Shown: in pieces, positions 1-64,000 of the stretch
Layout: every line of letters starts with the position of its first letter
Numbering within the stretch: position 1 is the stretch's first letter
IMG/VR virus record: IMGVR_UViG_3300022188_000009
Source: a virus
Lineage: Duplodnaviria > Heunggongvirae > Uroviricota > Caudoviricetes
DNA length: 64,000 bases
Strand: one strand, 5' to 3'
Notes under the pieces: generated by a model
Databases searched by the model: none
The model's input: only the letters and a program-made list of their open reading frames with translations
What the model was told of the DNA's origin: nothing
Made by a program: the position numbers and the translations under genes

Positions 1-135
1 TAGTGTGATCACTTGTAGTGTGATCACTTGTAGTGTGATCACTTGTAGTGTGATCACTTGTAGTGTGATCACTTGTAGTGTGATCACTTGTAGTGTGATC
101 ACTTGTAGTGTGATCACTTGTAGTGTGGTTGATTA
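1..135. repeat. Tandem direct repeat array: 15-bp unit tagtgtgatcacttg x8 plus a degenerate ninth copy. Each unit contains the palindrome GTGATCAC.
   Basis: Eight perfect head-to-tail copies are visible at positions 1-120, followed by tagtgtggttgat. The track ORF at 5..190 (MITCSVITCSV...) is just the translation of this repeat. Confidence 0.9.
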
Positions 136-330
136 TTTAGTACGTCTACCATCGACCACACCTCGTACTCCATGCTCAGCGATTATCTGACCTATTGAGA
201 AGTAATCTCGTGTAATATCAGATACTAATGCAAAAGCGGCATTCCTAGATATACTACACGTTTTTGCTATATCATCAAGAAAATCTATTATATTTTCATC
301 CACTCTAATTGAAATTTGTTTCTTTATCAT
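133..330 (-). CDS. Ribbon-helix-helix (CopG/Arc/ParG-like) DNA-binding protein, about 66 aa
   Basis: The translation MIKKQISIRVDENIIDFLDDIAKTCSISRNAAFALVSD has the typical RHH layout: an N-terminal beta-strand (ISIRVDE) followed by two helices and an S-R-N-A-A motif. I placed the start at the internal Met, which has the RBS agggg 8 nt upstream. The track ORF 133..408 would extend the N-terminus over the predicted promoter. Confidence 0.5.
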   Translation of the reverse strand: MIKKQISIRVDENIIDFLDDIAKTCSISRNAAFALVSDITRDYFSIGQIIAEHGVRGVVDGRRTK

Positions 331-385
331 AATTACTATACCCCTATTGTGATTGATTACATACGTACTGTGATTACCTATACCT

Positions 386-415
386 ATAATATAATCACTA
401 TATACCACTTGTCAA
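386..415 (-). promoter_or_regulatory. Sigma-70-like promoter for the RHH gene, with an overlapping inverted-repeat operator
   Basis: On the minus strand there is TTGACA (reverse complement of 410-415), an 18-nt spacer, then TATTAT (reverse complement of 386-391). The inverted repeat GTGATTA (370-376) / TAATCAC (392-398) overlaps the -10 element. Its half-sites resemble the GTGATCAC core of the terminal repeats. Confidence 0.4.
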
Positions 416-759
416 GCCTTTTTAAGCAAAAAGTGATACTTTGCAAAACACTAAATATCGAAAAGTGGCATAATCCTCAATAAAATCAGATACTTCTAGA
501 TCATGGTCAAAGGACATGTTATATAATTGATAAAGAAGCCCCAATAAGTACTCCAGTTAACAAATTTCATCCCGGCGGAAGAATATGTAATAATATGAGT
601 AAGTTAAACCAACAAAAAGCTTTAAATACCTTTAAATAAGTAATTAAAAATAACAAAAAGGTAATAACCCACGTATAATAATAGCTTTATCAAACATAAT
701 AGTACCCTGTATATTACCGAGTATATTGGTATTCTAGGCTCTCTGTGGTGATGTGGTGG

Positions 760-870
760 GGTGCGGTATCTGTATACTAGTCTATATTATCGGTATGGTA
801 TCGGTATACTATCGGTATGCTATGCTGTGGTATCGGTATGCTAGTCTATTAGAATTATGGTATAATATCA
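760..870. repeat. Iteron-like cluster of CGGTAT(G/A) direct repeats (at least 6 copies), followed by a perfect extended -10 element TGGTATAAT at 858-866 on the + strand
   Basis: The motif ggtatcggtat recurs at about 764, 791, 801, 813 and 834. The sequence tatggtataatatc matches the TGnTATAAT consensus. Confidence 0.55.
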
Positions 871-959
871 GGTATTTACAGATAAATTAATCATAATAAA
901 AAATTGTCTCAATCAATCGGTATGTTGGTTTGCAGTCAGAGCGTGCCTTCGCAAGACCC

Positions 960-1470
960 TATGGTAATATAATACAATAATAATAGTAGTATAATACAAT
1001 CTAATAAACAAGTATAATGAGTTTCTATAAACCAGCATACCGATATTCGATAAATATTCAAGTAATTCGGACAATTAGTATAATAATAGTAATATAATAA
1101 ATAGTATAGTAACCTGTTAGTAATCAATCAATAAGCCAGTAATTTGATAACTCAATAATGCTCTAAACCCGCCATGGTCTAGTAATACATCGATTTAATA
1201 ATAATAGTAATATATAATATGATAGTATATCTTATAATCCAATAAACCAGTATATCGATAATTTTTATAGACTAGTATATCATGTTTAATCAAATAATTC
1301 GGGTAGTTAGTATAATAATAATAGTAATATAATCTAATAAACCAGTATATCGATAATATAGCATAGCATACCGATAGTATTGATAGTCTATAAACCAGTA
1401 TATCGATACAGCATCCGATAACCCAGTAATACTCTAAACCCGCTATGGGCTAGTGATGGGCTGATTTAAT
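960..1470. repeat. Complex AT-rich iteron region, a candidate origin of replication or packaging site
   Basis: The motif taataatagtaatataat is repeated at about 1081, 1199 and 1313. The motif (a/t)ataaaccag(t/c)ata(t/c)cgata occurs four times, at about 1028, 1241, 1336 and 1389. A 28-nt module, ctctaaacccgc(c/t)atgg(t/g)ctagt(a/g)at, occurs twice (1161-1188 and 1433-1460). No credible ORF is present. Confidence 0.6.
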
Positions 1471-1630
1471 AGTATGATAAATGATATAGTATATCGCTAT
1501 ACAGATATTCTCTATAGACTGGGATTTCTGCTAATTTAGCTTAAGTTAATCTTCTATACTTATTGGTGTACTTATATACTTAGTTTTAGTACTCTTAATA
1601 CTGTTAAATTGATGTGATATTTTTATTTTC

Positions 1631-1640
1631 CGCCCGGGCG
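1631..1640. other. GC-rich 10-bp palindrome CGCCCGGGCG, flanked by short TTTTC/AAAAT arms, in an otherwise AT-rich spacer
   Basis: The sequence ttttccgcccgggcgaaaatt is a potential hairpin or recognition site. There is no T-tract, so it is not a canonical terminator. Confidence 0.4.
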
Positions 1641-1863
1641 AAAATTGGTAAGAACATACGTTAAACCTATTGGAATGTAAGAGTTTTCTAATGGGTGACT
1701 AGTGGTCTTATTATTCTAGGTATCTATAGTAATATATAAATACCTGTAATCATTAGAATTACACTGATGTGTTACACTAGTGTAATGACCATTATCAATG
1801 TTATAATTCTTGATGGCATTATCAATCAATTAAACTGTATTTTTTTAGAAGGAGGATCCTATT

Positions 1864-2052
1864 GTGAAAGGTAATATTACAATTACAAAAGAACGTTTTT
1901 TAAGGCTTATTGTTAGGTCTACAATATTAAATAGACTAGAATGTGGAGGAGTAGATAATTGGGAATGGTATGATGAAAGTATGAATCCAGAAGGTGAGTT
2001 AAGTATGGATGAATTTGAAGAAGAAGAGAAGCTTCGTATATCTAAATTATAG
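1864..2052 (+). CDS. Hypothetical protein with an acidic C-terminus
   Basis: GTG start, preceded by the RBS gaaggagg at 8-nt spacing. Clean 62-codon ORF. Confidence 0.5.
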   Translation: MKGNITITKERFLRLIVRSTILNRLECGGVDNWEWYDESMNPEGELSMDEFEEEEKLRISKL

Positions 2053-2067
2053 AAAGGAAATTTTAAA

Positions 2068-2262
2068 ATGAATGACATAATTGTAGTAGTTTTTATAATT
2101 TCTATACTATTATTTATTTATTTTATTCCAACTTTCGTAGCGTATAGAAAATTACATGATGATTTCTTCGACATTTTTATATATAATATTTTCTATGGTT
2201 ATACTATTATTGGTTGGATAATGGTATTAATTTGGGCACGTACTAGGGATGACGAACTATAG
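2068..2262 (+). CDS. Small membrane protein, similar to the superinfection-immunity (Imm) family
   Basis: Two predicted transmembrane helices. The motif IYFIPTFVAYRK is reminiscent of the Imm_superinfect family, which carries a FLPTIIA-type motif. RBS is gaaaggaaa. Confidence 0.4.
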   Translation: MNDIIVVVFIISILLFIYFIPTFVAYRKLHDDFFDIFIYNIFYGYTIIGWIMVLIWARTRDDEL

Positions 2263-2311
2263 CAATTATGTTGATGTTTGTATAATAATTAATTAAATAA
2301 GGAGAAAAACA

Positions 2312-2974
2312 ATGAAGACATATTTAAAATTAGTAACAATAGTGTTCATAGGTTTTATGATGTTTGGATGTACTCATGATTTGAGAATTACAAATCTTGA
2401 CCGATATCAAAATTTTGAATTTAAGCAATTTCGAAATAAAACTATAATTGGAATAGTTCCAGAGTTAGATAATATAGAACATAAAAAAATAGTCAAAAGT
2501 TTCGCTGAAGGCTTAACAAAATATGAAGCTGTAGTTATTTTACCCTATAATCTTTTAAATATTTCTTCAGTTGATTATATAACTAAGATTAGTATTAATT
2601 CAAATTATAGAGGATCTTGGACTAATTATTTTATAGATTTTCCAGGATTTTTAATATGGACACCAGTATGGCATGGTTATAATTATACAATATCTCATAA
2701 TGTTCAAATTAAATTAATTAGCGGTAAAACCAATAAAGAAATAAAACAATTTAATATTCCAATTGAACTTAAAGTTAAACAAGCAGATAGTGGTAGAACT
2801 TGGGTACAATGTGGGTGGTTAGAGACAGGAATAATGCCTTTTATTGGCGGATTTTTCCATATACAATATGATGATGATGTTACAGCTATGGTTACTAAAG
2901 AAATATATTACCCTATAGGTAGTTATGTAGCTGAGGAAATAATAGATCAAATTATGGCTTATGAGAATAAATAA
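2312..2974 (+). CDS. Lipoprotein of unknown function
   Basis: Signal peptide with lipobox (MKTYLKLVTIVFIGFMMFGC). RBS aaggag. A TATAAT -10 element sits at 2281-2286. Confidence 0.6.
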   Translation: MKTYLKLVTIVFIGFMMFGCTHDLRITNLDRYQNFEFKQFRNKTIIGIVPELDNIEHKKIVKSFAEGLTKYEAVVILPYNLLNISSVDYITKISINSNYRGSWTNYFIDFPGFLIWTPVWHGYNYTISHNVQIKLISGKTNKEIKQFNIPIELKVKQADSGRTWVQCGWLETGIMPFIGGFFHIQYDDDVTAMVTKEIYYPIGSYVAEEIIDQIMAYENK

Positions 2975-3036
2975 ATTAAAAATAAAGTAAAGAACAATAT
3001 TAATAATAAACATATATAATAGTATTAAATAATAAT

Positions 3037-3111
3037 AAGAGTGTAGATCAATGGTAGAGCATCAGTCTTTGATACTGGTGGTTATAGGTTCAAATCCTAT
3101 CATCCCTTCCA
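3037..3111 (+). tRNA. tRNA-Gln(UUG)-like gene with an encoded CCA end and a weak acceptor stem
   Basis: D-arm gatc/aatggta/gagc. Anticodon arm tcagt/cTTTGat/actgg, giving anticodon TTG. T-arm atagg/ttcaaat/cctat. The 3-prime end is catccct-t-cca. The acceptor stem pairs in only 5 of 7 positions and has two A-C mismatches. Confidence 0.5.
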
Positions 3112-3139
3112 ACAATACTTTATAAAATAGAGAATAATT

Positions 3140-3337
3140 ATGGCTTGTATATGTCAACAATGTGGGAAAAAATATCGAATTGATTTGGTTATTCCTGATA
3201 ATATTTGGGAAAAAATAAAACCTATAAATAAACCGAAAGGATCTGGACTTTTATGTGGAATGTGTATAATGAACAAACTTGAATCTTTTAATAAATATGG
3301 GATTATTTATGTAAATAATAATCTTTTTGAATTATAA
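3140..3337 (+). CDS. Small zinc-ribbon protein
   Basis: Motif CQQCG...CGMC. Confidence 0.4.
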   Translation: MACICQQCGKKYRIDLVIPDNIWEKIKPINKPKGSGLLCGMCIMNKLESFNKYGIIYVNNNLFEL

Positions 3338-3357
3338 TATAATAAAAGGGGTAAATA

Positions 3358-3552
3358 ATGAGTACATCTGAATGTATTAGATGTAAGAGACATGTTTCAA
3401 TTCATTATATAAATGATGATAATTTGTGTTGTGATTGTGCAAGTGGAAGTTTAGAATTTTTAAAACGTGATTTAAAGTTTGATATACTAAAAACAATACC
3501 TCCAGATCCATATAAAAAAGCTATAAAGGAGATAAAAAATGAAAGAGTTTAA
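3358..3552 (+). CDS. Small Cys-rich protein
   Basis: Motif CIRCKRH...CCDC. RBS aaaagggg. Confidence 0.4.
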   Translation: MSTSECIRCKRHVSIHYINDDNLCCDCASGSLEFLKRDLKFDILKTIPPDPYKKAIKEIKNERV

Positions 3553-3736
3553 AAAAGAATTAAGAGATTTAATTAACACACATAGTATTGATACTGTGTG
3601 TAATATATCAGATACCTTGTTGGCAGAACTAATTGTCGGTGCTATTAAAGGTATAAAAAAAACTAAAAGAAAGTGTTTTGGTTGCCATGAATGTGATCCA
3701 AAACAGCCCACGTGTACACATATTGAAAGGAGTTAA
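3539..3736 (+). CDS. Small protein with a C-terminal Cys cluster
   Basis: RBS aaggag. Motif CFGCHECDPKQPTC. Confidence 0.4.
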   Translation: MKEFKKELRDLINTHSIDTVCNISDTLLAELIVGAIKGIKKTKRKCFGCHECDPKQPTCTHIERS

Positions 3737-3737
3737 A

Positions 3738-4727
3738 ATGAAAATTCTACAGCATCTAAAAGTACCAACCGGTGATATACTGGTGGTAGAAGGTAAAAAA
3801 GGTAAATTGGAAATGTTATCTATAGGCGACTATGGACAGGGTCATAACCTAAAATGCGATGCTCTAGGAATATCAAGAGTGTTAGACAAAGTAGAACATA
3901 CTGATATACTGCCTTTAGAAGAAAAGTGGGTAATCACCATATCTACCCAATACGGCTGTTCAATGGGGTGTAAGTTTTGTGATGTTCCTAAAGTAGGGTC
4001 TGGTAAAAATGCTACCTATAAAGACCTTATAAAGCAAATATTGCAAGGCATCTATTTACACCCAGAAGTTAAATCAACAAAAAGACTCAATATTCATTAC
4101 GCTCGTATGGGTGAGCCTACGTGGAATCCTAATGTGTTGGATGCTACGAAATGGGCTAAGGAACATCTTGATCATGAATATAAGATTCATCCGGTGGTGT
4201 CTACTATGATGCCAAGAAAGAATGAATGGCTAAGAACCTTTATACACACTTGGATGAGAATAAAGAATCGGCTACTTGAAGGGAATGCAGGATTACAGTT
4301 AAGCATTAACTCGACCAATGACAAAGAAAGAGAAGTAATGTTTAATAATAATGCCTGCTCCTTTCCTGAGATAGCCAATATTATGAGAGGTGTTATTCCA
4401 AATGGAAGAAAGATTACTCTTAATTTTCCTATAGCCGGCTATGAGATAGATCCAAGCGTTTTACTGAACTTTTTTGATCCGGATGATTATATCATTAAAT
4501 TAACGCCCATGCATAAAACGTCGGCTGCTCTCAAAAATGATATTAAAACAGAAGGAGATTATACAGAGTATCATCCATATGAACAGCATGAAACAGAGTT
4601 AAAGGCTGCTGGATATGATGTTTTGGTCTTTATAGCATCAAAAGAAGAAGACTTGGGATTGATAACTTGTGGGAATGTTATCTTATCCGGGGCATTACCA
4701 AAAGTTGATTATAAACGAGTATTATAA
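3738..4727 (+). CDS. Radical SAM enzyme of the RlmN/Cfr family
   Basis: The segment VITISTQYGCSMGCKFC matches RlmN ATLCVSSQVGCALECKFC and includes the CxxxCxxC cluster. ARMGEPTWN aligns with RlmN MGMGEPLLN. LSINSTNDKERE aligns with RlmN ISLHAPNDEIRD. The C-terminal ITCGN aligns with RlmN AACGQ. The start is placed at the MKILQ Met, which has the RBS aaaggag. The residue equivalent to RlmN Cys118 is Thr. Confidence 0.7.
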   Translation: MKILQHLKVPTGDILVVEGKKGKLEMLSIGDYGQGHNLKCDALGISRVLDKVEHTDILPLEEKWVITISTQYGCSMGCKFCDVPKVGSGKNATYKDLIKQILQGIYLHPEVKSTKRLNIHYARMGEPTWNPNVLDATKWAKEHLDHEYKIHPVVSTMMPRKNEWLRTFIHTWMRIKNRLLEGNAGLQLSINSTNDKEREVMFNNNACSFPEIANIMRGVIPNGRKITLNFPIAGYEIDPSVLLNFFDPDDYIIKLTPMHKTSAALKNDIKTEGDYTEYHPYEQHETELKAAGYDVLVFIASKEEDLGLITCGNVILSGALPKVDYKRVL

Positions 4728-4747
4728 ATATTGAAAGTTTTAAGGAG

Positions 4748-4954
4748 GTGATAGTAGAGGTGATAGTACATGAACAAAATAGGTCTATGCTTCCGGTTCT
4801 ATATAAATCTATAATGCCGGTTTTATATACGTCTAGAGTTACGGTTTTGTGTAATCCTGAAATTATACACGTAATGCCGATTAAACCACATAGACTTATT
4901 ACAGGAGTTAGTAAATCAGGTAAAAAAGGTATGGTTATAGACATGTTTGTATAA
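4748..4954 (+). CDS. Hypothetical small protein with an internal repeat (MLPVLYKS / IMPVLYTS)
   Basis: RBS aaggagg. Questionable, because the DNA in this stretch is itself repetitive. Confidence 0.25.
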   Translation: MIVEVIVHEQNRSMLPVLYKSIMPVLYTSRVTVLCNPEIIHVMPIKPHRLITGVSKSGKKGMVIDMFV

Positions 4955-5020
4955 ATTCTTTAGACAGGTAAAGATGATATGAGTGGTAGTTCGTTTTAAT
5001 TTATAGAAAGAGGTGATTAA

Positions 5021-5365
5021 ATGCAAGAAGAATTGATAGGTTTAATTAACCATGGAAATGAATTAGTTTTGAGATTAGAATCTAGAACAGGAGAAAACAA
5101 TTATTCCAGCCCTGTTATAAGTGAAGATAGTGTAATCAAAATTATAGGAAAACTTAGATATAAAATAAAAACTGAAGATGATCTATATCATAAATTACGT
5201 ACTATTGTTAAAGTTATTCATTCTAATATGACTCATATTGATGATCTATCATTAAATGAAGTAGAAATTATATACATATGGGCATGTCATGTTGATAGAC
5301 TGTTAAAAGAATTAGATACTACCATTCTGGAGGATATGGTAGCTTTGAAAAAACTACTAAGTTAA
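5021..5365 (+). CDS. Hypothetical protein
   Basis: 114-codon ORF with the RBS agaggtg. Confidence 0.45.
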   Translation: MQEELIGLINHGNELVLRLESRTGENNYSSPVISEDSVIKIIGKLRYKIKTEDDLYHKLRTIVKVIHSNMTHIDDLSLNEVEIIYIWACHVDRLLKELDTTILEDMVALKKLLS

Positions 5366-5387
5366 TCAATAATTTAAAGGTGGTTTT

Positions 5388-5621
5388 ATGAAACATTTTA
5401 TTCTGGCAATGATTGTGCTGTTCGTATTTCAGATGACAGTTATTGGAGATAGTTTGAAGTTCGATCCTTTGTATAATAACAAAGCTAAATGTTTTATGTC
5501 TTTGAACTATGAGGGTATTGAAGGGCCGGCTCCTAAATACTGGAAAATCAAAGATGCTGTTTATAAAGAAGGAATTCTCAAACGTGATTTGATTTTTGTA
5601 CGTATTGATGGTAATAAATGA
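5388..5621 (+). CDS. Small secreted protein
   Basis: N-terminal signal peptide MKHFILAMIVLFVFQMTVIG. Confidence 0.45.
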   Translation: MKHFILAMIVLFVFQMTVIGDSLKFDPLYNNKAKCFMSLNYEGIEGPAPKYWKIKDAVYKEGILKRDLIFVRIDGNK

Positions 5622-5636
5622 TATAAACGACGTAAG

Positions 5637-6095
5637 ATGTTGACTATTGCAGCCGATAAACGTATATCTTGTTTTGAGAGTAATACTGTTGATGCTGCCT
5701 GGTTATGTCCTGAGTACATTAAAGAAATTATGCCTGTAGTTAAAGCTCCTACGGAAAAGAAAGTATTTTATGTTTACTTTGATTTTAACAAGTCTAATAT
5801 TAAAGACGAACAGGTGCCTATACTGAAAGCTGCTATTGACTATGCTAAGCTTGGTGGTACTGTAGATATCAAACTGGAAACAAGTTGTGATTTTCGTGGT
5901 TCTGTTGCATATAACTTTAAGCTTGGAGAAGACCGTGCTGATGCTGTAGCATTATGGTTTGCTGATAACGGATTAGATTTACCTATCTCTATTGATAATT
6001 ATGGTGAAGAGCGGTCTATGATTCGTTCTTTAGTAAATGGTATCTTTTGTCCTGATTGTTGGGCTGATCGTAAAGTAAAGGTTACTGTTGAATAG
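5637..6095 (+). CDS. Hypothetical protein
   Basis: 152-codon ORF, followed by a strong terminator. Confidence 0.45.
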   Translation: MLTIAADKRISCFESNTVDAAWLCPEYIKEIMPVVKAPTEKKVFYVYFDFNKSNIKDEQVPILKAAIDYAKLGGTVDIKLETSCDFRGSVAYNFKLGEDRADAVALWFADNGLDLPISIDNYGEERSMIRSLVNGIFCPDCWADRKVKVTVE

Positions 6096-6103
6096 TTAAT
6101 GGG

Positions 6104-6140
6104 CTTGGTGGGGGATTTTTCCCCCGCCGGCTAAAATTTT
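6104..6140 (+). terminator. Rho-independent terminator
   Basis: Stem ggtggggg, loop attttt, stem cccccgcc, followed by a taaaatttt tail. Confidence 0.65.
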
Positions 6141-6500
6141 ATGAAAGGAAATAAAATGATATATACAGCCCAGTATAGATACCCTGGAAAAGATAGATTT
6201 GATATTACAGTTAAAGGTAATTATGAAGTTGGTAAACTTTATGCACCAACATGGTCTATGGTAAGTGGAATCAAAAAGGGTACACTGACTCATGAAGAGT
6301 ATACAGCCCAATATTATAATCTCCTAATTCAGCGTTGGGCTATATCAGGTGAAGAAATGATGAGTATTATTGATAAAGCACGTAATCAAGACGTCACATT
6401 AGTGTGCTTTTGCCCTGCTAATGCTTTTTGTCATCGCTATTTACTGGTAAAATTTCTGCAGCATAATTGGGGTGTTGAGTATGGAGGAGAAAGGAAATAA
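6141..6500 (+). CDS. DUF488-family protein
   Basis: MIYTAQY...VTLVCFCPANAFCHRYLL matches the DUF488 signature (N-terminal IYTiGy and a C-terminal LLCxC..CHR motif). The start may instead be the Met at 6156. Confidence 0.55.
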   Translation: MKGNKMIYTAQYRYPGKDRFDITVKGNYEVGKLYAPTWSMVSGIKKGTLTHEEYTAQYYNLLIQRWAISGEEMMSIIDKARNQDVTLVCFCPANAFCHRYLLVKFLQHNWGVEYGGERK

Positions 6501-6605
6501 ATGACTTCTGGAGAATGTTTATTGTTAGCTATAATAATAGTTACAGTTTGTTTATCTTACTGTTGTGGTATGACATGGCCTGCTAACTGGATAATGGGTT
6601 GGTAG
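6501..6605 (+). CDS. Possible 34-aa hydrophobic peptide
   Basis: Translation MTSGECLLLAIIIVTVCLSYCCGMTWPANWIMGW. It overlaps the upstream stop in a TAAATG arrangement. Speculative. Confidence 0.25.
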   Translation: MTSGECLLLAIIIVTVCLSYCCGMTWPANWIMGW

Positions 6606-6732
6606 AAACGTTAACTGTATGAAATCTTTAGATAGAATTAATTAAAATAACTGTCAAACATAGAGTTTGGAAATTCGAAATAACATAAAATGAAAGGAAA
6701 AATAACTAAAAGAGGTAAAAAAGAAAATAACA

Positions 6733-7251
6733 ATGAATAAAAATTTACAAAGTGCAAGGAAAAATAAAAATGATGAATTTATTAAGATAAAAGATCATCC
6801 AAGATATTCTATTTCAAAAAGTGGTATAGTATGCAACGATAAAACAGGAAAGGTTTTAAAAAATATAAAACTTAAAACAGGATATTTACGGGTAACTTTA
6901 TCTAGTAGAAAACAAGTTTTAGTACATAGATTGGTTGCAGAAGCTTTTATTCCTAATCCATATAATTTACCTTGTGTTAATCATATAGATGAAAATCCTG
7001 AAAATAATAATAACTATGGTAACTTAGAATGGGTTACTCACAAACAAAATATAAGACATTCATGTAAAGGTTGCAAAAGTTATTTGTTTAATAAGAAAGA
7101 ATATTATGAAACAAACAGTTGTACCAGATCGGATTTCAAAAGAATATGTAATAGGCATGTATGGAATATAGTAGATTTTACAGAATTAGATAGTGGAGAA
7201 AAACGGTATTCAAATAAAAAATATTATTATATTGAAAGAGGCCCCCAATGA
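6733..7251 (+). CDS. HNH homing endonuclease
   Basis: The motif VNHIDENPENNNNYGNLEWVTHKQN is the classic H-N-H core of phage homing endonucleases. Confidence 0.7.
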   Translation: MNKNLQSARKNKNDEFIKIKDHPRYSISKSGIVCNDKTGKVLKNIKLKTGYLRVTLSSRKQVLVHRLVAEAFIPNPYNLPCVNHIDENPENNNNYGNLEWVTHKQNIRHSCKGCKSYLFNKKEYYETNSCTRSDFKRICNRHVWNIVDFTELDSGEKRYSNKKYYYIERGPQ

Positions 7252-8282
7252 ACAGTAACCTACAAAGAGCTAAAAAAGCAAAACAGGATGAATTCTACAC
7301 ACAGCTTACAGACATTGAAAAAGAATTAAAACATTACCGAGAGTATTTTAAAGGAAAAAACGTATTTTGTAATTGTGATGACCCAAGTATTAGTGGATTT
7401 TTTCACTATTTTTCATATAATTTTGAATATTTAGGTCTAAAAAAACTAATTACTACCTGTTACAAGAATCAACAGATGAATTTATTCAGTAAACGTGATA
7501 TAGAAAAAGCGATTTATCTTGAGTATGAAGGTACTAAAAATGACGGTAATGTACCAGCTCTTGAAGACATCGGTATTAAACCGTTAAAAGGTAATGGAGA
7601 TTTTCGTTCTGAAGAATGTATAGAGATTCTTAAAGGAGCTGATGTTGTTGTTACTAATCCACCATTTTCATTATTTAGAGAGTATTTGGCCCAATTAATT
7701 AAGTATGAAAAGAAATTTCTGATTGTTGGCCACATGAATGCTTTAACCTACAAAGAGATTTTTCCTTTAATAAAAAACAATAAAATTTGGTTAGGCACCA
7801 ATAATAATCAAAGTTTTGTATTTGGATCACCTTATAAAAATACTCTTGAAAATAACAAAAAATTTTGCAAACAAAAAGGTTATAATGGGGATAAATACAT
7901 TAAAGTGCCAGGAATAAATTGGTATACAAATCTTCTACATAAAAAGAGAAACAAAAAACTTACATTATTTGAAAATTATTATGGGCATGAAGAAAACTAT
8001 CCAAAATATGATAATTACGATGCTATTGAAGTCAGTAGAGTAGTAAATATCCCTGGAGACTTTAATGGTGTAATGGGTGTACCAATAACTTTTTTAGACA
8101 AACATAATCCTGAACAGTTTGAGATTATATGGCAGGCTGCAGGAAATACACGGGCAACTGCTCCAAAAGAAATTTTAGATAGATTAAATTATCAGCAACA
8201 TATCGAAGATAGGGGTGGTTGTGCGATTATTAAAGGAAAAAGGACTTATGCAAGAATATTAATTAAAAGGAAAATAATGTAA
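7248..8282 (+). CDS. Putative N6-adenine DNA methyltransferase
   Basis: VVVTNPPFSL matches catalytic motif IV, (D/N)PP(Y/F). The start overlaps the stop of the upstream HNH gene. Confidence 0.5.
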   Translation: MNSNLQRAKKAKQDEFYTQLTDIEKELKHYREYFKGKNVFCNCDDPSISGFFHYFSYNFEYLGLKKLITTCYKNQQMNLFSKRDIEKAIYLEYEGTKNDGNVPALEDIGIKPLKGNGDFRSEECIEILKGADVVVTNPPFSLFREYLAQLIKYEKKFLIVGHMNALTYKEIFPLIKNNKIWLGTNNNQSFVFGSPYKNTLENNKKFCKQKGYNGDKYIKVPGINWYTNLLHKKRNKKLTLFENYYGHEENYPKYDNYDAIEVSRVVNIPGDFNGVMGVPITFLDKHNPEQFEIIWQAAGNTRATAPKEILDRLNYQQHIEDRGGCAIIKGKRTYARILIKRKIM

Positions 8283-9394
8283 TGAAAATAGAATTACGCG
8301 AAATACCAATTCAAGAAGTAGTACAATATAGTAAACATTTAAAGAAACGTCAAGGTTACAAAGATAATGCTGAAGAAGGTGTATATGGTATGAATGGTAG
8401 ATTAAATATTCGTCCTGCATATCAAAGAGAATTTATTTATAAAGATCTTCAAAGAAATGCAGTAATTAACACTGTCACACACGACTTCCCATTAAATGTT
8501 CTTTACTGGGCAGTAAATAAAGACGGAAGTTATGAGGTGTTAGATGGGCAACAACGCCTCATAAGCATAGGTCAATATGTAAACAGTGATTTTAGTTTAA
8601 ACCATAAATTTTTTCACAACTTAACCGACGATGAACGTAATCAAATATTAGATTATAAACTGATGGTTTATTTATGTGAAGGAAGAGATAATGAAAAATT
8701 AGATTGGTTTAAAATTATTAATATAGCAGGTGAAAAATTAACTGATCAAGAATTACGTAATGCTATTTATACTGGATCGTGGTTACATGATGCAAAAAGT
8801 TATTTCAGTAAAACAGGTTGTCCTGCATATAAAATAGCCTCGGATTACGTTAAAGGCTCGCCCATACGCCAGAACTACCTAGAAACTGTTTTGAAATGGG
8901 TAAGTGAAAATAATATTGAAGACTACATGTCAAAAAATCAGCATAACAAGGATGCCGTTGAGCTATGGAATTATTTTGAAAAAAGTATTTCATGGTTTAA
9001 AAATATATTTATTAAATACAGAAAAGAAATGAAAGGGTTACCAATCGGAAGTTTATACAATGATTTTAGTGACAATGAGTACCCTCTGCCCGATCAAATA
9101 GAAAAAACCGTCAGTGAATTAATGATAAACGATGAAGTGACTAAAAAATCAGGTATATACCCATACATACTTACTGATGATGAAAAATATTTAAACATTC
9201 GTTCATTTGATAATAATCAAAAACGTGAAGCATATGAAAAACAGGCCGGTATATGTGTACACTGTAAAAAACATTTTGAAATAAATGATACGGAAGCCGA
9301 TCATATAACTCCATGGTCTAAGGGAGGAAAAACTACTCCTGAAAATTGTCAAATATTATGCCTATACTGTAACCGTACAAAAAGTTCCAAATAA
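8282..9394 (+). CDS. DUF262 (ParB-like NTPase) plus C-terminal HNH nuclease, a GmrSD-like architecture
   Basis: The N-terminus carries the LDGQQRL motif that is the signature of DUF262. The C-terminus, CVHCKK...ADHITPWSKGG...NCQILCLYCNRTK, is a canonical HNH. Confidence 0.6.
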   Translation: MKIELREIPIQEVVQYSKHLKKRQGYKDNAEEGVYGMNGRLNIRPAYQREFIYKDLQRNAVINTVTHDFPLNVLYWAVNKDGSYEVLDGQQRLISIGQYVNSDFSLNHKFFHNLTDDERNQILDYKLMVYLCEGRDNEKLDWFKIINIAGEKLTDQELRNAIYTGSWLHDAKSYFSKTGCPAYKIASDYVKGSPIRQNYLETVLKWVSENNIEDYMSKNQHNKDAVELWNYFEKSISWFKNIFIKYRKEMKGLPIGSLYNDFSDNEYPLPDQIEKTVSELMINDEVTKKSGIYPYILTDDEKYLNIRSFDNNQKREAYEKQAGICVHCKKHFEINDTEADHITPWSKGGKTTPENCQILCLYCNRTKSSK

Positions 9395-9712
9395 AAATAT
9401 ATAATTAGGAGATTACAGTGGATAAATCTAAAACATACATAAAAATGTGTAATCATCCAAAAATTCAAGATAAATAGGTATTAGAATAAGGACAAATATA
9501 TTATGTAGACCCAATGATGGAAATATTTTCTTGGAGAGGGAAAGGAGAAGGAAATTCATCAGGTTGTTATCATATAATATCTATACTTTAATAGAAAAAT
9601 TTTATAAGTTCAATAAAGATATAAAAGACATATTAAATGAATATTCTATGGAACAACGTTGGCTTATGTTTGTTATGTATGAATTATATGGATTAAACTG
9701 GCAAAATAATAA

Positions 9713-10030
9713 ATGGAGAAAGAATTAAGAGAGGGATACAAAATGACAAAGGAATTAGTTACGTACAAAAAGATAAATACATATTTTTATAAACGCAGAT
9801 ATAGCAACAGGTGTAAAACACGTGATATATGCCCAATATGTAAAAAATTAATACTAACGGGTGACCATTTATACCTGCTTATAAATAATTATAAACTGTT
9901 TCCAAATATATTTGTTCATCGAGACTGCATAACTACTAAAAAAGAATGCATAATTAAATTGACAAAAAGTTATAAAAAATATGAAGATTTTAAAGATAAA
10001 TATATTTTTTGGGGGCCGAAAGAATATTAA
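9713..10030 (+). CDS. Zinc-finger protein
   Basis: Motif CKTRDICPICKK...HRDC. Confidence 0.4.
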   Translation: MEKELREGYKMTKELVTYKKINTYFYKRRYSNRCKTRDICPICKKLILTGDHLYLLINNYKLFPNIFVHRDCITTKKECIIKLTKSYKKYEDFKDKYIFWGPKEY

Positions 10031-10047
10031 TAATAGGAGTGTGTTTT

Positions 10048-10170
10048 ATGCTTTATAAAATTGCGTCATTAATTGCTATTATTGGCATGTATGGGTATAT
10101 TGGTAGATCGTGTGTCTTGTGGTATCGTAAACAGATTGATAGTAATTCTAAAAAGAAGGGAGATTCATGA
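10048..10170 (+). CDS. Possible 40-aa membrane peptide
   Basis: RBS ataggagtg. Translation MLYKIASLIAIIGMYGYIG. Confidence 0.3.
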   Translation: MLYKIASLIAIIGMYGYIGRSCVLWYRKQIDSNSKKKGDS

Positions 10171-10373
10171 TTATTGAAATCGTACTTTCAGTTACTTTTA
10201 TTGTTTGTATCTGTCTACTATCCTGTTTGTTGGGACTGTACACTGGTTATAAATACGGAATAGGAAAAGGAAAAGTAGAGGGTTGGTGTGAGTATGAAGA
10301 CCTTGTATTTCGTCGTACGATAAGTGAGCCTAGGTATAACAAAAATAAAGTTCAAAAAGATTTACTTAAATGA
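10167..10373 (+). CDS. Small membrane protein
   Basis: N-terminal transmembrane helix. The start overlaps the upstream stop in a tcATGa arrangement. Confidence 0.4.
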   Translation: MIIEIVLSVTFIVCICLLSCLLGLYTGYKYGIGKGKVEGWCEYEDLVFRRTISEPRYNKNKVQKDLLK

Positions 10374-10397
10374 CTTTAAAAATTGATTGGAGAATTG

Positions 10398-11024
10398 ATG
10401 GAAGCAATATATAATTATCAACCAGATGTATTGGAAAATGAGGTTCCTGTTTTTAGAAAACAAATGGATAAATTATTTAAAGAGTATGAAGTATATGTAT
10501 TTGGCTATGGAAGTCTCTTGTACGCTGAAGGTTGGCGTGGTAGAAACATGCCACATCCCCCACAAAAGAAAGATCTTATAGAGGGCACACTGAATAATTT
10601 TGAACGGGGGCCATGGGGATTATACAGCACTATAAATTTTTATGGTGTAATACCCACTAAAGGTAAAAAAGTCAATGGTGTAATAACCAAAATCGGTACT
10701 TTAAAGAACTGGGCTAATCTAATGAATACTGAAGTAGTTGCCGGTTTACATCGTTATGCAAATTATCGTGTTGTTGATGTTACTAACAATATCACAGGCT
10801 GGAAAAAGAAGCCTAAAGGAATAAAAATTCACTGTGTAGTAAATCGTCCTATAAATCGTACTCTACTGCATAATTCGAAACCTTACCATAAATACTACAA
10901 TCATGTGTGGGAGGGTATTCAAAAAGAACGTACTTCAAAATTCAATAAAGAATTTTTGAAGTTAGGTGGTTTTAAGGGGAATGAATCTGTAACAAAATTT
11001 ATGGAAATAAGGAGGAAAAAATGA
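10398..11024 (+). CDS. ChaC-like gamma-glutamylcyclotransferase-fold protein
   Basis: VYVFGYGSLLYAEGW matches the ChaC/GGCT YGSL motif. ATG start at 10398. Confidence 0.55.
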   Translation: MEAIYNYQPDVLENEVPVFRKQMDKLFKEYEVYVFGYGSLLYAEGWRGRNMPHPPQKKDLIEGTLNNFERGPWGLYSTINFYGVIPTKGKKVNGVITKIGTLKNWANLMNTEVVAGLHRYANYRVVDVTNNITGWKKKPKGIKIHCVVNRPINRTLLHNSKPYHKYYNHVWEGIQKERTSKFNKEFLKLGGFKGNESVTKFMEIRRKK

Positions 11025-11656
11025 AAAATATTGAAAAAGATCTTGTCGTAGAGGAAGTTTATCAACATTTAAAAATCGTTTTTCACAAACATGTTGTAAA
11101 GGCTATGTTAGAAGTAGGTCAGTACATAATTAAATCTTTTTACGATAATAATTATAAACAAGCACAAGGAAAAGAATTTAATGGAAAAAAATCTTTATTA
11201 AAACTTATAAAACGGCTCCAAAGCGATTCCCAAGGGGACGTTCCTTCACGGACATGGGTGTATGATGCTGTTAATTTGGCAATTGACCAATACCTGTTTG
11301 AAGAAAAAAAGCTACCGTCCGTATACGGACAATTAGGGCATAGTCATAAAGTTAATTTAACATATGTTAATAAACTTGAAATTAAAAAACAGCTTATTCA
11401 GGAAACATTCGATGAATCTTATACAGTTTCACAACTAAGAAAACGTATGAGAGAAGAAAAAGTAAAAACTGGTATTAAATATGTTTCATTGAAAAGCAAT
11501 ATGCCAGTAAGTAAGCTTAAAGCACTTGATGTGAAAAAGATAAGAACTCTAAAGAAACAAACTCTGAAGCTCGAAAAAGAATTAAAAAAACGTTTAAACA
11601 TATACCAATCAAACTTGAAAAAGCTTAAGAAAATTTTAGAGACAAAGCAAAAATAA
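11021..11656 (+). CDS. Hypothetical Lys-rich protein
   Basis: 211-codon ORF with a coiled-coil-like C-terminus. Confidence 0.5.
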   Translation: MKNIEKDLVVEEVYQHLKIVFHKHVVKAMLEVGQYIIKSFYDNNYKQAQGKEFNGKKSLLKLIKRLQSDSQGDVPSRTWVYDAVNLAIDQYLFEEKKLPSVYGQLGHSHKVNLTYVNKLEIKKQLIQETFDESYTVSQLRKRMREEKVKTGIKYVSLKSNMPVSKLKALDVKKIRTLKKQTLKLEKELKKRLNIYQSNLKKLKKILETKQK

Positions 11657-11696
11657 AATTTAATAGAAAAAGCATGAATAATAAAGGAGAAAAATA

Positions 11697-12401
11697 ATGT
11701 ATAACAGAGATAAAATAGATGCCATTCGTAAAACTGTTATGATAATGATAATTATATCTATTGTAATAATGATTTTCTCGGCTGCAATATCTTATGGCGG
11801 TAACAATATGGTTATTACCTTACCCAATGGTCAGGCAATTCCTGTAGATGGCCTGGATTCAAACGAACTAAAAATGATGACAACTTATATGACTAAAGTT
11901 GCTAAAGCTCAGAACGCACAGGGGAGCTTTATGGCAAACTCTTCTAAAGTTATGTCAGAAATTGCCAATAATCCAGAAAAATTTAATGACTGGCGTAAAC
12001 TCATTACTGGTACTATAAAGGATGCCTGTAATGACCTGAATATTAGTGTTAATGAGTTTATAAAAACACCGGTTGGTATTGGAGTTGCAGTCTTAGTTAT
12101 ATATAAAATTGCCGGTGCAGATGTCTTGAGTAAATTATTTGAAATTATTATATTTGTACCACTATGGATCTCAGTAATAGTTATATTATACTCATTACAA
12201 CGAAAATATTTGAGTAGTAAAGTGATTTATAATCATAAAAAAGATGTTAGTGTTGATGGTAAACCTAAGTATGAATATTCTAATCCTACTCATACCACAT
12301 CATACCCTTGGGATTCTGATGAAGCACGTGCATGGTTTGGAATATTTTTATTAGTAATTGGTGTTGGATCTATAGCTGTATTATTAGCAATTTTAATTTA
12401 A
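11697..12401 (+). CDS. Membrane protein
   Basis: Several hydrophobic segments. RBS aaaggagaaaaa. Confidence 0.55.
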   Translation: MYNRDKIDAIRKTVMIMIIISIVIMIFSAAISYGGNNMVITLPNGQAIPVDGLDSNELKMMTTYMTKVAKAQNAQGSFMANSSKVMSEIANNPEKFNDWRKLITGTIKDACNDLNISVNEFIKTPVGIGVAVLVIYKIAGADVLSKLFEIIIFVPLWISVIVILYSLQRKYLSSKVIYNHKKDVSVDGKPKYEYSNPTHTTSYPWDSDEARAWFGIFLLVIGVGSIAVLLAILI

Positions 12402-12422
12402 TTAATTTTAGGAAAATTTATC

Positions 12423-12836
12423 ATGCCTTTATCAAAATTACCCAACCGTAGAAAAACCTATTACAAAATTACTAACAAAAAAGAACGTCATAGCGGTTTA
12501 CAATACAAAGATGGATTAGTAATTGATCCTAAAAAATTTAACAATAATCCAGAAGATTCATGTGTTGAAGGAGGAATTTATTTTACTACAAAAGAACATT
12601 TACATAAATTCTTTATATATGGTCCATGGATTCGACCGGTTAAAATTTCTAGTGACGCGAAAGTAATTCTTGATGCTGGTGGAGATAAATATAGAGCGGA
12701 TAGATTATTTTTTAAACCAAGAAAAAATCTTAATTTTTATTTTGATAAATTATTTGATAAAGAAACATTTCCTAAAGAAGATTATTGGTATTTAACAAAC
12801 TATTGTCAAGAATACAAAAATATTTGGGATAATTAA
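12423..12836 (+). CDS. Hypothetical protein
   Basis: 137-codon ORF. Confidence 0.5.
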   Translation: MPLSKLPNRRKTYYKITNKKERHSGLQYKDGLVIDPKKFNNNPEDSCVEGGIYFTTKEHLHKFFIYGPWIRPVKISSDAKVILDAGGDKYRADRLFFKPRKNLNFYFDKLFDKETFPKEDYWYLTNYCQEYKNIWDN

Positions 12837-12977
12837 TTTAGTTGCACTTGGTAAAAATTATTTCTAGGCCGAATTAAAATTTATATATATATATACAAAA
12901 AGAAAATATGTCAAAAATTTTAAATCTTTATGGTTTAATAAAAACAGGAACAAATAAAGTTTTTAGGGGAAACTATA

Positions 12978-13448
12978 ATGGCAAAAGAAAAAAGAAGGAT
13001 TCAGACAAAATTTGATAGGCCTATAGTAAAACAAAACAAGAAAAAAGCAAAACGTAAAAAACGTGAAAGAGAATGTTCAATTAAACGATTTAAAGATGGC
13101 TGTGGTATTTGCGGATCGTCTAATATAGCACAACATGGTGTTAGATATTGCACAAAATGTGGTGAAGAACTATATTATTTTGTTAATAAGCCAGAATTTT
13201 CTTTTTTTCAGCTAAAAGAAATACCTGAATTAAAATGTAAATGTATGGATGAACATAAATATAAATTTAAAGGAAGAGAGCGTATATTTAAGAGTAAACC
13301 CGAAAAATTTATCTATGTAAACGTATGTTTAGATTGTGGAGCAACCCAATCATGTTATTGTCCGGTGTGTAAACAAAGTAAAAGACAATGTTGGAAAAAC
13401 GCAACAGGAAAAAGGTTATGTCAGGTTTGCAATTTTAGAAGTAATTAA
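12978..13448 (+). CDS. Cys-rich multi-zinc-ribbon protein with a basic N-terminus
   Basis: At least five CxxC pairs. Confidence 0.5.
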   Translation: MAKEKRRIQTKFDRPIVKQNKKKAKRKKRERECSIKRFKDGCGICGSSNIAQHGVRYCTKCGEELYYFVNKPEFSFFQLKEIPELKCKCMDEHKYKFKGRERIFKSKPEKFIYVNVCLDCGATQSCYCPVCKQSKRQCWKNATGKRLCQVCNFRSN

Positions 13449-13464
13449 CAAAGGAAAAAACATT

Positions 13465-14193
13465 ATGAAAAAGTCTTCATCAGGATATGCATATATAGAT
13501 ACTGAAACAGGTAAATGGAAATGGGCTCAACAAATTAGAAGAAAATGGCAAACCTTTTCCTACATACAAAGACTTACCAGAGAAACAATTGCAAACGAAT
13601 TTCTGATGATAGGCCCTCTTGTACAGGATTTATTTACTAAAGTAGTAGTATCTGAAACATTACACAATGAAATACTTTATGATTTTATTCCACGTTGGAA
13701 AAAAGCTAAACTTAGAGAATCTCGTTTTCAAATGGACAATGATCAAATGGTAAACCGTGCAATGGCAGGTTTTCTTGGAGAAGCAGCCATAGAAACACTG
13801 TTCGGAATACCCGTACTTGATCGTGATAAAGATGGTAAGCTTTCCGTTAAAAGTTCGTATAGTTTTAAAACTGCAGACCTGAGTGCAAGTGGGTTAGATG
13901 TTGGCGTTAAGACGGTAGAATGGGGTAAATTTCCAGTTATTAAACGTACAGTTAGACGTCCACAAATGATTAGCTTTAAGGTCGGTTCCCGTACTTTTTT
14001 AGTAGGTGGATATGCATCAATGAAAGTATTACGAGATTTTCAATCATCTATATATATTCTCAATGAAGCACTTCGTAACAAACGTAAGAATGATGGACAA
14101 TTGGAAAAAGTCTGTTTCTATGGTTTTCATAAATTAGTACAAATACATGATTTAGATACTCTTCGATCATCCTATTATAAAAAAGGAAAATAA
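13465..14193 (+). CDS. Hypothetical protein
   Basis: Start placed at MKKSSSGYAY, with the RBS aaaggaaaaaa. The track ORF at 13336 overlaps the upstream gene. Confidence 0.5.
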   Translation: MKKSSSGYAYIDTETGKWKWAQQIRRKWQTFSYIQRLTRETIANEFLMIGPLVQDLFTKVVVSETLHNEILYDFIPRWKKAKLRESRFQMDNDQMVNRAMAGFLGEAAIETLFGIPVLDRDKDGKLSVKSSYSFKTADLSASGLDVGVKTVEWGKFPVIKRTVRRPQMISFKVGSRTFLVGGYASMKVLRDFQSSIYILNEALRNKRKNDGQLEKVCFYGFHKLVQIHDLDTLRSSYYKKGK

Positions 14194-14277
14194 TATTTTA
14201 CTATAAAGAAGGGTTCTTCTGGTTCTGGGGCTCTCCTGACAGGTTTTTGAGGGTTCTGGATTCTGAGTGGAGGTGAT

Positions 14278-14430
14278 ATGACTATAAAAAGGCGTAGAAA
14301 GCCCAAAAAGCTGCATATTCGTGGAGATAAACCTGAAATGGGGCGTGTACCTATAGCACCACCTACAACGTGGTATAAGGACAAATCAAGATACAATAGA
14401 CAAAAAGAGAAGATTATACCTAACGATTAA
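14278..14430 (+). CDS. Possible 50-aa highly basic protein
   Basis: RBS ggaggtga. Translation MTIKRRRKPKKLHIRG.... Preceded by a GGTTCT repeat region. Confidence 0.3.
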   Translation: MTIKRRRKPKKLHIRGDKPEMGRVPIAPPTTWYKDKSRYNRQKEKIIPND

Positions 14431-14445
14431 AATTAAGAGGTAATT

Positions 14446-14865
14446 ATGACTAAAGAAGAAAACTCTAACATTATTGAAATAACTACTATTGGAGATGAAA
14501 AACGTAGTTATCTTAAAAATTATGATGCAAAAATGTTTACTTCTGAAATAAATGATCAATATTATGAAAATGATCCTTCTGATTCACCTGAAACGATTAC
14601 ATCAAATCAGATACATATTATTAACCAATATCTCGTAGGTAATACAAAGAATTGGTGGGTACATTTAATAAAACATGTAGGACACGCATTAGGTATTAAA
14701 ATATATAATATCCAAGAATTAACAAAAAAACAGGCTAATGTAGTAATAAATTATTGTAGAAATTATTCTCACCACTATCAAGAAGATCGAGCGGTTGTTC
14801 AAGATAGTAATGAAATTCAGTCAAATAATCAAAATTCATGTATTGATATATGGGAGGATCTATAA
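14446..14865 (+). CDS. Hypothetical acidic protein
   Basis: 139-codon ORF. RBS taagaggt. Confidence 0.5.
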   Translation: MTKEENSNIIEITTIGDEKRSYLKNYDAKMFTSEINDQYYENDPSDSPETITSNQIHIINQYLVGNTKNWWVHLIKHVGHALGIKIYNIQELTKKQANVVINYCRNYSHHYQEDRAVVQDSNEIQSNNQNSCIDIWEDL

Positions 14866-14962
14866 AGCATTAATGTATTACTGTACCGCAATTAAATTCT
14901 GTTGAAGACAAAATTGAAGGTTTTTGAATGTTTAAAATTAACAAACTACAAAGGAGCAAATC

Positions 14963-15094
14963 ATGAACAAAAAGACTAATCAGACTTTTGGTTCTTTAAA
15001 TAGTGATAAAGATCGTCGTCGTAAGAAACGTGAACGTGATCATAAAAATAAAAGATCGAGAAAAAAGTGGGGTAATAAAAACAATTGGAAATAA
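14963..15094 (+). CDS. Possible 43-aa basic protein
   Basis: RBS aaaggagc. Arg/Lys-rich. Confidence 0.3.
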   Translation: MNKKTNQTFGSLNSDKDRRRKKRERDHKNKRSRKKWGNKNNWK

Positions 15095-15111
15095 TTATTT
15101 GAAAAGGAAAA

Positions 15112-15339
15112 ATGGATATGGATATTAATTATTATAAAAAAGTATTATTGCCAATTACAGTCTCAGAAGGAGATTATTGTTTTGGTAACGGGAGATGTTG
15201 TGAGCATTTTTCAAATGAATTTGGTTATCCACAGTGTAATTTTAATATGGAATTTTCAGGAGGAACAGATCTTAAATACGATAAAAAAGGAAGAGTATTT
15301 AAACTTAAAGTCTGTAAAAATCTTAAAGAAATACTTTAA
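15112..15339 (+). CDS. Small Cys-containing protein
   Basis: RBS aaaaggaaaaa. Confidence 0.4.
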   Translation: MDMDINYYKKVLLPITVSEGDYCFGNGRCCEHFSNEFGYPQCNFNMEFSGGTDLKYDKKGRVFKLKVCKNLKEIL

Positions 15340-15358
15340 TAATTTAAAGGAAAAAATT

Positions 15359-15676
15359 ATGGAAGCCTTTGGTATTATTAAATTAATGCAAACATACGCA
15401 AAAACTCAAAATAAATGGTGTATGTATATACATACCTCTTACGATGATTTTAATGAAATAATTAAAGCCGCCCCATATTTAAAAGAAACAGATAAATATG
15501 GATCAGCTTACGATTGCATTGTATTAACGTTTGATACAGAAAAAGAAATGGAAAAGTACTATGATTTAACTGTAGGTGATGACGGACCTACTAAACATAA
15601 TTCTTATGACGGTGAGTGTAGAGTTTATGCTCTAACATGCTCAAATACAGGAGAATTATTGACCGAAAATACCTAA
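15359..15676 (+). CDS. Hypothetical protein
   Basis: Start at MEAFGII, with the RBS aaaggaaaaaa. The track ORF at 15182 overlaps the upstream gene. Confidence 0.4.
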   Translation: MEAFGIIKLMQTYAKTQNKWCMYIHTSYDDFNEIIKAAPYLKETDKYGSAYDCIVLTFDTEKEMEKYYDLTVGDDGPTKHNSYDGECRVYALTCSNTGELLTENT

Positions 15677-15721
15677 TTTTTTTATATAAATGTCACTTAA
15701 TTAAAAAGGAAAGGGGTAAAA

Positions 15722-16012
15722 ATGGAAAAAAGAGCACTTATACGTAAACATATAGTTGGTCCGATCTGTGCTATTTTGACGATTATTGCTGGTAATATTG
15801 CCAATTCAATTTATTTGGCTTATAGCTCACCAGTAGAGGCACAAATTGCTGCAAATCAGGTAACAGATTCAAATACTGCATGGGCAGTTCATCAAGCTAT
15901 TCAGAATGGTATGATTCCCTATGTTATCGGTGTTAGTACATCAATTATTTTTATATTATTCTTATTGCCGTCCATTATGGACATTGTCAAAAACATGAAC
16001 AAAAATCAGTAA
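15722..16012 (+). CDS. Membrane protein
   Basis: Two transmembrane helices. RBS aaaggaaagggg. Confidence 0.5.
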   Translation: MEKRALIRKHIVGPICAILTIIAGNIANSIYLAYSSPVEAQIAANQVTDSNTAWAVHQAIQNGMIPYVIGVSTSIIFILFLLPSIMDIVKNMNKNQ

Positions 16013-16062
16013 TTTTTATTAACTTTATTTTTTATTAAAATTGAAAAGGAAATTTATTTATT

Positions 16063-17106
16063 ATGAAACATTTTATCAAACTATTTGTTATAACTGCTAT
16101 TGTCATGAGCTTTTTCACTGCCTGCGGGCCCGCAAAAATTGAACAGTTTGCCACTATAGCTGCCAATGAAACAGCGTTTCTTGTGCCACTTGAAGGTGCA
16201 AACAAGACTAATCAGGCAAAATTCATGTCTATAGACTACCTCAATGGTGCAAAAGTAGCCACCAAACGTATCAGTCTACCTTTACGTAAATGGTCAACCG
16301 GTCGTTTATGGATAAATTACAAATGGATACAGACTATGTCCGTAATTAAAGTAAACAGAATGCCTGTTACCCGTGAATGGACTGGTGACTCCTCTACAGG
16401 TACGAATAGTAAAAATCAGGCTCTATGGGTAGAGTCTGCTGATTCAATCGGGTTTGGTGTTGGTGTGAACGTTACTGCTTTAATAACAGAAACTGATGCA
16501 GCAACATTTTTATACTATTTTGCCGGTAAACCATTAGCACAGGTAGTTGATCAAAATGTACGCGGTAAAGTTAATTCTATTTTATCCCGTGAATTCGCAA
16601 AATATGATTTGGAAAAGGCCAGACGTGCAAAAAATACTATTTTTGAAACTGCGGCTAAAGAAACTATTGCTGAATTTATAGAGTTGGGTGTAACCATAAC
16701 TAACCTTGGTTTGGCAGAAGGTCTTGTATATGCAGATAAAGAAATACAGAATGCAATTAATGCCAAATTTAAAGCAGAAATGGGTATTCAGATTCAGGAA
16801 CAGAAGAACTTTACTCAGGAACGCATTAATGAACGTAATGTCGCTATAGCTACAGCAGAAGCACTTGCATCCTTAAAAAGAGCTGACGGTATGATCCGTA
16901 TTGAAGCTGCCAAAGCTGAAGCTGCTAAGAAATTCTTTAAAGAAATTGACGCACGTCGTGCCCAAGTACAGCTTGAAGTTGATCTTATGCGTGCAGAAGC
17001 TATGTTAGCGTTTGCCAAGAATATAAAGCCTGGTACATTGCCATCTAACATTTTACCAGCAGGATCAGGCCTGTTGTTCGGTCTTGATGCCAATAATAGC
17101 AAGTAA
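16063..17106 (+). CDS. Lipoprotein with an SPFH/Band-7-like domain
   Basis: Lipobox FFTAC. The C-terminal half is an Ala/Glu-rich coiled coil (IEAAKAEAAKKF...RAQVQLEVDLMRAEA), typical of HflK/flotillin-type SPFH proteins. Confidence 0.5.
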   Translation: MKHFIKLFVITAIVMSFFTACGPAKIEQFATIAANETAFLVPLEGANKTNQAKFMSIDYLNGAKVATKRISLPLRKWSTGRLWINYKWIQTMSVIKVNRMPVTREWTGDSSTGTNSKNQALWVESADSIGFGVGVNVTALITETDAATFLYYFAGKPLAQVVDQNVRGKVNSILSREFAKYDLEKARRAKNTIFETAAKETIAEFIELGVTITNLGLAEGLVYADKEIQNAINAKFKAEMGIQIQEQKNFTQERINERNVAIATAEALASLKRADGMIRIEAAKAEAAKKFFKEIDARRAQVQLEVDLMRAEAMLAFAKNIKPGTLPSNILPAGSGLLFGLDANNSK

Positions 17107-17135
17107 TGATAAGTAAGTGACAAGAAAAAAGGGAG

Positions 17136-17165
17136 GGGGCTGGAAACAGTCCCAAACTTTTATTT
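17136..17165 (+). terminator. Rho-independent terminator
   Basis: Stem ggggctg, loop gaaa, stem cagtccc, followed by aaacttttattt. Confidence 0.55.
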
Positions 17166-17180
17166 AAAAAAGGAGGATGT

Positions 17181-17633
17181 ATGGCTATATTGGATATTGT
17201 TACAATTGAAAATGATGATAAAGGTGTACTGAGAAAGATAGCCGAACGAGTTGAACCGAAAGAAATTTCAGAATTTCAACAATTAATTGACGATATGCTG
17301 GAGACAACACTCCATTTTGGAGCTATAGGGTTATCAGCTCCTCAAGTAGGCGTAAGTAAACAGATATTTGTCCTTGAGGAGGGCACTGTATGCATTAACC
17401 CCGGTAGTAAAATGGGCAGTGGTAAAATAACATCACATGCTGAAGGTTGTTTATCTATTAAAGAAAAACAGTTTGATGTAAAACGTATTCGTAATGTTAT
17501 TATACGTTGTTTGGGTCGTAATGGGCAGCCTCAAAAGCTTGCTCCTAGAAAGAAGCTTTACTCTATTGCTATTCAGCACGAAATCGACCACCTCAATGGA
17601 GTATTAATTTGTGATAAGGGAAAGGTAAGATAG
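17181..17633 (+). CDS. def: Peptide deformylase
   Basis: All three PDF motifs are present: GLSAPQVG (motif 1), EGCLS (motif 2) and HEIDHLNG (motif 3). RBS aaaggagg. Confidence 0.85.
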   Translation: MAILDIVTIENDDKGVLRKIAERVEPKEISEFQQLIDDMLETTLHFGAIGLSAPQVGVSKQIFVLEEGTVCINPGSKMGSGKITSHAEGCLSIKEKQFDVKRIRNVIIRCLGRNGQPQKLAPRKKLYSIAIQHEIDHLNGVLICDKGKVR

Positions 17634-17678
17634 ATAGTATAGATTAATCATCCTTAATATAAAAAGGTTGGGCATAAT

Positions 17679-19043
17679 ATGCATATCAAAGATCAGGAAA
17701 GAAATGGATTTAGAAGAACAGCATCTCCCTCAGAAACTATCAAAACAGTCAAAGACGGGTTACAACGTTTAGAATTGAAAGAAGAAATCAAAATAATGAA
17801 GTCTTCAGACCATTTATGGTCAGTACGTTTAGAAATACCCACTCTTCGTGCTGGTGTAAATGGTAAAGGTATAAGTGAACAACTTGCTATTGCTTCAGCT
17901 TATGGAGAAATGGCTGAACGTCTTTCTGCTGGTATGGAAATAGGTATTGAAGTTGGTCCATTTCGTCAGTTATTTGGAACAACAGGTGATGCTATGGCTA
18001 AAGTTACACTTTATAAATATATGAAAGGATACCGCTGGACTCATCAAGATAGTATACAAAATAGTGTAGCAGTTGAAGACTTTTGTAAACGTAACCCGTT
18101 TACTAATGAAGAATACCATAATATGAAAATGAATAGTGAGTTACTAAAACATTGGGTTCCTGGTTATTCTTTAGTACAAAAAAAGAATATTTATATACCG
18201 ATTCTTTTTACTAAATGGATATCATCTACCAACGGGTTAGCAGCAGGTAATACTATAGAAGAGGCTATAGTACAGGGTTGTTGCGAGATATTTGAACGTG
18301 ATGCCATGATAGACTTTTTACTAGGAAAAACTCCCCTTGAGAATTGTCCAGTAATTAATCTTACTACAATTGATAACCCCATTATTAAACAACATATTGA
18401 ATTTTTTCATAATAACCATGTTGAAGTTGTAATTCGTGATATAGGTAACAGTATTTATCCAGTATATACTATTCTAACATATAATCATGATATGCCTGAA
18501 AACTATATAGGCTATAATAATATTAAAGCCGGCAGTTCTTTTGATTCAAATGAAGCAATTATGCGTTGTTTTACAGAACGTATGCAGGGTACAGACTTTG
18601 AATTTGAAGAATCTCAAGGGCCTCGACCAGAAGGACTTAATCATGATCAATATATGTCTGCATTTTTCAAAGGAATATGTCCCATGGATCTTAAGACTCA
18701 CGGGGTAGGTACTTCAGTACCATATAAATCTTATTCAGAAACGAATATTGTGACTGAGATAAATAATTGTGTTGAAATTGCAAAGAAACTTGACACAGAT
18801 ATTATTGTAGTAGATCACACACATCCTATAATAAATTTTCCCACCGCCCGCGTAATTATGCCAGGAGTATCGGATTTTATGAAGTGGTGGGCACCTAGTA
18901 CACTAACCTCACAATTTGTTGGTAATCTTCAGCCTGAAGAAGATAAATATGAGAAAAAGTTAATTAGTGTCTTGGAATCTTTCTTTAAAAAGAAACCCCG
19001 TAAACAAGATCATGGTGGGGTTATAACATGTACAGAGGACTGA
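17679..19043 (+). CDS. YcaO-domain protein
   Basis: The segment GVNGKGISEQLAIASAYGEMAERL matches the YcaO signature, which is a GKG ATP-binding motif followed by a Ser/Ala-x-x-E-x-x-ER motif. Confidence 0.7.
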   Translation: MHIKDQERNGFRRTASPSETIKTVKDGLQRLELKEEIKIMKSSDHLWSVRLEIPTLRAGVNGKGISEQLAIASAYGEMAERLSAGMEIGIEVGPFRQLFGTTGDAMAKVTLYKYMKGYRWTHQDSIQNSVAVEDFCKRNPFTNEEYHNMKMNSELLKHWVPGYSLVQKKNIYIPILFTKWISSTNGLAAGNTIEEAIVQGCCEIFERDAMIDFLLGKTPLENCPVINLTTIDNPIIKQHIEFFHNNHVEVVIRDIGNSIYPVYTILTYNHDMPENYIGYNNIKAGSSFDSNEAIMRCFTERMQGTDFEFEESQGPRPEGLNHDQYMSAFFKGICPMDLKTHGVGTSVPYKSYSETNIVTEINNCVEIAKKLDTDIIVVDHTHPIINFPTARVIMPGVSDFMKWWAPSTLTSQFVGNLQPEEDKYEKKLISVLESFFKKKPRKQDHGGVITCTED

Positions 19044-19044
19044 T

Positions 19045-19464
19045 ATGGAAGAACAATGGATTGGCCCAGTTCGGCCGTTATTTAACTTAGAAGAGGAACC
19101 ACCTAAGAATAAAAGAGTTGAAAGACTTGTGGCTGGTACCAACAGTAATGGTATGGTGATAGATGTATCGAGACAAGGTTTAGAAATAAATGGGTACTAT
19201 GTGTCTTTTAATGACGGAGACACCCGTTATTCAATATTACGAGAACCTGTAGTTATCCCTTGGGATGAATTGGACAAAATGAAGAGTCGTATTTTTAAAG
19301 CAAAGAAACGTGTTGCTGAAATGGATCGAATAGAAGAAAAAGTCGATAAAAAGTATCTTAAAACATTACCAATTGTTGTAATTAATGGCGGAAAATACTA
19401 TATAGACCCCGAAAAGAGAGAAAGAAGGTCTGTGGACAAATCACAAGAAGTCTGGAAATTTTAA
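19045..19464 (+). CDS. Hypothetical protein
   Basis: 139-codon ORF. Its start overlaps the stop of the YcaO gene. Confidence 0.5.
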   Translation: MEEQWIGPVRPLFNLEEEPPKNKRVERLVAGTNSNGMVIDVSRQGLEINGYYVSFNDGDTRYSILREPVVIPWDELDKMKSRIFKAKKRVAEMDRIEEKVDKKYLKTLPIVVINGGKYYIDPEKRERRSVDKSQEVWKF

Positions 19465-19490
19465 GTTTATTTTATGAAAAGGTACAAAAA

Positions 19491-20351
19491 ATGAAATTTA
19501 TAAAAAAATTATATAATAATATTATTTGGAAAATGATTTATCATAATAAACCAATGTCTGAAAGCTTTATCAGAAGGTTTAAAGATAATGTTAATTGGTG
19601 GCAAATTTCTAGTTATCAAACTTTATCTGAAGACTTTATCAGAGAATTCAAAGACAGAGTCTTTTGGGATGAAATTTCTTATAATCAAATTTTATCAGAA
19701 GACCTCATAAGGGAGTTTTCCGATAAAGTAAATTGGGGTTGGATTTACTATAAACAAGCTTTACCTGAAGCTTTTATCAAAGAATTCTGGCACAAGGGAA
19801 ATTGGGCTATAATCTCACATAAACAAGTCTTATCAGAAGACTTTATAAGAGAATTTCAGGATAAAATTGATTGGCCAGGAATATCTCATTATCAGAATTT
19901 ATCAGAAGATTTTATAAGAGAGTTTCAGGATAAAGTTAACTGGAAAGCGATATCTAGCCACCAAATTTTATCAAAAAACTTCATTCATGAATTCAAAGAT
20001 GAAATTGATGTCGAAGTACAGTTTGTAAAACACCATAAGAAATTAATTTATAAAGAAAAATGTAAACTGGTCAAAAAGTACGCAGAAGAATACGGCCTGA
20101 AATATGACAATAAACATCTGTATGCTTACCGTAAACACGACAAGTTTGGCAGGGGTATGCACAGTAATACCGTTTACAAAAAGGGAGTTTATAGAGACTG
20201 GCATTGCGATCTGGAGTCAGGTTTTGGAGCTTCTTTCGGATTAGGAGTATTTCCGCAGGGTAACACACCTGTTCGTGTGAAGATTAAGGATATCGGTTGC
20301 TGGGCTGACGATTCAGATAAACTGAGGGTTTGGGAATTCGAAGTATTATAA
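19491..20351 (+). CDS. Tandem-repeat protein with about 6.5 copies of a 23-aa repeat (xQxLSEDFIREFxDKVNWxxISx)
   Basis: The repeats are visible at both the protein and the DNA level. Confidence 0.55.
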   Translation: MKFIKKLYNNIIWKMIYHNKPMSESFIRRFKDNVNWWQISSYQTLSEDFIREFKDRVFWDEISYNQILSEDLIREFSDKVNWGWIYYKQALPEAFIKEFWHKGNWAIISHKQVLSEDFIREFQDKIDWPGISHYQNLSEDFIREFQDKVNWKAISSHQILSKNFIHEFKDEIDVEVQFVKHHKKLIYKEKCKLVKKYAEEYGLKYDNKHLYAYRKHDKFGRGMHSNTVYKKGVYRDWHCDLESGFGASFGLGVFPQGNTPVRVKIKDIGCWADDSDKLRVWEFEVL

Positions 20352-20383
20352 AAAAATCTTTAAATAAAGTCTGGAGGCTACAA

Positions 20384-20848
20384 ATGGAATTTGTAAAAGG
20401 TGATATATTAGACGCAAAACATGGTATTATAGGACATCAGGTCAATTGTCGTATGGTAATGGGTGCCGGATTGGCTAAACAAATTCGTGATCAATACCCT
20501 ATAGTATTTACTGAATACAATGAAGTAATGGGTGCTGCTCCTATAGAGAATCGATTGGGTAAATGTCAGGTAGTACAAACTGGGCCCGATTTGTACGTAG
20601 CAAATCTGTTCGGTCAAATGGATTATTTTCCAAAAAACATACGTCATACTGACTATAACGCCTTATCTATGGCATTACATGGATTAAATTCCTGGCGAAA
20701 AATTAATTGGCCAGATGATCCATCAGTTATGCCTATTTATTTACCATCAGGATTGGGTTCCGGACTCGCTGGAGGAGATTGGATAATTGTAAAAGAATTA
20801 ATTGCAACAGTAATTTCTGACGCGATTATAGTTAGATATAACAAATAA
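20384..20848 (+). CDS. Macro-domain (ADP-ribose binding/processing) protein
   Basis: MEFVKGDILDAKHGIIGHQVNCRMVMGAGLAKQI matches the macro-domain N-terminal motifs (GDIT and NAAN..L.GGGV). RBS ggagg. Confidence 0.5.
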   Translation: MEFVKGDILDAKHGIIGHQVNCRMVMGAGLAKQIRDQYPIVFTEYNEVMGAAPIENRLGKCQVVQTGPDLYVANLFGQMDYFPKNIRHTDYNALSMALHGLNSWRKINWPDDPSVMPIYLPSGLGSGLAGGDWIIVKELIATVISDAIIVRYNK

Positions 20849-20849
20849 A

Positions 20850-21407
20850 ATGTATCAAGGGGGTGACCAAGTGTCAAGTTATTTTACCGAAATATATAAG
20901 GTTAACGCGTATGGAAAAAGCTCATCAAAACGAAAAACGTTATCAATAAAGTGTAAATATTGTGGAAGAACCTATATGTATACTTCAAATAAACATAAAC
21001 CTAAGAAATGTAGTATTTGTAACCATGTTTACGGCACCCCAATACCAATTAATACTATCATACCAGAAGGGGCTAAACTCTCTACACATAATCAAATACG
21101 TTTAGTGTGTGATCATTGTGGATATAGGGCAATAGTTTGGGTTAAGAAGGGTATTGCTAAGATTCCTTGTCCTAAATGTGAGATAGATGGGTTTGGAGTA
21201 AAAATTTATAAGTTGAACCCAGAAGGAGCTTGTGATACATATGAAGTATGGGAAGAAGAGTTTGTAAGTATATTTTCTAAAAAACCTAAAATTGCCACTA
21301 GACCAAAGAAGAAATTTTGTATTTGTAATGAATGTGGTTACAATAATTCTTTTATTATCAAACAACCAACTAAATGTAAAATTTGTAAAAGGATACTTCT
21401 TCCATGA
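20850..21407 (+). CDS. Multi-zinc-ribbon protein
   Basis: About eight CxxC pairs. Confidence 0.5.
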   Translation: MYQGGDQVSSYFTEIYKVNAYGKSSSKRKTLSIKCKYCGRTYMYTSNKHKPKKCSICNHVYGTPIPINTIIPEGAKLSTHNQIRLVCDHCGYRAIVWVKKGIAKIPCPKCEIDGFGVKIYKLNPEGACDTYEVWEEEFVSIFSKKPKIATRPKKKFCICNECGYNNSFIIKQPTKCKICKRILLP

Positions 21408-21610
21408 TAAAAATAAGAATAATTTTTCCACGAAATGCTACATTTTCAGAATTTCATTGGTGGTGCCCTGTATGTGATAAAGAAACTTATTTTTATTCAA
21501 TGCCGCCAACAAAATGCTTAAATTGTCAATACAACGCTCTACCAAATCTACGTTATTTGAACGAATGTAGAGATTACAGAATAAATTACCACAAAAAATG
21601 GAAGACATAA
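21404..21610 (+). CDS. Small zinc-ribbon protein, member of a paralog family
   Basis: Motif WWCPVCDK...CLNCQY. Confidence 0.45.
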   Translation: MIKIRIIFPRNATFSEFHWWCPVCDKETYFYSMPPTKCLNCQYNALPNLRYLNECRDYRINYHKKWKT

Positions 21611-21757
21611 TACAAATATTAAAAAAAAAGCTAAAGATCCTGTATGGTATACTTTTTGTCCATTTTGTGGTACTAGATTGTCTTACGTTTATGTATCTCC
21701 TGCAACTTGTAAAAATTGTACCAAAGTACTTCCACCATTTTGCTAAGGAATTTTAAT

Positions 21758-21982
21758 ATGTTTTCATTAAAATATGATATTCATTTTGACGATTATATGT
21801 TTACATGTCCGTCATGTAACTGTGTAACTATATATAGGACTAAATACCCTACTTCAAAATATTGTCGTATATGTGACACTAAGGTATATCCCAGAATAGA
21901 TATTATTATAAAAAGTATAGTGTATCGTACCATTTATCACTTTTCCAAGGAGGATTTATATGATAATGGGACAAAAAGGTAA
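21758..21982 (+). CDS. Small zinc-ribbon protein, member of a paralog family
   Basis: Motif CPSCNC...CRICD. RBS aaggaa. Confidence 0.45.
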   Translation: MFSLKYDIHFDDYMFTCPSCNCVTIYRTKYPTSKYCRICDTKVYPRIDIIIKSIVYRTIYHFSKEDLYDNGTKR

Positions 21983-22457
21983 AAAAAAGAGCCACTATAT
22001 AAGAGTGGCAACATTTAAAATAGATGAAGTATTACCATTTGTTTTTACAAGAGAGATTCGACATACTCTTCGTGCACAAGGTTTTCGTTATGATAGTAAT
22101 GAGTGGAAGACTGCTAGCCGACGTGGATACCAGATTTATTTGAACGGTAAAGATAAAACAATTAAGGTTTCCATGGGCTCACACCGATATCAACTGTTTG
22201 CTCTTAAAGGTATTAAATGTACAAGATGTGGTATTGAAGGTGAATATTTCGCACTTGAGCGTGATTTTAAAACCAGCCCTGATAAATTTCACTTCAATCT
22301 ATATGGTAATGATAGTAATGGACAAGAAATAATGATAACCAAAGATCACGTTATTCCTCGATCAAAAGGGGGAAAAAATAAGTTGAATAATTATCAACCT
22401 ATGTGCTTTAGGTGTAACCAGAAAAAGGCGGATAAATTATATTATGTTAAAGATTAA
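21960..22457 (+). CDS. HNH endonuclease
   Basis: The motif ITKDHVIPRSKGGKNKLNNYQPMCFRCNQKK is an HNH core. Confidence 0.65.
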   Translation: MIMGQKGKKKSHYIRVATFKIDEVLPFVFTREIRHTLRAQGFRYDSNEWKTASRRGYQIYLNGKDKTIKVSMGSHRYQLFALKGIKCTRCGIEGEYFALERDFKTSPDKFHFNLYGNDSNGQEIMITKDHVIPRSKGGKNKLNNYQPMCFRCNQKKADKLYYVKD

Positions 22458-22662
22458 AGTTGAAGCCTGTAGGTATAGTTGTGTCAACTTTAGGTGTCCT
22501 AAATGCAAGTCATATGATATAGTATATATTAATATGCCAGATACTTGTTGGAATTGTGGGAGTAAATATCAATTTGATCTTGCAACATTAATTAAAAATA
22601 AAAATGAACGCACATTCTTTCACTTTAATAAAGGGGAAACGTCGGGTTATTATCATGATTAA
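22444..22662 (+). CDS. Small zinc-ribbon protein, member of a paralog family
   Basis: Motif CPKCKS...CWNCG. Confidence 0.45.
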   Translation: MLKIKVEACRYSCVNFRCPKCKSYDIVYINMPDTCWNCGSKYQFDLATLIKNKNERTFFHFNKGETSGYYHD

Positions 22663-22885
22663 ATTTAAAGTTTTAAGAGCATTAGATGAACACCCAGGTA
22701 ATTCTAGCATAAGCATAAAATGTCCAAAATGCCAAAGTATAAATTTTCGCGGACTCACTTCTTTTGACAATTCAGGCGTCTTTATGTGTTGGGATTGTTT
22801 AAATATTTTACCTAATATCATATTAATGTTTAAATACCAAGTACACCGTAAAATTTATTACACAAAAAGTTCTACTCCTTTTTAA
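22655..22885 (+). CDS. Small zinc-ribbon protein, member of a paralog family
   Basis: Motif CPKCQS...CWDC. Start at MIKFKV. Confidence 0.4.
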   Translation: MIKFKVLRALDEHPGNSSISIKCPKCQSINFRGLTSFDNSGVFMCWDCLNILPNIILMFKYQVHRKIYYTKSSTPF

Positions 22886-22906
22886 GATAATTGTGAGGGT
22901 TAGTTA

Positions 22907-23128
22907 ATGTTTAAAGTTAAGATACATAAAAACAATGAGTATAACAATATGAAACATTGGCAATGCCCACACTGTCTTACAAAAGAAGTTGCAATAACAA
23001 TATTTCCTGAAAGCTGTCATAATTGTGGTGAAACATTACCGTTTCTTTTTGATTTATTGTCACGAGTATCTGCTAGAGCTGCATATCATTTTGCAAAAAG
23101 GTATCAAAGTAATTCAAATTTAATTTAG
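22907..23128 (+). CDS. Small zinc-ribbon protein, member of a paralog family
   Basis: Motif WQCPHC...CHNCGE. Confidence 0.45.
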   Translation: MFKVKIHKNNEYNNMKHWQCPHCLTKEVAITIFPESCHNCGETLPFLFDLLSRVSARAAYHFAKRYQSNSNLI

Positions 23129-23145
23129 GGTACTAAGGACAAATT

Positions 23146-23358
23146 ATGATTAAAATGAAATTAAATGGTAGATTTTCTGGCAGCAATATCCCCATTAAGA
23201 ATTATGTGCGGTGTCCACAATGTTTAACAGAGAATTTTTTTCATAATTGGGCACCACGGTATTGTGAAAGTTGTGGTTTTTCTTTTGGAAATATAATTTT
23301 ACTAATAGAGAGCATACGTGTTCGTAAATACTACTACAAAAAAGGAGAAATAAATTAA
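23146..23358 (+). CDS. Small zinc-ribbon protein, member of a paralog family
   Basis: Motif CPQCLT...CESCGF. Confidence 0.45.
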   Translation: MIKMKLNGRFSGSNIPIKNYVRCPQCLTENFFHNWAPRYCESCGFSFGNIILLIESIRVRKYYYKKGEIN

Positions 23359-23361
23359 CTA

Positions 23362-23568
23362 ATGTACAAATATAAAAAATATGGAAATGTTGAGATAGAA
23401 GAATCCTGGGATTTAACAACAGACGATCGTAATGAAATTGTGTCGACGCTCGCAGAGTCTGTATGTATCCCAACATTGAAAAAATTTGACGGTGTTTGGA
23501 CACAACAAGAGGCCAGAACTATTCTTGAAAGTGGTTACAGAGTTTTTAGCAATATTAAGGAAAAATAA
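23362..23568 (+). CDS. Hypothetical small protein
   Basis: 68-codon ORF. Confidence 0.4.
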   Translation: MYKYKKYGNVEIEESWDLTTDDRNEIVSTLAESVCIPTLKKFDGVWTQQEARTILESGYRVFSNIKEK

Positions 23569-23571
23569 ATA

Positions 23572-23769
23572 ATGGAATACAAAATAGCGGTATCGTGGGT
23601 AGAGACAGGAATAATAAAAATTGAAGGGAACAGTGTTGAGGCCGCCCTTAAAATTGCTGAAAAGACAATAGATGATATGAGATTGCCAGACGGTGAATAT
23701 CTCGATGAATCTTTTCAGATAGATAAGGAAACAACAAAGTTATTAAATTTTAAAAAGAATTTAGTTTAA
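23572..23769 (+). CDS. Hypothetical small protein
   Basis: 65-codon ORF. Confidence 0.4.
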   Translation: MEYKIAVSWVETGIIKIEGNSVEAALKIAEKTIDDMRLPDGEYLDESFQIDKETTKLLNFKKNLV

Positions 23770-23789
23770 TAAGTAAAAGGAAAAGCATT

Positions 23790-24074
23790 ATGGTCCAAAC
23801 AATTAAGAAAAGTAATTGTACACTTGTTCATTTAAAAACCGTAAAACCTATTAACAAAGGTAGGTTACTGTATGATAAGCAAGCTAATTCGTCAATTGAA
23901 GCAATGGATATGAATAAACGAACCAAACATGTTGATGCTGCTTATGATTACTTATCAAAAAAGTCAACTAATAGCTGGCGTAAAAATGACTTTACTCCTA
24001 TTTTATTTGGACTTGGATGGTTAGCTGGACTAATAACAATGTATGTAATTACACATTATTGGGAAATCATGTAA
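23790..24074 (+). CDS. Small protein with a C-terminal transmembrane helix
   Basis: RBS aaaaggaaaagc. Confidence 0.4.
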   Translation: MVQTIKKSNCTLVHLKTVKPINKGRLLYDKQANSSIEAMDMNKRTKHVDAAYDYLSKKSTNSWRKNDFTPILFGLGWLAGLITMYVITHYWEIM

Positions 24075-24445
24075 TGATTAATAAATATATATCGTGGGAA
24101 GAATACCGCAAAACATGTACACAAAAATTTAAATTAGATAATTTTCTCTGTGATCATCCGAATTGCTCAATGTGGAACTGTGAAGAACATACATGCCCTA
24201 TTTTCCGAAAGGACTCAAAAATGTTTATGATGAATAACATAAGTATGATGAATGCCCCAAGTTGGGCTATAAGATCCACTACTGTTAATAAAAACGGTGG
24301 TATAGCAATATTTAATGATGAAATGTCTAGCGACTACCCGTTATCTCAAGTCATAAGGCACCATTTGTTACGCTGTAAATCTGTCGTGAATGATGTGTCA
24401 ATGTTAGAAATAAGGCCAAATAGTACGAGAAGTTTTAAGTTTTAA
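24074..24445 (+). CDS. Cys/His-containing hypothetical protein
   Basis: Start at MINKYISW, overlapping the upstream stop in a TAATG arrangement. Confidence 0.4.
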   Translation: MINKYISWEEYRKTCTQKFKLDNFLCDHPNCSMWNCEEHTCPIFRKDSKMFMMNNISMMNAPSWAIRSTTVNKNGGIAIFNDEMSSDYPLSQVIRHHLLRCKSVVNDVSMLEIRPNSTRSFKF

Positions 24446-24465
24446 AATGTAAAAAAGAGGGTATA

Positions 24466-24654
24466 ATGACACATAAATGGGCGACTACAACGGTCTACAA
24501 AGAAGGTGATTATTACGGAGCCATGATTGATGCAGAAGATTTATCTGAAGCAATAAACATACTGCTTTCTTATCGTGATGTAATAATTGCATATGGATCT
24601 GTGTCTCCTGTTATTAACACTCAGGAATGTTTTTTAAGTGAGGTTGCAATATAA
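24466..24654 (+). CDS. Hypothetical small protein
   Basis: RBS aagagggt. Confidence 0.35.
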   Translation: MTHKWATTTVYKEGDYYGAMIDAEDLSEAINILLSYRDVIIAYGSVSPVINTQECFLSEVAI

Positions 24655-24818
24655 TGACACATATACAGGTCAAAACAGATAATAGTGAGTATTTAAGAAT
24701 ATTTGATATCGATAAGGAATTAAGCGAAGTTATAGACAGTTGTTTAGATGACCAGAATAACCCTAGACACCCTATTGTACTTATGACAGTTTCTCCAGAA
24801 CCAATTGTTTATGATTAA
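24654..24818 (+). CDS. Possible 54-aa protein
   Basis: Overlaps the upstream stop in a TAATG arrangement. Speculative. Confidence 0.25.
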   Translation: MTHIQVKTDNSEYLRIFDIDKELSEVIDSCLDDQNNPRHPIVLMTVSPEPIVYD

Positions 24819-24841
24819 AATACCTAGTAAAGGATTATTAA

Positions 24842-25324
24842 ATGAATATTAAGATATTAGGAGCAAGAAAACGTTTTTATATCCCACCACTTGTTGTAAT
24901 ATATATTGCGTTTTTAATTGCAGCAATATCTACGAGTATTAAAGTAACTCGGGTATATAGAGTTTGCCCAGTATTTATTTGGTTTGTTGATGATAATATA
25001 TATGGTGGTGCTTCATTTGCTGGAATATGTAAAGGGCCAGTTATTCTAATTAATAAAAAATATCGTAATGATGAAGAAATACTGGCACATGAATTAGTTC
25101 ATTCAGAACAAGTTTACCGTACTTTTTTCTTACATTGGATTATTTGTTATTTATTCAGTGATTACCTTGCTGAGGCTGAAGCTGAAGCTTATGGACGTAC
25201 TGGTATGACAAGAGAAAGTGACGCAGATTATTATGCAAAATTTATCAAAGAAGAGTATGCACCTGAAACTGATGTTAAATTTATTGCTAAAAAACTGAGG
25301 TATTATTGGAAAATCAGTAATTAA
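24842..25324 (+). CDS. Membrane-anchored putative zinc metallopeptidase
   Basis: An N-terminal transmembrane helix followed by the HExxH motif in AHELVHSEQ. Confidence 0.4.
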   Translation: MNIKILGARKRFYIPPLVVIYIAFLIAAISTSIKVTRVYRVCPVFIWFVDDNIYGGASFAGICKGPVILINKKYRNDEEILAHELVHSEQVYRTFFLHWIICYLFSDYLAEAEAEAYGRTGMTRESDADYYAKFIKEEYAPETDVKFIAKKLRYYWKISN

Positions 25325-25344
25325 AAGGAGAAAATATAAGTATT

Positions 25345-26118
25345 ATGAAAACAACAAAGATTGACTGGGATACTAATAGTGCTCCTAAAAACTGTTACAC
25401 CAGCGATAGTATTCTATTTAGTTGGTTAACTACTCCAAAAAAGAATGTATTTCTGCAAGTCTCAAATTGGCATAGTTGTAGAGAGACTTTTATAACAGAA
25501 ATTCAACGTGCTTTAGGAATCACAGAATGGAGCTACATACGCAAGTTAAATTTACGTCGGATGAGGTTTGCAGTTATTCGTAATTATCCTAAAAAAGTAA
25601 CTAACTTTAAAAAGAAGACTAATTATGATATTATATGGATAAAAAACGCTAAACTAATTCTGAATTTATTTGAGAAACGCCTTGGTTGGGGGTTAACTAC
25701 AGTGTACAGAGTAGACCCTGAATGTGTTGGTGAAGATGCTAATGCCAATGTATTCGTATTTTCAGGATCTGTTAAATGGATGCGTTCTCCACAATTAATG
25801 TCCCTATATCTGTTGATTCTGCGTCTTAGTAAACACGCTCATTTTCAGAAAGTTAAAAGTATGGACGATTTGGGCGAATGGGTAAAAGAAAACAGGACTA
25901 AGGACCATCAAGATGCTGTATATTTAAAATATATTTATCCACACCTGTTTAATATATTGGATAATGTAGAATATCTTTTCTTTAAACGGTCTATGAAAAA
26001 GAATTTTGCTAAACAGGATGGATACAACGGCATTAATAATATGATTAACGGTATTGCTGATTATGTCACAAACTACAAATTAAATAAAATTAAAAAAAAA
26101 TGCAAAAAAAATGTTTAA
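25345..26118 (+). CDS. Member 1 of a five-gene paralogous family of unknown function (WHSCRETF and SPQLMSLYLLILRL motifs)
   Basis: Long segments of its DNA are identical to the gene at 26143..26907. Confidence 0.6.
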   Translation: MKTTKIDWDTNSAPKNCYTSDSILFSWLTTPKKNVFLQVSNWHSCRETFITEIQRALGITEWSYIRKLNLRRMRFAVIRNYPKKVTNFKKKTNYDIIWIKNAKLILNLFEKRLGWGLTTVYRVDPECVGEDANANVFVFSGSVKWMRSPQLMSLYLLILRLSKHAHFQKVKSMDDLGEWVKENRTKDHQDAVYLKYIYPHLFNILDNVEYLFFKRSMKKNFAKQDGYNGINNMINGIADYVTNYKLNKIKKKCKKNV

Positions 26119-26142
26119 ACATATAAAGGAAATATAGGTATT

Positions 26143-26907
26143 ATGAAAATGACGAAGATTAACTGGATATCTGGATATAACCCTAAACATTGTTACACCA
26201 GCGATAGTATTCTATTTAGTTGGTTAACTACTCCAAAAAAGAATGTATTTCTGCAAGTCTCAAATTGGCATAGTTGTAGAGAAACTTTTGTGTCTGAAAT
26301 TCCACGTGCTTTAGGAGTTAAAAAATGGCGTTATTCACGTAAGTTAGATTTACGTCGAATGAGGTTTGCAGTTATCCGTAAGTATACCACAAAAGTAACT
26401 AACTTTAAAAAACATATAGATTATGACGTTAAATGGATGAAAAATGCAAAGCGTATTTTGAATTTATTCGAGAAATACCTTGGTTGGGGGTTAACTACAG
26501 TGTACAGAGTAGACCCTGAATGTGTTGGTGAAGATGCTAATGCCAATGTATTCGTATTTTCAGGATCTGTTAAATGGATGCGTTCTCCGCAATTAATGTC
26601 ATTATATTTACTGATTCTACGGCTTAGTCGACACTATCATTTTCAGAATATTAAAAGTATGGATGATTTTGATAAGTGGATGAAAAAGAATGTAAATAGG
26701 GTGGATACAGACACTATGTACCTGAAAGCAGTTTATCCATATCTATTTAGTATATTAGATAATGTAAAATATCTTTTCTTTGAGCGATCCATGAAGAAAA
26801 ATTTTACTAAACAAACCGGAAATCATGGTATTAATAACATGATTAAGGGTATTGCTGATGATGCTACTATAGTAAGGTTCAATAAAATCAAGAAAAGGGC
26901 AAAGTAA
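26143..26907 (+). CDS. Member 2 of the paralogous family, the tandem duplicate of member 1
   Basis: A stretch of about 110 nt at 26478 is identical to the stretch at 25680. A stretch of about 90 nt at 26197 is identical to that at 25398. Confidence 0.6.
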   Translation: MKMTKINWISGYNPKHCYTSDSILFSWLTTPKKNVFLQVSNWHSCRETFVSEIPRALGVKKWRYSRKLDLRRMRFAVIRKYTTKVTNFKKHIDYDVKWMKNAKRILNLFEKYLGWGLTTVYRVDPECVGEDANANVFVFSGSVKWMRSPQLMSLYLLILRLSRHYHFQNIKSMDDFDKWMKKNVNRVDTDTMYLKAVYPYLFSILDNVKYLFFERSMKKNFTKQTGNHGINNMIKGIADDATIVRFNKIKKRAK

Positions 26908-27467
26908 TGTTTAAATATATAATTTGTTTACTATTTTGTTTCTCAATGTTTACTGGTTGTGCAACTATTAAAATCGAGCATAAAGGTTTACCTGTAGCAA
27001 ATAATATTGTGCGAGCAAGTATTCTTAGTGGAAATATTGAGATGAGTTCTGCCCTCATCAGGTATTATGGTAAAATTGAGGGTGATGAAGTGTTGTTGAC
27101 TTATGAGTATATAAAACTTCGTTCTAAAGAAAAACATCTTATTTCATCGTATAATTTGAAGGGGTTATGTTATAAAGTACAAGTTTTCAACCCACGAAAA
27201 GTAGAATACCAAATGTTTGTTGAACGTTATTATTATGACGAAACCAAACGTAAACGTATAACGTATGAATTCAAATCAATCTATGCAGGAAACCTATCGA
27301 TGAAAGATTTCAATATAAGCCTGCCACTAGATAAAGGAAGTAATGGTTACGTTCAATTATTTGTTCATGATGAAGATGGGCTAATTATTTACCAAAGCCC
27401 TAAGGCTGGTTATGAGATTGGTGAAATTAAGAGGAGTCGAATAACTGGTGGTTATAAGTCAAAATAG
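26907..27467 (+). CDS. Lipoprotein
   Basis: Lipobox in LLFCFSMFTGC. Confidence 0.5.
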   Translation: MFKYIICLLFCFSMFTGCATIKIEHKGLPVANNIVRASILSGNIEMSSALIRYYGKIEGDEVLLTYEYIKLRSKEKHLISSYNLKGLCYKVQVFNPRKVEYQMFVERYYYDETKRKRITYEFKSIYAGNLSMKDFNISLPLDKGSNGYVQLFVHDEDGLIIYQSPKAGYEIGEIKRSRITGGYKSK

Positions 27468-27560
27468 AATGTTGTGATGTTGCATGAATCCATGCACAAA
27501 TTTATTTTTTTATTTATTTTATTTTATTTTTATTAATTTTTTTTCAAGGAGGTATTTTTT

Positions 27561-28004
27561 ATGAAGAGATCAACAATTGTTAGTTTAGTTGCAGCAGCAG
27601 TACTCGCATTTACCGGTATAGCTGGAGCAGGGCAGAATGCCCCGGAAGCTACAGTTAATAATGTTCCGAAAGCTCCAGTTAATGCACTTGCAGATAGTAA
27701 TGGTAATGCATACAATAATAATGAAGCACACATTGGTGCCTATAAATTTAATAATTCTGCCGAATTCAACATGGAAACAGTACATGCAGATCCAACAGGG
27801 AAGGTCAACTCCACAACAACCATCGGATTCACTGGGCCTGGTTTTGTTAAAGACACCCAGTCTGACCAGGGCACTGCAATTGCCAAATCTACCGGAAGTA
27901 TGACTGCAAATACAAATAATAATGTCTTCGGCAATGTCGATAATCCAACTAATAGAAATGAATATGATGTTGAGACTGAGCCTGGTCATTTGAAAAGTGG
28001 ATGA
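27561..28004 (+). CDS. Secreted N/G/T/A-rich protein. It is possibly the N-terminal part of a readthrough protein that continues into 28038..28748.
   Basis: Signal peptide MKRSTIVSLVAAAVLAFTGIAGA. RBS aaggagg. It is in the same frame as the next ORF, separated by a single TGA. Confidence 0.55.
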   Translation: MKRSTIVSLVAAAVLAFTGIAGAGQNAPEATVNNVPKAPVNALADSNGNAYNNNEAHIGAYKFNNSAEFNMETVHADPTGKVNSTTTIGFTGPGFVKDTQSDQGTAIAKSTGSMTANTNNNVFGNVDNPTNRNEYDVETEPGHLKSG

Positions 28005-28037
28005 AATAACGAAGGCGTTGGTAACCACAATTTTGAT

Positions 28038-28748
28038 ATGCATATTGATATGACGGCCGAACAGTATAATGGTGCATCTGCTCAAATAGGTTCTGGTTAT
28101 AACGCAACATGGGCCAGTGGAGATAATTTTACAGGCAGCAGTATTTTTGCCAATTACGGTGGCAAAGGTAATTTGGAAACATCGGAAGGCTGTGAAACTT
28201 ACTTTAATGAAAATCATCCGCCATATGGTGGTGATAGTTGGGATTATGATGGAAAAATAAAAGCTTCACTTACAGGTAATCTTAGTGCTGACGGAACCAC
28301 AGTAGCTAATGCAAGTAGAGAGCATAATGACAATAACGCATCCTCATACGCAACCGGCAAAACTTTAGGGGATTCTAACGCATCCGCTAACACTGCATTT
28401 TCTTCAATGAATGGTAATTCTTCAGAGTATGATTTTGATGCTACACTGCATGCTTTTGGTACGTGGGAGATTAAGCATCAAAGTTACGCTGCACTGCCAG
28501 ACAACACTGCAACAGCAATAACTTATGGGGCTGCTAAATTCGATTATAACAACACACAGTATGTTGAAGGCAATAACAATTGCTATGGCGGTATGGATAT
28601 TGGGATTAAAGGTGATGGATTTGCAAAAACAATTGGAAACTCTGATATCGATCGTACAGCTAACGCTTTTAATGTTACAAGTAAATCAATATCAAGAGCT
28701 TACTCTAACATGCCTGTAGGATATTCCAACAGTTGTTGTGAAGAATAA
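28038..28748 (+). CDS. N/G/S/T-rich protein with a Cys-rich C-terminus. It has no signal peptide of its own and is in frame with the upstream secreted ORF.
   Basis: The first ATG lies 33 nt after the TGA that ends the previous gene, in the same frame. There is no obvious RBS of its own. Confidence 0.5.
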   Translation: MHIDMTAEQYNGASAQIGSGYNATWASGDNFTGSSIFANYGGKGNLETSEGCETYFNENHPPYGGDSWDYDGKIKASLTGNLSADGTTVANASREHNDNNASSYATGKTLGDSNASANTAFSSMNGNSSEYDFDATLHAFGTWEIKHQSYAALPDNTATAITYGAAKFDYNNTQYVEGNNNCYGGMDIGIKGDGFAKTIGNSDIDRTANAFNVTSKSISRAYSNMPVGYSNSCCEE

Positions 28749-28777
28749 CAGATAAATCTTTTAACAGTATAGTTTTT

Positions 28778-28808
28778 AAAGGGGCTGTGTAACAACAGCC
28801 CCTTTTTC
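28778..28808 (+). terminator. Strong rho-independent terminator
   Basis: The sequence aaaggggctg, loop tgtaacaa, cagcccc, then ttttt forms a perfect 7-10 bp GC-rich stem followed by a T-tract. Confidence 0.8.
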
Positions 28809-28845
28809 ATTACATTAAATTTTCATTTAGGAGGTACTCTTATTT

Positions 28846-29352
28846 ATGAAACGTTTATTTCTAATTTTTGCCCTTTGTCTGGTTCTTATAATACCAGGCA
28901 CGGCTCTTGCTATTGCTCCAGGTAGTACTATTCCAAATACTACTTCTGAGGCAGATTCAATAGCAGTCAATAATCTCAGCTTATATAATGAGGCTGCCGA
29001 TCTTAATACCGGCCGTGGATTTGCCATTCCAGGTGATACAATATTCCCAGGTACTCCAGGTTATTATGGAGAAGCTACCCCAGGTCACAGATTTATTCCA
29101 TTGAAAAAATTACTTATGTTTGTTACTGTATTGAACGCTAATAAAGCTGCCAATATGTTAACCGGTCGTACAGGAAGTGAAGATATACAGATACGTGATT
29201 TAATTGCCACAAAAGATGCAAATCCTACCAAATTGGTATATTGTTCTATTGTCAAGCCGGCCGCAGTAGGTGCCCATACAACAGAACAGGTTTCTATAGG
29301 GACCGTAGCTGCAAAAAATCGTAAATCAATCAGTGCAGACGTACTTGCTTAA
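28846..29352 (+). CDS. Secreted protein
   Basis: Signal peptide MKRLFLIFALCLVLIIPGTALA. RBS aggagg. Confidence 0.55.
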   Translation: MKRLFLIFALCLVLIIPGTALAIAPGSTIPNTTSEADSIAVNNLSLYNEAADLNTGRGFAIPGDTIFPGTPGYYGEATPGHRFIPLKKLLMFVTVLNANKAANMLTGRTGSEDIQIRDLIATKDANPTKLVYCSIVKPAAVGAHTTEQVSIGTVAAKNRKSISADVLA

Positions 29353-29391
29353 GCAATTGTTAATGTCAGCAAACGTGGTGCAAATTATATT

Positions 29392-29667
29392 ATGTTTATG
29401 GCCGAAGGTATTAATCGTGAAATTGATGCCCAGGGTTTCGGTATCGGATTTAATACAACACAGGCCCAGCTCCACTCCAGTGATAACTCCAAAGCCAACG
29501 TATCGACCTGTGGATTAGGCTATAGTCACGGATGGTCCGGTTACATTGATTACCCATGGTTACAGTTTACCTATCTGAAAGTTACCGGTATGGATCAGTT
29601 GGAAGTAGTTAATACACCAATCGAACTTTTGCAAAGCCATACCATTGAATCAAAAATAGATTACTAA
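29392..29667 (+). CDS. Hypothetical protein
   Basis: 91-codon ORF. Confidence 0.35.
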   Translation: MFMAEGINREIDAQGFGIGFNTTQAQLHSSDNSKANVSTCGLGYSHGWSGYIDYPWLQFTYLKVTGMDQLEVVNTPIELLQSHTIESKIDY

Positions 29668-29692
29668 TAACATTTTTCTTAATACGAATAAA

Positions 29693-29730
29693 AAGGGTAA
29701 ACTATTTTTTTAGCGGCTTACCCTTTTTTT
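29693..29730 (+). terminator. Putative terminator
   Basis: The stem aagggtaa / ttaccctt has a large loop and is followed by ttttttt. Confidence 0.4.
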
Positions 29731-29751
29731 ACTTTAAAAAGAGATAATTAC

Positions 29752-30111
29752 ATGATCTGTACTATTTGTGGCAAAACTATAGAATCAGTAAATGTATGTG
29801 GTAAAAAGTACTATTGTCCTGTTTGCTACATAAAAGAATTTCCTCCTATATTAGCCCTTACTATACCGTGGGGGACACAAACCACTCTCTATAATCCTAA
29901 TACAAACACCTTTGAACTAAAAACAATCAGTCAATTACAATATTGTGGTTTTCACCTACTTTATCGTACAGTTTATTTTAGTGAAAAACTCAGTCTTTAC
30001 CATAAAGAATTTTTAACTTTTCATTATCGTGGTAATTTTCGATGCCGTAAAATTCGTGGTTACCTATGGCCGGCAGCTGTAAAACCCTGTACTAATACTA
30101 ATTGTGTTTAA
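29752..30111 (+). CDS. Cys-containing hypothetical protein
   Basis: The N-terminus carries a CTICGK...CPVC zinc ribbon. Confidence 0.4.
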   Translation: MICTICGKTIESVNVCGKKYYCPVCYIKEFPPILALTIPWGTQTTLYNPNTNTFELKTISQLQYCGFHLLYRTVYFSEKLSLYHKEFLTFHYRGNFRCRKIRGYLWPAAVKPCTNTNCV

Positions 30112-30126
30112 GAAAGGAATTATATC

Positions 30127-30837
30127 ATGGCAAACATTGCGACGAATAAACCCAAATATACTAAGCAAAACGGGACTTTTTCTGTTTTATTTAGTATAGT
30201 ATTCGGTATTATTATAGTTAGTGGATTTGTTTGTTGTTTGTACACTTACAAGCAGCATAATATAACACAGATCATTCTAAAAGAAATGACGGAATCTCAT
30301 AATGAAGCTTTAACTATACTCAATCAAAAAGTTGAGCAGGCTGAACGTGACAAAAAAGACTACTTAAAGAAAGTGGCTAACCCGTCAAAGAGAAACATTC
30401 AAGATATGAAAAATTATATCACTTTAAGATATTCCACCATTCCTGATGAGTTAGTATTAATCATTGCGGAAACAACGCAGAAAATAACTGAAAAACATGA
30501 CGTAGATTTTGGGTTGGTTGTTGGTCTCATGGAAGTAGAATCAGTATTTAATCCTTTTGCTAAAAGCAAAGCAGATGCTCGCGGTCTTCTTCAAATTATG
30601 TACAAAATTTGGGGTAAAACGTATGATATTAAACATCCATCCGATCTCCATAATATTGAATATAATGTCGATATAGGAGTTCATATACTTAAGCATTATT
30701 TGAAAAAGAATAATGGCAACATTCGCAATGCCTTGCAAAACTATAATGGGTCTGAAGGTACTGCCTTTTCTAATAAAGTATTCACTGCTTTAGGCAAATT
30801 TACAGCTTATAGAAATAACTCCTCAACGTGTGATTGA
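30127..30837 (+). CDS. Membrane-anchored lytic transglycosylase (SLT domain)
   Basis: An N-terminal transmembrane helix. The segment EVESVFNPFAKSKADARGLLQIM matches the SLT catalytic E-S...GLMQ motif. Confidence 0.65.
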   Translation: MANIATNKPKYTKQNGTFSVLFSIVFGIIIVSGFVCCLYTYKQHNITQIILKEMTESHNEALTILNQKVEQAERDKKDYLKKVANPSKRNIQDMKNYITLRYSTIPDELVLIIAETTQKITEKHDVDFGLVVGLMEVESVFNPFAKSKADARGLLQIMYKIWGKTYDIKHPSDLHNIEYNVDIGVHILKHYLKKNNGNIRNALQNYNGSEGTAFSNKVFTALGKFTAYRNNSSTCD

Positions 30838-30858
30838 TCATGATAAGGAGCAAACTCC

Positions 30859-32085
30859 ATGACTATTTTTACACCTCAATTAGAAATTCAGAAATTTTTA
30901 AACAGTTTTCAAAATTTAACAACGGCACAGGATCGCCTTAAACAATATTTTAAAATTGACATTAAACAGGATGTCATCACATTCTCTGACGGAAATACTG
31001 AACCAGTCTGGATTTATAATTATAACCTTTTCGAAGCTCGCGGAGAAAGTATAGTAGAAAACGAAGCACGTGCTTTGATTCTAAATAGACATAACGAAAT
31101 AGTAAGTTTTTCTTTTCCAAGATTTTTTAACCTAAATGAAAAAAATGCAGCTAATTTAGATTGGGAAACAACGGTATTAGAAACCAAATTTGACGGATCA
31201 CTTATTGTAGTTTACGGATACAAGGACGAGATATTTATTCAAACCAGACGCTCAGCTACAGCTAATGGTCAACTAAATAATATTGAAAACAAAACATATT
31301 ATGAAGCTGTCATGGATGTTCTTAAAGTAAAAAATCATAATTCTCCTCTTGCACCATTTATTGAAAATAAAAACTATATAAATAACTGTACTTGTGTTTT
31401 TGAATATGTTGGGCCAGATAATCGTCTAGTTACACCATATAATAAACCAGACCTTGTCTGTTTAGCAGTATTTAGGAAAGATTTTGCAGTTGAAATTGTA
31501 TCAAAACGTGTTGATTATTGGTGTGAAAAGTGTGGGTTTCTACGCCCAAAACGTTACGGAGGGTTCAAAGGTAGTGAAGACGCTATTGATTTTGTAAAAT
31601 TATCTTCGAAGCCTCTAGATGAGGGATTCGTTGCAGTTGATTATTATAATTGCCGGATAAAGATAAAAAACCCTGCATTTTTATCTATCTCAAGAGCTAT
31701 AAATGCGGGTAATTTGTTATTACCGAAACATTTCGCCAAAATAGTATTAAATGGTGATACTGAAGAAACAGTATCTTATTTTAGTGAATTCGCTAATATA
31801 CTATTACTGATGGATGGTACACTTGAAGAAATAATTGAAGAGTTGGATAATATATGGGAACTTAATAGAAACGCTAAGTCACTAAAAGAATTTGCTGAGG
31901 TAATAAAATACCACTCATTAAGCCATATATTATTTATGATCTGGAAAAATAAAATTAAAAATTTTGATGATATACTTCAATATATAAAACCTGAATTATT
32001 AGTTACAGAAACAAAGGAAAGACATAATGATTCATATAAAGCGGCTATTAAAGAGGCTGTCTATTCTAGAGGTCAAAAAACATGA
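30859..32085 (+). CDS. ATP-dependent RNA ligase, similar to T4 RnlA (Rnl1)
   Basis: RFFNLNEKNAANLDW matches T4 KFFNLNENP. TKFDGSLIVVY matches T4 motif I, KEDGSLVSTY. FEYVGPDNRLVTPY matches T4 FEFVAPTNRIVLAY. Confidence 0.75.
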   Translation: MTIFTPQLEIQKFLNSFQNLTTAQDRLKQYFKIDIKQDVITFSDGNTEPVWIYNYNLFEARGESIVENEARALILNRHNEIVSFSFPRFFNLNEKNAANLDWETTVLETKFDGSLIVVYGYKDEIFIQTRRSATANGQLNNIENKTYYEAVMDVLKVKNHNSPLAPFIENKNYINNCTCVFEYVGPDNRLVTPYNKPDLVCLAVFRKDFAVEIVSKRVDYWCEKCGFLRPKRYGGFKGSEDAIDFVKLSSKPLDEGFVAVDYYNCRIKIKNPAFLSISRAINAGNLLLPKHFAKIVLNGDTEETVSYFSEFANILLLMDGTLEEIIEELDNIWELNRNAKSLKEFAEVIKYHSLSHILFMIWKNKIKNFDDILQYIKPELLVTETKERHNDSYKAAIKEAVYSRGQKT

Positions 32086-32128
32086 CTTAAAAGTTTCTGA
32101 ATATTTAAAGAGGAGAAGAAAAGAAAAA

Positions 32129-32935
32129 ATGGCTAGAAAAAAAATAGTAACAGTTGAATGGTTTAAAAGTGTAAATAAATTATGTGAATCTTATCAACAA
32201 ACAGGAATGGCTTTTGCTTTCGTAACAAGCCAAAAAGATGGAAATAAAATGTGTCATGAATGGGTAAAATGTAGAGATTTCTTACATGATGGTGTTCGCA
32301 CACAAATCACTGGTATACCATGTGAAATTTATGGATTTAAATTTAATACAAAAACAAATCCAAACATTTATCTTTACAAAATGCGTATGCTTGTAACAAA
32401 ATACAATTTAAAGACCACTGCTGATACAAAATTGTTTAATAAAAAAATAGTATCGGGTCTTAAATTAATTAATCATTTTGAAAAACAAGCTAAAGTTTCT
32501 CTGACTAAAGTACATAAAGTTGATACAAAAGATTCAGGAAAAGAGTCAATATTTATGTTCATAGGTCCAGCTATGTGGGTACATTCACCGTTTTTAGTGT
32601 CTATGTATACGTTCTTAATTCGTCTTGGGGATAAACAGATAAAATTCAAAAACGCCAATAGTCTTAAAAAAGAATTAAAAAGACTGAATACTAAATATAC
32701 AAAAGATGAATTATTAGATAATGATGCTGAATATCTAGGATGCTTGTGGGATAAATTACATATAATTATTAAAAATCGTGCTAAATTATTCACAAAGAAG
32801 AATAAAATGCATGATATTTATAGTGATGACATAAGTATAAATAATTTTCATAATAGATGCGGAATACGCAGTCTGGCAATGGGAACAACCCCAAACAACG
32901 AGCTTAATGAATGTATTAAGGAGATTTGTAAGTAA
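32129..32935 (+). CDS. Member 3 of the paralogous family
   Basis: VTSQKDGNKMCHEWVKCRDF...MWVHSPFLVSMYTFLIRL matches the family motifs. Start at MARKK, with the RBS aagaggag. Confidence 0.5.
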   Translation: MARKKIVTVEWFKSVNKLCESYQQTGMAFAFVTSQKDGNKMCHEWVKCRDFLHDGVRTQITGIPCEIYGFKFNTKTNPNIYLYKMRMLVTKYNLKTTADTKLFNKKIVSGLKLINHFEKQAKVSLTKVHKVDTKDSGKESIFMFIGPAMWVHSPFLVSMYTFLIRLGDKQIKFKNANSLKKELKRLNTKYTKDELLDNDAEYLGCLWDKLHIIIKNRAKLFTKKNKMHDIYSDDISINNFHNRCGIRSLAMGTTPNNELNECIKEICK

Positions 32936-33783
32936 TGACACAAAATGAAACAGTATCTGAAAAAACAGAAAAGAAAAAGTTAATTAGGGTGCATAATCGT
33001 TCTAAAAACGGTACAACTTATAAAGACAATTATAAATACTCATCAATCAACTTCGCATTTGTATCCAATCCAGAAAATGGTAGGAAACAGGCAACTAACT
33101 TAGTGACATGCCGCGAATATGTTAATCGTGTAGCATTAGGAGCAGCTACAGGTACTGGTGATCCTAACCATGACGTAAACAGTGACGCACCAATTGATTT
33201 TGATAGATTACGCCTTCTTATAGTGCATGATCCAGATGGCTGGGAGGAGTTTAGAACTAAACTATTTAATGGTAAAGCCTGTCTTAATTTACTTGAAAAG
33301 GTAAATAAATGGAAACCAAGTACGATTACTACAGTTAAACACGATACATATGACCATGCGTGGTTGTTAACTGGACCAAAAGAGTGGATGAGTCAGCCAC
33401 AACTTCTTTCTTTAGCAACTTGGATATTAAGACTTGCAGCTGTTGAAGGGCCAATCGAAACAACAAATTTTGATGTTTTTGAAGATGATTTGAAAAAACG
33501 CATAAATATTAACAATAGCCATGATTCCGGCCTATATTTAAATAATTTTTGGGACAAACTGTACATTTTGACTAAATATCATGATCAGATTTGGGAAGGT
33601 GTTGATGAAAAGAAAGCCTGGACCGATGTAGATCCTAGCAGTTTTGGTATTTATAGTGGGTTACTGAATTTTGTATCAAAAACTCCTAAATACTCTAATT
33701 GTGTTAGGATTACGCAAAAAAGATTTCTTGGCCTGTGCAAAGAACATTTGCCACGTAAAAAGAAACAGACTAAAGAAGATTAA
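32935..33783 (+). CDS. Member 4 of the paralogous family
   Basis: Carries the motifs LVTCREYV and EWMSQPQLLSLATWILRL. Confidence 0.5.
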   Translation: MTQNETVSEKTEKKKLIRVHNRSKNGTTYKDNYKYSSINFAFVSNPENGRKQATNLVTCREYVNRVALGAATGTGDPNHDVNSDAPIDFDRLRLLIVHDPDGWEEFRTKLFNGKACLNLLEKVNKWKPSTITTVKHDTYDHAWLLTGPKEWMSQPQLLSLATWILRLAAVEGPIETTNFDVFEDDLKKRININNSHDSGLYLNNFWDKLYILTKYHDQIWEGVDEKKAWTDVDPSSFGIYSGLLNFVSKTPKYSNCVRITQKRFLGLCKEHLPRKKKQTKED

Positions 33784-33814
33784 AAATTTATAAATTCAAA
33801 GGGGGAAAAAGGTA

Positions 33815-34738
33815 ATGGAAAAGTGTTTCACAATTGGATGTGATCCTGAATTCTTTCTTCGCGAAAAACAAAGCGGAAAATTAATTTCAGCTATTCCACA
33901 CATTAAAGGTACCAAAACAGAACCACAATTATTGCCAAAGGGAGGTAATATCCAACATGATAATGTTGCTGTAGAAATTGCAACAGATCCAGCAAAATCT
34001 ATGGAAATGTTTATACAAAATATCAAAATGACTTTGTCAGAAGCAGTAAGAACTTTACCTGCAGATACAGAGATTATTGCGATACCTTCAGCGAATTTTG
34101 ATAAAGACCAGCTTGAGCATCCAGAAGCACAGGTATTCGGCTGTGATCCTGATTATGATGCTTGGGAAATTCGTGAAAATGAAAAACCACATGCAGGAGA
34201 TAATACTTTTAGATCTTGTGGTGCCCATATCCATCTTGGTACTGACGGAAAAGATGAAAATTCTTTCCTACTTGATTTTGAAGGTAAGCTGACCACTGTA
34301 AAAATTATGGATTGTGTACATGGAATTATTTCTACTGTACTTGATTCCGGTAAAGAAGCTATCGACCGTCGTAAATTATACGGTAAACCTGGGGCTCATA
34401 GGCCAAAGGAATATGGCGTAGAATATCGAGTATTATCCAATTACTGGTTAAAAAGTCCAGTAACTGTATCAATGATGTACCATTTGTCAAAAGATGTATT
34501 GACTATTGTACGTGAAGGTAAAGCTGAAGAATTAATCAATGCAATGGGTGAAAGTCAGGTAAAGGCTACTATTGAGGACGGTAATGCAGATGATGCCATG
34601 AAGATGATTGAAACAAACCTATTACCCATCCTCAGTGAAGACTCAGTTTATTATTTTAATGAAGTTTTGGCAAAAATTAAAGCAAACGATATGAATTTCC
34701 ACATGGAGTGGGAACTATACAAGGAGGCAGTCGCATGA
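33815..34738 (+). CDS. Carboxylate-amine ligase of the GCS2 / glutamine-synthetase-like (amidoligase) family, copy 1
   Basis: The N-terminal TIGCDPEFFLRE matches the GCS2 lGvEeEfflvd motif. CGAHIHLGT matches the GCS2 HvHvgv motif. RBS aaggtaa. Confidence 0.6.
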   Translation: MEKCFTIGCDPEFFLREKQSGKLISAIPHIKGTKTEPQLLPKGGNIQHDNVAVEIATDPAKSMEMFIQNIKMTLSEAVRTLPADTEIIAIPSANFDKDQLEHPEAQVFGCDPDYDAWEIRENEKPHAGDNTFRSCGAHIHLGTDGKDENSFLLDFEGKLTTVKIMDCVHGIISTVLDSGKEAIDRRKLYGKPGAHRPKEYGVEYRVLSNYWLKSPVTVSMMYHLSKDVLTIVREGKAEELINAMGESQVKATIEDGNADDAMKMIETNLLPILSEDSVYYFNEVLAKIKANDMNFHMEWELYKEAVA

Positions 34739-35502
34739 AAATTGGTATACCGGTTTCTTTCAGTAACACACAGTATTATATTAACCAGGCCTATGTAAAA
34801 TATGTAGCTGATGCTGGCTATGAGCCAGTATTGCTTTCTCCGGAGTCATCAATAAAGACAGCTGTTAGCCTCATTGACGGTCTTATAATGCCCGGAGGTA
34901 TTGATGTTGATCCTATATACTATGGATATGACAACTTTTCATCTTATGCAGTTGACCCGCTAAAGGATGAATTTGAGCGGGAATTGTTTCATTCCGCCCG
35001 TGAAGCTAAATTGCCTATACTTGGTATTTGTCGTGGTTTCCAACTTATTATATATGAGTATATGGAGCACGATAACAACCTAATTGAGTTCATGGAGTTT
35101 AAACCACATATTTCTGGGCATAACCAGGTTGATGGCCAAAGATTACCACGTACTATTTCCCAGCACTTTGTTGATTATAACCCATCTACTCTTTATAATG
35201 CAAGCAGTACCAAAGCAGACTCAATGCCCGTAAATAGTATGCATCATCAATGCTTGGTTGTTGATTTTAAACGCAATGGGATTATCGGAATTCGTAATTT
35301 TCGTATGGGGGCTTGGACTACCCGTGGTATAAAGGTTAAAACAGTAAAAGACAGTAATCCAATGGTATGTGAAGCATTTCGTATAAGTAAATGGGGTGCA
35401 CCGATTTTGGCTGTACAGTGGCATCCTGAAGAAATAAAGGATTACGAGTTACTTCACCAATTCTTTGGTAATGTTAAAGCTGATACTATGGAGACTACGT
35501 AA
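34735..35502 (+). CDS. Class-I glutamine amidotransferase-like protein (peptidase C26 / gamma-glutamyl hydrolase PuuD-like), copy 1
   Basis: MKIGIPV...YVKYVADAGYEPVLL...DGLIMPGGIDVDP...LPILGICRGFQLI...HHQ...WHPE matches the C26 family, with a Cys-His-Glu catalytic triad. RBS aaggagg. Confidence 0.7.
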   Translation: MKIGIPVSFSNTQYYINQAYVKYVADAGYEPVLLSPESSIKTAVSLIDGLIMPGGIDVDPIYYGYDNFSSYAVDPLKDEFERELFHSAREAKLPILGICRGFQLIIYEYMEHDNNLIEFMEFKPHISGHNQVDGQRLPRTISQHFVDYNPSTLYNASSTKADSMPVNSMHHQCLVVDFKRNGIIGIRNFRMGAWTTRGIKVKTVKDSNPMVCEAFRISKWGAPILAVQWHPEEIKDYELLHQFFGNVKADTMETT

Positions 35503-35726
35503 TGTCATTCAGCATAGAAGTTATTTTCGATGATGATACTAAATTAACCACAGGATATAGGTTAAAGGACTTAATGGATGTTATTAAAAAATCTCCTTTA
35601 TACGAAAAAAGGTGTATCATGCCTGTAATCCCGTGGTTAATTGATTTAGGTATTGATTACGTTGGTTCTGGTTCACATAATAAGAGCATTAAACGTATCA
35701 ATATAGAGGAAAAGGTGGTAATATGA
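35502..35726 (+). CDS. Hypothetical small protein
   Basis: Its start and stop overlap the neighbouring genes. Confidence 0.35.
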   Translation: MSFSIEVIFDDDTKLTTGYRLKDLMDVIKKSPLYEKRCIMPVIPWLIDLGIDYVGSGSHNKSIKRINIEEKVVI

Positions 35727-37435
35727 TTAATCAAGTAGATATTGGTTATTTAAAAGAAATTGAAAACGTAAACTGGCTTTCTGAGGTAATAAGTGAGCGG
35801 TTCGATAATGCACTTGACATGTTAATTGACAACTCTATAATTTATGGTGGGGCTGTAAGGGATGTACTTGCGGATAAACCACTTGAAGGGGATCTTGACA
35901 TAGCAGTATTGCCAGAAAATTTTCAAATGATTTCAAAAACTTTTGCTGAAAATCCAAGATGGATAGCATATGCCCCTAGTCCAGGAAAATCACTTGGAGA
36001 TTCCGGTAAAATAGCCAGAGAACTCGCTCCAATGGGTAATATATCATCGTTTGTTAACATGAATAATGTTGTAGTACAACTCATTACATCAAACGATTTA
36101 AATAAAGATCGTATGCAGGCCGTTATGCACCCAGCACGCATGGTTGATATAGTGTGTTGTGGAGTTATAATGCTTAATGATGGGCGTGTGTTTGAAACCG
36201 TACCTGGTGCCCATAAAGACTGTATAGATGGGCTCCTTAGGCTAAACGAATCTTCAGATACTATGTATCTGGATGCTATACCTGCTAGAGTTAAAAAATT
36301 AGTTGCCCGCGGTTGGAAAAATCAGATTAATGTTGAAAAAGCAGTAGCAGAAATTAAATTGAAACGTGAACGTAGTAAAAAACCTCGTAAAAAAAGTGGA
36401 TGGGTCGGAAATAACCAATTTAAATGTCCAGATAAAATTGAGTATGAGATTTTTATGTACAATAAAACCTTAAAACTAGCAATTAATGGACATAAACGAG
36501 AAATTAAAAATCTGTATGAGCTGGGAGATAGCTACACAATATCTTCTCACGTCAACAATATTTGTCGAATTTGTAGACTTAACGCACGTATAATTAAATC
36601 ACCGCTTGGTCAAATATATATCGAATGTGCTGACAGGATAACAACTTCCAGTATTATCGCCAAATTGGATAAATATCGAAGAAAAAGAAAAACTTCTAAA
36701 AGAGCTCTTAGTAAACAATCAGACTATAGCCTTTTTGGCCCTTCTTCTGATGCTAAAAAAGTACATTATAAAGCAACATCTAAACAGTATGAGAATAGTG
36801 GTACACTTACAGGAAGATCAAGCGGAGGAAGAATTGCATCAGGTAGTGTAACAGGTCCTACAAGTGAGGTTATAAGTGAGCCAATAGAAGAAGACTTAGA
36901 AAAACCAATAGCTTATCGAAAAGACACTGTTAAAGTTAAATTTAGAGATTATAACGATCTTCCTGAAAATAAGAAACACGTAATAGCTACAGAAATTAGA
37001 GAAATAAGAGGTGAATTTGAAGCACTCGCTAAATTGGGACAAAAAGCAACTACAGACCACTTACTTGCTAAATTAAAGCCGAGAAAAGTCGTAACCGAGG
37101 AGCATACAGTCGATGTAGTAGAAAAACCTTCCGAAGTTAGTTTTCAAAACAGTACTGATGTAGAAGTATTTAAAAAATACATGACAGCCAGTGAAATTGA
37201 AGATTTAAAAAGAGGTTTGGAAACACTGCCTAAGAAAAAAAAGCTTAAGTGGGTACCACTTTCTAAATTAGACAATGTTACAAGCGAATCACTTTCTAAA
37301 GCAAATAAAAATCCGTGCTTAGAACAATCATTCGCTGAAAATGAGTGGAAAACAGCCCCTATAAAGAAAAAAAATACCATTTTTGATGAATTATTACTTC
37401 AAACCAAAAAGGAGGAGATAAACTCTAATGACTAA
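35723..37435 (+). CDS. Nucleotidyltransferase with a PolyA-pol/CCA-type head domain and a long, basic, low-complexity C-terminal extension
   Basis: NSIIYGGAVRDVLADKPLEGDLDIAV matches the GGxVRD...DxD motif of the class II tRNA nucleotidyltransferase and poly(A) polymerase family. Confidence 0.5.
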   Translation: MINQVDIGYLKEIENVNWLSEVISERFDNALDMLIDNSIIYGGAVRDVLADKPLEGDLDIAVLPENFQMISKTFAENPRWIAYAPSPGKSLGDSGKIARELAPMGNISSFVNMNNVVVQLITSNDLNKDRMQAVMHPARMVDIVCCGVIMLNDGRVFETVPGAHKDCIDGLLRLNESSDTMYLDAIPARVKKLVARGWKNQINVEKAVAEIKLKRERSKKPRKKSGWVGNNQFKCPDKIEYEIFMYNKTLKLAINGHKREIKNLYELGDSYTISSHVNNICRICRLNARIIKSPLGQIYIECADRITTSSIIAKLDKYRRKRKTSKRALSKQSDYSLFGPSSDAKKVHYKATSKQYENSGTLTGRSSGGRIASGSVTGPTSEVISEPIEEDLEKPIAYRKDTVKVKFRDYNDLPENKKHVIATEIREIRGEFEALAKLGQKATTDHLLAKLKPRKVVTEEHTVDVVEKPSEVSFQNSTDVEVFKKYMTASEIEDLKRGLETLPKKKKLKWVPLSKLDNVTSESLSKANKNPCLEQSFAENEWKTAPIKKKNTIFDELLLQTKKEEINSND

Positions 37436-37841
37436 CGAAAAGACTGATTTCTTTTTCGTCTACGGTACCCTTAAAGAAGGTGGCCATTTTGCAACCGATC
37501 TTGACCCTTTCCGTATTCGTTCTGAAAAGGCTGAACTTGATGGGTTTGAATTATTTAACTTAGGTTGGTTCCCTGGTATAAAAGAAGGAGACAGTAAAGT
37601 TTATGGAGAAGTCCATGAATATAAAAACTTAGGTTCAGTTCAACAGCGTCTTGATAATATTGAAGGGTATAATGAGAGTGACGAAAAGAACAGCTTATAT
37701 CTCAGGCGTCGTAAGACTGTAAATTTGGGTGCCGGTAAAGGAAAGATTGAAGCCAATGTGTACATATTTAATCAAAACGTACCGTCTGACGCAAAAAAGA
37801 TTGAATCTGGCGACTGGGATTTAGAAAAATACAGTAATTAA
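37428..37841 (+). CDS. AIG2/GGCT-like gamma-glutamylcyclotransferase-fold protein
   Basis: FFFVYGTLKEGG matches the YGTLKxG signature. RBS aaggagg. Confidence 0.65.
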   Translation: MTNEKTDFFFVYGTLKEGGHFATDLDPFRIRSEKAELDGFELFNLGWFPGIKEGDSKVYGEVHEYKNLGSVQQRLDNIEGYNESDEKNSLYLRRRKTVNLGAGKGKIEANVYIFNQNVPSDAKKIESGDWDLEKYSN

Positions 37842-37907
37842 TTGAAGTAGATATCTTGATTATTACAAAATATAAAATATTTTTAATGAAAAAGGAATAA
37901 AATAAAT

Positions 37908-38183
37908 ATGAAAATTAAAGAAAATTTAAACATGTTGGGGTTGTCTGTAGTAGATAAAGTTACAGGGTTTAAAGGTATTGTTTCATCAATGAGTTTTGAT
38001 TTATATGGATGTGTACAGGGCCTGGTTACTCCATCTATGAAAGAAGATGGAAAATGTCCGGACAATCTATGGCTTGATGTTGATAGATTACGAATAGTTT
38101 GCAGAGAGCCTGTCATGAAACGGCCTGATTTTGAGCTCAGTTCAGCCCCTAAAGGCCCTGCAATGAAACCAGTTAAATTTTAA
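37908..38183 (+). CDS. Hypothetical protein
   Basis: RBS aaaaggaataaa. Confidence 0.4.
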   Translation: MKIKENLNMLGLSVVDKVTGFKGIVSSMSFDLYGCVQGLVTPSMKEDGKCPDNLWLDVDRLRIVCREPVMKRPDFELSSAPKGPAMKPVKF

Positions 38184-38202
38184 TAGTTCAGAAAGGAAAA
38201 AT

Positions 38203-38523
38203 ATGAAAATCAACGAGATTACAATTAATCCACAAATGACAGCTACTGGAGACCCTTCACGGTTTCGAGTAAATGAAGCAATTGATGTTAATGGGCAGCC
38301 TGGGCATACAGTCAAAAAGATTACATATAATCCAGTTACACGTTTATTCAACAAAGGCCTGGAAGTCGGAAATAGCTGTTATACTGTCTATTTTAATGAT
38401 ATTCCTGAACGCCGTATAATCATGGATAATATAGTTACCTCAATTGAGGCAGTAAAAGACGATAACAAGAAAGATAACAACAATGACGCAGCCAGTGAAG
38501 CTGGTGTAGCATTACCGACATAG
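38203..38523 (+). CDS. Hypothetical protein
   Basis: RBS aaaggaaaaat. Confidence 0.4.
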   Translation: MKINEITINPQMTATGDPSRFRVNEAIDVNGQPGHTVKKITYNPVTRLFNKGLEVGNSCYTVYFNDIPERRIIMDNIVTSIEAVKDDNKKDNNNDAASEAGVALPT

Positions 38524-38531
38524 GAGGCCAA

Positions 38532-39254
38532 ATGGCAGATCGTATTTTAGTGGTTAATGGAGCAAGTTATGCGAGAGCTATAGATGGATTGGGGGACCCA
38601 ACTTCAAGGGTTTCTCAATTTATGGAAAGTCCTAAGGATTTCAAGCTTGTATTGTTTACTGGAGGGGCTGATGTTGATCCAAGATTTTATGGAGATACTA
38701 GCCCTAAAAGACTTTGTCAAGCTAACCCTGAACGAGATATATTTGAAATTTCTATCTTCAAAAAGGCTAAAAAAGCAGAAGTTTTAATGACTGGTATATG
38801 CCGAGGACTACAATTTCTTAATGTAATGAATGGTGGTAAAATGATCCATCATTTAGAGAATCATGGTTTTGGAACACATGATATGATTACTGATTGTGGA
38901 GATGTCATACCTGTTAATTCTTTACATCATCAAATGATTATTCCTGGTATGGATTCTATAGTTACAGGATGGACAGAATCGCTTTCTAAATTACATATAG
39001 GCCAAGACGATGAAGAAATTAACTGGCCGGGCGTAAATTATGAAGCAGCAATATACACAAACACAAAGTGCTTCGGCGTACAATACCATCCTGAGATGCT
39101 GAATAATGACAGCGAAGGTTACCAATATTATTATGATATGGTACACCGTGCTCTAACTATGGATTGGAATGACTTCGTCGAGCCTCACCTAATAAAGGCT
39201 AAAGATGGAAAATCTTCTAAAATATCTCAATCTAATTCTTGTATTACCTGGTAA
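38532..39254 (+). CDS. Class-I glutamine amidotransferase-like protein (peptidase C26-like), copy 2
   Basis: LFTGGADVDPRFYG...LMTGICRGLQFLNVMNGG...SLHHQ...QYHPE. RBS taggaggcc. Confidence 0.65.
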   Translation: MADRILVVNGASYARAIDGLGDPTSRVSQFMESPKDFKLVLFTGGADVDPRFYGDTSPKRLCQANPERDIFEISIFKKAKKAEVLMTGICRGLQFLNVMNGGKMIHHLENHGFGTHDMITDCGDVIPVNSLHHQMIIPGMDSIVTGWTESLSKLHIGQDDEEINWPGVNYEAAIYTNTKCFGVQYHPEMLNNDSEGYQYYYDMVHRALTMDWNDFVEPHLIKAKDGKSSKISQSNSCITW

Positions 39255-39675
39255 TCGTATATTACTTAAACGTAATATAAGTTCCGTATCTAAAACTTGG
39301 CAATGGTCAGCTACAGAGGAATCTTATTTAACAGAATCTATGGATGCTGCTATGGAAGCAAACAGACTCCTACGTAACAATTATAATATAATACCGCCTA
39401 TTGATACTACAGAAGACTTTGTAATCATAAAACATGTACCACCGATTAAATCTTTAGCAGGAAAATTTATTATACCACTTATCGCAAAAATAAATATACA
39501 TATGAATTTTCAGGTAGACAAAACTATCCAATTTAGGGCTGTACGATTTGATGACTTACTAGACGATATTATGGCGAACTCTATTTATCAAAAAACAGGA
39601 GATTTTCCTTTACATACGCCTGTTTTGGTACATACGTTACAAACTTGTCATAATAGGAGGATTCTTAATCAATGA
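39205..39675 (+). CDS. Hypothetical protein of uncertain start
   Basis: The track ORF overlaps the upstream gene by 50 nt. The alternative start MDAAMEANRLL lies at 39343. Confidence 0.3.
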   Translation: MENLLKYLNLILVLPGNRILLKRNISSVSKTWQWSATEESYLTESMDAAMEANRLLRNNYNIIPPIDTTEDFVIIKHVPPIKSLAGKFIIPLIAKINIHMNFQVDKTIQFRAVRFDDLLDDIMANSIYQKTGDFPLHTPVLVHTLQTCHNRRILNQ

Positions 39676-40190
39676 GCAAAAAACTGTCAAATTACACTTG
39701 TAAAGAGATCTTCATAGTGTGTGAAGAAGAAGATCAGGACTTCGGAGAGATGTTTGTTACAGATAACTGGAGTGACCTCAAAACACATTTGAAAACTTTA
39801 ACTCCTGATACAGATTCTGAAATGAGAGTCTTTCATGGAGTTATAACCCCAGCAGAATTCTTACCTAACTCGTTCCACGGTAAATCTGTTTTCATTGTTT
39901 GCCAGGACCCAGATGATTTACAGAAAGGTAACGCTATAGAAGCTGTATCTGATACCCCAGAAGGCTTGTCAGAAGATATTTCGAGACTTCTTGATTATGG
40001 AACGGTACATTTATTTAATGGTGAATTGGACATTGATAATGTTTATTTACTGTACGGGTACCAATTACAAACCTGTCTAACTGTTGATGGAGATGAGCTT
40101 GACGAAGAAATTATTGAAATGTGCAAAATTATTGGAACTGAAGTAAAAATGACTGAGCAGGCATTTTCAAAGAACAGTCAGGGAGGATAG
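39672..40190 (+). CDS. Acidic hypothetical protein
   Basis: 172-codon ORF. Confidence 0.45.
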   Translation: MSKKLSNYTCKEIFIVCEEEDQDFGEMFVTDNWSDLKTHLKTLTPDTDSEMRVFHGVITPAEFLPNSFHGKSVFIVCQDPDDLQKGNAIEAVSDTPEGLSEDISRLLDYGTVHLFNGELDIDNVYLLYGYQLQTCLTVDGDELDEEIIEMCKIIGTEVKMTEQAFSKNSQGG

Positions 40191-40192
40191 AT

Positions 40193-40576
40193 GTGGTAGA
40201 AAAAATAAAAAAGATTATAGAAGTTGAGGTGTATGACCAAAATGTTCAGGCAAGCTACAAAGGTCGTTTGTTGGGACTATTATCTCAAAAAGAATATGCA
40301 GGAATTATTGCAAAAAAAGATCTCAGGAACAAACTATTTACTGTGCCTACAAAACCATGTTCTGAAATAGCAAATCTTGTTATGATTGAAGGACTTCGTT
40401 TAGCAATAGCAGTTAAAGAAAAAGATGATAAAGAGGTAACAAGAAAAACTCTGTTCTTTACAGAGCAATTAGATATAATTAGTCACGTAGTTAGTGATAT
40501 TGACATTACATTTGTAGGAAAAAATGGATCTTACATTATTCTTACGGAGGAAGAAGTAAATGAAAATCATCCCTAG
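40193..40576 (+). CDS. Hypothetical protein
   Basis: 127-codon ORF. Confidence 0.45.
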   Translation: MVEKIKKIIEVEVYDQNVQASYKGRLLGLLSQKEYAGIIAKKDLRNKLFTVPTKPCSEIANLVMIEGLRLAIAVKEKDDKEVTRKTLFFTEQLDIISHVVSDIDITFVGKNGSYIILTEEEVNENHP

Positions 40577-41357
40577 TCAAGTATTTAATACTGGTACTAA
40601 ATTTGTAGTTACCAAAGAGTCTATAGACGGCACATTTAAACCAGGATCCACAGGCTTCATTTCATACGTCAAAGGTATAGATCGTGATTACCCCAATGTA
40701 GTGTTTATAAGGGCTAATATAGTTAAAAGAGGAAAAGCTGGTAAAGAACGTCTGGAGCAGTGTGAGATATCTACGCCTGTATTTGATTTTGAGAGTGAGC
40801 ATTTACATGCTTTGCTTCCAAATGAAGAAAGGCGGCATTTTGTTCATATTAAGTCTGTAACAGTGCCTAACAATGTAATATCATTTTCTAAAATAGATTA
40901 TCTTGCCTGGGCAAATGCATATGCGAGATATATCCATAAACTTAGCATAAAAGCTAAGCATGTTTCTGTATGGCCAAACGGTAGTAAAAATTTAGTAAAC
41001 CGTATTCTACACATAGATGATTACTACAGAGAAGATGAGAATTATACGAAAGACACATACTGCAATACAGATTCAAGAGTAGAATTTATTGCTAAAATAC
41101 GTGTTATTAGTTCTACGTTAGTTCGTTGTTGTATTTCGTATATGTATAAAATAGCTCAATTGGAAGAACATGCTATATTAGACATAAATAAACGTAGCAC
41201 TAAAGACAAACCAATTAATACAGAAACAATTCTAAAAACTACAAAGGATTTCTTCTCAGAGCGAAAATCGATGATTGGCTTTTTACATTCAGAACACGGT
41301 AAAAATAAAAATTCTAAAACTATGGAAATTATACGTAATGGTCTATCGTGGTCTTAA
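40560..41357 (+). CDS. Hypothetical protein
   Basis: 265-codon ORF. Confidence 0.45.
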   Translation: MKIIPSQVFNTGTKFVVTKESIDGTFKPGSTGFISYVKGIDRDYPNVVFIRANIVKRGKAGKERLEQCEISTPVFDFESEHLHALLPNEERRHFVHIKSVTVPNNVISFSKIDYLAWANAYARYIHKLSIKAKHVSVWPNGSKNLVNRILHIDDYYREDENYTKDTYCNTDSRVEFIAKIRVISSTLVRCCISYMYKIAQLEEHAILDINKRSTKDKPINTETILKTTKDFFSERKSMIGFLHSEHGKNKNSKTMEIIRNGLSWS

Positions 41358-41398
41358 CATTTGATTTACGTTAAAATTAAAATTCATTTGGAGGCAAC

Positions 41399-42298
41399 AT
41401 GTTCGATTTAGGAACACAAATTGTAGTTTTGGCTAGTAATAAAAGAAAAAATACTGGTTTTAGGAGGGGTAGTATAGGATTCGCCTCAACTTGTTTAAGA
41501 AGTAATACCTTTTACAAATATGGTTTTGTTGCTACAATCAATGAAATATTTTTTAGTAGGTATGGGTTTGAACTTAAAGACAGGGTAGAAAAGAAAACTA
41601 TTATATCTATTTTTCCAATAATTAAATCACCCATGGAAGATACTGAAACTCAAATACTGTCTTTAATTAAACGAATAAATTCACCAAAAAGTACTATCAT
41701 CTGGAATGACATTAATGATTACTTTGGTATGAGCCAAACAACCCCTGTAGCGTTGGCTATTCCATTAAACTATAAAAGAACAAATCTTGCAGATTGCAGT
41801 AATAATGAATTTAAGGCTTGGGTAAACAGTGTTTTTCTGAATTCAAACTTCGTAAGTTGGCTGAACGGGTTAATGGTCACTAACCATTTCGTTAACTCTA
41901 ATATGCTAAATATTAACTGTAAGTCTATTAGAATCATACACCAGATGGTTGTTGATCGAGAATATAGACACTCAAAATTAATTAGTATATGTAAAAACAA
42001 TGATACAAAAAAATCTATTACTGTTGTAATTAAAGCACTTTTGGTTATGTTTGGACGAACTGAGAAAAATAATTTAATTAATTATTTAATAGCTGTTATG
42101 CATAATACAGATATTAATGACAAAAAGTTACTATTCAGATCAATTTTAAATAACATTGTAGTAAGCCTATATTCTCCGTCAGTGTTTGAAGCATTAAAAA
42201 ATAATTTTAAGAAAATAAACCATACTGAGGCATTAAATGTTATTAATACTATTGAAGCCACGAAACATTCTGTTATAACGCTCCATTCTAGTCTTTAG
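41399..42298 (+). CDS. Hypothetical protein
   Basis: RBS tggaggca. Confidence 0.45.
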   Translation: MFDLGTQIVVLASNKRKNTGFRRGSIGFASTCLRSNTFYKYGFVATINEIFFSRYGFELKDRVEKKTIISIFPIIKSPMEDTETQILSLIKRINSPKSTIIWNDINDYFGMSQTTPVALAIPLNYKRTNLADCSNNEFKAWVNSVFLNSNFVSWLNGLMVTNHFVNSNMLNINCKSIRIIHQMVVDREYRHSKLISICKNNDTKKSITVVIKALLVMFGRTEKNNLINYLIAVMHNTDINDKKLLFRSILNNIVVSLYSPSVFEALKNNFKKINHTEALNVINTIEATKHSVITLHSSL

Positions 42299-42350
42299 AA
42301 AAATTTGGTTAATATCTAACAATAACTTTATTTAGTGAAAGGGGAATCCT

Positions 42351-45300
42351 ATGCAGGATACATTCAATTCGAGCAGAGTTCAACACCTAGTTAATACTAT
42401 TTTTACTCAATTTCGCTCAAGAACAGAAACTGAAGGACGGAAGAGCGGTGTAGATTTTGGAATCACACTTGATTTAAATATTGATTCAGATAATATACTT
42501 TGGCTTAAGTTTGCTAAAGGCAATGAATCACACAGTATCACTATACCAATGCCGTTTATAGAAAACAGTATAGAGTTTGTTCAGCAGAATGAAGTTTTAA
42601 GAGCTACTTGCCCATTCTGGTTGGAAGAAGAACAACGTGAGTTGGACTATTTTGGTGCTGTTTCTCAGGTCATACTTGGAACTCCAAGTGGGCTGATATC
42701 TGACGATTTAATCAAAGCTACTCCATATCTACAACGGGTTATATACGGCTTCAAGAATGATAATGCTTCGATAATTATTTATAACTTTCAACAGGCAATT
42801 AACGAAATAGTTCATAAAATGCCTCTACATGAAACAATGATGAATAGTTTCGTAATGAATAACAGACTGATGGTTGTTGACAAAGACTTTGATGAACTTA
42901 CAAGTCCTACACAACGCCTTGAGTATCAGGTAAACAAAGCTAAGAAATATTTCAATATTGGTTGGACATCGATAGGTCTGTCAGACGGGGCACTGGCAGA
43001 TAAGAATTATATCCTTAAGAAAGACTTACGTAATCTATCACCATTCGGTATACGATATCATAATCCTCAACGTAATCTGTATTCCACACTTGGGATGAAA
43101 GGTGATGAGTATTCAATTATTAGTTCACAGACATCCAAAGAACTTGCAGACAAGAATATTACTCGTAAAGGGTGGAATTTATTCTCAGCTTTTGTTGATA
43201 TTCCTGATATCTTTGAAGATCAAATAATGGTTGACAACTCTCACCTTGACAAGTTTGTAACATATGAACGCAGATACCAAGTATTCGGTATACTTCATAT
43301 AAAAGAAAATCAGACAATTAAAACAAATGACATTTTGGGCACTTCACCTGATCAGGAAAATATAATCTTCGATACAGTATGTGACAGTGCTCGTGTTATT
43401 AAAATTGTCGAATCTTCAGTATCAGTTGGTGGAGCTTTAACTAAAGTGTATAATGTTATTGTTTCCTATTGTCGTAACTTTCGTGACGGTGTTAAAATTA
43501 CTAACATGCATGGTAATAAAGGAGTCATTCGGATGGCTGACTTAGGCTATGCCGTTGATCCAAGAACAGGTCAGAAAAGGAAAATTGACGTAATTATTGG
43601 GGCAAAAACTGTTGGCAAAAGACGTAACTATGGACAGATTCTTGAGGCACTCACTAACTGTATTCTGGAAGCAGACGCTTCTTCTAGTACTGTATATATA
43701 GATTCAGAAACAGTTGAAATTCCTAAAGTTAATCCTATAGTTATTGCTGATGATTGGTATCAACCAAATGAGCAGATTGAAGCTGGATTAGAGAAGCGTG
43801 GGTTCAGACGTGATGGTACGTGGGATTGTGATACTTATGCTGGTAAAGTTAAAGCTATATGTGGTAATATTTTCTGGGGAGTAATTAAAACTCCAGAAGA
43901 TCAAGTATGGAAACCCAATGCTACAACTAACCGTAATGGTAAAGGGGTCCGCACAGCAGGCTTAAAGCTGTCTCATATCGAGTTTATGTCAATAGAAACC
44001 CGTTTTGGTGCTAACAGTGCTCTTATGGATGAAATCATGTCATACTCACAAGGCTCAGCAAATTTGCATGATGTATTGAGTATGATGCGTGCTAAAATTG
44101 GTACAGTACCAACCGATAAACCAGTGCTTGATTTACAAAGTATTATACCAGTAAACCAACAGGGTAGTACTATTATACCTGGACAATTCATCGGAGGAAC
44201 TATTGTTGATGAATTCTTTCATCCTGATGGTTTTGTATTTCAACTGCCATTACCTTATATGACTCTTGTTGATAGTGATGGAGAAACATTTGAAGGCTCT
44301 CCTTTATCATTCGACCAGATGACTGTTGCTGAGAAAGCAAAATATAAAAAGCAATTCGTCACTGATAAACTATATATCCCTAATGGGACGCTTAGAAAAT
44401 GTTGGAGGCATGCTACAGGAAAATATGGTTTGAGTGAGATCGGTGTATTAGTTAATAATGTAACAGTTATGGCACGAAGACTTGTAGAAGACCCACAGAA
44501 TGCAATTCACCACAGATTATATTATAGTACGTTATATACATATTTTAATAAGCTGAGTAAAATACTTGGTACAAAACGTGGTGAAATATCAACATATGGT
44601 ATGGGTATCAGATATCCATTTTCTGTTAAAGCTATTGCATGCCTGTCTACAACGCTGCCTAAAAACACAGTAGAAATTCATCGTAGTATGGCAGAAGTAA
44701 TGAAAGTCAAAAATAATGATGTTGTTTTGGCTGAAAGATTTCCATGTTTAGGATTTATGTCCGTACGTCCTCAGAAAGTACGAATTACTGATGATCCTAT
44801 GTGTAAATACGTTATTAGAGTGAGTGGTAATAGTTTAGTAAGTCAGAATCTTGATTTTGATGGCGATGTTCTATTCTTAGCAGCATTTCATACGCCGGCA
44901 GCGAAAACAGAATTACTTCGTGAATGGACAAACCCTGATAAGACGTGTTACAAGTTCATTAAAGAACTCAATGAACGAAAAGGAGCTCCCCATATTAAGG
45001 AGTTCACGTTTAAAGACTTTGATATTAAACCATTTGCAGACATGACTAATGAGGAACATGCAATTATAGTGGAGAAGAACACTGGGGTAAAAGCTCAAAC
45101 TGGCTCAGTTATTGCGTTAACTTATAATATTATGCGTATGGTTGAAAATTCTGATTTAGCTAAAGACCATAAAACGAAAGTTTCTATAGAGATGTTCTTG
45201 GAAAAAGCAGCTCAATCTGTATTCGAACAGAAGCATGGAGGCAGATCTCTTTATGAAATAGTTACCGAAGGTGTGTGTACTTCTGATGTTGAAATGCTAG

Positions 45301-45776
45301 TTGAAGTTGGTTTCAAAAGAGGTGTTACTGAAAAATTATGTACTTTAATTAAAGAACGTGCATCCACTTTAGGTATTTTTGACCTGGTTAAGTTTCATCA
45401 GGACTCGAAAAAGTTTGGAGGTGGCAATATCATAAATAAGGTTATTCGTGAATACCATCATATATATTTTGCAAGTCGTGCTTGCCTTGAAGGTACTGCA
45501 CTGCTTGAGGCATTAGATTATGATGCTGTAGATATTCCAAGTAGAATGTTCAAACGTATAATTGCAGGAAAAAATGAGAAAATACATACAGAGCTGGATA
45601 AAGTATTGAATGAAGCACAAGCTAATCAAATTAATGATAACAAATTGAAGAAAGCTGTTACAGACATATGCGAGATCTTTGATATAGCTATGAGCTGTAA
45701 GTCTATGGGTATACTGCCTAAAACAGGCAGTAAACTACGTGCAGCTCCAAAAACCGTTATAGGTGGAGGTTTCTGA
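42351..45776 (+). CDS. Large (1141 aa) protein similar to the RNA polymerase beta-prime subunit, carrying a double-psi beta-barrel catalytic motif
   Basis: VSQNLDFDGDVLFLAAFH matches the universally conserved NADFDGD metal-binding motif of multisubunit RNAP beta-prime. It is also related to RdRP/YonO-like polymerases. RBS aaagggg. Confidence 0.5.
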   Translation: MQDTFNSSRVQHLVNTIFTQFRSRTETEGRKSGVDFGITLDLNIDSDNILWLKFAKGNESHSITIPMPFIENSIEFVQQNEVLRATCPFWLEEEQRELDYFGAVSQVILGTPSGLISDDLIKATPYLQRVIYGFKNDNASIIIYNFQQAINEIVHKMPLHETMMNSFVMNNRLMVVDKDFDELTSPTQRLEYQVNKAKKYFNIGWTSIGLSDGALADKNYILKKDLRNLSPFGIRYHNPQRNLYSTLGMKGDEYSIISSQTSKELADKNITRKGWNLFSAFVDIPDIFEDQIMVDNSHLDKFVTYERRYQVFGILHIKENQTIKTNDILGTSPDQENIIFDTVCDSARVIKIVESSVSVGGALTKVYNVIVSYCRNFRDGVKITNMHGNKGVIRMADLGYAVDPRTGQKRKIDVIIGAKTVGKRRNYGQILEALTNCILEADASSSTVYIDSETVEIPKVNPIVIADDWYQPNEQIEAGLEKRGFRRDGTWDCDTYAGKVKAICGNIFWGVIKTPEDQVWKPNATTNRNGKGVRTAGLKLSHIEFMSIETRFGANSALMDEIMSYSQGSANLHDVLSMMRAKIGTVPTDKPVLDLQSIIPVNQQGSTIIPGQFIGGTIVDEFFHPDGFVFQLPLPYMTLVDSDGETFEGSPLSFDQMTVAEKAKYKKQFVTDKLYIPNGTLRKCWRHATGKYGLSEIGVLVNNVTVMARRLVEDPQNAIHHRLYYSTLYTYFNKLSKILGTKRGEISTYGMGIRYPFSVKAIACLSTTLPKNTVEIHRSMAEVMKVKNNDVVLAERFPCLGFMSVRPQKVRITDDPMCKYVIRVSGNSLVSQNLDFDGDVLFLAAFHTPAAKTELLREWTNPDKTCYKFIKELNERKGAPHIKEFTFKDFDIKPFADMTNEEHAIIVEKNTGVKAQTGSVIALTYNIMRMVENSDLAKDHKTKVSIEMFLEKAAQSVFEQKHGGRSLYEIVTEGVCTSDVEMLVEVGFKRGVTEKLCTLIKERASTLGIFDLVKFHQDSKKFGGGNIINKVIREYHHIYFASRACLEGTALLEALDYDAVDIPSRMFKRIIAGKNEKIHTELDKVLNEAQANQINDNKLKKAVTDICEIFDIAMSCKSMGILPKTGSKLRAAPKTVIGGGF

Positions 45777-46278
45777 TATGCTAAAAACTATTGAATTTAA
45801 TGATTTTGTAATAAAGGTTGGAGATAAATTTCGAGTCAAAAAAGGATCTTCTACACCAGACGGTTGTCCAACAAATTGTATTGTTAAAGTAGAGTGTATT
45901 ACCAGTGATGGTTTAATAGGATTATATAGTAAACATGCAATTGAAGGTTGGAGTGACCTAAATGGTAGGGTTAATTATGAGCATGGACTTTATGTACAAG
46001 CCAAGTATGTTTATAAAAATCTCGATATAATTAAAACAGAGTTCACCATACAAAAAGCTATAAAACATAAAGGGCATAACCTTCAAGGAATGAAATGTAA
46101 ACTTATTAAATCTTTACGCCACACTCAGCACGTTTTTGTTGAGGTAGATAAAAATATAGGAGCCGGTGGTGCTGACGGTCTAGGAAAACTAGGTCATTGT
46201 ATACTGATTACAAAAGATAATTTATCCAGTATCCCACCGGAAAAAAAGAAATCTAAAAACCAAAAGATATTTAATTGA
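45763..46278 (+). CDS. Hypothetical protein
   Basis: Its start overlaps the stop of the upstream gene. Confidence 0.45.
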   Translation: MEVSDMLKTIEFNDFVIKVGDKFRVKKGSSTPDGCPTNCIVKVECITSDGLIGLYSKHAIEGWSDLNGRVNYEHGLYVQAKYVYKNLDIIKTEFTIQKAIKHKGHNLQGMKCKLIKSLRHTQHVFVEVDKNIGAGGADGLGKLGHCILITKDNLSSIPPEKKKSKNQKIFN

Positions 46279-46335
46279 TATATATATATATAAACAGAAT
46301 TAGACACTCTTTGCTAAAAAAGGAGAACTAAATTT

Positions 46336-46707
46336 ATGACTGAGAAAAAATGGAAAGGAATTACTAATAATTTTGCCCTGTTTCAGGGAGAGATTATAGC
46401 AGATCCCCAGTTTAACGGGGATTATGGATTTATGACGCTGCGTACAATAATTTTGCAACGTGATGCTAATGGTCAATTTGTTGAGGTTAATCAAGATATT
46501 CCAATAATGATTGAACCCGGATCACCAAATTTGAAAGTAGCTCGTGATTATATCAAGACTGGTCGAAAACTCCAGGCATGGGCACATTATAAATCTTGGG
46601 AAACAGACGGGGTGACACAGCACGCATTCGTTGTACGCAGAATAGATTTGGGTGACAAGCCTTATGAGGGACCACCTTCTGGAAGTACTCCCCCACTGCC
46701 GCAATAA
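46336..46707 (+). CDS. SSB-like OB-fold protein
   Basis: NNFALFQGEIIADPQF...GFMTLRT resembles the SSB N-terminus (N.V.LiGnLgrDPE). The C-terminus has a Pro-rich tail. RBS aaaaggaga. Confidence 0.4.
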   Translation: MTEKKWKGITNNFALFQGEIIADPQFNGDYGFMTLRTIILQRDANGQFVEVNQDIPIMIEPGSPNLKVARDYIKTGRKLQAWAHYKSWETDGVTQHAFVVRRIDLGDKPYEGPPSGSTPPLPQ

Positions 46708-46747
46708 TATTTTATGTTCGGGCAGAATAAGTTGGGAGGATTTTATT

Positions 46748-47173
46748 ATGGGAAAGAAAATTGCATTAGGACAAAGTACCGAAGCTCCAGCAACTGTAAT
46801 TGCAGCAATACCGCTTTCATTAGAAGAAAAAGTGGTGTTGCTGACAAAACAGGTCGAGGAATTAACTAAAGCATTTCATATTGTGAACAACATTCGTCTT
46901 AAAGATAAAAGACAGCAAGAAATTCATGATGAGCTTGGAGCCAAAAACATTAATATAGACAAAATACCAATTGGTTTAAGTTTGATAGGGATATCAGTAC
47001 TTGAAGGTATTCATATTCTAACTGTAACAGCAGATGGGTATTATATAGGGGAAACAAAATATAATTCACTGTCTGCAGCGGCTGAGGCTGTCAGTCACGT
47101 TAAAATAGATGGCTGGATATATTGGAAACTACCAGATGGGCGTACAGCTAAGGAAGCCTTTAGGAAGGACTAA
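46748..47173 (+). CDS. Hypothetical protein
   Basis: Start at MGKKIAL, with the RBS tgggagga. Confidence 0.45.
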   Translation: MGKKIALGQSTEAPATVIAAIPLSLEEKVVLLTKQVEELTKAFHIVNNIRLKDKRQQEIHDELGAKNINIDKIPIGLSLIGISVLEGIHILTVTADGYYIGETKYNSLSAAAEAVSHVKIDGWIYWKLPDGRTAKEAFRKD

Positions 47174-47700
47174 TGGGTAAAAAATCTAAGAAAAAACGTA
47201 AGAATTATAAATATACTAAAACTGAGTTCGTAGACATAATATGCACTAAATGTGGTCTGTGTCCTGAAGGAACAGATCCTGTGTTCTGTTATAATGACGT
47301 ATATGTCAATAATCATAAAAAGTTCATCAAAGTAATTTTTAAGAATCTTATTGAGGTTAAACGGTGGCTAGTTAATATTGGCCATTCTGACCCTACATTC
47401 TGCCCGGACGAAGATATTGAGTACATATTCAAGATGAGCTTTTGCCAATCAGATTACTGTAAACAAAGACCGCTTGCAAATCATAATTGTGCTTATTTAG
47501 CAGGCTGCATTGGTGCATTTCGTGGACAAATTAAAAACCCAAATAATCAGATTATGTTACTTAATGAGTATCGTAATCGGAAGAAGAAAGAGAAAAAGAA
47601 TAAAAACAGTTATAAGCAGCAACCATGCCCGACTTTCTTTTGTAAGCCTGGTATGGAAGACGAGGTTAAGAAGATTATAAATGGAAATAATATTAAATAA
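47173..47700 (+). CDS. Cys-rich basic protein
   Basis: Many Cys residues. The C-terminus is Lys/Arg-rich. Confidence 0.45.
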   Translation: MGKKSKKKRKNYKYTKTEFVDIICTKCGLCPEGTDPVFCYNDVYVNNHKKFIKVIFKNLIEVKRWLVNIGHSDPTFCPDEDIEYIFKMSFCQSDYCKQRPLANHNCAYLAGCIGAFRGQIKNPNNQIMLLNEYRNRKKKEKKNKNSYKQQPCPTFFCKPGMEDEVKKIINGNNIK

Positions 47701-49084
47701 TAGAATAAGAGTAAAGGACCCCCCTGAAATCATTAAGAACCTTTTAATTGAAAAATTATTAGTGGACAATCCGAAATTTCTAGAAGCAGAAGCATCTGGA
47801 CGTAGTACGTGGGGTATTGATAAAAATATATTAAATTTTGCTACTATGCCTGACGGTAGTTTTTTAGTTCCAAGAGGAATACGTCAGTGGCTAGTAAAAC
47901 AAGCAGAAGAAATACTTGGCCCCAATAATTTCACCATTACGGATGAAAGAACTATATTTGAGTATACTGAAGTAGACTCGTCTAGCATTAAATATAGACC
48001 ATATCAACTTGAAGCGGTGACTAATTTAGTTTCTAGTTCTCCTGAAGGGGTACTGGTTGCTCCTGCCGGCAGTGGTAAAACAGTAATGGGTTTGAGTTTA
48101 ATACCACTTGTGGGACAACCAGCCCTATGGTTAACACATACAGGAACATTAGCTGAACAGGCCAAAGAGAGAGCAGAGGCTTTCCTACCAAATATAGGAG
48201 AAATAGGACTATTCGGTAGAAGTGAGTGGGAGAAGGGCGATCTTCTTACTATAGGCATGATACAAACTCTCATTCGCAATCCAGAAAAGCTTATTAAAAT
48301 GAGGGATGAATGGGGGTTGGTTATACTTGATGAAGCTCATCACTGTTCCTCTAGAACTTTTTTAGAGGTTGTTCAACACTTAAATCCCTATTATATATAT
48401 GGACTAACCGCTACTCCATATAGAAGAGATAAGTTAGAAATGTTGATGTTCCAGACATTAGGGGAAACTAAAACCATAATACCAATTAAAAAGGTAGAGA
48501 AACATGGCGGTATTATAGTTCCAAAAATTCGGTGTAGAGCTGTCATTTCAAAACAAATAGACGGTAATAATATTCAAGAAATATTAAAAGTAATTATTAG
48601 TGACAAGAAAAGAAATAACATGATTGTTAGTGATGTCATTGCAGAAGCCACAGCAGGCCACTTTTGTATAGTAATTAGTGATCGTAGGGCTCATTGTGAA
48701 ACTCTCCATAAGCTAATACAAACTAAGTGGAAAAAGACAGACATTGTTACTGGTAAATATAACCGTAAACATATCAATAGACAAGTTGACAGATACAATA
48801 AAAACGAGATAACCGTATTAGTAGCCACATTTGCTCTTCTTGGTGAAGGGTTTGATGTACCGTTCCTTGATCGTGCTTTTATCGCTATGCCATTTAGGGC
48901 AGAAGCTAAGACAGAGCAATTGATTGGAAGGATACAAAGAGCATATCCTGGAAAAAAGGATGCTATAGTATATGATTATATTGACATAAATATCGGTGTT
49001 TTAGAAAACCAATTTTCAAACAGAAAAAAAGCTTCTAGAAGTAGAGTGTATAATAGACTTGGTGTAGAGATAGAACACTATTAA
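47681..49084 (+). CDS. Superfamily-2 DEAH-box helicase (SNF2/UvsW/type-III-Res-like)
   Basis: Walker A in APAGSGKTVMG. Motif II in LVILDEAHHC. C-terminal helicase motifs in VLVATFALLGEGFDVP and IGRIQRA. Confidence 0.75.
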   Translation: MEIILNNRIRVKDPPEIIKNLLIEKLLVDNPKFLEAEASGRSTWGIDKNILNFATMPDGSFLVPRGIRQWLVKQAEEILGPNNFTITDERTIFEYTEVDSSSIKYRPYQLEAVTNLVSSSPEGVLVAPAGSGKTVMGLSLIPLVGQPALWLTHTGTLAEQAKERAEAFLPNIGEIGLFGRSEWEKGDLLTIGMIQTLIRNPEKLIKMRDEWGLVILDEAHHCSSRTFLEVVQHLNPYYIYGLTATPYRRDKLEMLMFQTLGETKTIIPIKKVEKHGGIIVPKIRCRAVISKQIDGNNIQEILKVIISDKKRNNMIVSDVIAEATAGHFCIVISDRRAHCETLHKLIQTKWKKTDIVTGKYNRKHINRQVDRYNKNEITVLVATFALLGEGFDVPFLDRAFIAMPFRAEAKTEQLIGRIQRAYPGKKDAIVYDYIDINIGVLENQFSNRKKASRSRVYNRLGVEIEHY

Positions 49085-49097
49085 TGGGGGGATGTAG

Positions 49098-50261
49098 ATG
49101 GAACTGAGTATAAAAATTTCTGCTACTATGAATAAGGAATCAGATTGGAACGATTTTTATGAACATCGTATTATCCGATTGCCTGCAGATGCTAGATCAA
49201 AATATAATTTACAGATTGAAGATTTTCTCTATCTGAGGAATAAATTTGGTGGGTATATAACCCTACAGATAGCAGAGGCATTTAAAGAGGATGTTGAAAG
49301 AAATCATCTATGTGGTTACGTAACTGCCACGAATTATGATAAATTATTTATTAAATCCCAAGATACTAATGAAGTCCAACAAGTGAGGGATATAACCCTC
49401 GGCTGTGACCCAGAAGCTTTTTTAGTTGATACTACAACCGGTAACATTATCGCAGCTCATCGATTTATGAAAAAATACGGGGATGTTGGACACGATGGTA
49501 TGTTACTTGAATTCAGACCATTACCATCAACCAGTGAAAATGTAGTTACAGCAAATATTGCAAATTTAATAATGAAAGCAAGAAAAATACTTAATGAGAG
49601 CACTGAGGGGCTTAAATACACGATGGTTGGTGCTTCCTCATGTCACGGCCTAGCTGCAGGTTTTCATCTCCATTACGGGCTTCCTGCAGGCCTTCTTGGA
49701 CGTAGACCAGCTGTGTCTAATATCGCTAAATTAATGACCAAAGCATTTGATTATTATATAGGTATTCCATCTATTATACCTGAAGGAAATGAAGACACCA
49801 GTAGACGAACGATGCAATTTGTTGAATATGGGAAGCCTGGTGGATACCGTTTAGATAATCGTACCTTTGAATATAGATTGCCTGGTGGTATAAATTTGAG
49901 GCATCCTTGTTTAACAAGAGGGCTTATGGCTCTGGGGGCCGTTGTTGTGGAGGACTTAGTTAGTAGGATACATACAAGTACTGATTACTTCTCAAATTTG
50001 AAAGAGGTGGCCACGGATGAGGATTTAAAAACTATTTATCCGAGATTACCTGTTATTGAGACACTTTATTCGGTAATCTGTAATCCTGATATCGGTCCTG
50101 CGAAAGCACATTTTGATGTTATAAAGGAAGATATACGAAAAATGATCGGTTACAGTGAACGTGCAGCATCAGTTGAATCTTATTTTACGTGTTTGGATCA
50201 TGGTATCCAGTATGATTCTAATCTTGAAGCAAATTGGGGAGGTTTTAATGAGAAACAGTAA
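49098..50261 (+). CDS. Carboxylate-amine ligase (GCS2/GS-like amidoligase), copy 2
   Basis: Carries ITLGCDPEAFLVD, and HGLAAGFHLHYG as the HxH motif. RBS gggggg. Confidence 0.55.
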   Translation: MELSIKISATMNKESDWNDFYEHRIIRLPADARSKYNLQIEDFLYLRNKFGGYITLQIAEAFKEDVERNHLCGYVTATNYDKLFIKSQDTNEVQQVRDITLGCDPEAFLVDTTTGNIIAAHRFMKKYGDVGHDGMLLEFRPLPSTSENVVTANIANLIMKARKILNESTEGLKYTMVGASSCHGLAAGFHLHYGLPAGLLGRRPAVSNIAKLMTKAFDYYIGIPSIIPEGNEDTSRRTMQFVEYGKPGGYRLDNRTFEYRLPGGINLRHPCLTRGLMALGAVVVEDLVSRIHTSTDYFSNLKEVATDEDLKTIYPRLPVIETLYSVICNPDIGPAKAHFDVIKEDIRKMIGYSERAASVESYFTCLDHGIQYDSNLEANWGGFNEKQ

Positions 50262-51936
50262 AGACAAGTGGTCGTTTTATAATCTACCATCACGACCAGA
50301 CTTGAATGCTGGAGAAATTATGTATTGGAAGAATACTCTTAAGAAAATTCTAAAGATTGGCTTAGAGTTTGAATATAATCTCCCAGAAAAGAAAAACGGG
50401 TCCTGTAAAGGTGATAGTACTACATGCCCGTGTGTAAATTTAACGCCTGAAAATGACTGTTGGCAACAATGTATTAATACAGAAGCATGCAACTTAATTA
50501 AACCAAATTTAGAGCTGTGTGATAATGTTACAGGTACATGTGAACCAGAAGACTGTAATACATGTGCTCACTTTACTCCGCATTGTAACGGAATATTTTG
50601 CCCTAATTTTGTTAGTTATTGCTTTGCATGCTCTGATTTTCGTAATGATTGTAAAAACTGTAAGTATAAGTATGATCCAAATCGTAATCCAGAAAATATT
50701 CGAAAACATATGATTAATGAATTAAAACCTAACAATACTTACGGTCAGGTTAGCCCAACAGGCGTTCACAGTATAGTAACTGATGGTTCCTTACTTGGTA
50801 AACGTGGGGCAGAAATTATTACTGTTGGTCGACGTGTAGATTATTGGGAATTTTATCGAATGGCTGAAAACATCATCAGTCTATCAACTAAACGTGGTGC
50901 GTACTTAAATGAAAGATGTAGCATCCACATGCACGCCTTAGCCAGTTACTATGGCAAGGTAGTTCCTGGGCAGGAAAAACTCAGTGTTCCAACTCGTGTA
51001 AATGAAATGGAGCGTGATATGCCCGAAATTATTTTAGCAAATTTACACCAGTTAGTTAGGCGTTACCAAAATGCTATGACATGGATGGTAATGGGCCTGT
51101 CAGAACAACACAGAATGACAAGATGGGAAAAATTTAGAGTTAGTGTACTCCCAGTTAGTGCTGTTATGAATCATATGTGTGAAGTACAGCAAAAAGTTGC
51201 CTCTAACGCAGGGGGGAATAAGTATGGATGGATTAATTATAGTAATATTGAATTTTCACCAACTGGCGATGTTAGTAGATTCCATGTAGAGTTTAGAGCA
51301 GCAGACGGTCTTAATTCTCCAAGTGCTGTTGCAGCTATTGCTTGTATGTACTATGCTCTTGTTATTAAAGCAGTAGAGATAAGTCGTTACGGTGTTGTGG
51401 AAATTGGCGGAGATAACTGGACAAAACAAGCAGATACAGTAAAGAAAGTATTACTGAATAATATGAGTTCGTATAATGAAGGTGATCGTTTTGGAGATAC
51501 TTCCAAACTTCACAAATATTATAATATTCTTATTGGTGAGTCGCTTGATTTGGTACGACAGTTGAAATCTATATTGATTAAGATTGGGCCTGCTTTTGAA
51601 GTACTTGAAAAATTGGCAGAACGCCCCTGTGCTTTACGCCTTGTTGATGGCCAAACCTGGGAACGTATTGAAGACGACCTAAAAGTCATCGTTAATAAAG
51701 AAGGTATGTTTGAATTAACTGTTAGTGAGATTATTACACTTAACCAAGTATCTGAGTGTCGTGATATAGATGAATGGGTTGGAGTTATTGGTCAGATTTT
51801 GCGTAATGACCCTGAATTAAATATTGATCCGGATAATGTGGAAGTCGAAGATACTATAAAAAGTTTCGTAATTAAAAAACAAGAAGAGGGTGAGTTGGTG
51901 TGGTCAAAGAACATCGGAGCCCCTATACTTATTTAA
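50248..51936 (+). CDS. GS-like amidoligase (GxExE type) with an approximately 90-aa Cys-rich insertion (about 20 Cys)
   Basis: IGLEFEYNLP matches the GxExE N-terminal strand motif of GS/GCS2-like ligases. ERCSIHMHALAS is the HxH motif. Start at MRNSK, with the RBS ggggagg. Confidence 0.45.
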   Translation: MRNSKDKWSFYNLPSRPDLNAGEIMYWKNTLKKILKIGLEFEYNLPEKKNGSCKGDSTTCPCVNLTPENDCWQQCINTEACNLIKPNLELCDNVTGTCEPEDCNTCAHFTPHCNGIFCPNFVSYCFACSDFRNDCKNCKYKYDPNRNPENIRKHMINELKPNNTYGQVSPTGVHSIVTDGSLLGKRGAEIITVGRRVDYWEFYRMAENIISLSTKRGAYLNERCSIHMHALASYYGKVVPGQEKLSVPTRVNEMERDMPEIILANLHQLVRRYQNAMTWMVMGLSEQHRMTRWEKFRVSVLPVSAVMNHMCEVQQKVASNAGGNKYGWINYSNIEFSPTGDVSRFHVEFRAADGLNSPSAVAAIACMYYALVIKAVEISRYGVVEIGGDNWTKQADTVKKVLLNNMSSYNEGDRFGDTSKLHKYYNILIGESLDLVRQLKSILIKIGPAFEVLEKLAERPCALRLVDGQTWERIEDDLKVIVNKEGMFELTVSEIITLNQVSECRDIDEWVGVIGQILRNDPELNIDPDNVEVEDTIKSFVIKKQEEGELVWSKNIGAPILI

Positions 51937-51945
51937 GAGGTGCTT

Positions 51946-52767
51946 ATGTGTGCTATTTTTGGAGTAGGATTTCAACGAGGTTGTAAAATATGTAATAATG
52001 AGATGGTACGGGAGATTATCCGTAATTTATTTCTTGAAAATATGGTAAGGGGCCGGACAGCTTCTGGCCTCGCCTATGTTTCAGGTAAAGAAATTCAAGT
52101 AATTAAGAAGAATACTGCTGCTTGTGATTTTATTCAGTTACCTGACTATAAAAAATCAAATCTTACATATTTAAAAATGTCGAATTCTGAAGATTCTATA
52201 AATTCAGAACATCGACCTGTTTCGGTACTTGGACATTGCAGATTAAAAACGAAAGGGACAGAACTTAATAATGTCAACAATCACCCAATTATAAGAGATA
52301 ATATAGTTGGAGTGCATAACGGTATGATTAGTAATGATGACTACTTATTTGACCATTATTCAGATAAATTCAAGCGTAACGGAAAAGTCGATAGTGAGAT
52401 TATATTTGCATTAATTGAGCATTATTCTGGCAATAACGGGACAATAGTTGAAGCCATTCAGAAAGCAAATCAAGAGATCTACGGAGGATTTGCCTGTGCC
52501 ATGGTACATAGATTTCAACCATACATTGTGTGGTTATTTAGAAACAGCAATCCATGTTCTATTTTTCATTACAAAGATAGTGGCCTTGTAATCTGGTCAT
52601 CAATGCCACAGTTTATAAGGTCGGCAACAAAAGGATATACTTTAGGGGAACCAGAAGAAATTGAATTTCCTGCAGAGACTGGAATTGCAATTGATCTATA
52701 TCAGAATAAATTTTACAGGTTCAAATTAAAGGACCAAGGAAAAGAAACTAATGCAGGAGTTCACTAA
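51946..52767 (+). CDS. Class-II (Ntn) glutamine amidotransferase, copy 1
   Basis: N-terminal MCAIFG, whose Cys would be exposed after Met removal. Also RGRTASGLA, HCRLKTKG...NNHP and VDSEII. RBS agaggtg. Confidence 0.6.
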   Translation: MCAIFGVGFQRGCKICNNEMVREIIRNLFLENMVRGRTASGLAYVSGKEIQVIKKNTAACDFIQLPDYKKSNLTYLKMSNSEDSINSEHRPVSVLGHCRLKTKGTELNNVNNHPIIRDNIVGVHNGMISNDDYLFDHYSDKFKRNGKVDSEIIFALIEHYSGNNGTIVEAIQKANQEIYGGFACAMVHRFQPYIVWLFRNSNPCSIFHYKDSGLVIWSSMPQFIRSATKGYTLGEPEEIEFPAETGIAIDLYQNKFYRFKLKDQGKETNAGVH

Positions 52768-53734
52768 ATATTTAATGGGGGTTATGGAACAACCAAAGTT
52801 ACTTGAAGAAAAATCCCCATCACCAACTGTTTGTATAGGACAAATGCTTTATGAACCAGGTATGCCTATTCCACTAATGTCACCTGTTATAATTGATACT
52901 AACTATCAAGAAAAATCGAGTTACACCCTTCAAATTAGTGAGTCTAACAGAGTGTTTGTGAAAGTAAAAACATATTTTCCGCCTAATAGTAATTTTAACC
53001 CGATTAATACAATAGTAACAAATGTTAATAAAGTTAGTGTAACAGAGCCCAAACAATTACTTGACAACCATTGTGTTAAAGATATCGATATATTTAAAAA
53101 AGAAAATATAGGTAAGATTGCAGACTATGTTAAGGAACACGGGGTAATCACTTTTAGAATGGAAAACCCCAATACGGCTATAAATTTTATGAGCACCTGT
53201 TTAAAAAGTGTAAAAAGTGATTATAGATATTCCTGTTTCATAAAACGGTTTTGTGTGGGAAATAGACACCCTAGACTTTCATGTATTGATGATACTTTGA
53301 TCTTATTTGTTAGTTTTTTCGACTTGCCTTATGCAATTCCTGTATATAATAAGAAAAAAGCTGATGGTATGGGAGTACGCATCGGCATGTACTGGCCAAA
53401 ATCTACAAAAAAAATGGGTAAGTTGTGTGAGGTTGACTCATTGTACTTTGCAGTATCTATGCACCCTGATAACTTGTTGCACATTGATGGGCAAAAAATA
53501 AATAAACCTGGATTTATTTGTAATGATTATATAGATAATTTCTGTAATACATTGAATAACGAGATTAAACGACGTAAAGATTTACCAAGGCTTATTGAAG
53601 AGGCTAAACAAAATAAGAAAAAAGAAGAAGGAGAACCAAGTAAATTTACAGATGTGTATTTAAGTACAACAAATTTAGGTAGTTCAGCTACTTCTTATAC
53701 GTATACAACTAGTAGTAATACATCAACTTATTAA
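52751..53734 (+). CDS. Hypothetical protein with a Ser/Thr-rich C-terminus
   Basis: Lies between the two class-II GATase genes. Confidence 0.45.
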   Translation: MQEFTKYLMGVMEQPKLLEEKSPSPTVCIGQMLYEPGMPIPLMSPVIIDTNYQEKSSYTLQISESNRVFVKVKTYFPPNSNFNPINTIVTNVNKVSVTEPKQLLDNHCVKDIDIFKKENIGKIADYVKEHGVITFRMENPNTAINFMSTCLKSVKSDYRYSCFIKRFCVGNRHPRLSCIDDTLILFVSFFDLPYAIPVYNKKKADGMGVRIGMYWPKSTKKMGKLCEVDSLYFAVSMHPDNLLHIDGQKINKPGFICNDYIDNFCNTLNNEIKRRKDLPRLIEEAKQNKKKEEGEPSKFTDVYLSTTNLGSSATSYTYTTSSNTSTY

Positions 53735-53756
53735 AATAAAGGTTAGGAGGTAACCC

Positions 53757-55763
53757 ATGTGTGGAGTTGTAAGTGCATTAGCATACGGTGAGTTTGAGAC
53801 AAATAGAGAGGAAAAGACTCGACAAGAGTCCATTATTTTCCTTGTTTCTGAATTACTCCAACTCACGCAATCACGAGGCAAAGACGCCACAGGTATTGCA
53901 ACTATGTTCGCAAATTGTGACTATATGGGGCTGAAGATGGGTGTTTCGGCTCAAGAGTTTGTTGGACGATTTGGTGGAACGGAGAAGGATTATGACGGTT
54001 ATTTGGATATATGGCGGAAGAAAAAACATCCAGCTAAGATTGTTATTGGACACTGTCGTAAACCATCGGTAGGAGGCAACGCCGGTGCAGACGACAATAA
54101 TAACAATCACCCAATTAAAGTAGGTGATATTATTGGAGTACATAACGGTACATTAGATAACCATGAAAACATATTCAAAAATTTGGATTGTACTCCTGAA
54201 TCTAACGTGGATAGTGAAGCTATCTTCAGGCTGCTACACCATTTTACTGATAATGGTACAAAACCTTTCACAACTGAAAGTATACTTGAGACCTGTAAAC
54301 GTATGGGTGGTACTTACTCATGTTTAACATTTAGTGGTAATAACCCATATCAAATGGCCGCATTTCGCGATGGTCGGCCTCTGGAAGCATGTATAATACG
54401 TCCACTCAAATTATTACTTATCGCAAGTGATAAGGATTTTCTGAAAGCAGCAGTCTTCCGTTATAACAAAATGGCTCATCTATATCAGACTGGGGCTGTT
54501 AAATTTCTATCATTAAAGAAAGACGATATAGACCTTGAGACGTTAAAAGATGACTGTATGTATCTTTTTGATGTGCAGGATGAAATAAATTCAAAAACAC
54601 AGATTAAAGATCTGTATATTTCTGAAAAGGTACCACGTGCAGATAAAATTTGGAAAAAATCCGGTGGATCTACAACTATGTGGCATCGTAATAACCAGAA
54701 TCGTAATACAGTGGTAAAAAAAACAACAGTGACAACATCCAAACCGGACAACCAGTCTGGGACTCATGGAAAAGAAAGTACAACTGGGGATAATAAAACA
54801 AAACGGTTGGGTATGGTTTGGAATCGAAGTAATTATAAATATGAATCCATTCATGATGTGGATAAAGCGGATAAACATGGAAGTACAGAAATTGATATAG
54901 ATAATGGGGAAATAATTGATATTTCTAATAATGTAATAATTCAAGAAGGCGAAAAAAAAATAGACAAATCGATCTTACAAGTAGAAAATGATATTACACA
55001 TCCTCTTGAAGAGTCAGATAATCCTGTAGATAATCTTATTTCTGACCCAGCTAAAATTAATGAAATTGCTATTTCTCAAATTGAGGAGATACAGAATAAA
55101 ACTAACTCTTCAGACACAAACAACACCTCTGAGGATGTTAATTTACCCAAAAAAGCCCTTCTACTTGATTATGTAAAGCAACATAAGAAAATCGAGATAG
55201 ATGCATCGACTTACCCTGATGTTGTAGAAAAGGCCCAAAAAGCTACAAAAGAAGAAGAAACCTTCAGCAGCAACGACGAGCTTGCTGATGCTATTGAAGT
55301 AACAAATGTAAATATTATGAAAAATATGTCTACATACTCTTTAGCTAATCGGATCAAGGCGTTCTTCTTTAGAAAAGGCTGGTATGCTGGGTATATTACA
55401 CGCATGAAAGAAGAAGAGAGTGTAATGGTTGGGGGTGATTACTCACGTAAAATGTTGATAAGATCTCGTAATAAAGCTCTTAATGCTCAGAAAACCATTA
55501 AAATGATGAAAATAATGGTAAAGATTTACGATAATATAACTGGACAATGCTTGCTTACGCCTACTTATGGCAACGTTTTTGGCAAACAACAGTCCCATAT
55601 CATCCAGGATTGTAAAATTAATCGAGCAGTAACTGAAATTTTTGATAAAAATGAACATATCAGACCCAACTCTGTGCTGAATCTATTTAGTGAAGGAGAT
55701 ATGAAAAATAGTTCATTCTTAAAACGTATTACATCTGCGATATCACACAAATGCAGTAATTAG
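53757..55763 (+). CDS. Class-II (Ntn) glutamine amidotransferase, copy 2, with an approximately 440-aa C-terminal extension
   Basis: N-terminal MCGVVSA. Also ATGIATMF, HCRKPSVGGN...NNHP and VDSEAIF. RBS ggaggtaa. Confidence 0.6.
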   Translation: MCGVVSALAYGEFETNREEKTRQESIIFLVSELLQLTQSRGKDATGIATMFANCDYMGLKMGVSAQEFVGRFGGTEKDYDGYLDIWRKKKHPAKIVIGHCRKPSVGGNAGADDNNNNHPIKVGDIIGVHNGTLDNHENIFKNLDCTPESNVDSEAIFRLLHHFTDNGTKPFTTESILETCKRMGGTYSCLTFSGNNPYQMAAFRDGRPLEACIIRPLKLLLIASDKDFLKAAVFRYNKMAHLYQTGAVKFLSLKKDDIDLETLKDDCMYLFDVQDEINSKTQIKDLYISEKVPRADKIWKKSGGSTTMWHRNNQNRNTVVKKTTVTTSKPDNQSGTHGKESTTGDNKTKRLGMVWNRSNYKYESIHDVDKADKHGSTEIDIDNGEIIDISNNVIIQEGEKKIDKSILQVENDITHPLEESDNPVDNLISDPAKINEIAISQIEEIQNKTNSSDTNNTSEDVNLPKKALLLDYVKQHKKIEIDASTYPDVVEKAQKATKEEETFSSNDELADAIEVTNVNIMKNMSTYSLANRIKAFFFRKGWYAGYITRMKEEESVMVGGDYSRKMLIRSRNKALNAQKTIKMMKIMVKIYDNITGQCLLTPTYGNVFGKQQSHIIQDCKINRAVTEIFDKNEHIRPNSVLNLFSEGDMKNSSFLKRITSAISHKCSN

Positions 55764-55776
55764 GAGGATATAGTTT

Positions 55777-57069
55777 ATGGCACGCGAAAAGTTAATTATA
55801 GTCCAATCTGCAAGTATGGATAGTAATAAAAAGAAAGATAGGAATGAACACAGTCTTATTCGTATGAGTAAAGTTACCCGTAATACTATGGACTTCGATA
55901 ATAGTGTAGAAGTGTATCCTGTAACTAAAAGTACTGAAAAAAGAATGAAAGGAGCAATGCTTCTGGACATTTTTCAAGCTTTTTCAACTGATATTAAAAA
56001 GCTTCGTGCTGAAGGATTCACTGATACTGAGCTCAACAACGTTGGATTTGTAACTACCAAAACATTCAACAAGATTAACGGTGTTACTAAAGAAAGTAGT
56101 GGAAATATATGGGTAACTGATGATATCGCTGATACTATTATTGGTGCAGATCCTGAATTCCTACTATTCGATAATAATGGTGAAGTTATTCGTGCGAACA
56201 ACGTACTTGGCTATCACGGCCCTATTGGATGTGATGGTGCAATGGCTGAAGTTCGTCCTATGCCTGCCATTCAACCGGAAGAATTGGTTGAAAATATGGA
56301 AAAATTGTTTAAAACTAAGGAATTAGTAGAAGCAATTGAGCCGTATAACTGGATGGCTGGGTGTTATTATAAAGATAGTGCTCGTGATTACCCACTTGGT
56401 GGCCATATTCATATTGGTAATCCAATAAAAGTGGCCAATATGGATAGTTCAATACGAAGAAGATTTTTCACGTCCTTCAATAAAATTTTGGATGAACTAC
56501 TGGCTGTGCCAATGATCAAAATTGACGGTAGTTCTCTTGGTCGTGCTCGACGAACAGAGTGCTCTATGGGAAAATATGGGTATTTTGGAGAGTTTAGAGT
56601 ATGTAATGGTCGACTGGAATATAGAACCTTAAGTGGGCTGTGGATGATGCACCCAACATTGGCTATAATGGTTCTAGGCACAGCTAAAGCTATTATTGAT
56701 GAAGTATTTCGGCATGTAGCAGATAAAGAGTACAAACCTACCTATACATGTCCTTCAAAGTTCAATGATACCAATGTGTGGAAAAAAGATTTTGATTTAT
56801 GGGCTCAAATTCCCTTATGTAAAGATCTTGGCTGTACAAAATCTTCTGATAAAATGATTGAACTATTGCATAATTCATCAGCAACCAAGATTACTGTTCC
56901 TTATTTAAAAAGTTGGTATGGAAGAATGAAAAAATTATCGACTTACAAACAGTATGGTAAATATATTGACGGGCTATATGAAATATTGAAGAATAGTACT
57001 AAAACTTTTAACAATTATGATAAGAGAATACAGTCTAATTGGTTAGAAGACAAAAAATTCTTAGATTAA
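55777..57069 (+). CDS. Carboxylate-amine ligase (GCS2/GS-like amidoligase), copy 3
   Basis: Carries IGADPEFLLFD and LGGHIHIGNP. RBS aggagg. Confidence 0.55.
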   Translation: MAREKLIIVQSASMDSNKKKDRNEHSLIRMSKVTRNTMDFDNSVEVYPVTKSTEKRMKGAMLLDIFQAFSTDIKKLRAEGFTDTELNNVGFVTTKTFNKINGVTKESSGNIWVTDDIADTIIGADPEFLLFDNNGEVIRANNVLGYHGPIGCDGAMAEVRPMPAIQPEELVENMEKLFKTKELVEAIEPYNWMAGCYYKDSARDYPLGGHIHIGNPIKVANMDSSIRRRFFTSFNKILDELLAVPMIKIDGSSLGRARRTECSMGKYGYFGEFRVCNGRLEYRTLSGLWMMHPTLAIMVLGTAKAIIDEVFRHVADKEYKPTYTCPSKFNDTNVWKKDFDLWAQIPLCKDLGCTKSSDKMIELLHNSSATKITVPYLKSWYGRMKKLSTYKQYGKYIDGLYEILKNSTKTFNNYDKRIQSNWLEDKKFLD

Positions 57070-57090
57070 TAAAAGGATTAAATAAAACAA

Positions 57091-57891
57091 ATGAAAGAAA
57101 TTAAAATAGATTTTATTGATGAATATTCTCCAGCAAATCTTTACTCTACTAAAGATATATATTTTTCATGGTTAACTGCCCCCAAAAAAAATGTACTTTA
57201 TCAAATTACAAAGTGGCATAGTTGCCGAGAAACGTTTGTTGGAGAATTAAATAAACAGTTCGATGAAAAAAGAAAATGGCCCTATAAATATGAAATCAAC
57301 ACTACACATACAAGGTTTGCTGCTACACATAAATACATTAATAATATGCACATTAACCATTTTGAAAAAACGTGTGCTAACAACCTTAGATGTGCAAAAC
57401 ATGCTAAACGGCTTCTGAATTTATTCGAAAAATATCTTGGTTGGGGACTAACTACAATATATAAATGTAATAATGATAACTTTACCAAGCACAGAATTGA
57501 TATGTTTGTAGTATATGGTTCAGCAAAGTGGTTAAGATCCCCACAACTTATGTCATTATATTTATTAATCATTCGACTTTCAAAAAATGAGTATTTTCAA
57601 ACACTTAAAAATATCAATGATATAAAAAAATTCAGTAGTAATATTAAAAATAATGATTCTCAGGATATAATTTTTTGGAAAAGAATCAATCCATATCTTT
57701 TCAGAATATTAGATAATGTAAATGATTTATTTTTCCATCAATCTATAAAAAACTCACATACAGAGCAGTCAGGAACATCTGGTATAAATAATTTGGTAAA
57801 TGGATACAGTAATAAAGTAACAAACGGTGTATTTTGTAAAATTAAAAATGATATTGACAATAAGATGCCTGATTCTACGCTAAAAAGATAA
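57091..57891 (+). CDS. Member 5 of the paralogous family
   Basis: Carries YFSWLTAPKKNVLYQITKWHSCRETF and WLRSPQLMSLYLLIIRL. Confidence 0.55.
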   Translation: MKEIKIDFIDEYSPANLYSTKDIYFSWLTAPKKNVLYQITKWHSCRETFVGELNKQFDEKRKWPYKYEINTTHTRFAATHKYINNMHINHFEKTCANNLRCAKHAKRLLNLFEKYLGWGLTTIYKCNNDNFTKHRIDMFVVYGSAKWLRSPQLMSLYLLIIRLSKNEYFQTLKNINDIKKFSSNIKNNDSQDIIFWKRINPYLFRILDNVNDLFFHQSIKNSHTEQSGTSGINNLVNGYSNKVTNGVFCKIKNDIDNKMPDSTLKR

Positions 57892-57945
57892 TTGCACCAG
57901 AAAAAAGTATCTTATAGTTTTTAAGAAATAAGGAGAAATGTAAAA

Positions 57946-59049
57946 ATGTCTATTGACAAAACAATTGAGAATGGTTATATTTGGTATAGTGGAGCGACAA
58001 ATACGACTGGGGAGAAGCTTGCTGTAGCTCTCGGCATGAAACACGGTAGAAAAAAACCAGTGATGTCAAACACGAGCTTATGCATTGGTTGGGGAGCAAA
58101 AATAAAAGAAGATATCGGGCTATCGGACAAAATGGTACTTAATCACCCAAATAAGATCAGAATAAATAGAAATAAATTACTTGCTCTTGAACTTATGAAG
58201 AAGAATGATGTATCAGTGGCCCCATTTTGTACAGATACAGGAACAGCAGCCATGAAGAAATCTGGAACAATGCTGCCGGTAATTGGCCGTACGAAATACC
58301 ACCAGGGCGGTAAAGGGTTTTGGAGCTGCCCTACTATGACTCATATAAAAGAGGCAAAGAATGCCGGAGCTGTGTACTTTCAAAACCTTATTGAAATTAA
58401 AGACGAGTTCAGGTTACATATTGTTGGTGATAAATGTATATATGCCGTAAAGAAAGTCAAGCGTACAGTTAAAGAGATGGAAGAAGCATACGTCAGGCAT
58501 GAAATGGAGCGTCAGAAACAATTGGCGGAAAAGAATAATGACCAGTTTGATGATGCAACTGCCAAACTATTTCTTAAACGGCAGGCTAAAAAGTTTGCAC
58601 ATGACGGTGCAGACATGATGATAAGGTCAAACAGACTTGGATGGAGATTCTCTCACATAAAGACACCTGGCAAGAATCTGGTTACAGAGTCTATTAAAGC
58701 ATGTAAAGCAATTGGCCTTGATTTTGGTGCCGTTGATTGTTGTATTGATGTAAATGATAAACCATTTATCATTGAAGTAAACACAGGCCCAGGTTTAGAA
58801 GAAACTCCGTTCAATGCGTGGGTTGAAGCTCTACGTGTTATGATTACTGACACTCTTAAACCGAAAAGTAAAGTTGGTAAACTCGTAGAGAAAGTTTCCG
58901 GTATTGTAAATGTTAAGAAACCGGCTACTAAGTCTTCCAAGAACAAGTTGGCTGACAAATTAGCATTGGCACAGGAAATGGTGGAAGCTGCAGATGAGGA
59001 GGAGATAACCGTACTTGATAGAGTATTCAGTAATATGTTTGGTAAATAA
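57946..59049 (+). CDS. ATP-grasp ligase (RimK / glutathione-synthetase-like)
   Basis: EFRLHIVGDKCIYAVKK and DFGAVDCCIDVNDKPFIIEVNTGPG match the ATP-grasp C-terminal D..E.N..PG metal-binding motif. RBS aaggag. Confidence 0.6.
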   Translation: MSIDKTIENGYIWYSGATNTTGEKLAVALGMKHGRKKPVMSNTSLCIGWGAKIKEDIGLSDKMVLNHPNKIRINRNKLLALELMKKNDVSVAPFCTDTGTAAMKKSGTMLPVIGRTKYHQGGKGFWSCPTMTHIKEAKNAGAVYFQNLIEIKDEFRLHIVGDKCIYAVKKVKRTVKEMEEAYVRHEMERQKQLAEKNNDQFDDATAKLFLKRQAKKFAHDGADMMIRSNRLGWRFSHIKTPGKNLVTESIKACKAIGLDFGAVDCCIDVNDKPFIIEVNTGPGLEETPFNAWVEALRVMITDTLKPKSKVGKLVEKVSGIVNVKKPATKSSKNKLADKLALAQEMVEAADEEEITVLDRVFSNMFGK

Positions 59050-59058
59050 GGAGATGCT

Positions 59059-59511
59059 ATGGTAGAGTTTTATGTTTCGTTATCAAATCATGACATAGCT
59101 CAACAGGTCACTACAATGGTTAATACGTATAATCGTTGGTATACGAAATTATCTACACAAGCATTACTGATAAGCTCAGCCAGCTACTTTACGGAAATAG
59201 AATGTAATAGAGTAGTTGGCTGTGCTTCATTTGTTCATGAGTATAACAATTATACAAAAATACAACATATTTGTGTGCTTCCATCTCACAGACAGAGAGG
59301 AATAGCACACAGATTATCAGAATTAGCAATTGCAAACTCAAAAACAGAATATGTATACATGACGATTCGTGAGGATAATATTTCAAGTATTAAACTTGCT
59401 AAATCTTTAAAATTTGTTTACATTAAAAAACATTGGTTTCGAGACCATTGGACCTTAACTTTTGGAAGGAGACGTGAACATGTTGGAAACAACTATACAG
59501 CAACAATGTAA
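59059..59511 (+). CDS. GNAT-family acyltransferase
   Basis: HICVLPSHRQRGIAHRL is GNAT motif A, (Q/R)xxGxG/A. RBS aaggag. Confidence 0.6.
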   Translation: MVEFYVSLSNHDIAQQVTTMVNTYNRWYTKLSTQALLISSASYFTEIECNRVVGCASFVHEYNNYTKIQHICVLPSHRQRGIAHRLSELAIANSKTEYVYMTIREDNISSIKLAKSLKFVYIKKHWFRDHWTLTFGRRREHVGNNYTATM

Positions 59512-60217
59512 AATTAAGTATATTTATGTTGAAATGATATTCAATAAAGAAAATAAATATGACGTTGTTGCTGGCTTATTTAAAGGTATTGTTAAAAAGA
59601 AAGATGAGGTTTTTATCCTCCTTCATGGAGTTAAAAATGCTACAATAATTTTAAATACTAATTTTTATAACATCATGTCAGTAGAAATATTGGAAAAAGA
59701 CTACAAAAATATGACATATTTGACATCTGAAGATAATGACCAGAAGATGGCTTTTCAGCTGCTTGGGGAGTCTAACGAAATGTTACTTAAGCATAATTTT
59801 GGCCTAAAAAATGATACTAAAATTATTGATATTGAAAAATATAAAGATGTACCATCAAATTATATGGATGGTAAATCAATCAATAAAGATATTACTAAAT
59901 CAGATGAATCAGGAACTAAAACAAGTACGTTTTCTTCTTCTGGTAATGATTATAAACCAAAGTCTTCTAGTAACGCTACAATATACAGAAGACATCAAAC
60001 TAAAGATGAAAAAACTCCGGCTATAATATCCCGTGCTGAGTCTAAAAAACCTACTAAATCTGACCTTGAACTAATGCGTGAAAGGATTGAACAAATTAAA
60101 AAAGGTACTTATGAACATGTATTACCTGAAACATTGGGCGAAGAGCCTGGAGACGATGATGATGATCTCGATAACAGGTTTGATAGAAACTGTTATAGCG
60201 GATACGGATACGGATAA
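59480..60217 (+). CDS. Hypothetical protein with an acidic C-terminal tail
   Basis: Start at MLETT, with the RBS aggag. Confidence 0.45.
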   Translation: MLETTIQQQCKIKYIYVEMIFNKENKYDVVAGLFKGIVKKKDEVFILLHGVKNATIILNTNFYNIMSVEILEKDYKNMTYLTSEDNDQKMAFQLLGESNEMLLKHNFGLKNDTKIIDIEKYKDVPSNYMDGKSINKDITKSDESGTKTSTFSSSGNDYKPKSSSNATIYRRHQTKDEKTPAIISRAESKKPTKSDLELMRERIEQIKKGTYEHVLPETLGEEPGDDDDDLDNRFDRNCYSGYGYG

Positions 60218-60228
60218 GGAGATTTATT

Positions 60229-61215
60229 ATGGAACTCATTGGTCATGAAAAAACTAAAAAACAATTAGAGATAGCTACTGCTTCAGCACAAAAGCGGAAT
60301 ACTGCATTACCTCATATGATGTTTGCAGGAGCTGCTGGTTGTGGTAAGACTAGTATGGCACGTTGGTTAGCTATGGAGCTCAGTATACCATTCTTATCAG
60401 TTGTTCCAAATGATTTGGGTGATTACAAAGGAATCGTAAAAGTTCTCGATCAACTAAATCACGATAATTACGATGATTGTGGTAATAGACTTGGAGCCAT
60501 TAACCCTACAATTGTATTTTTAGACGAGGTACATAATCTTCCATTAAAAGGTCAAGAATTGTTAGGCTTAGTAATGGAAAGATTCATTATTGAGTCAGGT
60601 AGACCAAATAAATTTCACTGGATACCAAGATTTACATTAGTCGGTGCTACTACCATGTCAGGTAAACTTTCTAAACCATTCCGTGATAGGTTTAAACTTC
60701 AATTTCTTTTTCAACCCTATGGGATAGAAGATATGAAGGCAATTGTAAGAATTCATGCAAAACAGATGAAAATTAAATTATTGCCTAAGGCAGTAGAGAC
60801 TATAGCCTCTAGAAGTAGAGGTACACCTCGCATCGCAGTTGGGTTTACAGAACGAGTTAGAGATAAAATGGTAGCCTGTAGTTCTAGTTTCGGCACTTTT
60901 CATCTAGTTGAAAGTGTTTTTAAAGATATGGAAATAGATAAGGAAGGGTTTACAGTGGTAGAACTTAAGATATTAAGATCTCTTTTTTCAGCCGGCGGGA
61001 CCCCAATTGGTTTAGATAACCTTTCTATAATTACTGAGGAAGATAAGAAGACTATCAGAGATAGTGCAGAACCTTTTTTAATAAGAAAAGGGTTGATACT
61101 TGTTGGTAGTAAAGGTAGGATACTAACAGAAACCGGTATTTCCTATGTAGAAAATATGGATACAGAAGGAAAACGAATGAAGAAAGAAATAGATTTTGAT
61201 TACGAACGTTATTAA
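60229..61215 (+). CDS. RuvB-like AAA+ ATPase
   Basis: LIGHEKTKKQLEIATASAQKR...FAGAAGCGKTSMA matches the RuvB N-terminus. Also FLDEVHNL, TLVGATT, PFRDRF and SRGTPRIA. RBS aaggag. Confidence 0.8.
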   Translation: MELIGHEKTKKQLEIATASAQKRNTALPHMMFAGAAGCGKTSMARWLAMELSIPFLSVVPNDLGDYKGIVKVLDQLNHDNYDDCGNRLGAINPTIVFLDEVHNLPLKGQELLGLVMERFIIESGRPNKFHWIPRFTLVGATTMSGKLSKPFRDRFKLQFLFQPYGIEDMKAIVRIHAKQMKIKLLPKAVETIASRSRGTPRIAVGFTERVRDKMVACSSSFGTFHLVESVFKDMEIDKEGFTVVELKILRSLFSAGGTPIGLDNLSIITEEDKKTIRDSAEPFLIRKGLILVGSKGRILTETGISYVENMDTEGKRMKKEIDFDYERY

Positions 61216-61225
61216 GAGAGGCATA

Positions 61226-62101
61226 ATGACACCCTTCAGACAAAAACCAGCAAAGTGGGACGGTGATAATGAAAATGGTCGTTACAGAGAAAAAGATGGC
61301 TTTAAGTTCGATATAATAACTCAATCAGTAGTTAATGTTGTAGAGAAAATGCCTAAACATTTTTTAGCTGATACTCCTAAAGAAGCTGACGCAATTTATG
61401 CACAATATAAAAACATGCTTAATGGGTGGGCATATGCTTATGCAACATCTACAGGGTTAAGTAGGGCTGATCTATTTGGTGAGGCCTTAATAGGATTAGC
61501 TAGAACTTACCGCGATTGGGATCTGAATCGTGGAGGTAGTTTTCGTACTTATGCTATTTATAAAGTAAAAGACGCTCTTAACGAATTTGTAAGAGGTAAT
61601 TCAGCAACAATTTCAGTGCCTGCATATATTAAGAAAGCAAATGCTAATTTATGTGAAATTAAGTCAATTTGTGAGTCATATCAATTAAATTGGGAAATCC
61701 TTGTAATAGACCAGGATATACCGGATCCATTTGACATGCAGGACGCAATAAGATGTACAAATCTTGTTGAGAATCTAATCAATGCGGCTAAACGAGCAAA
61801 AGTTTCCTATGAGAAGTTTATAGACCGTGTTACTTATATTCCAGAGAACGCTGACTTTTCAGACCAGACAGCCCCTGAAGTTCACGAAAGAGCTCATCAA
61901 CAGATGGAAGCTGCACTAATTGTCGAAAAACTTAAAACACATATGAATGAAGACGAATTGACTATTTGTGACGGTATTATGAAAGATAAATCTTTCGAAC
62001 AAATAGGATCTGAAATGGGAAAAAGCAAATCCTGGATCTCGGGAAAATTAAAGAGATTGAAAGAAAAGATCATAGATAAGATGGAAGATGGTACTCTTTG
62101 A
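61226..62101 (+). CDS. Sigma-70-family sigma factor
   Basis: Region-2-like segment DLFGEALIGLARTYRDWDLNRGGSFRTYAIYKVKDALNEF. C-terminal region-4-like helix-turn-helix SFEQIGSEMGKSKSWISGKLKR. Start at MTPFR, with the RBS agagagg. Confidence 0.6.
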   Translation: MTPFRQKPAKWDGDNENGRYREKDGFKFDIITQSVVNVVEKMPKHFLADTPKEADAIYAQYKNMLNGWAYAYATSTGLSRADLFGEALIGLARTYRDWDLNRGGSFRTYAIYKVKDALNEFVRGNSATISVPAYIKKANANLCEIKSICESYQLNWEILVIDQDIPDPFDMQDAIRCTNLVENLINAAKRAKVSYEKFIDRVTYIPENADFSDQTAPEVHERAHQQMEAALIVEKLKTHMNEDELTICDGIMKDKSFEQIGSEMGKSKSWISGKLKRLKEKIIDKMEDGTL

Positions 62102-62154
62102 TCATGGTCGAAAAGGTTATAGTGGTTTAAAACTAAAACGGGGAATTGCAAAAA

Positions 62155-62331
62155 ATGAACACAGACGTTTTCAAACAGTTAGTATTGGAAGCAGAGAACC
62201 TACTCGATAGGGTAGAAGAGGACACAGATTGTAACATTAGGTGGGTATGCGAGAAAGATACACTGGTGGAAACAATAAAGGAGGCAAGGGAATTATTATG
62301 GCCGAAAAAAGGACAGCAATTAAAGTATTAA
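62155..62331 (+). CDS. Hypothetical small acidic protein
   Basis: ATG at 62155. Confidence 0.35.
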   Translation: MNTDVFKQLVLEAENLLDRVEEDTDCNIRWVCEKDTLVETIKEARELLWPKKGQQLKY

Positions 62332-62498
62332 ACAATGCTCACACTACTCTTAATAGTTTTATTAATAATTTAGAAGTAACAGCAACTAACAGAGAACTTG
62401 CTTCTGCAAAACAAGCACTCACAGACATTATACTTGTTATAAATCACTTGAACGGCCTAAAAGCTGATCTTGCAGCACTAGCTAATGTGTATAAATAA
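62298..62498 (+). CDS. Hypothetical small protein
   Basis: RBS aaggaggcaaggg. Confidence 0.4.
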   Translation: MAEKRTAIKVLNNAHTTLNSFINNLEVTATNRELASAKQALTDIILVINHLNGLKADLAALANVYK

Positions 62499-62517
62499 GA
62501 TTAAGGAAGGGAATATA

Positions 62518-63927
62518 ATGAATACTGTGCAAGTATTACAACGTCTCGATAATGAGACAAAAGCAGAGGTCTTTTTTGTTGGAGGTTACGTAAGAGACTT
62601 ATTACGAGATAAAAACAATACTGACCTCGATATTGTTGTACGTGGGTTATCAATGCGGAACATAAAAAAGTTTTTAGCACGATATGGTAAAGTTAAAGAA
62701 GTAAATCTGGCTAAAACTAATGATCATTTTAGTATAAATATTTTATTATTCAAAGCCTCTAATGATACGTTTGAGGCACAAATATCTTTACCGAGAAGAG
62801 GTAAAAAGCAAATACCAGATTCACATAATACACTCAGACAAGACGTTCGATTCAGAGATTTTAAAATCAATGCAATGTACTTATCAATCAATTATAAAAC
62901 AAAAGAAGACATAATTGATCTGGTTGGAGGCAAAGATGATACTGTGAGTCGTAGTATTACCGCTAATGGTAGTGCAGTCGGGCGTATAAAAGAATCACCA
63001 ATACGTATGATTCGAGCAGTCTCACTTGCTGCTAGAACAGGTTATGCTATAGATGAAGAAATCATCGAAGCTATTCAGGCTAATGCCTCTATAATAGATA
63101 AAGTACCTGTTGAAATGATAAAGAAAGAATTCAATAACATTATAATGAGTGAAAAGCCAAGCAAGTATTTAAGATTGTTAAACAAAACAGGATTACTGAA
63201 ACACATTGCTCCAGAACTGTATAATTGTGTTGAGGTGACACAAGATAATCGTTATCACAAATATGATGTATTTACACACCTGATATATTCTTGTGATAAT
63301 TGTGAGTTTGATTTAGTTTTAAGACTTGCAGGATTATTACATGATATCGGTAAACCAAGTACACGTAAAGAAATTAATGATCCACATGGTGGTATTAGAG
63401 TTACCTTTCATAAGCATGAAATGGCAAGTGTGAAATTAGCAAGAACTTTTCTCCGCCGGCTGAAATATGATAATGAAGTAACAAAGGCAGTACTGTCTCT
63501 TGTAAAATTACATATGTACCACTTCACACGTGATTGGACTGACTCTGCTGTACGTAAATTTATTAAGCGTGCTGATATCGGCGAAGAATATATGGCTGAA
63601 GATAAGATAGGTTATTTTCCACTATTCAAACTCCGTGCAGCTGAACGAATGGGTAATGGACTTAAAGGCATACCTGTTACAGACAGGCAGAAGGATTTTG
63701 AAAAGAAAATAGTAAATATTTTTCAGGAAAGCCATGTTCTTGATGTCTCAGACTTGGATATTAATGGTAATGTATTGATGGAAACATTTAATATAAAACC
63801 AGGGGAAGCAGTAGGTAAACTTTTAAAACACCTATTAGAACAGACACTTGAGAACCCAAAGTTAAATACAAGACTTGAATTATTAAAAACTGCAACTGAA
63901 TTTATTTATAATGGAGGAATAAACTAA
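62518..63927 (+). CDS. cca: tRNA nucleotidyltransferase (CCA-adding enzyme) with a C-terminal HD phosphohydrolase domain
   Basis: VFFVGGYVRDLL...DLDIVV is the head-domain GGxVRD/DxD motif. LAGLLHDIGKP is the HD-domain motif. RBS aaggaaggg. Confidence 0.8.
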   Translation: MNTVQVLQRLDNETKAEVFFVGGYVRDLLRDKNNTDLDIVVRGLSMRNIKKFLARYGKVKEVNLAKTNDHFSINILLFKASNDTFEAQISLPRRGKKQIPDSHNTLRQDVRFRDFKINAMYLSINYKTKEDIIDLVGGKDDTVSRSITANGSAVGRIKESPIRMIRAVSLAARTGYAIDEEIIEAIQANASIIDKVPVEMIKKEFNNIIMSEKPSKYLRLLNKTGLLKHIAPELYNCVEVTQDNRYHKYDVFTHLIYSCDNCEFDLVLRLAGLLHDIGKPSTRKEINDPHGGIRVTFHKHEMASVKLARTFLRRLKYDNEVTKAVLSLVKLHMYHFTRDWTDSAVRKFIKRADIGEEYMAEDKIGYFPLFKLRAAERMGNGLKGIPVTDRQKDFEKKIVNIFQESHVLDVSDLDINGNVLMETFNIKPGEAVGKLLKHLLEQTLENPKLNTRLELLKTATEFIYNGGIN

Positions 63928-63964
63928 CTTACGTTATAAGTAGAAGACAAGTTTATTTTTTTTC

Positions 63965-63992
63965 TTGACAAATTAAAAAAGATGATTATAAT
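63965..63992 (+). promoter_or_regulatory. Near-consensus sigma-70 promoter: TTGACA, 16-nt spacer, TATAAT
   Basis: ttgaca at 63965-70 and tataat at 63987-92, downstream of the cca stop. The transcript would read out of the window. Confidence 0.45.
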
Positions 63993-64000
63993 TGTAAGGT

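Follow-up and report, generated by a model that had tools for sequence, protein, structure and literature searches.

A copy-number-variable array of candidate binding sites adjoins a ribbon-helix-helix gene in what looks like an uncultured large phage

In the repressor MetJ, one ribbon-helix-helix (RHH) dimer binds each 8-bp palindrome, the met box, and these boxes lie in tandem two to five times. The operators of the RHH protein omega are built as seven to ten contiguous 7-bp WATCACW repeats, and pSM19035 needs at least four contiguous repeats (PMC9499535). On p576, Reg576 adjoins anti-restriction genes (PMC6294495). Repeats of the kind described below are also documented to fragment genome assemblies (PMC9605863).

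We describe here a locus at the start of a 64,000-nucleotide stretch of DNA (the window), in which a perfect tandem array abuts the 3' end of a small minus-strand gene. Judged from sequence comparison, the arrangement of the array is of a known kind and the RHH protein family is a new one, without a Pfam model. The source looks like an uncultured large phage with gene content resembling that of a lytic phage; the gene content is phage-like, and every gene of the window except the RHH gene is on one strand. Positions 1-6000 have no DNA match among GenBank phages, neither the RHH nor the SSB-like protein has a tblastn match among the same phages, and for the helicase tblastn found only relatives at no more than 32% identity. 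IMG/VR gave no matches to the array, to either junction 30-mer, or to the SSB-like protein family, and an Rfam search of the whole window returned tRNA-Gln only. The array and the adjoining gene are laid out as follows.

1-127, no strand assigned: tandem array, period 15, 8.5 copies with 100% matches (Tandem Repeats Finder), a lower bound fixed by the assembler, as the window has the right-hand 127 nt only
125-135, plus strand: array-edge site GTGGTTGATTA, which overlaps the RHH stop codon (133-135) and is also present in contig L012
133-330, minus strand: RHH gene, 65 aa plus stop, MIKKQISIRVDENIIDFLDDIAKTCSISRNAAFALVSDITRDYFSIGQIIAEHGVRGVVDGRRTK, defined from the open reading frame and family alignments
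341-345, minus strand: Shine-Dalgarno sequence AGGGG, 10 nt upstream of the ATG at 330-328, read from the sequence

The eight perfect 15-bp copies reported in a preliminary description of the window are thus present as eight full TAGTGTGATCACTTG units at 1-120, followed by a partial TAGTGTG at 121-127. Each unit contains one 8-bp palindrome, GTGATCAC. All eight copies of GTGATCAC in the 64 kb lie inside the array, where 0.5 would be expected in the whole, and no shuffle reached eight. There is no second copy of the array unit elsewhere in the 64 kb or in any of the flanking or relatives' loci compared; the contig itself is 86.7 kb long and was followed rightward to 71 kb. At 15-bp spacing, neighbouring palindromes lie on different faces of the helix, which differs from classic cooperative RHH arrays. 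An open reading frame at 5-190, in which the array itself is translated, was taken as a repeat artefact.

The array had been presented as terminal, and in this respect the preliminary description does not hold. L012 runs from the left flank through 2.5 units into the RHH gene with a single mismatch in 444 nt against the window, and L007 has 4.1 kb of other genes before its final 127 nt, which are array in unchanged orientation. Because L007 gives the left flank and L012 spans the array, it is internal, between convergent genes, and variable in copy number; the homologous RHH locus is likewise internal, with its syntenic position kept, in phage-like contigs of 313, 304, and 276 kb. Four independent contigs break off within the array, at 125, 127, 127, and 136 nt, and among them L003 starts with 125 nt of array and L001 with 136 nt. 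By these comparisons assembly created the "terminal" position, which belongs to the contig and not to the genome.

The two array alleles, 2.5 copies in the assembled contig L012 and at least 8.5 copies elsewhere, sit between flanks that are 99.4-99.8% identical. With head-to-tail identical units and a copy number that differs between near-identical genomes, the array fits a variable-number perfect tandem repeat. Freely varying repeat number had been named as grounds for rejecting the preliminary reading, and the pair of alleles between near-identical flanks goes halfway to it. The units are identical even in their spacers, which shows that they were amplified recently and does not point to long selection of the core, and since the RHH gene beside the 2.5-copy allele is intact, a high copy number is not required.

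The minus-strand reading frame as listed spans 133-408 and would encode 91 aa from a GTG start. We reject this start, since it falls within the promoter and homologues begin at the ATG, and alignment with these homologues places the start at the ATG at 330-328. The preliminary description was therefore right about an RHH gene beside the array, with its length corrected from 66 to 65 aa. A profile match, an AlphaFold2 model, and a fold search support the assignment as an RHH protein. The profile of four family sequences matches CopG in the PDB (E = 1.5e-4, aligned from residue 1), which is the sole significant sequence match of the family profile to any solved structure; sequence similarity to omega is not detectable, omega being absent from the PDB matches even at E = 10. 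The AlphaFold2 model has helices at residues 12-25 and 29-43, and residues 1-11, where a strand is expected, are unstructured, with no strand called by DSSP. Foldseek places CopG (TM 0.74 on the target, rmsd 2.0), Arc, and RHH antitoxins as the best matches with E-values that are not significant, and Reg576 (6gyg) is also among the matches. There is a weak match to PHROG 18157, 'transcriptional repressor' (E = 1.6e-4). No Pfam family matches the window protein at E <= 0.1, and no Pfam RHH model (RHH_1, RHH_3, ParG, Omega_Repress, and others) matches any of four homologues at E <= 5, one of which has a weak HicB match.

The RHH gene is monocistronic. To the left of the array, after the SSB-like gene, lies a small membrane-protein gene, and this neighbour and the RHH gene are convergent. 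The array lies 5 nt beyond the RHH stop codon. We considered whether the protein is the antitoxin of a toxin-antitoxin pair and rejected this, as there is no adjacent co-transcribed toxin gene: only the array lies downstream in the window, and co-directional downstream open reading frames are found only in L021 and L026 and are unrelated to each other. To the right of the RHH gene lies a gene-free, AT-rich, and repeat-rich stretch of 1.4 kb (420-1860) and a low-GC block of small genes, including a gp5.9-type RecBCD inhibitor gene (1864-2052) and an Imm-like superinfection-immunity gene. The upstream region of the RHH gene contains the following promoter and sites.

348-360, plus strand: leader site T-GTGATTGATTAC, with an AATCACA heptad on the minus strand
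369-377, plus strand: site T-GTGATTAC, inverted-repeat arm just downstream of the -10 hexamer
386-415, minus strand: sigma-70-like promoter of the RHH gene, TTGACA at 415-410 with TATATT at 393-388 or TATTAT at 391-386
391-399, minus strand: site GTGATTAT (plus strand ATAATCAC), second inverted-repeat arm, overlapping the spacer and -10 hexamer
431-438, plus strand: fourth heptad-type site AAGTGATA, upstream of the -35 hexamer, with AGTGATA at 432-438

Within 1-2400 this promoter is the best match to the consensus (11 of 12 positions), with a spacer of 16 nt if TATATT is used and 18 nt with TATTAT, and its -35 block, cTTGACAA, is conserved in relatives. It is overlapped by the inverted repeat GTGATTA (370-376) and TAATCAC (392-398), as the preliminary description had it. 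That description also related the operator half-sites to the array palindrome, and this is borne out at the best promoter site, where GTGATTAC and GTGATCAC agree at seven of eight positions. A single copy of GTGATTAC is not rare, since the window has eight occurrences. Related sites are clustered at the promoter: WATCACW-type heptads number four within 348-438 (91 bp) against 38 in the whole window, and three GTGATT/AATCAC sites fall within 50 bp at the promoter against 41 in 64 kb. The leader site sits between the predicted transcription start and the Shine-Dalgarno sequence, and ten of eleven positions at 349-359 are the same in the array-edge site. The presumed early promoters of the window have no GTGATYAC-type site nearby, and thus RHH control of neighbouring genes is not indicated.

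Two other roles for the repeats were considered and set aside. Control through Dam and GATC fails in that GATC is not avoided (161 observed, 192 expected) and the relatives' arrays are without GATC; the sole N6-adenine methyltransferase motif is that of an EcoRI-like enzyme. The array as a terminator fails in that 1-2400 contains no intrinsic terminator, the array RNA is without U-tracts, and the relatives' units are not palindromic; the predicted fold of the array RNA has 8-bp stems (z = -7.8).

The RHH family has about 35 members, 20 from one search and 13 from another, with cluster P0070 common to both, and shares a conserved C-terminal tail, E..VRG..DGRRK. Its surroundings are syntenic, with the order of a ~520-aa gene, a ~125-aa gene, a ~285-aa SSB-like gene, and the RHH gene on the opposite strand, followed by non-coding DNA and then many small genes. 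The SSB-like gene is directly before the RHH gene except in L015, where three further genes intervene. The intergenic regions at the RHH locus are generally rich in repeats.

Six lineages were examined, and in each a repeat set of that lineage's own lies beside the RHH gene, in most of them as tandem arrays of 15-20-bp units, even though the RHH proteins are only 20-33% identical. Persistence of a repeat set beside the gene at this divergence argues for long-term maintenance. L014 has eight exact copies of CATACCACA within 160 bp and one elsewhere in 20.9 kb; L015 has at least six copies of a 15-bp unit that continue into a scaffold gap, with a near-copy between the -10 and the Shine-Dalgarno sequence; L020 has about 11 copies of TATAGTATTAC in the RHH leader; L021 has 7.9 copies of a 20-bp unit at the contig start; and L022-L024 have 15-bp units that are unlike between strains of one study. 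The array unit is found again near the RHH promoter in both L015 and L022. At six of the nine loci analysed (the window, L015, and L020-L023) the top-scoring tandem repeat adjoins the RHH gene, and RHH-linked repeats often break assemblies in relatives too. These lineage-specific sets beside homologous genes favour the reading that the RHH protein binds the repeats.

The relatives' arrays lie upstream of the RHH gene or in its leader, and the window array, which is downstream, is therefore atypical in position. There is a second repeat cluster upstream.

765-849, no strand assigned: second repeat cluster, (C)ATACCGATA units, from Tandem Repeats Finder; membership uncertain

These units resemble the ATACCGTA-type arrays that adjoin the RHH gene in relatives, and all six exact ATACCGATA copies of the window fall within 788-1376. 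It may be this upstream cluster (788-1376) that truly corresponds to the arrays of the relatives.

Taken together, the array is most likely a variable-length cluster of candidate binding sites for the adjoining RHH regulator, a link suggested by the 7/8 site match and by adjacency. The fuller model that we favour, and to which we give about an even chance, is that of an internal, copy-number-variable array serving an autoregulated RHH protein as a multi-site binding platform. The RHH gene would be transcribed by host RNA polymerase from its near-consensus sigma-70 promoter, and an RHH dimer bound to the GTGATYA-type sites over the -10 hexamer and leader would repress its own synthesis. The protein would also bind the array, which offers one perfect GTGATCAC palindrome per 15-bp unit, one base from the best promoter site, and array and protein together would form a multi-dimer nucleoprotein block 5 bp past the RHH stop codon. 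More speculatively, this block would probably be a titrating reservoir for the repressor, and it may also be a barrier that separates the genes on the left from the low-GC block of small genes on the right. Replication slippage would expand and contract the array, which would account for the perfect copies, the 2.5 and at least 8.5 copy alleles, the breaks in short-read assemblies, and the seemingly terminal array.

Slippage could also be the whole explanation. The array would then be a neutral variable-number tandem repeat, a functionless product for which the operator-like site at the array edge (125-135) may have been the seed, with the RHH protein autoregulating only through the promoter-proximal sites. 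Complete identity of the copies including their 7-nt spacers, the two alleles between near-identical flanks, the variation of relatives' arrays among strains of one study, and the common occurrence of perfect intergenic tandem repeats in other huge elements (PMC9605863) all agree with this. It does not explain why six lineages with such divergent RHH proteins each have a repeat set beside the gene, why the array unit reappears near the promoter in L015 and L022, or why the window unit's perfect palindrome is one base off the best candidate operator site, and we consider a neutral array rather unlikely, if a serious competitor. That the array is purely an assembly artefact, absent from real DNA, is scarcely credible: it does lie at a contig end, and 127 nt equals a common assembler k-mer size, but five independent contigs, which come from different samples and pipelines, all contain the unit, and in one of them 2.5 units are flanked left and right by unique sequence.

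The remaining alternatives give the array a different function. As a genome terminus, telomere, or pac site, it would mark a physical end of virion DNA or a terminase site. Several contigs, in several lineages, end at or near the RHH locus, the gp5.9-type gene just right of the array fits a first-entering DNA end, and the TGATCA repeats may recall the P1 pac hexamers. However, the contigs end in varying registers of the array, which indicates breaks caused by the repeat rather than a fixed end; L012 spans the array and L014, L020, and L022 the whole locus; no terminase gene lies in the flanks examined; and the window array has no sequence in common with the relatives' arrays. This reading is highly improbable, and the telomere or packaging module of the preliminary description, with an array that is internal in the assembled sequence and no sign of a genome end, is not supported. 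If the array were a set of replication-origin iterons and the RHH protein an accessory regulator, this would accord with iterated 15-20-bp units beside the 1.4-kb gene-free stretch and with a compositional boundary conserved at the locus. Yet the GC skew has the same sign on both sides of the locus (in L014, L015, and L020 as well as in the window extended by L012), gene direction is equal on both sides with the strand switch ~8 kb to the left, and no initiator-like gene adjoins; RHH proteins are not known to act as iteron-binding initiators, and an origin is likewise highly improbable. It is also very unlikely that the array is a partition centromere of the kind found in type Ib or type II systems of plasmids or prophages, for which the RHH protein would be an adaptor resembling ParG, omega, or ParR. 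An RHH protein with iterated repeats overlapping its own promoter is the layout of ParR/parC, ParG/parH, and omega/parS (PMC9499535; PMC3130281), the promoter sites fit the omega heptad, and the conserved basic DGRRK tail could touch a partner protein. Of a partition cassette the locus has the RHH protein and the iterated array and lacks an adjacent co-transcribed NTPase, as judged by a motif scan for the ParA type: the KGGxxK[ST] deviant Walker A motif is absent from the window, L008, L012, L014, L015, and L020. The RHH gene is monocistronic with a convergent downstream neighbour, its divergent neighbours show no conservation and match nothing in Pfam or PHROG, the gene content is lytic-phage-like in a clade unmatched among GenBank phages or IMG/VR contigs, and the array goes down to 2.5 copies. 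The resemblance to type Ib partition systems put forward in the preliminary description is accordingly not supported, and the interpretation given there is, as a whole, partly supported.

Beyond the favoured model of an autoregulated protein with a multi-site platform, a wider role is conceivable but doubtful. Throughout a clade of uncultured huge phages, the RHH gene and its fast-evolving, lineage-specific array would make up one module, in which the array is an "address" read by the protein and the DGRRK tail recruits a conserved partner for positioning, insulation, or exclusion. If this were true, the module might provide centromere-like positioning, insulation of two temporal gene blocks, or incompatibility and exclusion among co-infecting relatives, and the partner recruited by the invariant tail would be a phage or host protein. 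If binding of the array by the RHH protein is correctly deduced, the ~35 members constitute an unannotated RHH family so far confined to an uncultured large-phage clade, and the paired protein and site sets from six lineages would be a data set on the co-evolution of RHH specificity and target. In practical terms, contigs of this clade break repeatedly at RHH-linked arrays, and a genome terminus should not be read from a contig that opens with a repeat.

The window protein most resembles CopG (pMV158), Arc (P22), and Mnt, being small with a strand-helix-helix layout and having repeated sites over the -10 hexamer and leader of its own near-consensus promoter. It differs from them in the ~20 extra C-terminal residues with the family-wide E..VRG..DGRRK, in matching no Pfam family, and in the extra array of at least eight candidate sites outside the promoter, downstream of the gene. 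With MetJ it shares the type of site, GTGATCAC being an 8-bp palindrome of that kind, although met boxes are contiguous with an 8-bp period, which allows dimer-dimer contacts, and the window period is 15 bp; no corepressor is indicated for the window protein.

Omega (pSM19035), ParG/parH (TP228), and ParR/parC (R1, pSK41) use iterated sites both as operator and as a multi-dimer platform, which is what we propose here. The four promoter sites fit the omega consensus WATCACW exactly (PMC9499535), and the array units fit it at six of seven positions. However, the omega heptads are contiguous, whereas the promoter sites of the window are 21-39 bp apart and its array has GATCACW as overlapping inverted pairs every 15 bp. 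These systems have a partner ATPase, whereas no ParA-type motif lies near the window RHH gene, and the window genome is lytic-phage-like. Reg576, which represses establishment genes of p576, is an autoregulated RHH repressor, as we propose for the window protein, beside genes that protect incoming DNA, for which the counterparts here would be the gp5.9-like RecBCD inhibitor and superinfection-immunity genes, although the Reg576 operators are dual heptamers with no long arrays. Finally, the repeats of Borgs and other huge elements (PMC9605863) are similar in their perfect copies, their intergenic position abutting a gene 3' end, their rapid turnover, their genome-specific units, and their fragmentation of short-read assemblies. 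The window differs from these elements in that it has one such array in 64 kb, tied to a conserved DNA-binding gene, with a unit that resembles the promoter sites of that adjoining gene.

The period-15 array of the window adjoins a gene for a ribbon-helix-helix (RHH) protein, and we propose, at about even odds, that this protein is an autorepressor that also occupies the array as a multi-dimer platform. As the preliminary description had claimed, the repeats are perfect and adjacent to the RHH open reading frame; the distance between them is 5 bases. The count of eight units compares with 0.5 expected, and no shuffle of the 64-kb window reached eight; elsewhere in the window the unit is absent (at up to three mismatches), as is its core palindrome GTGATCAC. 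The features of the locus are:

1-127: tandem array, unit TAGTGTGATCACTTG, 8.5 copies, 100% matches
133-408, minus strand: open reading frame as called, 91 aa from GTG
133-330, minus strand: RHH gene, 65 aa, ATG at 330-328
415-386, minus strand: sigma-70-like promoter, TTGACA at 415-410, then TATATT or TATTAT ending at 388 or 386 (11/12 positions)
370-376 and 392-398: inverted repeat, GTGATTA and TAATCAC
349-360 and 432-438: further related sites

The gene is placed at 133-330 because alignments put the start of all homologues at the internal ATG, a Shine-Dalgarno sequence (AGGGG) lies 10 nt upstream of it, and the GTG start, which we reject, would fall inside the promoter. The minus-strand RHH protein described earlier is therefore retained, with 65 rather than 66 residues. 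The promoter is the top sigma-70-like match in window 1-2400, and the inverted repeat reported there is present. GTGATT/AATCAC occurs three times in 50 bp at the promoter versus 41 times in 64 kb, and WATCACW four times in 91 bp versus 38 in the window. GTGATTAC (370-377), the best candidate site, shares 7 of 8 positions with the array palindrome, and the right edge of the array, GTGGTTGATTA (125-135), matches the leader site 349-359 at 10 of 11 positions. We regard as established the gene and its RHH fold, the promoter match, the clustering of sites and the 7/8 operator-array relation.

A Pfam search with the window protein gave no match, its PHROG match ("transcriptional repressor") is weak, and a word-indexed search returned near-identical copies only. 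Exhaustive HMMER searching found 13 further relatives at 37-61% identity, and in three large contigs the syntenic position is occupied by small minus-strand ORFs that align colinearly with the window protein at 20-32% identity. A profile of those four RHH sequences matches CopG in the PDB (E = 1.5e-4, aligned from residue 1) and retrieves 20 database members. The AlphaFold2 model built on a 20-sequence alignment (the window protein with 19 of these members; pLDDT 75) places helices at residues 12-25 and 29-43, then a short third helix and tail, with no strand called by DSSP in the N-terminal segment ahead of the helices. Its closest structural neighbours are CopG, Arc and RHH antitoxins; the E-values are weak, as expected at 40 residues, but the list is consistent, and profile match, two-helix model and neighbours together bear out the original RHH identification. 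Alignments show an invariant C-terminal motif, Q-I/L-x-x-E ... D-G-R-R/K, which classic RHH repressors lack.

The array had been described as sitting at the very start of the window, and a telomere or packaging site was considered; comparison with other contigs does not support a genome end there. An exact-protein look-up identified L001, an 86.7-kb MEGAHIT contig 100% identical to the window over 12 kb that begins 9 nt earlier in the array (136 nt of repeat), and a second contig, L003, with 125 nt of repeat at its start. The left flank was found by a pattern scan of JGI metagenomes in L007, a 4.3-kb contig ending in 127 nt of array in the same orientation, to the left of which the plus strand encodes proteins of 512, 118 and ~280 aa as well as a 63-aa membrane protein. 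L012, a 13.5-kb contig, reads through from an L007-type flank across TAGTGTGATCACTTG x2 + TAGTGTG into the RHH gene, with 1 mismatch in 444 nt relative to the window, and ends at window position 534. Sequence being recovered on both sides, the array is internal to the assembled sequence, between convergent genes, and a genome end there is very unlikely. The breaks inside the array differ in register (125, 127, 127 and 136 nt), fall near assembler k-mer sizes and are what arises when a repeat exceeds the k-mer or read length; comparable fragmentation is documented in other repeat-rich elements (PMC9605863). The striking terminal appearance is thus an assembly effect, and since contigs break within the repeat the 8 (8.5) copies in the window are a lower bound. 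Freely varying copy number without a phenotype had been named as a finding that would refute the module, and the number does differ: contigs whose flanks are 99.4-99.8% identical carry, as assembled, 2.5 and at least 8.5 copies, an apparent copy-number polymorphism.

Identity around the array is mosaic. L007 472-4175 is only 86% identical to L012 over 3.5 kb left of the array. Starting ~120 bp before the array and as far as window position 534, RHH gene included, the two strains are 99.4-99.8% identical, a contrast that suggests recent recombination of the module. The small membrane-protein gene of L012 carries a 77-bp deletion. A ~55-bp intergenic element (GGGTTCTTCTGGTTCTGGGG...) occurs at window 14217-14266 and L007 2339-2391 (90% identity), with many copies between genes in L012 and in another contig, L013, and this sharing supports the two array sides belonging to one genome type.

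Relatives have a conserved order of a ~520-aa gene, a ~125-aa gene, a ~285-aa weakly SSB-like gene and then the RHH gene on the opposite strand, beyond which lie non-coding DNA and many small plus-strand genes. The SSB-like and RHH genes are directly adjacent except in L015, where three further genes intervene. This order is internal in L014, L015 and L020 (313, 304 and 276 kb) and is also seen in shorter contigs. Each lineage has its own repeat set beside the RHH gene, and the top-scoring tandem repeat adjoins that gene in six of nine loci analysed (window, L015, L020-L023).

Repeats beside the RHH gene in related contigs
L014: promoter-to-start-codon interval with 8 exact CATACCACA in 160 bp, in both orientations, versus a single copy in the rest of 20.9 kb
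L015: at least 6 copies of the 15-bp unit TAGTATATTACGGTA, continuing up to a scaffold gap, immediately upstream of the -35
L020: ~11 copies of TATAGTATTAC, leader of the RHH gene
L021: 20-bp unit, 7.9 copies; contig begins in the array
L022-L024: ~16 units of 15 bp, differing between strains from one study, upstream of the promoter

L015 also has a 13/14 copy of its array unit between the -10 and the Shine-Dalgarno sequence, and L012, L016-L018, L021, L023, L024 and L026 end within ~400 bp upstream of the RHH gene. The main array of the window lies downstream of the gene, unlike those of the relatives; an upstream cluster of ATACCGATA (six exact copies, all in 788-1376) resembles the relatives' ATACCGTA-type units. 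Also established, in our view, are that the array is internal and varies in copy number and that RHH genes have repeats next to them across the clade.

GC content falls across the locus in all four lineages examined (window 1-2000 with L012; L014 10000-12000; L015 6000-8000; L020 6000-8000), from ~0.44-0.58 to ~0.26-0.41 at or just before it with gene direction unchanged, so that two gene blocks meet at a compositional boundary conserved among these lineages. The RHH promoter with its spacer (cTTGACAA...ATTAATGCTTATATTG) is near-identical in L014 (11515-11545), L015 (9383-9412) and L020 (7498-7530) despite only 20-30% identity among their RHH proteins; the window promoter retains only the -35 block. 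In nearly every lineage the ~250 bp after the SSB-like gene contain 2-4 copies of ACCGA-N(2-4)-TTTTTT (L007 3436-3571; L012 928-1063; L014 10956-11037; L026 5899-5981; L020 6973-7546), which may be a block-specific terminator or promoter element; the 64-kb window has none. A second RHH-like ORF (L021 364-561; weak Pfam RHH_1 and RHH_5 matches) overlaps the RHH stop codon, and L026 carries an unrelated, co-directional ORF of 114 aa (6057-6401) downstream of the RHH gene; neither has a counterpart in the window.

The window is a large phage-like sequence, with ~32% GC, positive GC skew throughout and all ORFs of at least 150 aa on the plus strand except one, which overlaps a plus-strand ORF. Its first plus-strand genes (1864-2262; 3037-3111) include a T7 gp5.9-type RecBCD inhibitor (Pfam E = 1.7e-14) and a superinfection-immunity protein (E = 1.3e-15), followed by a 220-aa ORF without a family match and tRNA-Gln(UUG), a set typical of genes expressed first after DNA entry. 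Between these and the RHH promoter lies a gene-free, repeat-rich 1.4 kb (420-1860), to which the six ATACCGATA copies are confined and which holds six copies of a direct repeat TAATAAACCAGTATATCGATAAT (995-1410) and an 85% complementary inverted repeat (806-853 with 1333-1380); Logan contigs break within it at 694, 770 and 1244. GCGC is absent from the window (~48 sites expected from base composition), and CGCG (15 versus 48) and TCGA (117 versus 192) are depleted, unlike GATC and GAATTC; certain restriction sites thus seem to be avoided. Window 6733-9394 encodes, in neighbouring genes, an HNH/NUMOD4 endonuclease, an EcoRI-family adenine methyltransferase (E = 3e-133) and a GmrSD_N + HNH protein, and a cluster of glutamine-amidotransferase-like and COOH-NH2 ligase-like genes beside a helicase gene (49098-57069) may be a nucleic-acid or metabolite modification module. 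A 69-bp tandem repeat (19830-19981; 2.2 copies, 77% matches) within ORF 19491-20351 implies an internal 23-aa protein repeat.

In the model we favour, an RHH dimer would bind the promoter and leader sites and repress its own transcription, and dimers would also occupy the array, one to each 8-bp palindrome in the manner of MetJ at met boxes. A multi-dimer complex would thus form where two gene blocks meet and could, more speculatively, buffer free repressor and/or block transcription through the convergent junction. In this model slippage alters the number of units. Slippage is also the core of an alternative that we consider less likely, namely that the array is a functionless product of it beside an ordinary autorepressor. 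Gene and repeats stay associated across lineages while the repeat sequences change, as expected if a DNA-binding protein and its sites evolve together.

The partition cassette suggested in the preliminary description is not supported, as no deviant Walker A motif (KGGxxK[ST]) is present in any frame of the window and five flanking or relatives' loci, the RHH gene is monocistronic, and the genes around it lack both conservation and family matches. A replication origin is rejected, with no GC-skew sign change across the locus and the strand switch ~8 kb to its left, and so is a toxin-antitoxin pair, with no partner gene downstream. Array RNA could stack 8-bp stems (z = -7.8); a terminator role is rejected because these have no U-tracts and are not common to the relatives, and no intrinsic terminator was found in window 1-2400. 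Dam-linked control is likewise rejected, given undepleted GATC and no Dam-like enzyme encoded in the window.

The RHH family is not yet catalogued and belongs to a phage clade without cultured relatives, and the conserved, fast-evolving module of RHH gene and array is a clean target for experiment. In how it works, the locus appears closest to CopG/Arc-type autorepressors. Its layout is similar to the RHH centromere systems ParG/parH, ParR/parC and omega of pSM19035 with its WATCACW heptads (PMC9499535), a consensus that fits the window promoter sites. With no ParA-type NTPase motif in the loci scanned, it departs from partition cassettes, and it departs from omega-type operators because its heptads are not contiguous and it has no sequence relation to omega. 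Reg576 from plasmid p576, which controls genes required straight after DNA entry (PMC6294495), is a functional analogue, although the window's neighbouring genes have no array-type site near them.

Follow-up and report, generated by a model that had tools for sequence, protein, structure and literature searches.

A phage-borne EcoRI-family methyltransferase and DUF262-HNH nuclease, a probable restriction-modification gene pair, with a homing endonuclease gene inserted in the methyltransferase gene

Organization of the locus

We will start with the three consecutive genes found in a stretch of 64,000 nucleotides of viral DNA (IMG/VR record IMGVR_UViG_3300022188_000009, Caudoviricetes), which we will call the window. 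All of them are on the + strand. ORF1 (6733–7251, 172 aa) codes for an HNH_3 (I-HmuI-type) homing endonuclease (HEase), ORF2 (7248–8282, 344 aa) for an N6-adenine DNA methyltransferase (MTase) of the EcoRI family and ORF3 (8282–9394, 370 aa) for a nuclease which joins a DUF262 (ParB-like) domain to an HNH domain, the predicted restriction subunit. An initial annotation of this DNA had already proposed a HNH homing endonuclease, a methylase with an NPPF motif and a DUF262-HNH protein: Pfam matches confirm the three assignments. It had also placed gene junctions at 7248–7251 and 8282, and both are read directly from the sequence. The first is an ATGA overlap, formed by the HEase stop codon TGA (7249–7251) and the MTase ATG (7248–7250). 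The second is a TAATG overlap, in which the MTase stop codon TAA (8280–8282) and the nuclease ATG (8282–8284) share one nucleotide, an A; by this overlap the MTase and nuclease genes are predicted to be translationally coupled.

The E-values of the domains, given below, and the over 8000 homologues of ORF3 present in databases place the three ORFs as real genes far beyond chance. NCBIfam has no family model for any of them beyond weak matches to the HNH of Cas9/IscB. A scan for promoters and terminators gave counts which are not above those of shuffled sequence. The carrier is most likely a large, jumbo-type, uncultured phage known from metagenomes; a megablast search with the region found no close relative among GenBank phages.

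The homing endonuclease gene and its insertion point

ORF1 matches HNH_3 with E = 1.3e-6 and 28.4 bits, above the Pfam cut-off of 24.8, while its NUMOD4 match has 21.6 bits, slightly under the cut-off of 23.4. It also belongs to PHROG 59, 'HNH endonuclease' (E = 3.7e-33), and matches the HEase profile of PADLOC (E = 5.6e-18). The HNH core, VNHIDENPENNNNYGNLEWVTHKQN, is found in positions 6976–7050 of the + strand.

The anatomy of this region is apparent when the window is compared by blastn with two relatives, L001 and L002. Both lack the HEase and the whole inserted cassette of 515 nt (6781–7295, + strand), and their flanks are 95–100% identical to the window. The cassette comprises the body of the HEase gene and a recoded substitute for the 5' end of the MTase gene. 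A single segment of L001, in positions 4384–4432, aligns twice in the window, at 6732–6780 and at 7247–7295. The first alignment corresponds to copy A (6733–6780, +), MNKNLQSARKNKNDEF, the ancestral MTase codons 1–16, from which the HEase now takes its start codon and N-terminal residues; it is identical to the MTase start of L001 in 46 out of 48 nt and collinear with the L001 upstream region. The second corresponds to copy B (7248–7295, +), MNSNLQRAKKAKQDEF, a recoded duplicate of the same 16 codons, which agrees with L001 in only 32/48 nt and with copy A in 33/48 nt. Copy B is preceded by a Shine-Dalgarno-like AGAGG and resembles the copy found 3' of a related homing endonuclease gene (HEG) in another locus, L174; it travels with the HEG. 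The insertion point lies after MTase codon 16, in frame, within a conserved ...DEF|YT... motif; the L001 allele reads ...AAAAACGATGAGTTT|TACACACAGCTTACAGAC... at this point. The initial annotation had not recognised this insertion of the HEase gene into the MTase gene.

Similar arrangements are found elsewhere. A HEase homologue with 69% identity (P0122) likewise starts with a leader of the MTase type. Another one with 61% identity (P0124), in L174 and L175, has a decayed MTase leader on one side and an intact EcoRI-family MTase on the other. The HEG-bearing allele of the window is found again in 7 contigs from several samples, and the HEase of the window is present in none of the 160 nuclease loci surveyed below.

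There is thus a presence/absence polymorphism together with an exact insertion anatomy. ORF1 is most likely a separate selfish element, a homing endonuclease which invaded the MTase gene at a definable homing site. The suggestion that a homing element might be present at this locus had originally been made for the nuclease: it holds for ORF1, whose cassette is absent from L001 and L002, and not for ORF3, which is present with or without the HEG. By its insertion the HEG would have captured the promoter, ribosome binding site and start codon of the MTase gene. It brought along its own recoded version of the 16 codons which it displaced, and this keeps the MTase whole. With the partner nuclease there, the MTase has to remain intact. 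Recoding presumably also protects the invaded allele from being cleaved again; the cleavage site of the HEase is inferred. Since invaded and un-invaded alleles are both known, the homing site and a 'bring your own 5' end' repair are directly testable.

Free-standing HNH homing endonucleases of phages are represented by the I-HmuI / HNH_3-NUMOD family and by the mob and seg genes of T-even phages. ORF1 is similar to them in its HNH_3 core, its weak NUMOD4, its presence or absence among near-identical genomes and its highly conserved coding target. It differs from them in its location, neither in an intron nor in an intergenic gap: its reading frame continues directly from the 16 initial codons of the target gene. 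Other differences are the recoded duplicate carried by the cassette, which keeps the target whole, and the nature of the target, a restriction-modification (R-M) methylase. The locus can be described as a set of nested selfish elements: a homing endonuclease inside a presumed R-M module inside a phage.

The methyltransferase

Practically the whole of ORF2 (residues 4–342 of 344) is covered by the Pfam family EcoRI_methylase, PF13651 (E = 3.4e-133), and it also matches MTase_II of PADLOC (E = 5.3e-120). As a reference we used genuine M.EcoRI, the gene which adjoins R.EcoRI on an E. coli plasmid: identity over the whole length is 47.7% by tblastn and 52% in a MAFFT alignment. The catalytic NPPF (residues 137–140, 7656–7667, +) is invariant in the MTase alignments, including M.EcoRI, and a conserved CDDP is found at 7374–7385 (+). 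In a sequence search of solved structures ORF2 had no match. As in a Type II system, this MTase has complete catalytic motifs and a characterised relative.

The resemblance with the EcoRI system extends to the N-terminal leader ...KxKxDEFYTQ... and to the organization in two separate genes. However the partner is different: R.EcoRI, of about 277 aa and coded by an 834-nt gene, is a PD-(D/E)XK enzyme with no relationship to ORF3. The gene order also differs, MTase then nuclease in the window, nuclease then MTase in EcoRI, and the target of the window MTase need not be GAATTC itself.

The DUF262-HNH nuclease

In Pfam, the N-terminal domain of ORF3 is GmrSD_N/DUF262 (residues 43–163, 8408–8770, E = 1.7e-14) and its C-terminal domain is HNH PF01844 (residues 325–369, 9254–9388, E = 7.3e-14); HNH_5 is also matched. 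The initial annotation had pointed to DUF262 and to DUF1524/HNH models; DUF262, the GmrS-like domain of ParB/Srx fold, and HNH are indeed present, and DUF1524 (PF07510), the GmrD-like nuclease domain with a (D/E/H)HxxP motif, gives no Pfam match at E ≤ 0.01. The motifs of DUF262 are YQRE (8420–8431), DGQQR (8543–8557, residues 88–92) and WFxxIN (8705–8722), those of HNH are CVHC (9254–9265), DH (9299–9304) and NCQILCLYCN (9344–9373), all on the + strand. Among 52 homologues the HNH residues D340, H341, N355 and N364 are invariant, as are C325, C328, C356 and C360, which we read as a Cys4 zinc site. Residues Q48, R49, D88–R92, W142, F143 and N147 of DUF262 are equally invariant, and ORF3 is predicted to retain an intact ParB-like NTP pocket.

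The best profile over the full length of ORF3 is REase_II of PADLOC, PDLC03418 (E = 5.8e-125, profile positions 15–372 of 372), a label which may come from assays or from gene position alone. In a sequence search of solved structures only the HNH core was matched (E about 1e-3). In RefSeq all plasmid homologues are called 'DUF262 domain-containing protein', and we did not find in the literature a biochemical characterisation of the DUF262-HNH family. As a family named only as a DUF in RefSeq, with a conserved NTP pocket, it is a reasonable target for enzymology.

Distribution of the gene pair

We have surveyed 160 loci with a homologue of the nuclease, 80 from GTDB genomes and 80 from IMG/VR, which cover archaea, many bacterial phyla and phages. 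In 151 of them (78/80 in GTDB, 73/80 in IMG/VR) the gene immediately upstream, in the same orientation, codes for an EcoRI-family MTase. The other nine comprise six loci with the MTase further upstream and inserted genes in between, two with too little upstream sequence and one without MTase. The MTase is thus adjacent in about 96% of the informative loci; the order MTase-nuclease is conserved and start/stop overlaps are frequent. The same pair occurs in Pacearchaeota and in jumbo-phage-like contigs, and in Flavobacterium phage laban6-1 (37% identity). Plasmids of cultured bacteria carry it as well, for example pDSM14862_g of Sulfitobacter indolifex DSM 14862; Macrococcoides canis (NZ_CP046364), Chryseobacterium taklimakanense (NZ_CP034172) and megaplasmids of Enterococcus faecium are further cultured carriers. 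The nuclease family as a whole is spread over hundreds of species, plasmids and large phages. Even between very distant phyla its identity is about 56–64%, a sign of horizontal mobility.

We also considered whether the genes inserted between MTase and nuclease in other loci are homing endonucleases. They are not: they correspond to extra MTase paralogues, two N-terminal lookalikes and unknowns. Judged by eye, one of these inserts has a TIR-like N-terminus and another one a Bro-N-like N-terminus.

Restriction-modification and other interpretations

The MTase and endonuclease are separate, adjacent and co-inherited genes, as in Type II systems, and their conserved pairing points to a restriction enzyme which is blocked by modification. 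Domain content, pairing and homology with M.EcoRI are all observed features. We consider it likely that ORF2 and ORF3 form a mobile two-gene R-M module of Type II organization, with ORF1 as a separate HEG placed in the MTase gene. The MTase would place N6-methyladenine on a short target in phage DNA, probably GAATTC-like. The nuclease would cut DNA which lacks the methyl mark and would be blocked by methylation. Its C-terminal zinc HNH domain would carry out the chemistry, while the N-terminal ParB-like DUF262 domain with its NTP pocket would serve for DNA engagement or regulation, perhaps with a requirement for NTP. The pair could in this way degrade unmethylated DNA of the host or of competing phages and spare the methylated phage genome. 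The same module moves by horizontal transfer between archaea, bacteria, plasmids and phages. Among the roles listed in the initial annotation, the discrimination of self and non-self by means of the phage's own modification is close to this reading.

Complete MTase-nuclease pairs are known on other viral genomes: the chlorovirus R-M pairs, EcoP1I in phage P1, Sau42I in the S. aureus phage phi42 and EcoT38I in a P2-like prophage. The window shares this feature with them, and differs by its DUF262-HNH nuclease, by its uncultured large-phage carrier and by a HEG which parasitises the module. The newly seen detail is the HEG inserted in the MTase gene.

To our knowledge, classical Type II enzymes do not need NTP, and the NTP pocket of ORF3 puts the 'Mg2+ only' character of a Type II enzyme in doubt. 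The characterised DUF262 nucleases (GmrSD, BrxU, SspE) sense modified DNA (PMC12065111, PMC12707154). The strict conservation of the pocket and the existence of such modification-sensing relatives suggest that the mechanism may not be a simple 'cut if unmethylated'. Perhaps, although we only put it forward tentatively, DUF262-HNH nucleases paired with EcoRI-type MTases are a distinct class of NTP-using restriction nucleases in which the ParB-like domain, a sensor of modified DNA in Type IV enzymes (GmrSD, BrxU) and SspE, has been inverted in its use and checks for the absence of m6A; this domain might then be a NTP-gated clamp or switch which licenses the HNH domain. If this were true, Type IV and Type II restriction would be linked in evolution by a family common in DPANN archaea, CPR bacteria, plasmids and jumbo phages.

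The depletion of palindromes gives no signal of the recognition site. In the window there are 20 GAATTC sites (17.8 expected) and 790 AATT (802 expected). In the 160 loci pooled together GAATTC has an observed/expected ratio of 0.73–0.76, the same as the general avoidance of palindromes found there. Neither in the window nor in the pooled loci does GAATTC or any other candidate site show a depletion which marks it as the target. Our search of the literature gave no named enzyme or recognition site for Type II enzymes with DUF262-HNH, for the seeds of PADLOC PDLC03418 or for the specificities of PF13651.

An unlikely alternative is a sensing mechanism of the SspE/Dnd type: the m6A placed by the MTase would mark self, and the DUF262 NTPase would read the mark and use it to permit or modulate the attack of the HNH nuclease, or nickase, on foreign DNA. 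ORF3 would then not be a simple site-specific enzyme which methylation blocks. The pairing with a modification gene fits it as well as it fits classical R-M. The invariant motifs of the NTP pocket also agree with it, as does a match of ORF3 to NsnA (Menshen) of PADLOC with E = 8e-30. The DUF262 nucleases described in the literature sense modifications, and among them SspE needs phosphorothioate marks of the host (PMC9646914, PMC12065111). However the nearest full-length profile is the Type II REase and not SspE, GmrSD or Menshen. The module has two genes only, with no additional Ssp, Dnd or Menshen components, and its nuclease domain is not DUF1524 but an HNH of the canonical zinc type, as in McrA, Cas9 and the HNH enzymes of Type II. 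With respect to SspE and the Dnd DUF262 protein (PDB 9jfl), ORF3 has a different nuclease domain and the mark would be a methylated adenine, made by one Type II-like MTase, instead of a phosphorothioate, for which several genes are needed.

The two genes could also have independent roles, which we find quite improbable: the MTase would protect against EcoRI-like restriction by the host, and the nuclease would be non-specific or structure-specific, act in the breakdown of host DNA or in the processing of phage DNA, and be subject to a different control. Phages do commonly carry orphan methylases which counter restriction, phage HNH proteins are often involved in packaging or recombination, and the missing signal of a recognition site agrees with such roles. 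On the other hand cellular chromosomes and small plasmids, in which no role specific to phages applies, keep the pair just as well, and independent functions would not hold two genes together across archaea, many bacterial phyla and phages.

The initial annotation interpreted ORF3 as a GmrSD-type, modification-dependent Type IV enzyme. It would then be a weapon against phages with modified DNA, and the MTase would be functionally unrelated to it, for example an anti-restriction orphan. This interpretation does not stand up well and we consider it very improbable. ORF3 does share with GmrSD and BrxU (DUF262 + DUF1524) the general layout, an N-terminal ParB-like DUF262 with DGQQR and QR followed by a C-terminal His-Me finger nuclease, and BrxU is its top Foldseek match over the full length (E = 9.8e-4), its best structural neighbour. 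However DUF262 is all that it has in common with GmrSD: the nuclease domain is a PF01844 zinc HNH instead of DUF1524, and the protein has 370 aa as compared with about 560–600. The only Type IV profile of PADLOC which it matches covers just the HNH core, with E = 4e-4, very far from the value obtained with REase_II. Its constant association with an MTase implies the opposite logic, cutting of unmodified rather than modified DNA, and we know of no characterised Type IV enzyme which works with a cognate methylase. The DUF262 + HNH architecture by itself is no evidence of Type IV; it is the gene context which here reveals a methylase-partnered nuclease.

That ORF3 could be a free-standing homing endonuclease like ORF1, with the MTase gene as a mere landing site, is hardly credible: it has an HNH domain and lies in a hotspot of selfish DNA, as seen from the ORF1 insertion and the inserts of other loci, but it is found in HEG-less and HEG-bearing relatives alike, the family keeps 56–64% identity, its full length and its MTase partner across hundreds of genomes, and Pfam detects in it no NUMOD, IENR or other typical DNA-binding module of HEases.

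A mosaic tract

In positions 7700–8860 (+ strand) the window has a mosaic tract, diverged from the HEG-less relative L001, which comprises the C-terminal half of the MTase and the DUF262 half of the nuclease. The MTase part has indels at 7790–7910 and 8150–8270. It is seen in the sliding identity over 60 nt against L001 and in protein alignments; the flanks of the tract are 97–100% identical. If the pair does represent an NTP-using class of restriction nucleases, as tentatively put forward above, the specificity of MTase and nuclease would be determined within this tract. We do not take the tract for a simple result of co-conversion with the HEG, since the two are separated by about 400 nt of near-identical sequence.

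Domains of the three genes

Three genes follow each other on the + strand: an HNH homing endonuclease (ORF1, 6733–7251, 172 aa), an EcoRI-family methylase (ORF2, 7248–8282, 344 aa) and a DUF262-HNH nuclease (ORF3, 8282–9394, 370 aa). The sequence itself gives the junctions: an ATGA overlap between ORF1 and ORF2 (TGA at 7249–7251, methylase ATG at 7248–7250) and a TAATG overlap between ORF2 and ORF3 (TAA at 8280–8282, nuclease ATG at 8282–8284). The initial annotation had described the same positions and overlaps, and profile searches bear out all its domain calls. ORF1 matches HNH_3 (E=1.3e-6), NUMOD4 below threshold and PHROG 59 'HNH endonuclease' (E=3.7e-33). ORF2 has a full-length match to Pfam EcoRI_methylase (E=3.4e-133), with NPPF at residues 137–140. 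ORF3 contains GmrSD_N/DUF262 in residues 43–163 (E=1.7e-14), with DGQQR at 88–92, and HNH PF01844 in residues 325–369 (E=7.3e-14).

ORF3 had also been interpreted as a GmrSD-like, modification-dependent Type IV nuclease, and this part of the annotation is not supported. GmrSD enzymes are defined by DUF262 plus DUF1524 (PMC4437046, PMC12707154), and a profile search of ORF3 gave no match to DUF1524; the likeness to GmrSD is real but limited to the ParB-like (DUF262) domain. The nuclease domain is a canonical HNH, with D340, H341, N355 and N364 invariant in 52 homologues, as are C325, C328, C356 and C360, which we read as a putative zinc site. The AlphaFold model built from these homologues has a mean pLDDT of 88 and a pTM of 0.71. 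In PADLOC the whole protein matches PDLC03418, a profile of Type II restriction enzymes, at E=5.8e-125 (15–372 of 372 profile positions), a far better match than the only Type IV profile found (E=4e-4, in the HNH core); 'Type II' is here a catalogue label of PADLOC and REBASE. ORF2 matches PADLOC MTase_II (E=5.3e-120).

Pairing of methylase and nuclease

ORF3 has over 8000 relatives in databases. The best 120 of them share 61–91% identity with it; their sources include Asgard, Nano- and Pacearchaeota and CPR bacteria. We surveyed gene context at 80 GTDB loci, each from a different species, and at 80 IMG/VR loci, locating the methylase by tblastn. In 78/80 genome loci and 73/80 viral loci the nuclease directly follows an EcoRI-family methylase of the same orientation. 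In six others the methylase lies slightly farther upstream, with intervening genes; two have too little upstream sequence to judge and one has no methylase. Characterised Type IV enzymes are active without a cognate methylase, and having an obligate methylase partner marks a nuclease as one kept in check by methylation: gene context thus decides in favour of a methylase-partnered nuclease over a Type IV enzyme.

The same pair, methylase first, is found on Pacearchaeota chromosomes, on phage-like contigs of 40–200 kb, in Flavobacterium phage laban6-1 (nuclease identity just 37%) and on plasmids of cultured bacteria, among them Sulfitobacter indolifex, Macrococcoides, Aeromonas, Variovorax, Gordonia and Enterococcus faecium. 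The plasmid homologues are still named 'DUF262 domain-containing protein' in RefSeq. Identity stays near 60% even between unrelated phyla, a sign of the horizontal spread typical of restriction-modification modules. A literature search found no paper characterising this DUF262-HNH family; the ORF2-ORF3 module is a new member, here phage-borne, of a catalogued, apparently uncharacterised family of methylase-partnered nucleases.

Some viral loci depart from the simple pair. In L152 (519–3624), L168 (1386–3077), L165 and L166 a single DUF262-HNH nuclease is preceded by two or three EcoRI-family methylase paralogues in tandem, some of which are truncated. Several large viral contigs have a conserved gene of about 310–330 aa, of unassigned function, between methylase and nuclease (L165 3002–3994, L168 3081–4004, L169 3075–4004, L167 3225–3986); in L167 the product of the gene in this place has an N-terminus that looks TIR-like by eye. 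These intervening genes may be optional third components.

ORF2 is 47.7% identical (tblastn, 99% of length; 52% by MAFFT) to the methylase that an E. coli plasmid of 3986 bp carries beside its 'type-2 restriction enzyme EcoRI'. By these alignments it is a true relative of M.EcoRI, so the EcoRI methylase family pairs with two unrelated nucleases: R.EcoRI, in the order nuclease-methylase, whereas the DUF262-HNH enzymes follow their methylase. ORF2 may recognise a GAATTC-like sequence; palindrome statistics, for the window as for the pooled loci, gave no specific site signal.

Insertion of a homing endonuclease

Two metagenomic relatives, L001 and L002, share with the window the order OmpA-like, DUF488, methylase, nuclease, but ORF1 is absent; their nuclease is 91% identical and the flanks about 95%. 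The L001 methylase starts with ATGAATAAAAATTTACAAAGTGCAAGGAAAAATAAAAACGATGAGTTT followed by TACACACAG..., encoding MNKNLQSARKNKNDEF and YTQ. Its first 48 nt form the start of ORF1 in the window (46/48 identical), where they continue into endonuclease sequence (IKIKDHPRY...). At 7248 the window methylase begins anew, on a recoded copy of this stretch, MNSNLQRAKKAKQDEF, which shares 32/48 nt with L001; downstream of the copy, identity with L001 resumes. The insert is therefore 515 nt (6781–7295), in frame after codon 16. It falls within DEFYT, which is the family's best-conserved N-terminal motif and is invariant even in M.EcoRI. Lacking any other start codon, the endonuclease relies on that of the methylase and on the methylase's upstream signals; for the displaced methylase, the cassette supplies AGAGG, which resembles a Shine-Dalgarno sequence. 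Judged from sequence, a homing-endonuclease gene, ORF1, has invaded the methylase gene; the insertion is precisely resolved, with the methylase start codon captured and the displaced codons duplicated in recoded form. An intact methylase is presumably essential because the partner nuclease is present, and the recoding of 16 codons would shield the invaded allele from re-cleavage.

The endonuclease's closest relatives, tied to methylase leaders, give independent support. P0122 (69% identical) starts with a methylase-type leader, MTKANSNLHKAKKVKNDEFY, followed by EIKDEPNY. P0124 (61% identical; loci L174 and L175) has a decayed leader (MANQNLHKAKTAKNDEL-stop) on one side and, on the other, an EcoRI-family methylase that is intact and begins with MGNSNLHKAKKAKSDEFYTQ; this beginning resembles the recoded window copy at the DNA level. 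Among all fetched loci, duplicated leaders are found only in these endonuclease-bearing loci and in those with tandem methylases. The invaded allele is present on seven contigs from several samples. In L173 (86–1179) an endonuclease 69% identical to ORF1 retains the methylase-derived leader and precedes an unrelated 181-aa gene; it appears that the endonuclease moved with its captured leader, or that the methylase was lost.

The window and L001 are 97–100% identical at 7308–7700 and 8866–9525. In between (about 7700–8860) identity is 27–95% per 60-nt window, mostly 65–90%. This tract covers the C-terminal half of the methylase, with two indel hotspots (344-aa and 308-aa forms), and the DUF262 half of the nuclease. 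A simple co-conversion tract of the homing endonuclease is discarded, as the mosaic is not contiguous with it. Joint allele exchange of the DNA-reading parts of both enzymes is a speculation.

Possible mechanism

Most likely, the methylase would place m6A on the phage genome and the DUF262-HNH enzyme would cut DNA without this mark. In a lytic phage it might serve for host DNA degradation or exclusion of unmethylated competitors. A textbook Type II enzyme does not fit the invariant ParB-like NTP-pocket motifs of ORF3 (Q48, R49, D88-G-Q-Q-R92, W142, F143, N147), and the DUF262 nucleases that have been characterised sense modified DNA and are stimulated by NTP (PMC12707154, PMC12065111). For both reasons we retain, as a sizeable alternative, an SspE-like scheme in which sensing of m6A regulates the nuclease. 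Possible NTP dependence is the most interesting point, and interest would rise if the nuclease proved NTP-dependent or m6A-sensing.

Other features of the phage genome

Almost all genes in the window are on one strand. They include an RNA ligase, a helicase, a tRNA nucleotidyltransferase, a RuvB-like ATPase and a 1141-aa protein (42351–45776) with matches to Rpb2 domain 6 and Rpb1 domain 2. This protein is a piece of multisubunit RNA polymerase in which beta- and beta'-like parts are fused, a kind known from jumbo phages. The window looks like part of a large phage.

Immediately 5' of the module there are OmpA-like and DUF488-N3a genes (5637–6605; L001 3041–4257) and a hydrophobic 34-codon ORF (6502–6606), all conserved in relatives. 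A radical-SAM gene (3678–4727, PHROG 24834, E=1e-111) is an indel among relatives: about 1 kb (window 3707–4724) is missing from L001 and L002, with flanks aligning at 87–96%. GCGC is absent from the 64 kb, where a Markov model predicts 19.2 occurrences, and CTAG is depleted (74 vs 118); this suggests a host restriction system of the HhaI type, specific for GCGC, as a strong selective force. A YcaO cyclodehydratase (17679–19043) and a cluster at 49098–59049 with two phiEco32-type COOH-NH2 ligases, a glutamine amidotransferase and an ATP-grasp-like protein look like a peptide- or base-modification pathway of the phage.

Follow-up and report, generated by a model that had tools for sequence, protein, structure and literature searches.

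YcaO-family enzymes use ATP to activate the backbone amide of a peptide or protein, and they are known from peptide natural-product pathways. The locus described here raises the question of what such an enzyme does in a bacteriophage, and on which molecule it acts. In the 64-kb stretch of phage DNA that was analysed (hereafter the window), an initial annotation had pointed to a peptide deformylase (PDF) gene directly followed by a YcaO gene. Both genes proved to be real and complete, with PDF at 17181..17633 and YcaO at 17679..19043 on the + strand and, as annotated, an intergenic spacer of 45 nt.

The YcaO gene encodes a stand-alone YcaO-domain enzyme of 454 aa. The profile search that the initial annotation had proposed gave a strong match of this protein to Pfam YcaO (PF02624; E=6.4e-48, 164.2 bits against a cut-off of 25.7), which spans profile positions 1-324 of 325, and the NCBIfam model TIGR00702, 'YcaO-type kinase domain', was passed as well (83.6 vs 75.65). 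The GKG and AIASAYGEMAERL strings that had been singled out are indeed present, at residues 62-64 and 70-82 respectively, within the first ATP/Mg-binding motif (residues 62-83, G-K-G ... S73-A-Y-G-E77-M-A-E80-R81-L-S; 17862..17927). The second ATP/Mg-binding motif, E-I-F-E-R, occupies residues 203-207 (18285..18299), and a third, nucleotide-binding motif, R-C-F-T-E-R-M-Q, residues 296-303 (18564..18587), all on the + strand. When the protein was aligned to E. coli YcaO (4Q84), S73, E77, E80 and N191 corresponded to E. coli S71, E75, E78 and N187, E203, E206 and R207 to E199, E202 and R203, and R296, E300 and Q303 to R286, E290 and Q293. These residues, together with R81, are invariant in 35 YcaOs of the phage clade with 42-58% identity; all ATP/Mg ligands tested, including the ATP-binding glutamates, are thus conserved and the domain is not degenerate. 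The AlphaFold2 model (mean pLDDT 89.4, pTM 0.89) shows a single domain, after which come a short helix and a disordered tail. The C-terminal sequence, ...SFFKKKPRKQDHGGVITCTED, contains no PxPxP motif, the Pro-rich ending that is a criterion of TOMM azoline-forming cyclodehydratases, and the pI of the clade (median 6.05, range 5.2-7.6) is not markedly acidic. The YcaO gene is intact, and conservation of the ligand residues suggests that its product binds ATP/Mg and is catalytically competent.

Homologue searches and a tree placed the enzyme in a phage-only clade of ~70 protein clusters. The initial annotation had called a YcaO unusual in a phage, which agrees with the absence of any genuine case among 50,697 GenBank phage records (the match in one E. 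coli prophage record was rejected, as only host ycaO DNA lies inside it), while the literature searched contained neither a paper on a phage-encoded YcaO nor a report of a phage-confined YcaO clade. This is apparently the first YcaO described in a virus, an uncultivated sediment phage. The phage context of the locus is supported: all sizeable ORFs of the window lie on one strand, several of its proteins match PHROG families, and Pfam searches returned T7 gp5.9-like, superinfection-immunity, phiEco32-type amidoligase, SLT and HNH genes. A 141.5-kb viral contig is the sole related contig in IMG/VR, and contigs of related phages are as long as 247-330 kb. The window yielded no capsid or terminase gene, the 10 kb around the PDF and YcaO genes had no DNA match to known phages, and two large window proteins, like the product of the gene after YcaO, had no protein match there. 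Sequence patterns specific to the phage clade gave 0 matches in 185,579 GTDB genomes and the PDF homologues gave no clue to the host either.

The PDF gene encodes a protein of 150 aa that matches Pfam Pep_deformylase (PF01327; E=2.8e-33, 115 bits against a cut-off of 22.8) and PHROG 2890 'peptide deformylase' (2.2e-26), and that falls slightly under the NCBIfam equivalog cut-offs (98.5 vs 103.95). Its catalytic motifs G50-L-x-A-P-Q55, E88-G-C-L-S92 and Q132-H-E-x-D-H137 are intact and invariant in 25 phage-clade sequences, the strings GLSAPQ, EGCLS and QHEIDH corresponding to the required GxGxAAxQ, EGCLS and HExxH set. PDF had rightly been described as a known phage gene, with homologues in 103 GenBank phage records. 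All catalytic motifs of phage PDFs elsewhere (e.g. in cyanophages and vibriophages) are also found in this PDF, which nevertheless belongs to a phage-specific clade of its own (~55 clusters, 50-76% identity, on YcaO-bearing contigs) that is limited to this phage family and co-inherited with YcaO. The statement that YcaO directly follows PDF holds for one subgroup; in other lineages the two are separated by either a HAD_SAK_2 gene or a membrane-protein ORF, and two YcaO lineages have no PDF. PDF is gained and lost together with YcaO, being present in 10/12 YcaO-positive and 0/6 YcaO-negative lineages, and is often parted from it by another gene; a single gain of a cassette, with a few losses, could account for this correlation. 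As a translation-support gene PDF is ordinary in phages, and YcaO can be explained without it.

The conserved partner of YcaO is not PDF but the gene on its other side, which the initial annotation had omitted. This gene (19045..19464, + strand) starts 1 nt past the YcaO stop and encodes a protein of 139 aa and no known family, here termed P139, the likely YcaO substrate. The P139 family comprises 105 clusters; searches of Pfam, PHROG, NCBIfam and PADLOC returned no match. Wherever a phage-clade locus extends far enough to tell, P139 lies directly 3' of YcaO, and this adjacency persists where YcaO identity is only 34-37%. The distance from YcaO stop to P139 start is -4 to +2 nt in 12/13 phage lineages and 18 nt in one. 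Insertions were seen on either side of the pair, upstream in the gap that follows PDF and downstream in the gap before the next gene, but none parts YcaO from P139. The sole locus with an interrupted YcaO (L020) has no P139 either. Tight gene spacing is common in phages, and the adjacency could be a gene order inherited after a single acquisition.

P139 was also found without YcaO, in six related phage loci. The YcaO-less P139s interleave with the YcaO-linked ones; the P139 of locus L006, for example, shares 58% identity with a YcaO-less P139 but no more than 47% with any of the other YcaO-linked ones. P139 functions without YcaO in some phages, an observation that counts against a role as substrate. 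A comparison of the two groups revealed that R10, F13, E26, R27 and D40 are invariant in the 13 YcaO-linked P139s and relaxed in the 6 YcaO-less ones. Relaxation affected 5/10 conserved positions in residues 1-45 and 1/25 in residues 46-139 (Fisher p=0.004, for 13 vs 6 sequences that are phylogenetically non-independent). Since P139 is kept in YcaO-less relatives, it is most likely a substrate and not a cofactor, and the lower conservation of its N terminus where YcaO is absent points to the same role. Residues 6-27 (19060..19125, + strand), which hold the tail motif I6..R10-P11-x-F13 and the start of strand 1 (E26-R27), form a candidate interaction or modification site on the basis of this differential conservation. 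AlphaFold2 modelling of P139 gave a pLDDT of 85.6; the region of YcaO-dependent constraint (residues 1-45) includes the N-terminal tail, which is of low confidence in this model. The alignment contains no conserved Cys, Ser or Thr, and P139 does not resemble TPR, RRE, E1 or TfuA folds or families. P139 is moderately basic (median pI 8.7); the YcaO/P139 pair of pI values (6.05/8.7) is unlike that of E. coli YcaO and uL16, which was counted against P139 as substrate.

Synteny extends over the whole region in this phage family. In the gap that separates PDF from the SPFH/Band_7 gene upstream of it, a terminator scan detected a terminator-like hairpin with a T-run (17136..17160, + strand; GGGGCTGG-AAAC-AGTCCC then AAACTTTTAT), and a transcription unit of PDF, YcaO and P139 may begin here. 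This is weak evidence because such sites are no commoner in the region than in shuffled sequence; in the promoter and terminator scan, whose site counts did not exceed those of shuffled sequence, this hairpin alone was suggestively placed. Downstream, in this lineage only, a 286-aa repeat protein (phrog_3532; 19491..20351, + strand), probably not part of the YcaO-P139 module, lies between P139 and the gene for a DarG-like macrodomain protein (20330..20848, + strand; phrog_335 7.5e-37, NCBIfam DarG 1.8e-10, PADLOC DarG 6.6e-12). The latter is a conserved neighbour one gene past P139 in at least 10 lineages and probably has a separate, ADP-ribose-related function. Other translation and RNA genes of the window are a tRNA, the only hit of the Rfam search, a CCA-adding enzyme and an RNA ligase. 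The radical SAM gene (3678..4727) that had been tied to YcaO lies 13 kb away from it; its core is most like RlmN/Cfr, a likeness confined to that core (39 bits vs cut-offs of 290-530), and the proposed connection was dropped as no link was found. Tandem small Cys-containing paralogues (~70 aa) occur 2-4 kb downstream in all lineages. The suggested search for Cys/Ser/Thr-rich precursor peptides found none, and these small ORFs were rejected as RiPP precursors because they are zinc ribbons of the CPxC...CxxC kind, in which the Cys spacing is conserved and a leader/core organisation is lacking.

Which reaction might such an enzyme catalyse? In the 64-kb window, the + strand ORFs that encode 50 aa or more yielded no E1/ThiF, Ocin-ThiF, TfuA, ThiS or dehydrogenase family, and no sulfur-transfer gene was seen. 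The stand-alone character proposed in the initial annotation was thereby borne out, and the lack of E1/ThiF, Ocin-ThiF, TfuA and dehydrogenase families was counted in favour of thioamide chemistry. TfuA is dispensable in organisms of sulfide-rich habitats (PMC13063428, PMC5589413). The sister clade of the phage YcaOs in the tree, likewise counted in favour of thioamide chemistry, consists of uncharacterised enzymes from Desulfobacterota sulfate reducers (33-37% identity; Desulfobacterales, Desulfatiglandales, SEEP-SRB2, Eth-SRB1 and NaphS2), and genes of both clades occur in the same metagenomes (Ga0272444, Ga0180436 and Ga0164311). The sister enzymes (436 aa) and the phage enzyme have in common a C-terminal helix ending in SFF and the same length. 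Whereas the phage clade is viral, the sister clade is cellular and, in 144 loci, shows neither P139 nor PDF within 5 kb, its neighbours being instead dsrABD, DUF6955, a TPR protein and PrmA; P139 is not related to this DUF6955 neighbour (hhalign). The host and the chemistry of the habitat are known only indirectly, which, like the lack of a sulfur-transfer gene, counts against the thioamide reading.

Taken together, we regard it as quite possible, although we hold it tentatively, that YcaO and P139 form a two-gene module in which a stand-alone enzyme acts on P139 as its most likely substrate. A thioamide-type reaction on a protein, as the initial annotation had suggested, is still our best guess, and for P139 we infer an ATP-dependent backbone modification that would most likely be sulfide-dependent thioamidation. 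The gene arrangement suggests that PDF, YcaO and P139 are transcribed together and that translation of P139 is coupled to that of YcaO. YcaO would bind ATP/Mg through its conserved Ser/Glu/Arg motifs, and P139, as judged by differential conservation, would dock on the enzyme with its flexible N-terminal segment and its first hairpin (~residues 6-45). Following the established mechanism of the family, a nucleophile would then attack one backbone carbonyl, the oxyanion would be phosphorylated and the phosphate would leave. By exclusion and from the habitat, the nucleophile is most likely free sulfide, which would yield a backbone thioamide without a TfuA helper. The fuller claim, that the phage enzyme puts a thioamide or other amide-derived group in the N-terminal region of the co-encoded P139 and that this is the first viral protein-backbone modification system, we consider possible but doubtful.

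Other explanations start from the same observations. YcaO could modify a host protein, either ribosomal (e.g. uL16) or a translation factor, within a translation-takeover set that includes PDF, in which case its adjacency to P139 would be inherited order. The comparison with E. coli YcaO acting with RimO on S12, made in the initial annotation, is outdated: E. coli YcaO thioamidates ribosomal protein uL16 directly, beside the peptidyl-transferase centre (PMC13063428). That precedent speaks for a host target, as do the set of PDF, tRNA, CCA-adding enzyme, RNA ligase and radical SAM enzyme with an RlmN/Cfr-like core in this phage, the existence of P139 without YcaO, and the distribution of PDF over YcaO-positive and YcaO-negative lineages, although the latter could also stem from one cassette gain and a few losses. 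However, all three uL16-type features are absent from the phage enzyme (83 vs 700 bits; no TPR; pI ~6 vs 4.4), and a host target leaves both the inseparability of YcaO and P139 and the YcaO-linked constraint on the N terminus of P139 unexplained, so we judge it unlikely. Improbable, in our view, is that P139 serves as a specificity or scaffolding subunit, in a role like that of TPR, E1-like or TfuA proteins, and recruits a third protein as the true substrate. It is true that many YcaOs need a partner protein (PMC5589413), that a separate TPR protein often stands beside the sulfate-reducer sister YcaO while a TPR is fused in E. coli YcaO, and that P139 holds this downstream position with a spacing suggestive of translational coupling; but it would be odd for a dedicated subunit to be kept in at least six related phages without YcaO, and P139 is unlike any of these folds or families.

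Two further explanations invoke the chemistry of peptide natural products. Ribosomal peptides are the targets of most characterised YcaOs, and the enzyme might act on a small peptide to form azolines or amidines; as this peptide, one of the ~70-aa Cys-containing ORFs that lie downstream in all lineages, or an unannotated short ORF, could be considered. The zinc-ribbon nature of these ORFs, the lack of an E1/Ocin-ThiF partner, dehydrogenase, protease or transporter, the SagD-type score of 76 bits vs 219 and the missing C-terminal PxPxP make such a RiPP-type system very improbable. Alternatively, PDF and YcaO could cooperate: deformylation would free the N-terminal amine of P139, which would serve as YcaO's nucleophile, so that an amidine ring would form at the N terminus in the manner of bottromycin or klebsazolicin. 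Amidine-forming YcaOs of bottromycin and klebsazolicin biosynthesis require a free alpha-amine, both genes are present or absent together, and the YcaO-dependent constraint falls in the N-terminal part of P139. Against this, P139 homologues differ by up to 6 residues in how far the I6/R10 motif lies from Met1, which does not suit a fixed ring size; PDF is missing from two YcaO lineages; the host PDF would serve equally; and PDF is common in YcaO-less phages. We give this cooperation hardly any credence.

If P139 is the substrate of YcaO, several consequences follow. The phage clade would extend YcaO chemistry to viruses, and its locus would be the first self-contained two-gene module of an enzyme and a folded-protein substrate. 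The known YcaO protein substrates are two, McrA of methanogens and uL16 of Pseudomonadota, both of which are thioamidated (PMC13063428, PMC5589413); P139 would represent a third class, and the authors of the 2026 uL16 study state that more YcaO protein substrates are still to be found (PMC13063428). With the gene of the candidate substrate starting 1 nt after that of the enzyme, substrate and chemistry can be tested unusually directly, and the related phages that have P139 but no YcaO provide natural controls. The sulfate-reducer sister YcaO, often encoded beside dsrAB, is a second lead, in this case to the modification of proteins in an enzyme system that is key to the sulfur cycle.

The phage enzyme missed the curated cut-offs of all characterised YcaO subfamilies. 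TOMM cyclodehydratases (SagD/BalhD; LynD, TruD, MusD) have the YcaO domain and ATP motifs in common with it, with PDB matches of 1e-22 to 1e-24, but its score on TIGR03604 (SagD type) was 76.4 bits against a cut-off of 219, and the phage system lacks an E1-like/Ocin-ThiF partner, either fused or separate, as well as an RRE, a dehydrogenase, a Cys/Ser/Thr-rich precursor and a PxPxP C terminus. The best solved relative is the methanogen McrA-glycine YcaO MJ1094 of M. jannaschii (6PE3/6PEU; E=1.1e-31), which is similar in size and whose source organism lacks TfuA and lives in a sulfidic habitat (PMC5589413). McrA type was also the top NCBIfam subfamily match (TIGR03266), at 89.9 bits against a cut-off of 365. 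McrA-type enzymes, however, belong to mcr-bearing archaea and are usually encoded beside tfuA, whereas the phage locus is viral, with no McrA and no TfuA match in the window. E. coli YcaO, the uL16 Met82 thioamidase (4Q84-4Q86), was the second-best solved relative (E=2.7e-29), and its model NF040716 gave 83.3 bits against a cut-off of 700. A choice between thioamide and azoline chemistry by similarity scores was rejected, as the NCBIfam values for the McrA, E. coli and SagD types (90/83/76 bits) do not discriminate, and the thioamide-forming homologue of M. kandleri was the weakest PDB match; similarity therefore does not track function. The N-terminal element of the phage enzyme is also found in MJ1094 and E. 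coli YcaO, both stand-alone protein thioamidators. E. coli YcaO further resembles the phage enzyme in its ATP/Mg motifs and in being stand-alone, without E1 or TfuA, and it acts on a folded protein. It differs in its length of 586 aa with a ~150-residue C-terminal TPR domain, against 454 aa without TPR in the phage protein, whose alignment stops near E. coli residue 393, and in its pI of ~4.4, which matches the basic uL16 (PMC13063428), against ~6. Finally, uL16 is a ribosomal protein encoded elsewhere, whereas P139, the candidate substrate of the phage enzyme, is encoded next to YcaO.

The peptide deformylase (PDF) and YcaO genes that the initial annotation had placed 45 nt apart are both present and intact on the + strand, at 17181..17633 (150 aa) and 17679..19043 (454 aa), respectively. 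The PDF matched Pfam PF01327 (E=2.8e-33) and PHROG 2890, and its three catalytic motifs showed no variation across 25 aligned sequences of its nearest relatives. The YcaO Pfam search that had been proposed gave a match to PF02624 (E=6.4e-48) over profile positions 1-324 of 325, which corresponds to a full-length domain, and the protein also passed the NCBIfam TIGR00702 threshold. The GKG and AIASAYGEMAERL strings on which the YcaO assignment had leaned were found at residues 62-64 and 70-82, respectively. The ATP-binding residues, which had likewise been named for checking, are kept: counterparts of the E. coli YcaO ATP/Mg ligands S71, E75, E78, N187, E199, E202, R203, R286 and E290 were invariant in 35 clade members with 42-58% identity to the window YcaO. 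Given the HMM match, these invariant ligands and a confident AlphaFold2 model (pLDDT 89.4, pTM 0.89, with the last 14 residues not confident), the YcaO domain is not degenerate. The PDF-YcaO pair is real and intact, and the phage family that carries it is new.

The window is phage DNA from an undescribed family. Its sizeable ORFs all lie on one strand, its GC content is ∼32%, and no capsid or terminase gene was found within it. No similar DNA was present among 50,697 GenBank phage records, where several large window proteins were likewise unmatched. Relatives include a 141.5-kb viral contig in IMG/VR and others on contigs of 247-330 kb. The gene products include a T7 gp5.9-like RecBCD inhibitor, a superinfection-immunity protein, an SLT lysozyme, a T4-type RNA ligase and a CCA-adding enzyme, together with one tRNA-Gln, RuvB, helicases and RNA-polymerase fragments (weak matches). 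An EcoRI-type adenine methyltransferase (E=3e-133) is immediately followed by a GmrSD-N/HNH nuclease (7248-9394). The phiEco32-type COOH-NH2 ligases, or amidoligases, accompanied by class-I/C26 glutamine amidotransferase, GGACT and GNAT domains (33815-35502 and 53757-55763), form a second predicted small-molecule/peptide modification set of the same phage. Diversified zinc-ribbon proteins of ∼70 aa are encoded in tandem at 21404-21610, 22444-22659, 22907-23125 and 23146-23355, and also on a related contig (L023:8238-10446). Each carries a CPxC...CxxC pattern and a conserved R..Y tail; 58 members were counted in 10 lineages of this phage family, with at most 9 copies per locus. The suggested tie between the YcaO and a radical SAM protein (3678..4727, CxxxCxxC, phrog_24834 at 1e-111) did not hold, as the gene is 13 kb away with no link and resembles RlmN/Cfr rRNA methyltransferases in its core alone (39 bits, far under cut-offs). 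A homologue lies ∼10 kb upstream of the YcaO gene in locus L004.

That a phage YcaO is unusual was borne out. The sole match among GenBank phages was host ycaO DNA within an E. coli prophage record, no PHROG family was matched by the window YcaO, no paper on a phage-encoded YcaO was found in the literature, and the word is absent from a comparative overview of 224 jumbo phages. Metagenome protein collections contained ∼70 cluster-level relatives at 41-61% identity, followed by a block at 33-37%, and an exhaustive profile search returned 495 representatives at E<=1e-30. In a neighbour-joining tree of both tiers, rooted on E. coli YcaO, a phage group and a 436-aa Thermodesulfobacteriota group were sisters, the latter drawn from Desulfobacterales, Desulfatiglandales and other Thermodesulfobacteriota MAGs, including SEEP-SRB2, Eth-SRB1 and strain NaphS2. 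The window YcaO represents a new branch, specific to viruses, of a known enzyme superfamily. The nearest relatives beyond these two groups (proteins P0347-P0398) are uncharacterised, are ∼600 aa long with a CxxxCxxxC pattern in a C-terminal extension, and in some cases were named from Heimdallarchaeota or Patescibacteria MAGs. In the sister clade (L041:6771-9576 and 145 other loci, L026-L170), 67 loci span 9 kb or more, and in 38 of these dsrA lies within 5 kb of the YcaO gene. The gene often adjoins dsrA-dsrB-dsrD and a dsrN-like gene. Genes for a PrmA-like methyltransferase, a PP-loop ATPase, DUF6955 (110 aa, divergent) and a TPR protein of 207 aa also recur nearby; no paper on this arrangement was found.

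The real partner of the YcaO is a previously unnoticed downstream gene. Its 139-aa product, P139 (19045..19464, + strand), starts 1 nt past the YcaO stop codon and belongs to a family of 105 clusters, nearly all of 130-150 aa, without a match in Pfam, PHROG, NCBIfam or PADLOC. P139 was directly 3' of YcaO in every phage-clade locus with enough sequence, including those with a YcaO identity of 34-37%. Of 13 lineages, 12 have a spacing of -4 to +2 nt and one has 18 nt. Insertions occur on both sides of this junction, namely a HAD_SAK_2 gene (L022, L178/L179) or a membrane-protein ORF (L023/L024) between PDF and YcaO, and a 286-aa repeat protein (window) or a 351-aa ORF (L023/L024) between P139 and the next conserved gene; no gene was inserted at the YcaO-P139 junction itself among the phage-clade lineages compared. 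In the single locus with an interrupted YcaO (L020:344-2124), where a stop codon breaks the frame (344-649, 686-1672), P139 is absent and the macrodomain gene is next. Neither P139 nor PDF was found within 5 kb of the sulfate-reducer-clade YcaO in 144 loci.

HAD_SAK_2, an RNA-repair-associated HAD protein, lies between PDF and YcaO at L178:4459-5268 and L022:2152-2937, and immediately 5' of YcaO in L006 (5274-6041), where PDF is absent. The 286-aa protein (19491-20351, phrog_3532 at 6e-59), which has ∼29-aa repeats ('LSEDFIREFxDKVxW'), separates P139 from the macrodomain gene in the window lineage only. The DarG-like macrodomain protein (20330-20848; phrog_335, NCBIfam DarG 1.8e-10, PADLOC DarG 6.6e-12), encoded one gene past P139 in at least 10 lineages, may counter an ADP-ribosylating defence.

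The PDF itself is ordinary for phages, as had been stated, with homologues in 103 GenBank phage records. It forms a clade of its own (∼55 clusters, 50-76% identity) on the same contigs as YcaO, and was present in 10 of 12 YcaO-positive lineages versus none of 6 YcaO-negative ones (Fisher p=0.002 on an earlier count of 9/11 vs 0/6, for lineages that are not independent). PDF and YcaO thus travel together and perhaps constitute a cassette. The direct succession seen in the window is not general: another gene often parts the two, and PDF is missing from two lineages with YcaO and P139. A terminator-like hairpin lies just 5' of PDF and none between PDF, YcaO and P139; this placement would fit co-transcription of the three genes, the scan being statistically uninformative. 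A chemical link, in which the YcaO would require a free N-terminal amine, is improbable, and the PDF is most simply read as a general translation-support gene linked by chance.

We infer both the substrate and the chemistry of the YcaO. All six of the more divergent P139 family members that were checked lie in syntenic phage loci without YcaO and without PDF. YcaO-less and YcaO-linked P139s interleave by similarity (the L006 protein is 58% identical to that of YcaO-less L177, and at most 47% to any other YcaO-linked P139), so P139 was retained through repeated loss, or possibly gain, of YcaO. Such lone persistence is unexpected for a dedicated enzyme subunit and expected for an optionally modified protein. 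Among 35 positions invariant in 13 YcaO-linked P139s, six (R10, F13, E26, R27, D40 and P72) were relaxed in the six YcaO-less sequences, comprising 5 of 10 in residues 1-45 versus 1 of 25 in residues 46-139 (Fisher p=0.004, for small, phylogenetically non-independent samples). In the AlphaFold2 model (pLDDT 85.6), residues 1-25 form a lower-confidence tail. A small beta-rich domain opens with a hairpin at residues 26-41; a helix comes next, and then a second beta domain, which is basic. The relaxed positions therefore point to an extra, YcaO-associated constraint on a flexible N-terminal segment, and an element of this kind can enter a YcaO active site. This suggests that P139 is the most plausible YcaO substrate rather than a cofactor. 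One YcaO-less relative carries an IS605 OrfB/TnpB (Cas12f-like) gene on the opposite strand, two genes past P139 (L175:3427-4491).

In all studied YcaOs a nucleophile adds to a backbone carbonyl, ATP phosphorylates the oxyanion and the phosphate leaves, the choice of nucleophile setting the product (PMC5589413, PMC13063428). Azoline formation is disfavoured: P139 is without conserved Cys, Ser or Thr in the homologue alignment, no E1-like/Ocin-ThiF partner (as had been noted), dehydrogenase or RRE was found among the + strand window ORFs of at least 50 aa, the SagD-type model score is far under cut-off, and the YcaO C terminus lacks a Pro-rich motif. The variable spacing between Met1 and the conserved motif among P139 homologues makes an N-terminal amidine unlikely. 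Thioamidation is a tentative candidate, and the points in its favour are indirect. Both known YcaO protein substrates are thioamidated (PMC13063428), and the best two solved relatives of the phage enzyme, M. jannaschii MJ1094 and E. coli YcaO, are stand-alone, protein-thioamidating enzymes that have an N-terminal element in common with it. TfuA is dispensable for organisms in sulfide-rich habitats (PMC13063428, PMC5589413); the sister YcaO clade belongs to sulfate reducers, and some metagenomes contain both clades. These points are tempered by subfamily scores that are close together (90, 83 and 76 bits) and by the M. kandleri thioamide-forming enzyme being the weakest PDB match.

The window YcaO is a superfamily member that lacks, for every characterised subfamily, the defining features that were tested. 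Compared to the uL16 type it scores 83 against a 700-bit cut-off, is without the TPR domain and has a pI of ∼6, not 4.4; the RimO/S12 analogy previously drawn for E. coli YcaO is outdated (PMC13063428). For the McrA type it scores 90 against 365 bits and the host context is wrong, while for the TOMM type it scores 76 against 219 bits and has no partner and no precursor. In predicted function it is closest to the protein-modifying stand-alone YcaOs MJ1094 and E. coli YcaO, from which it differs in being viral and in having a candidate substrate gene adjacent.
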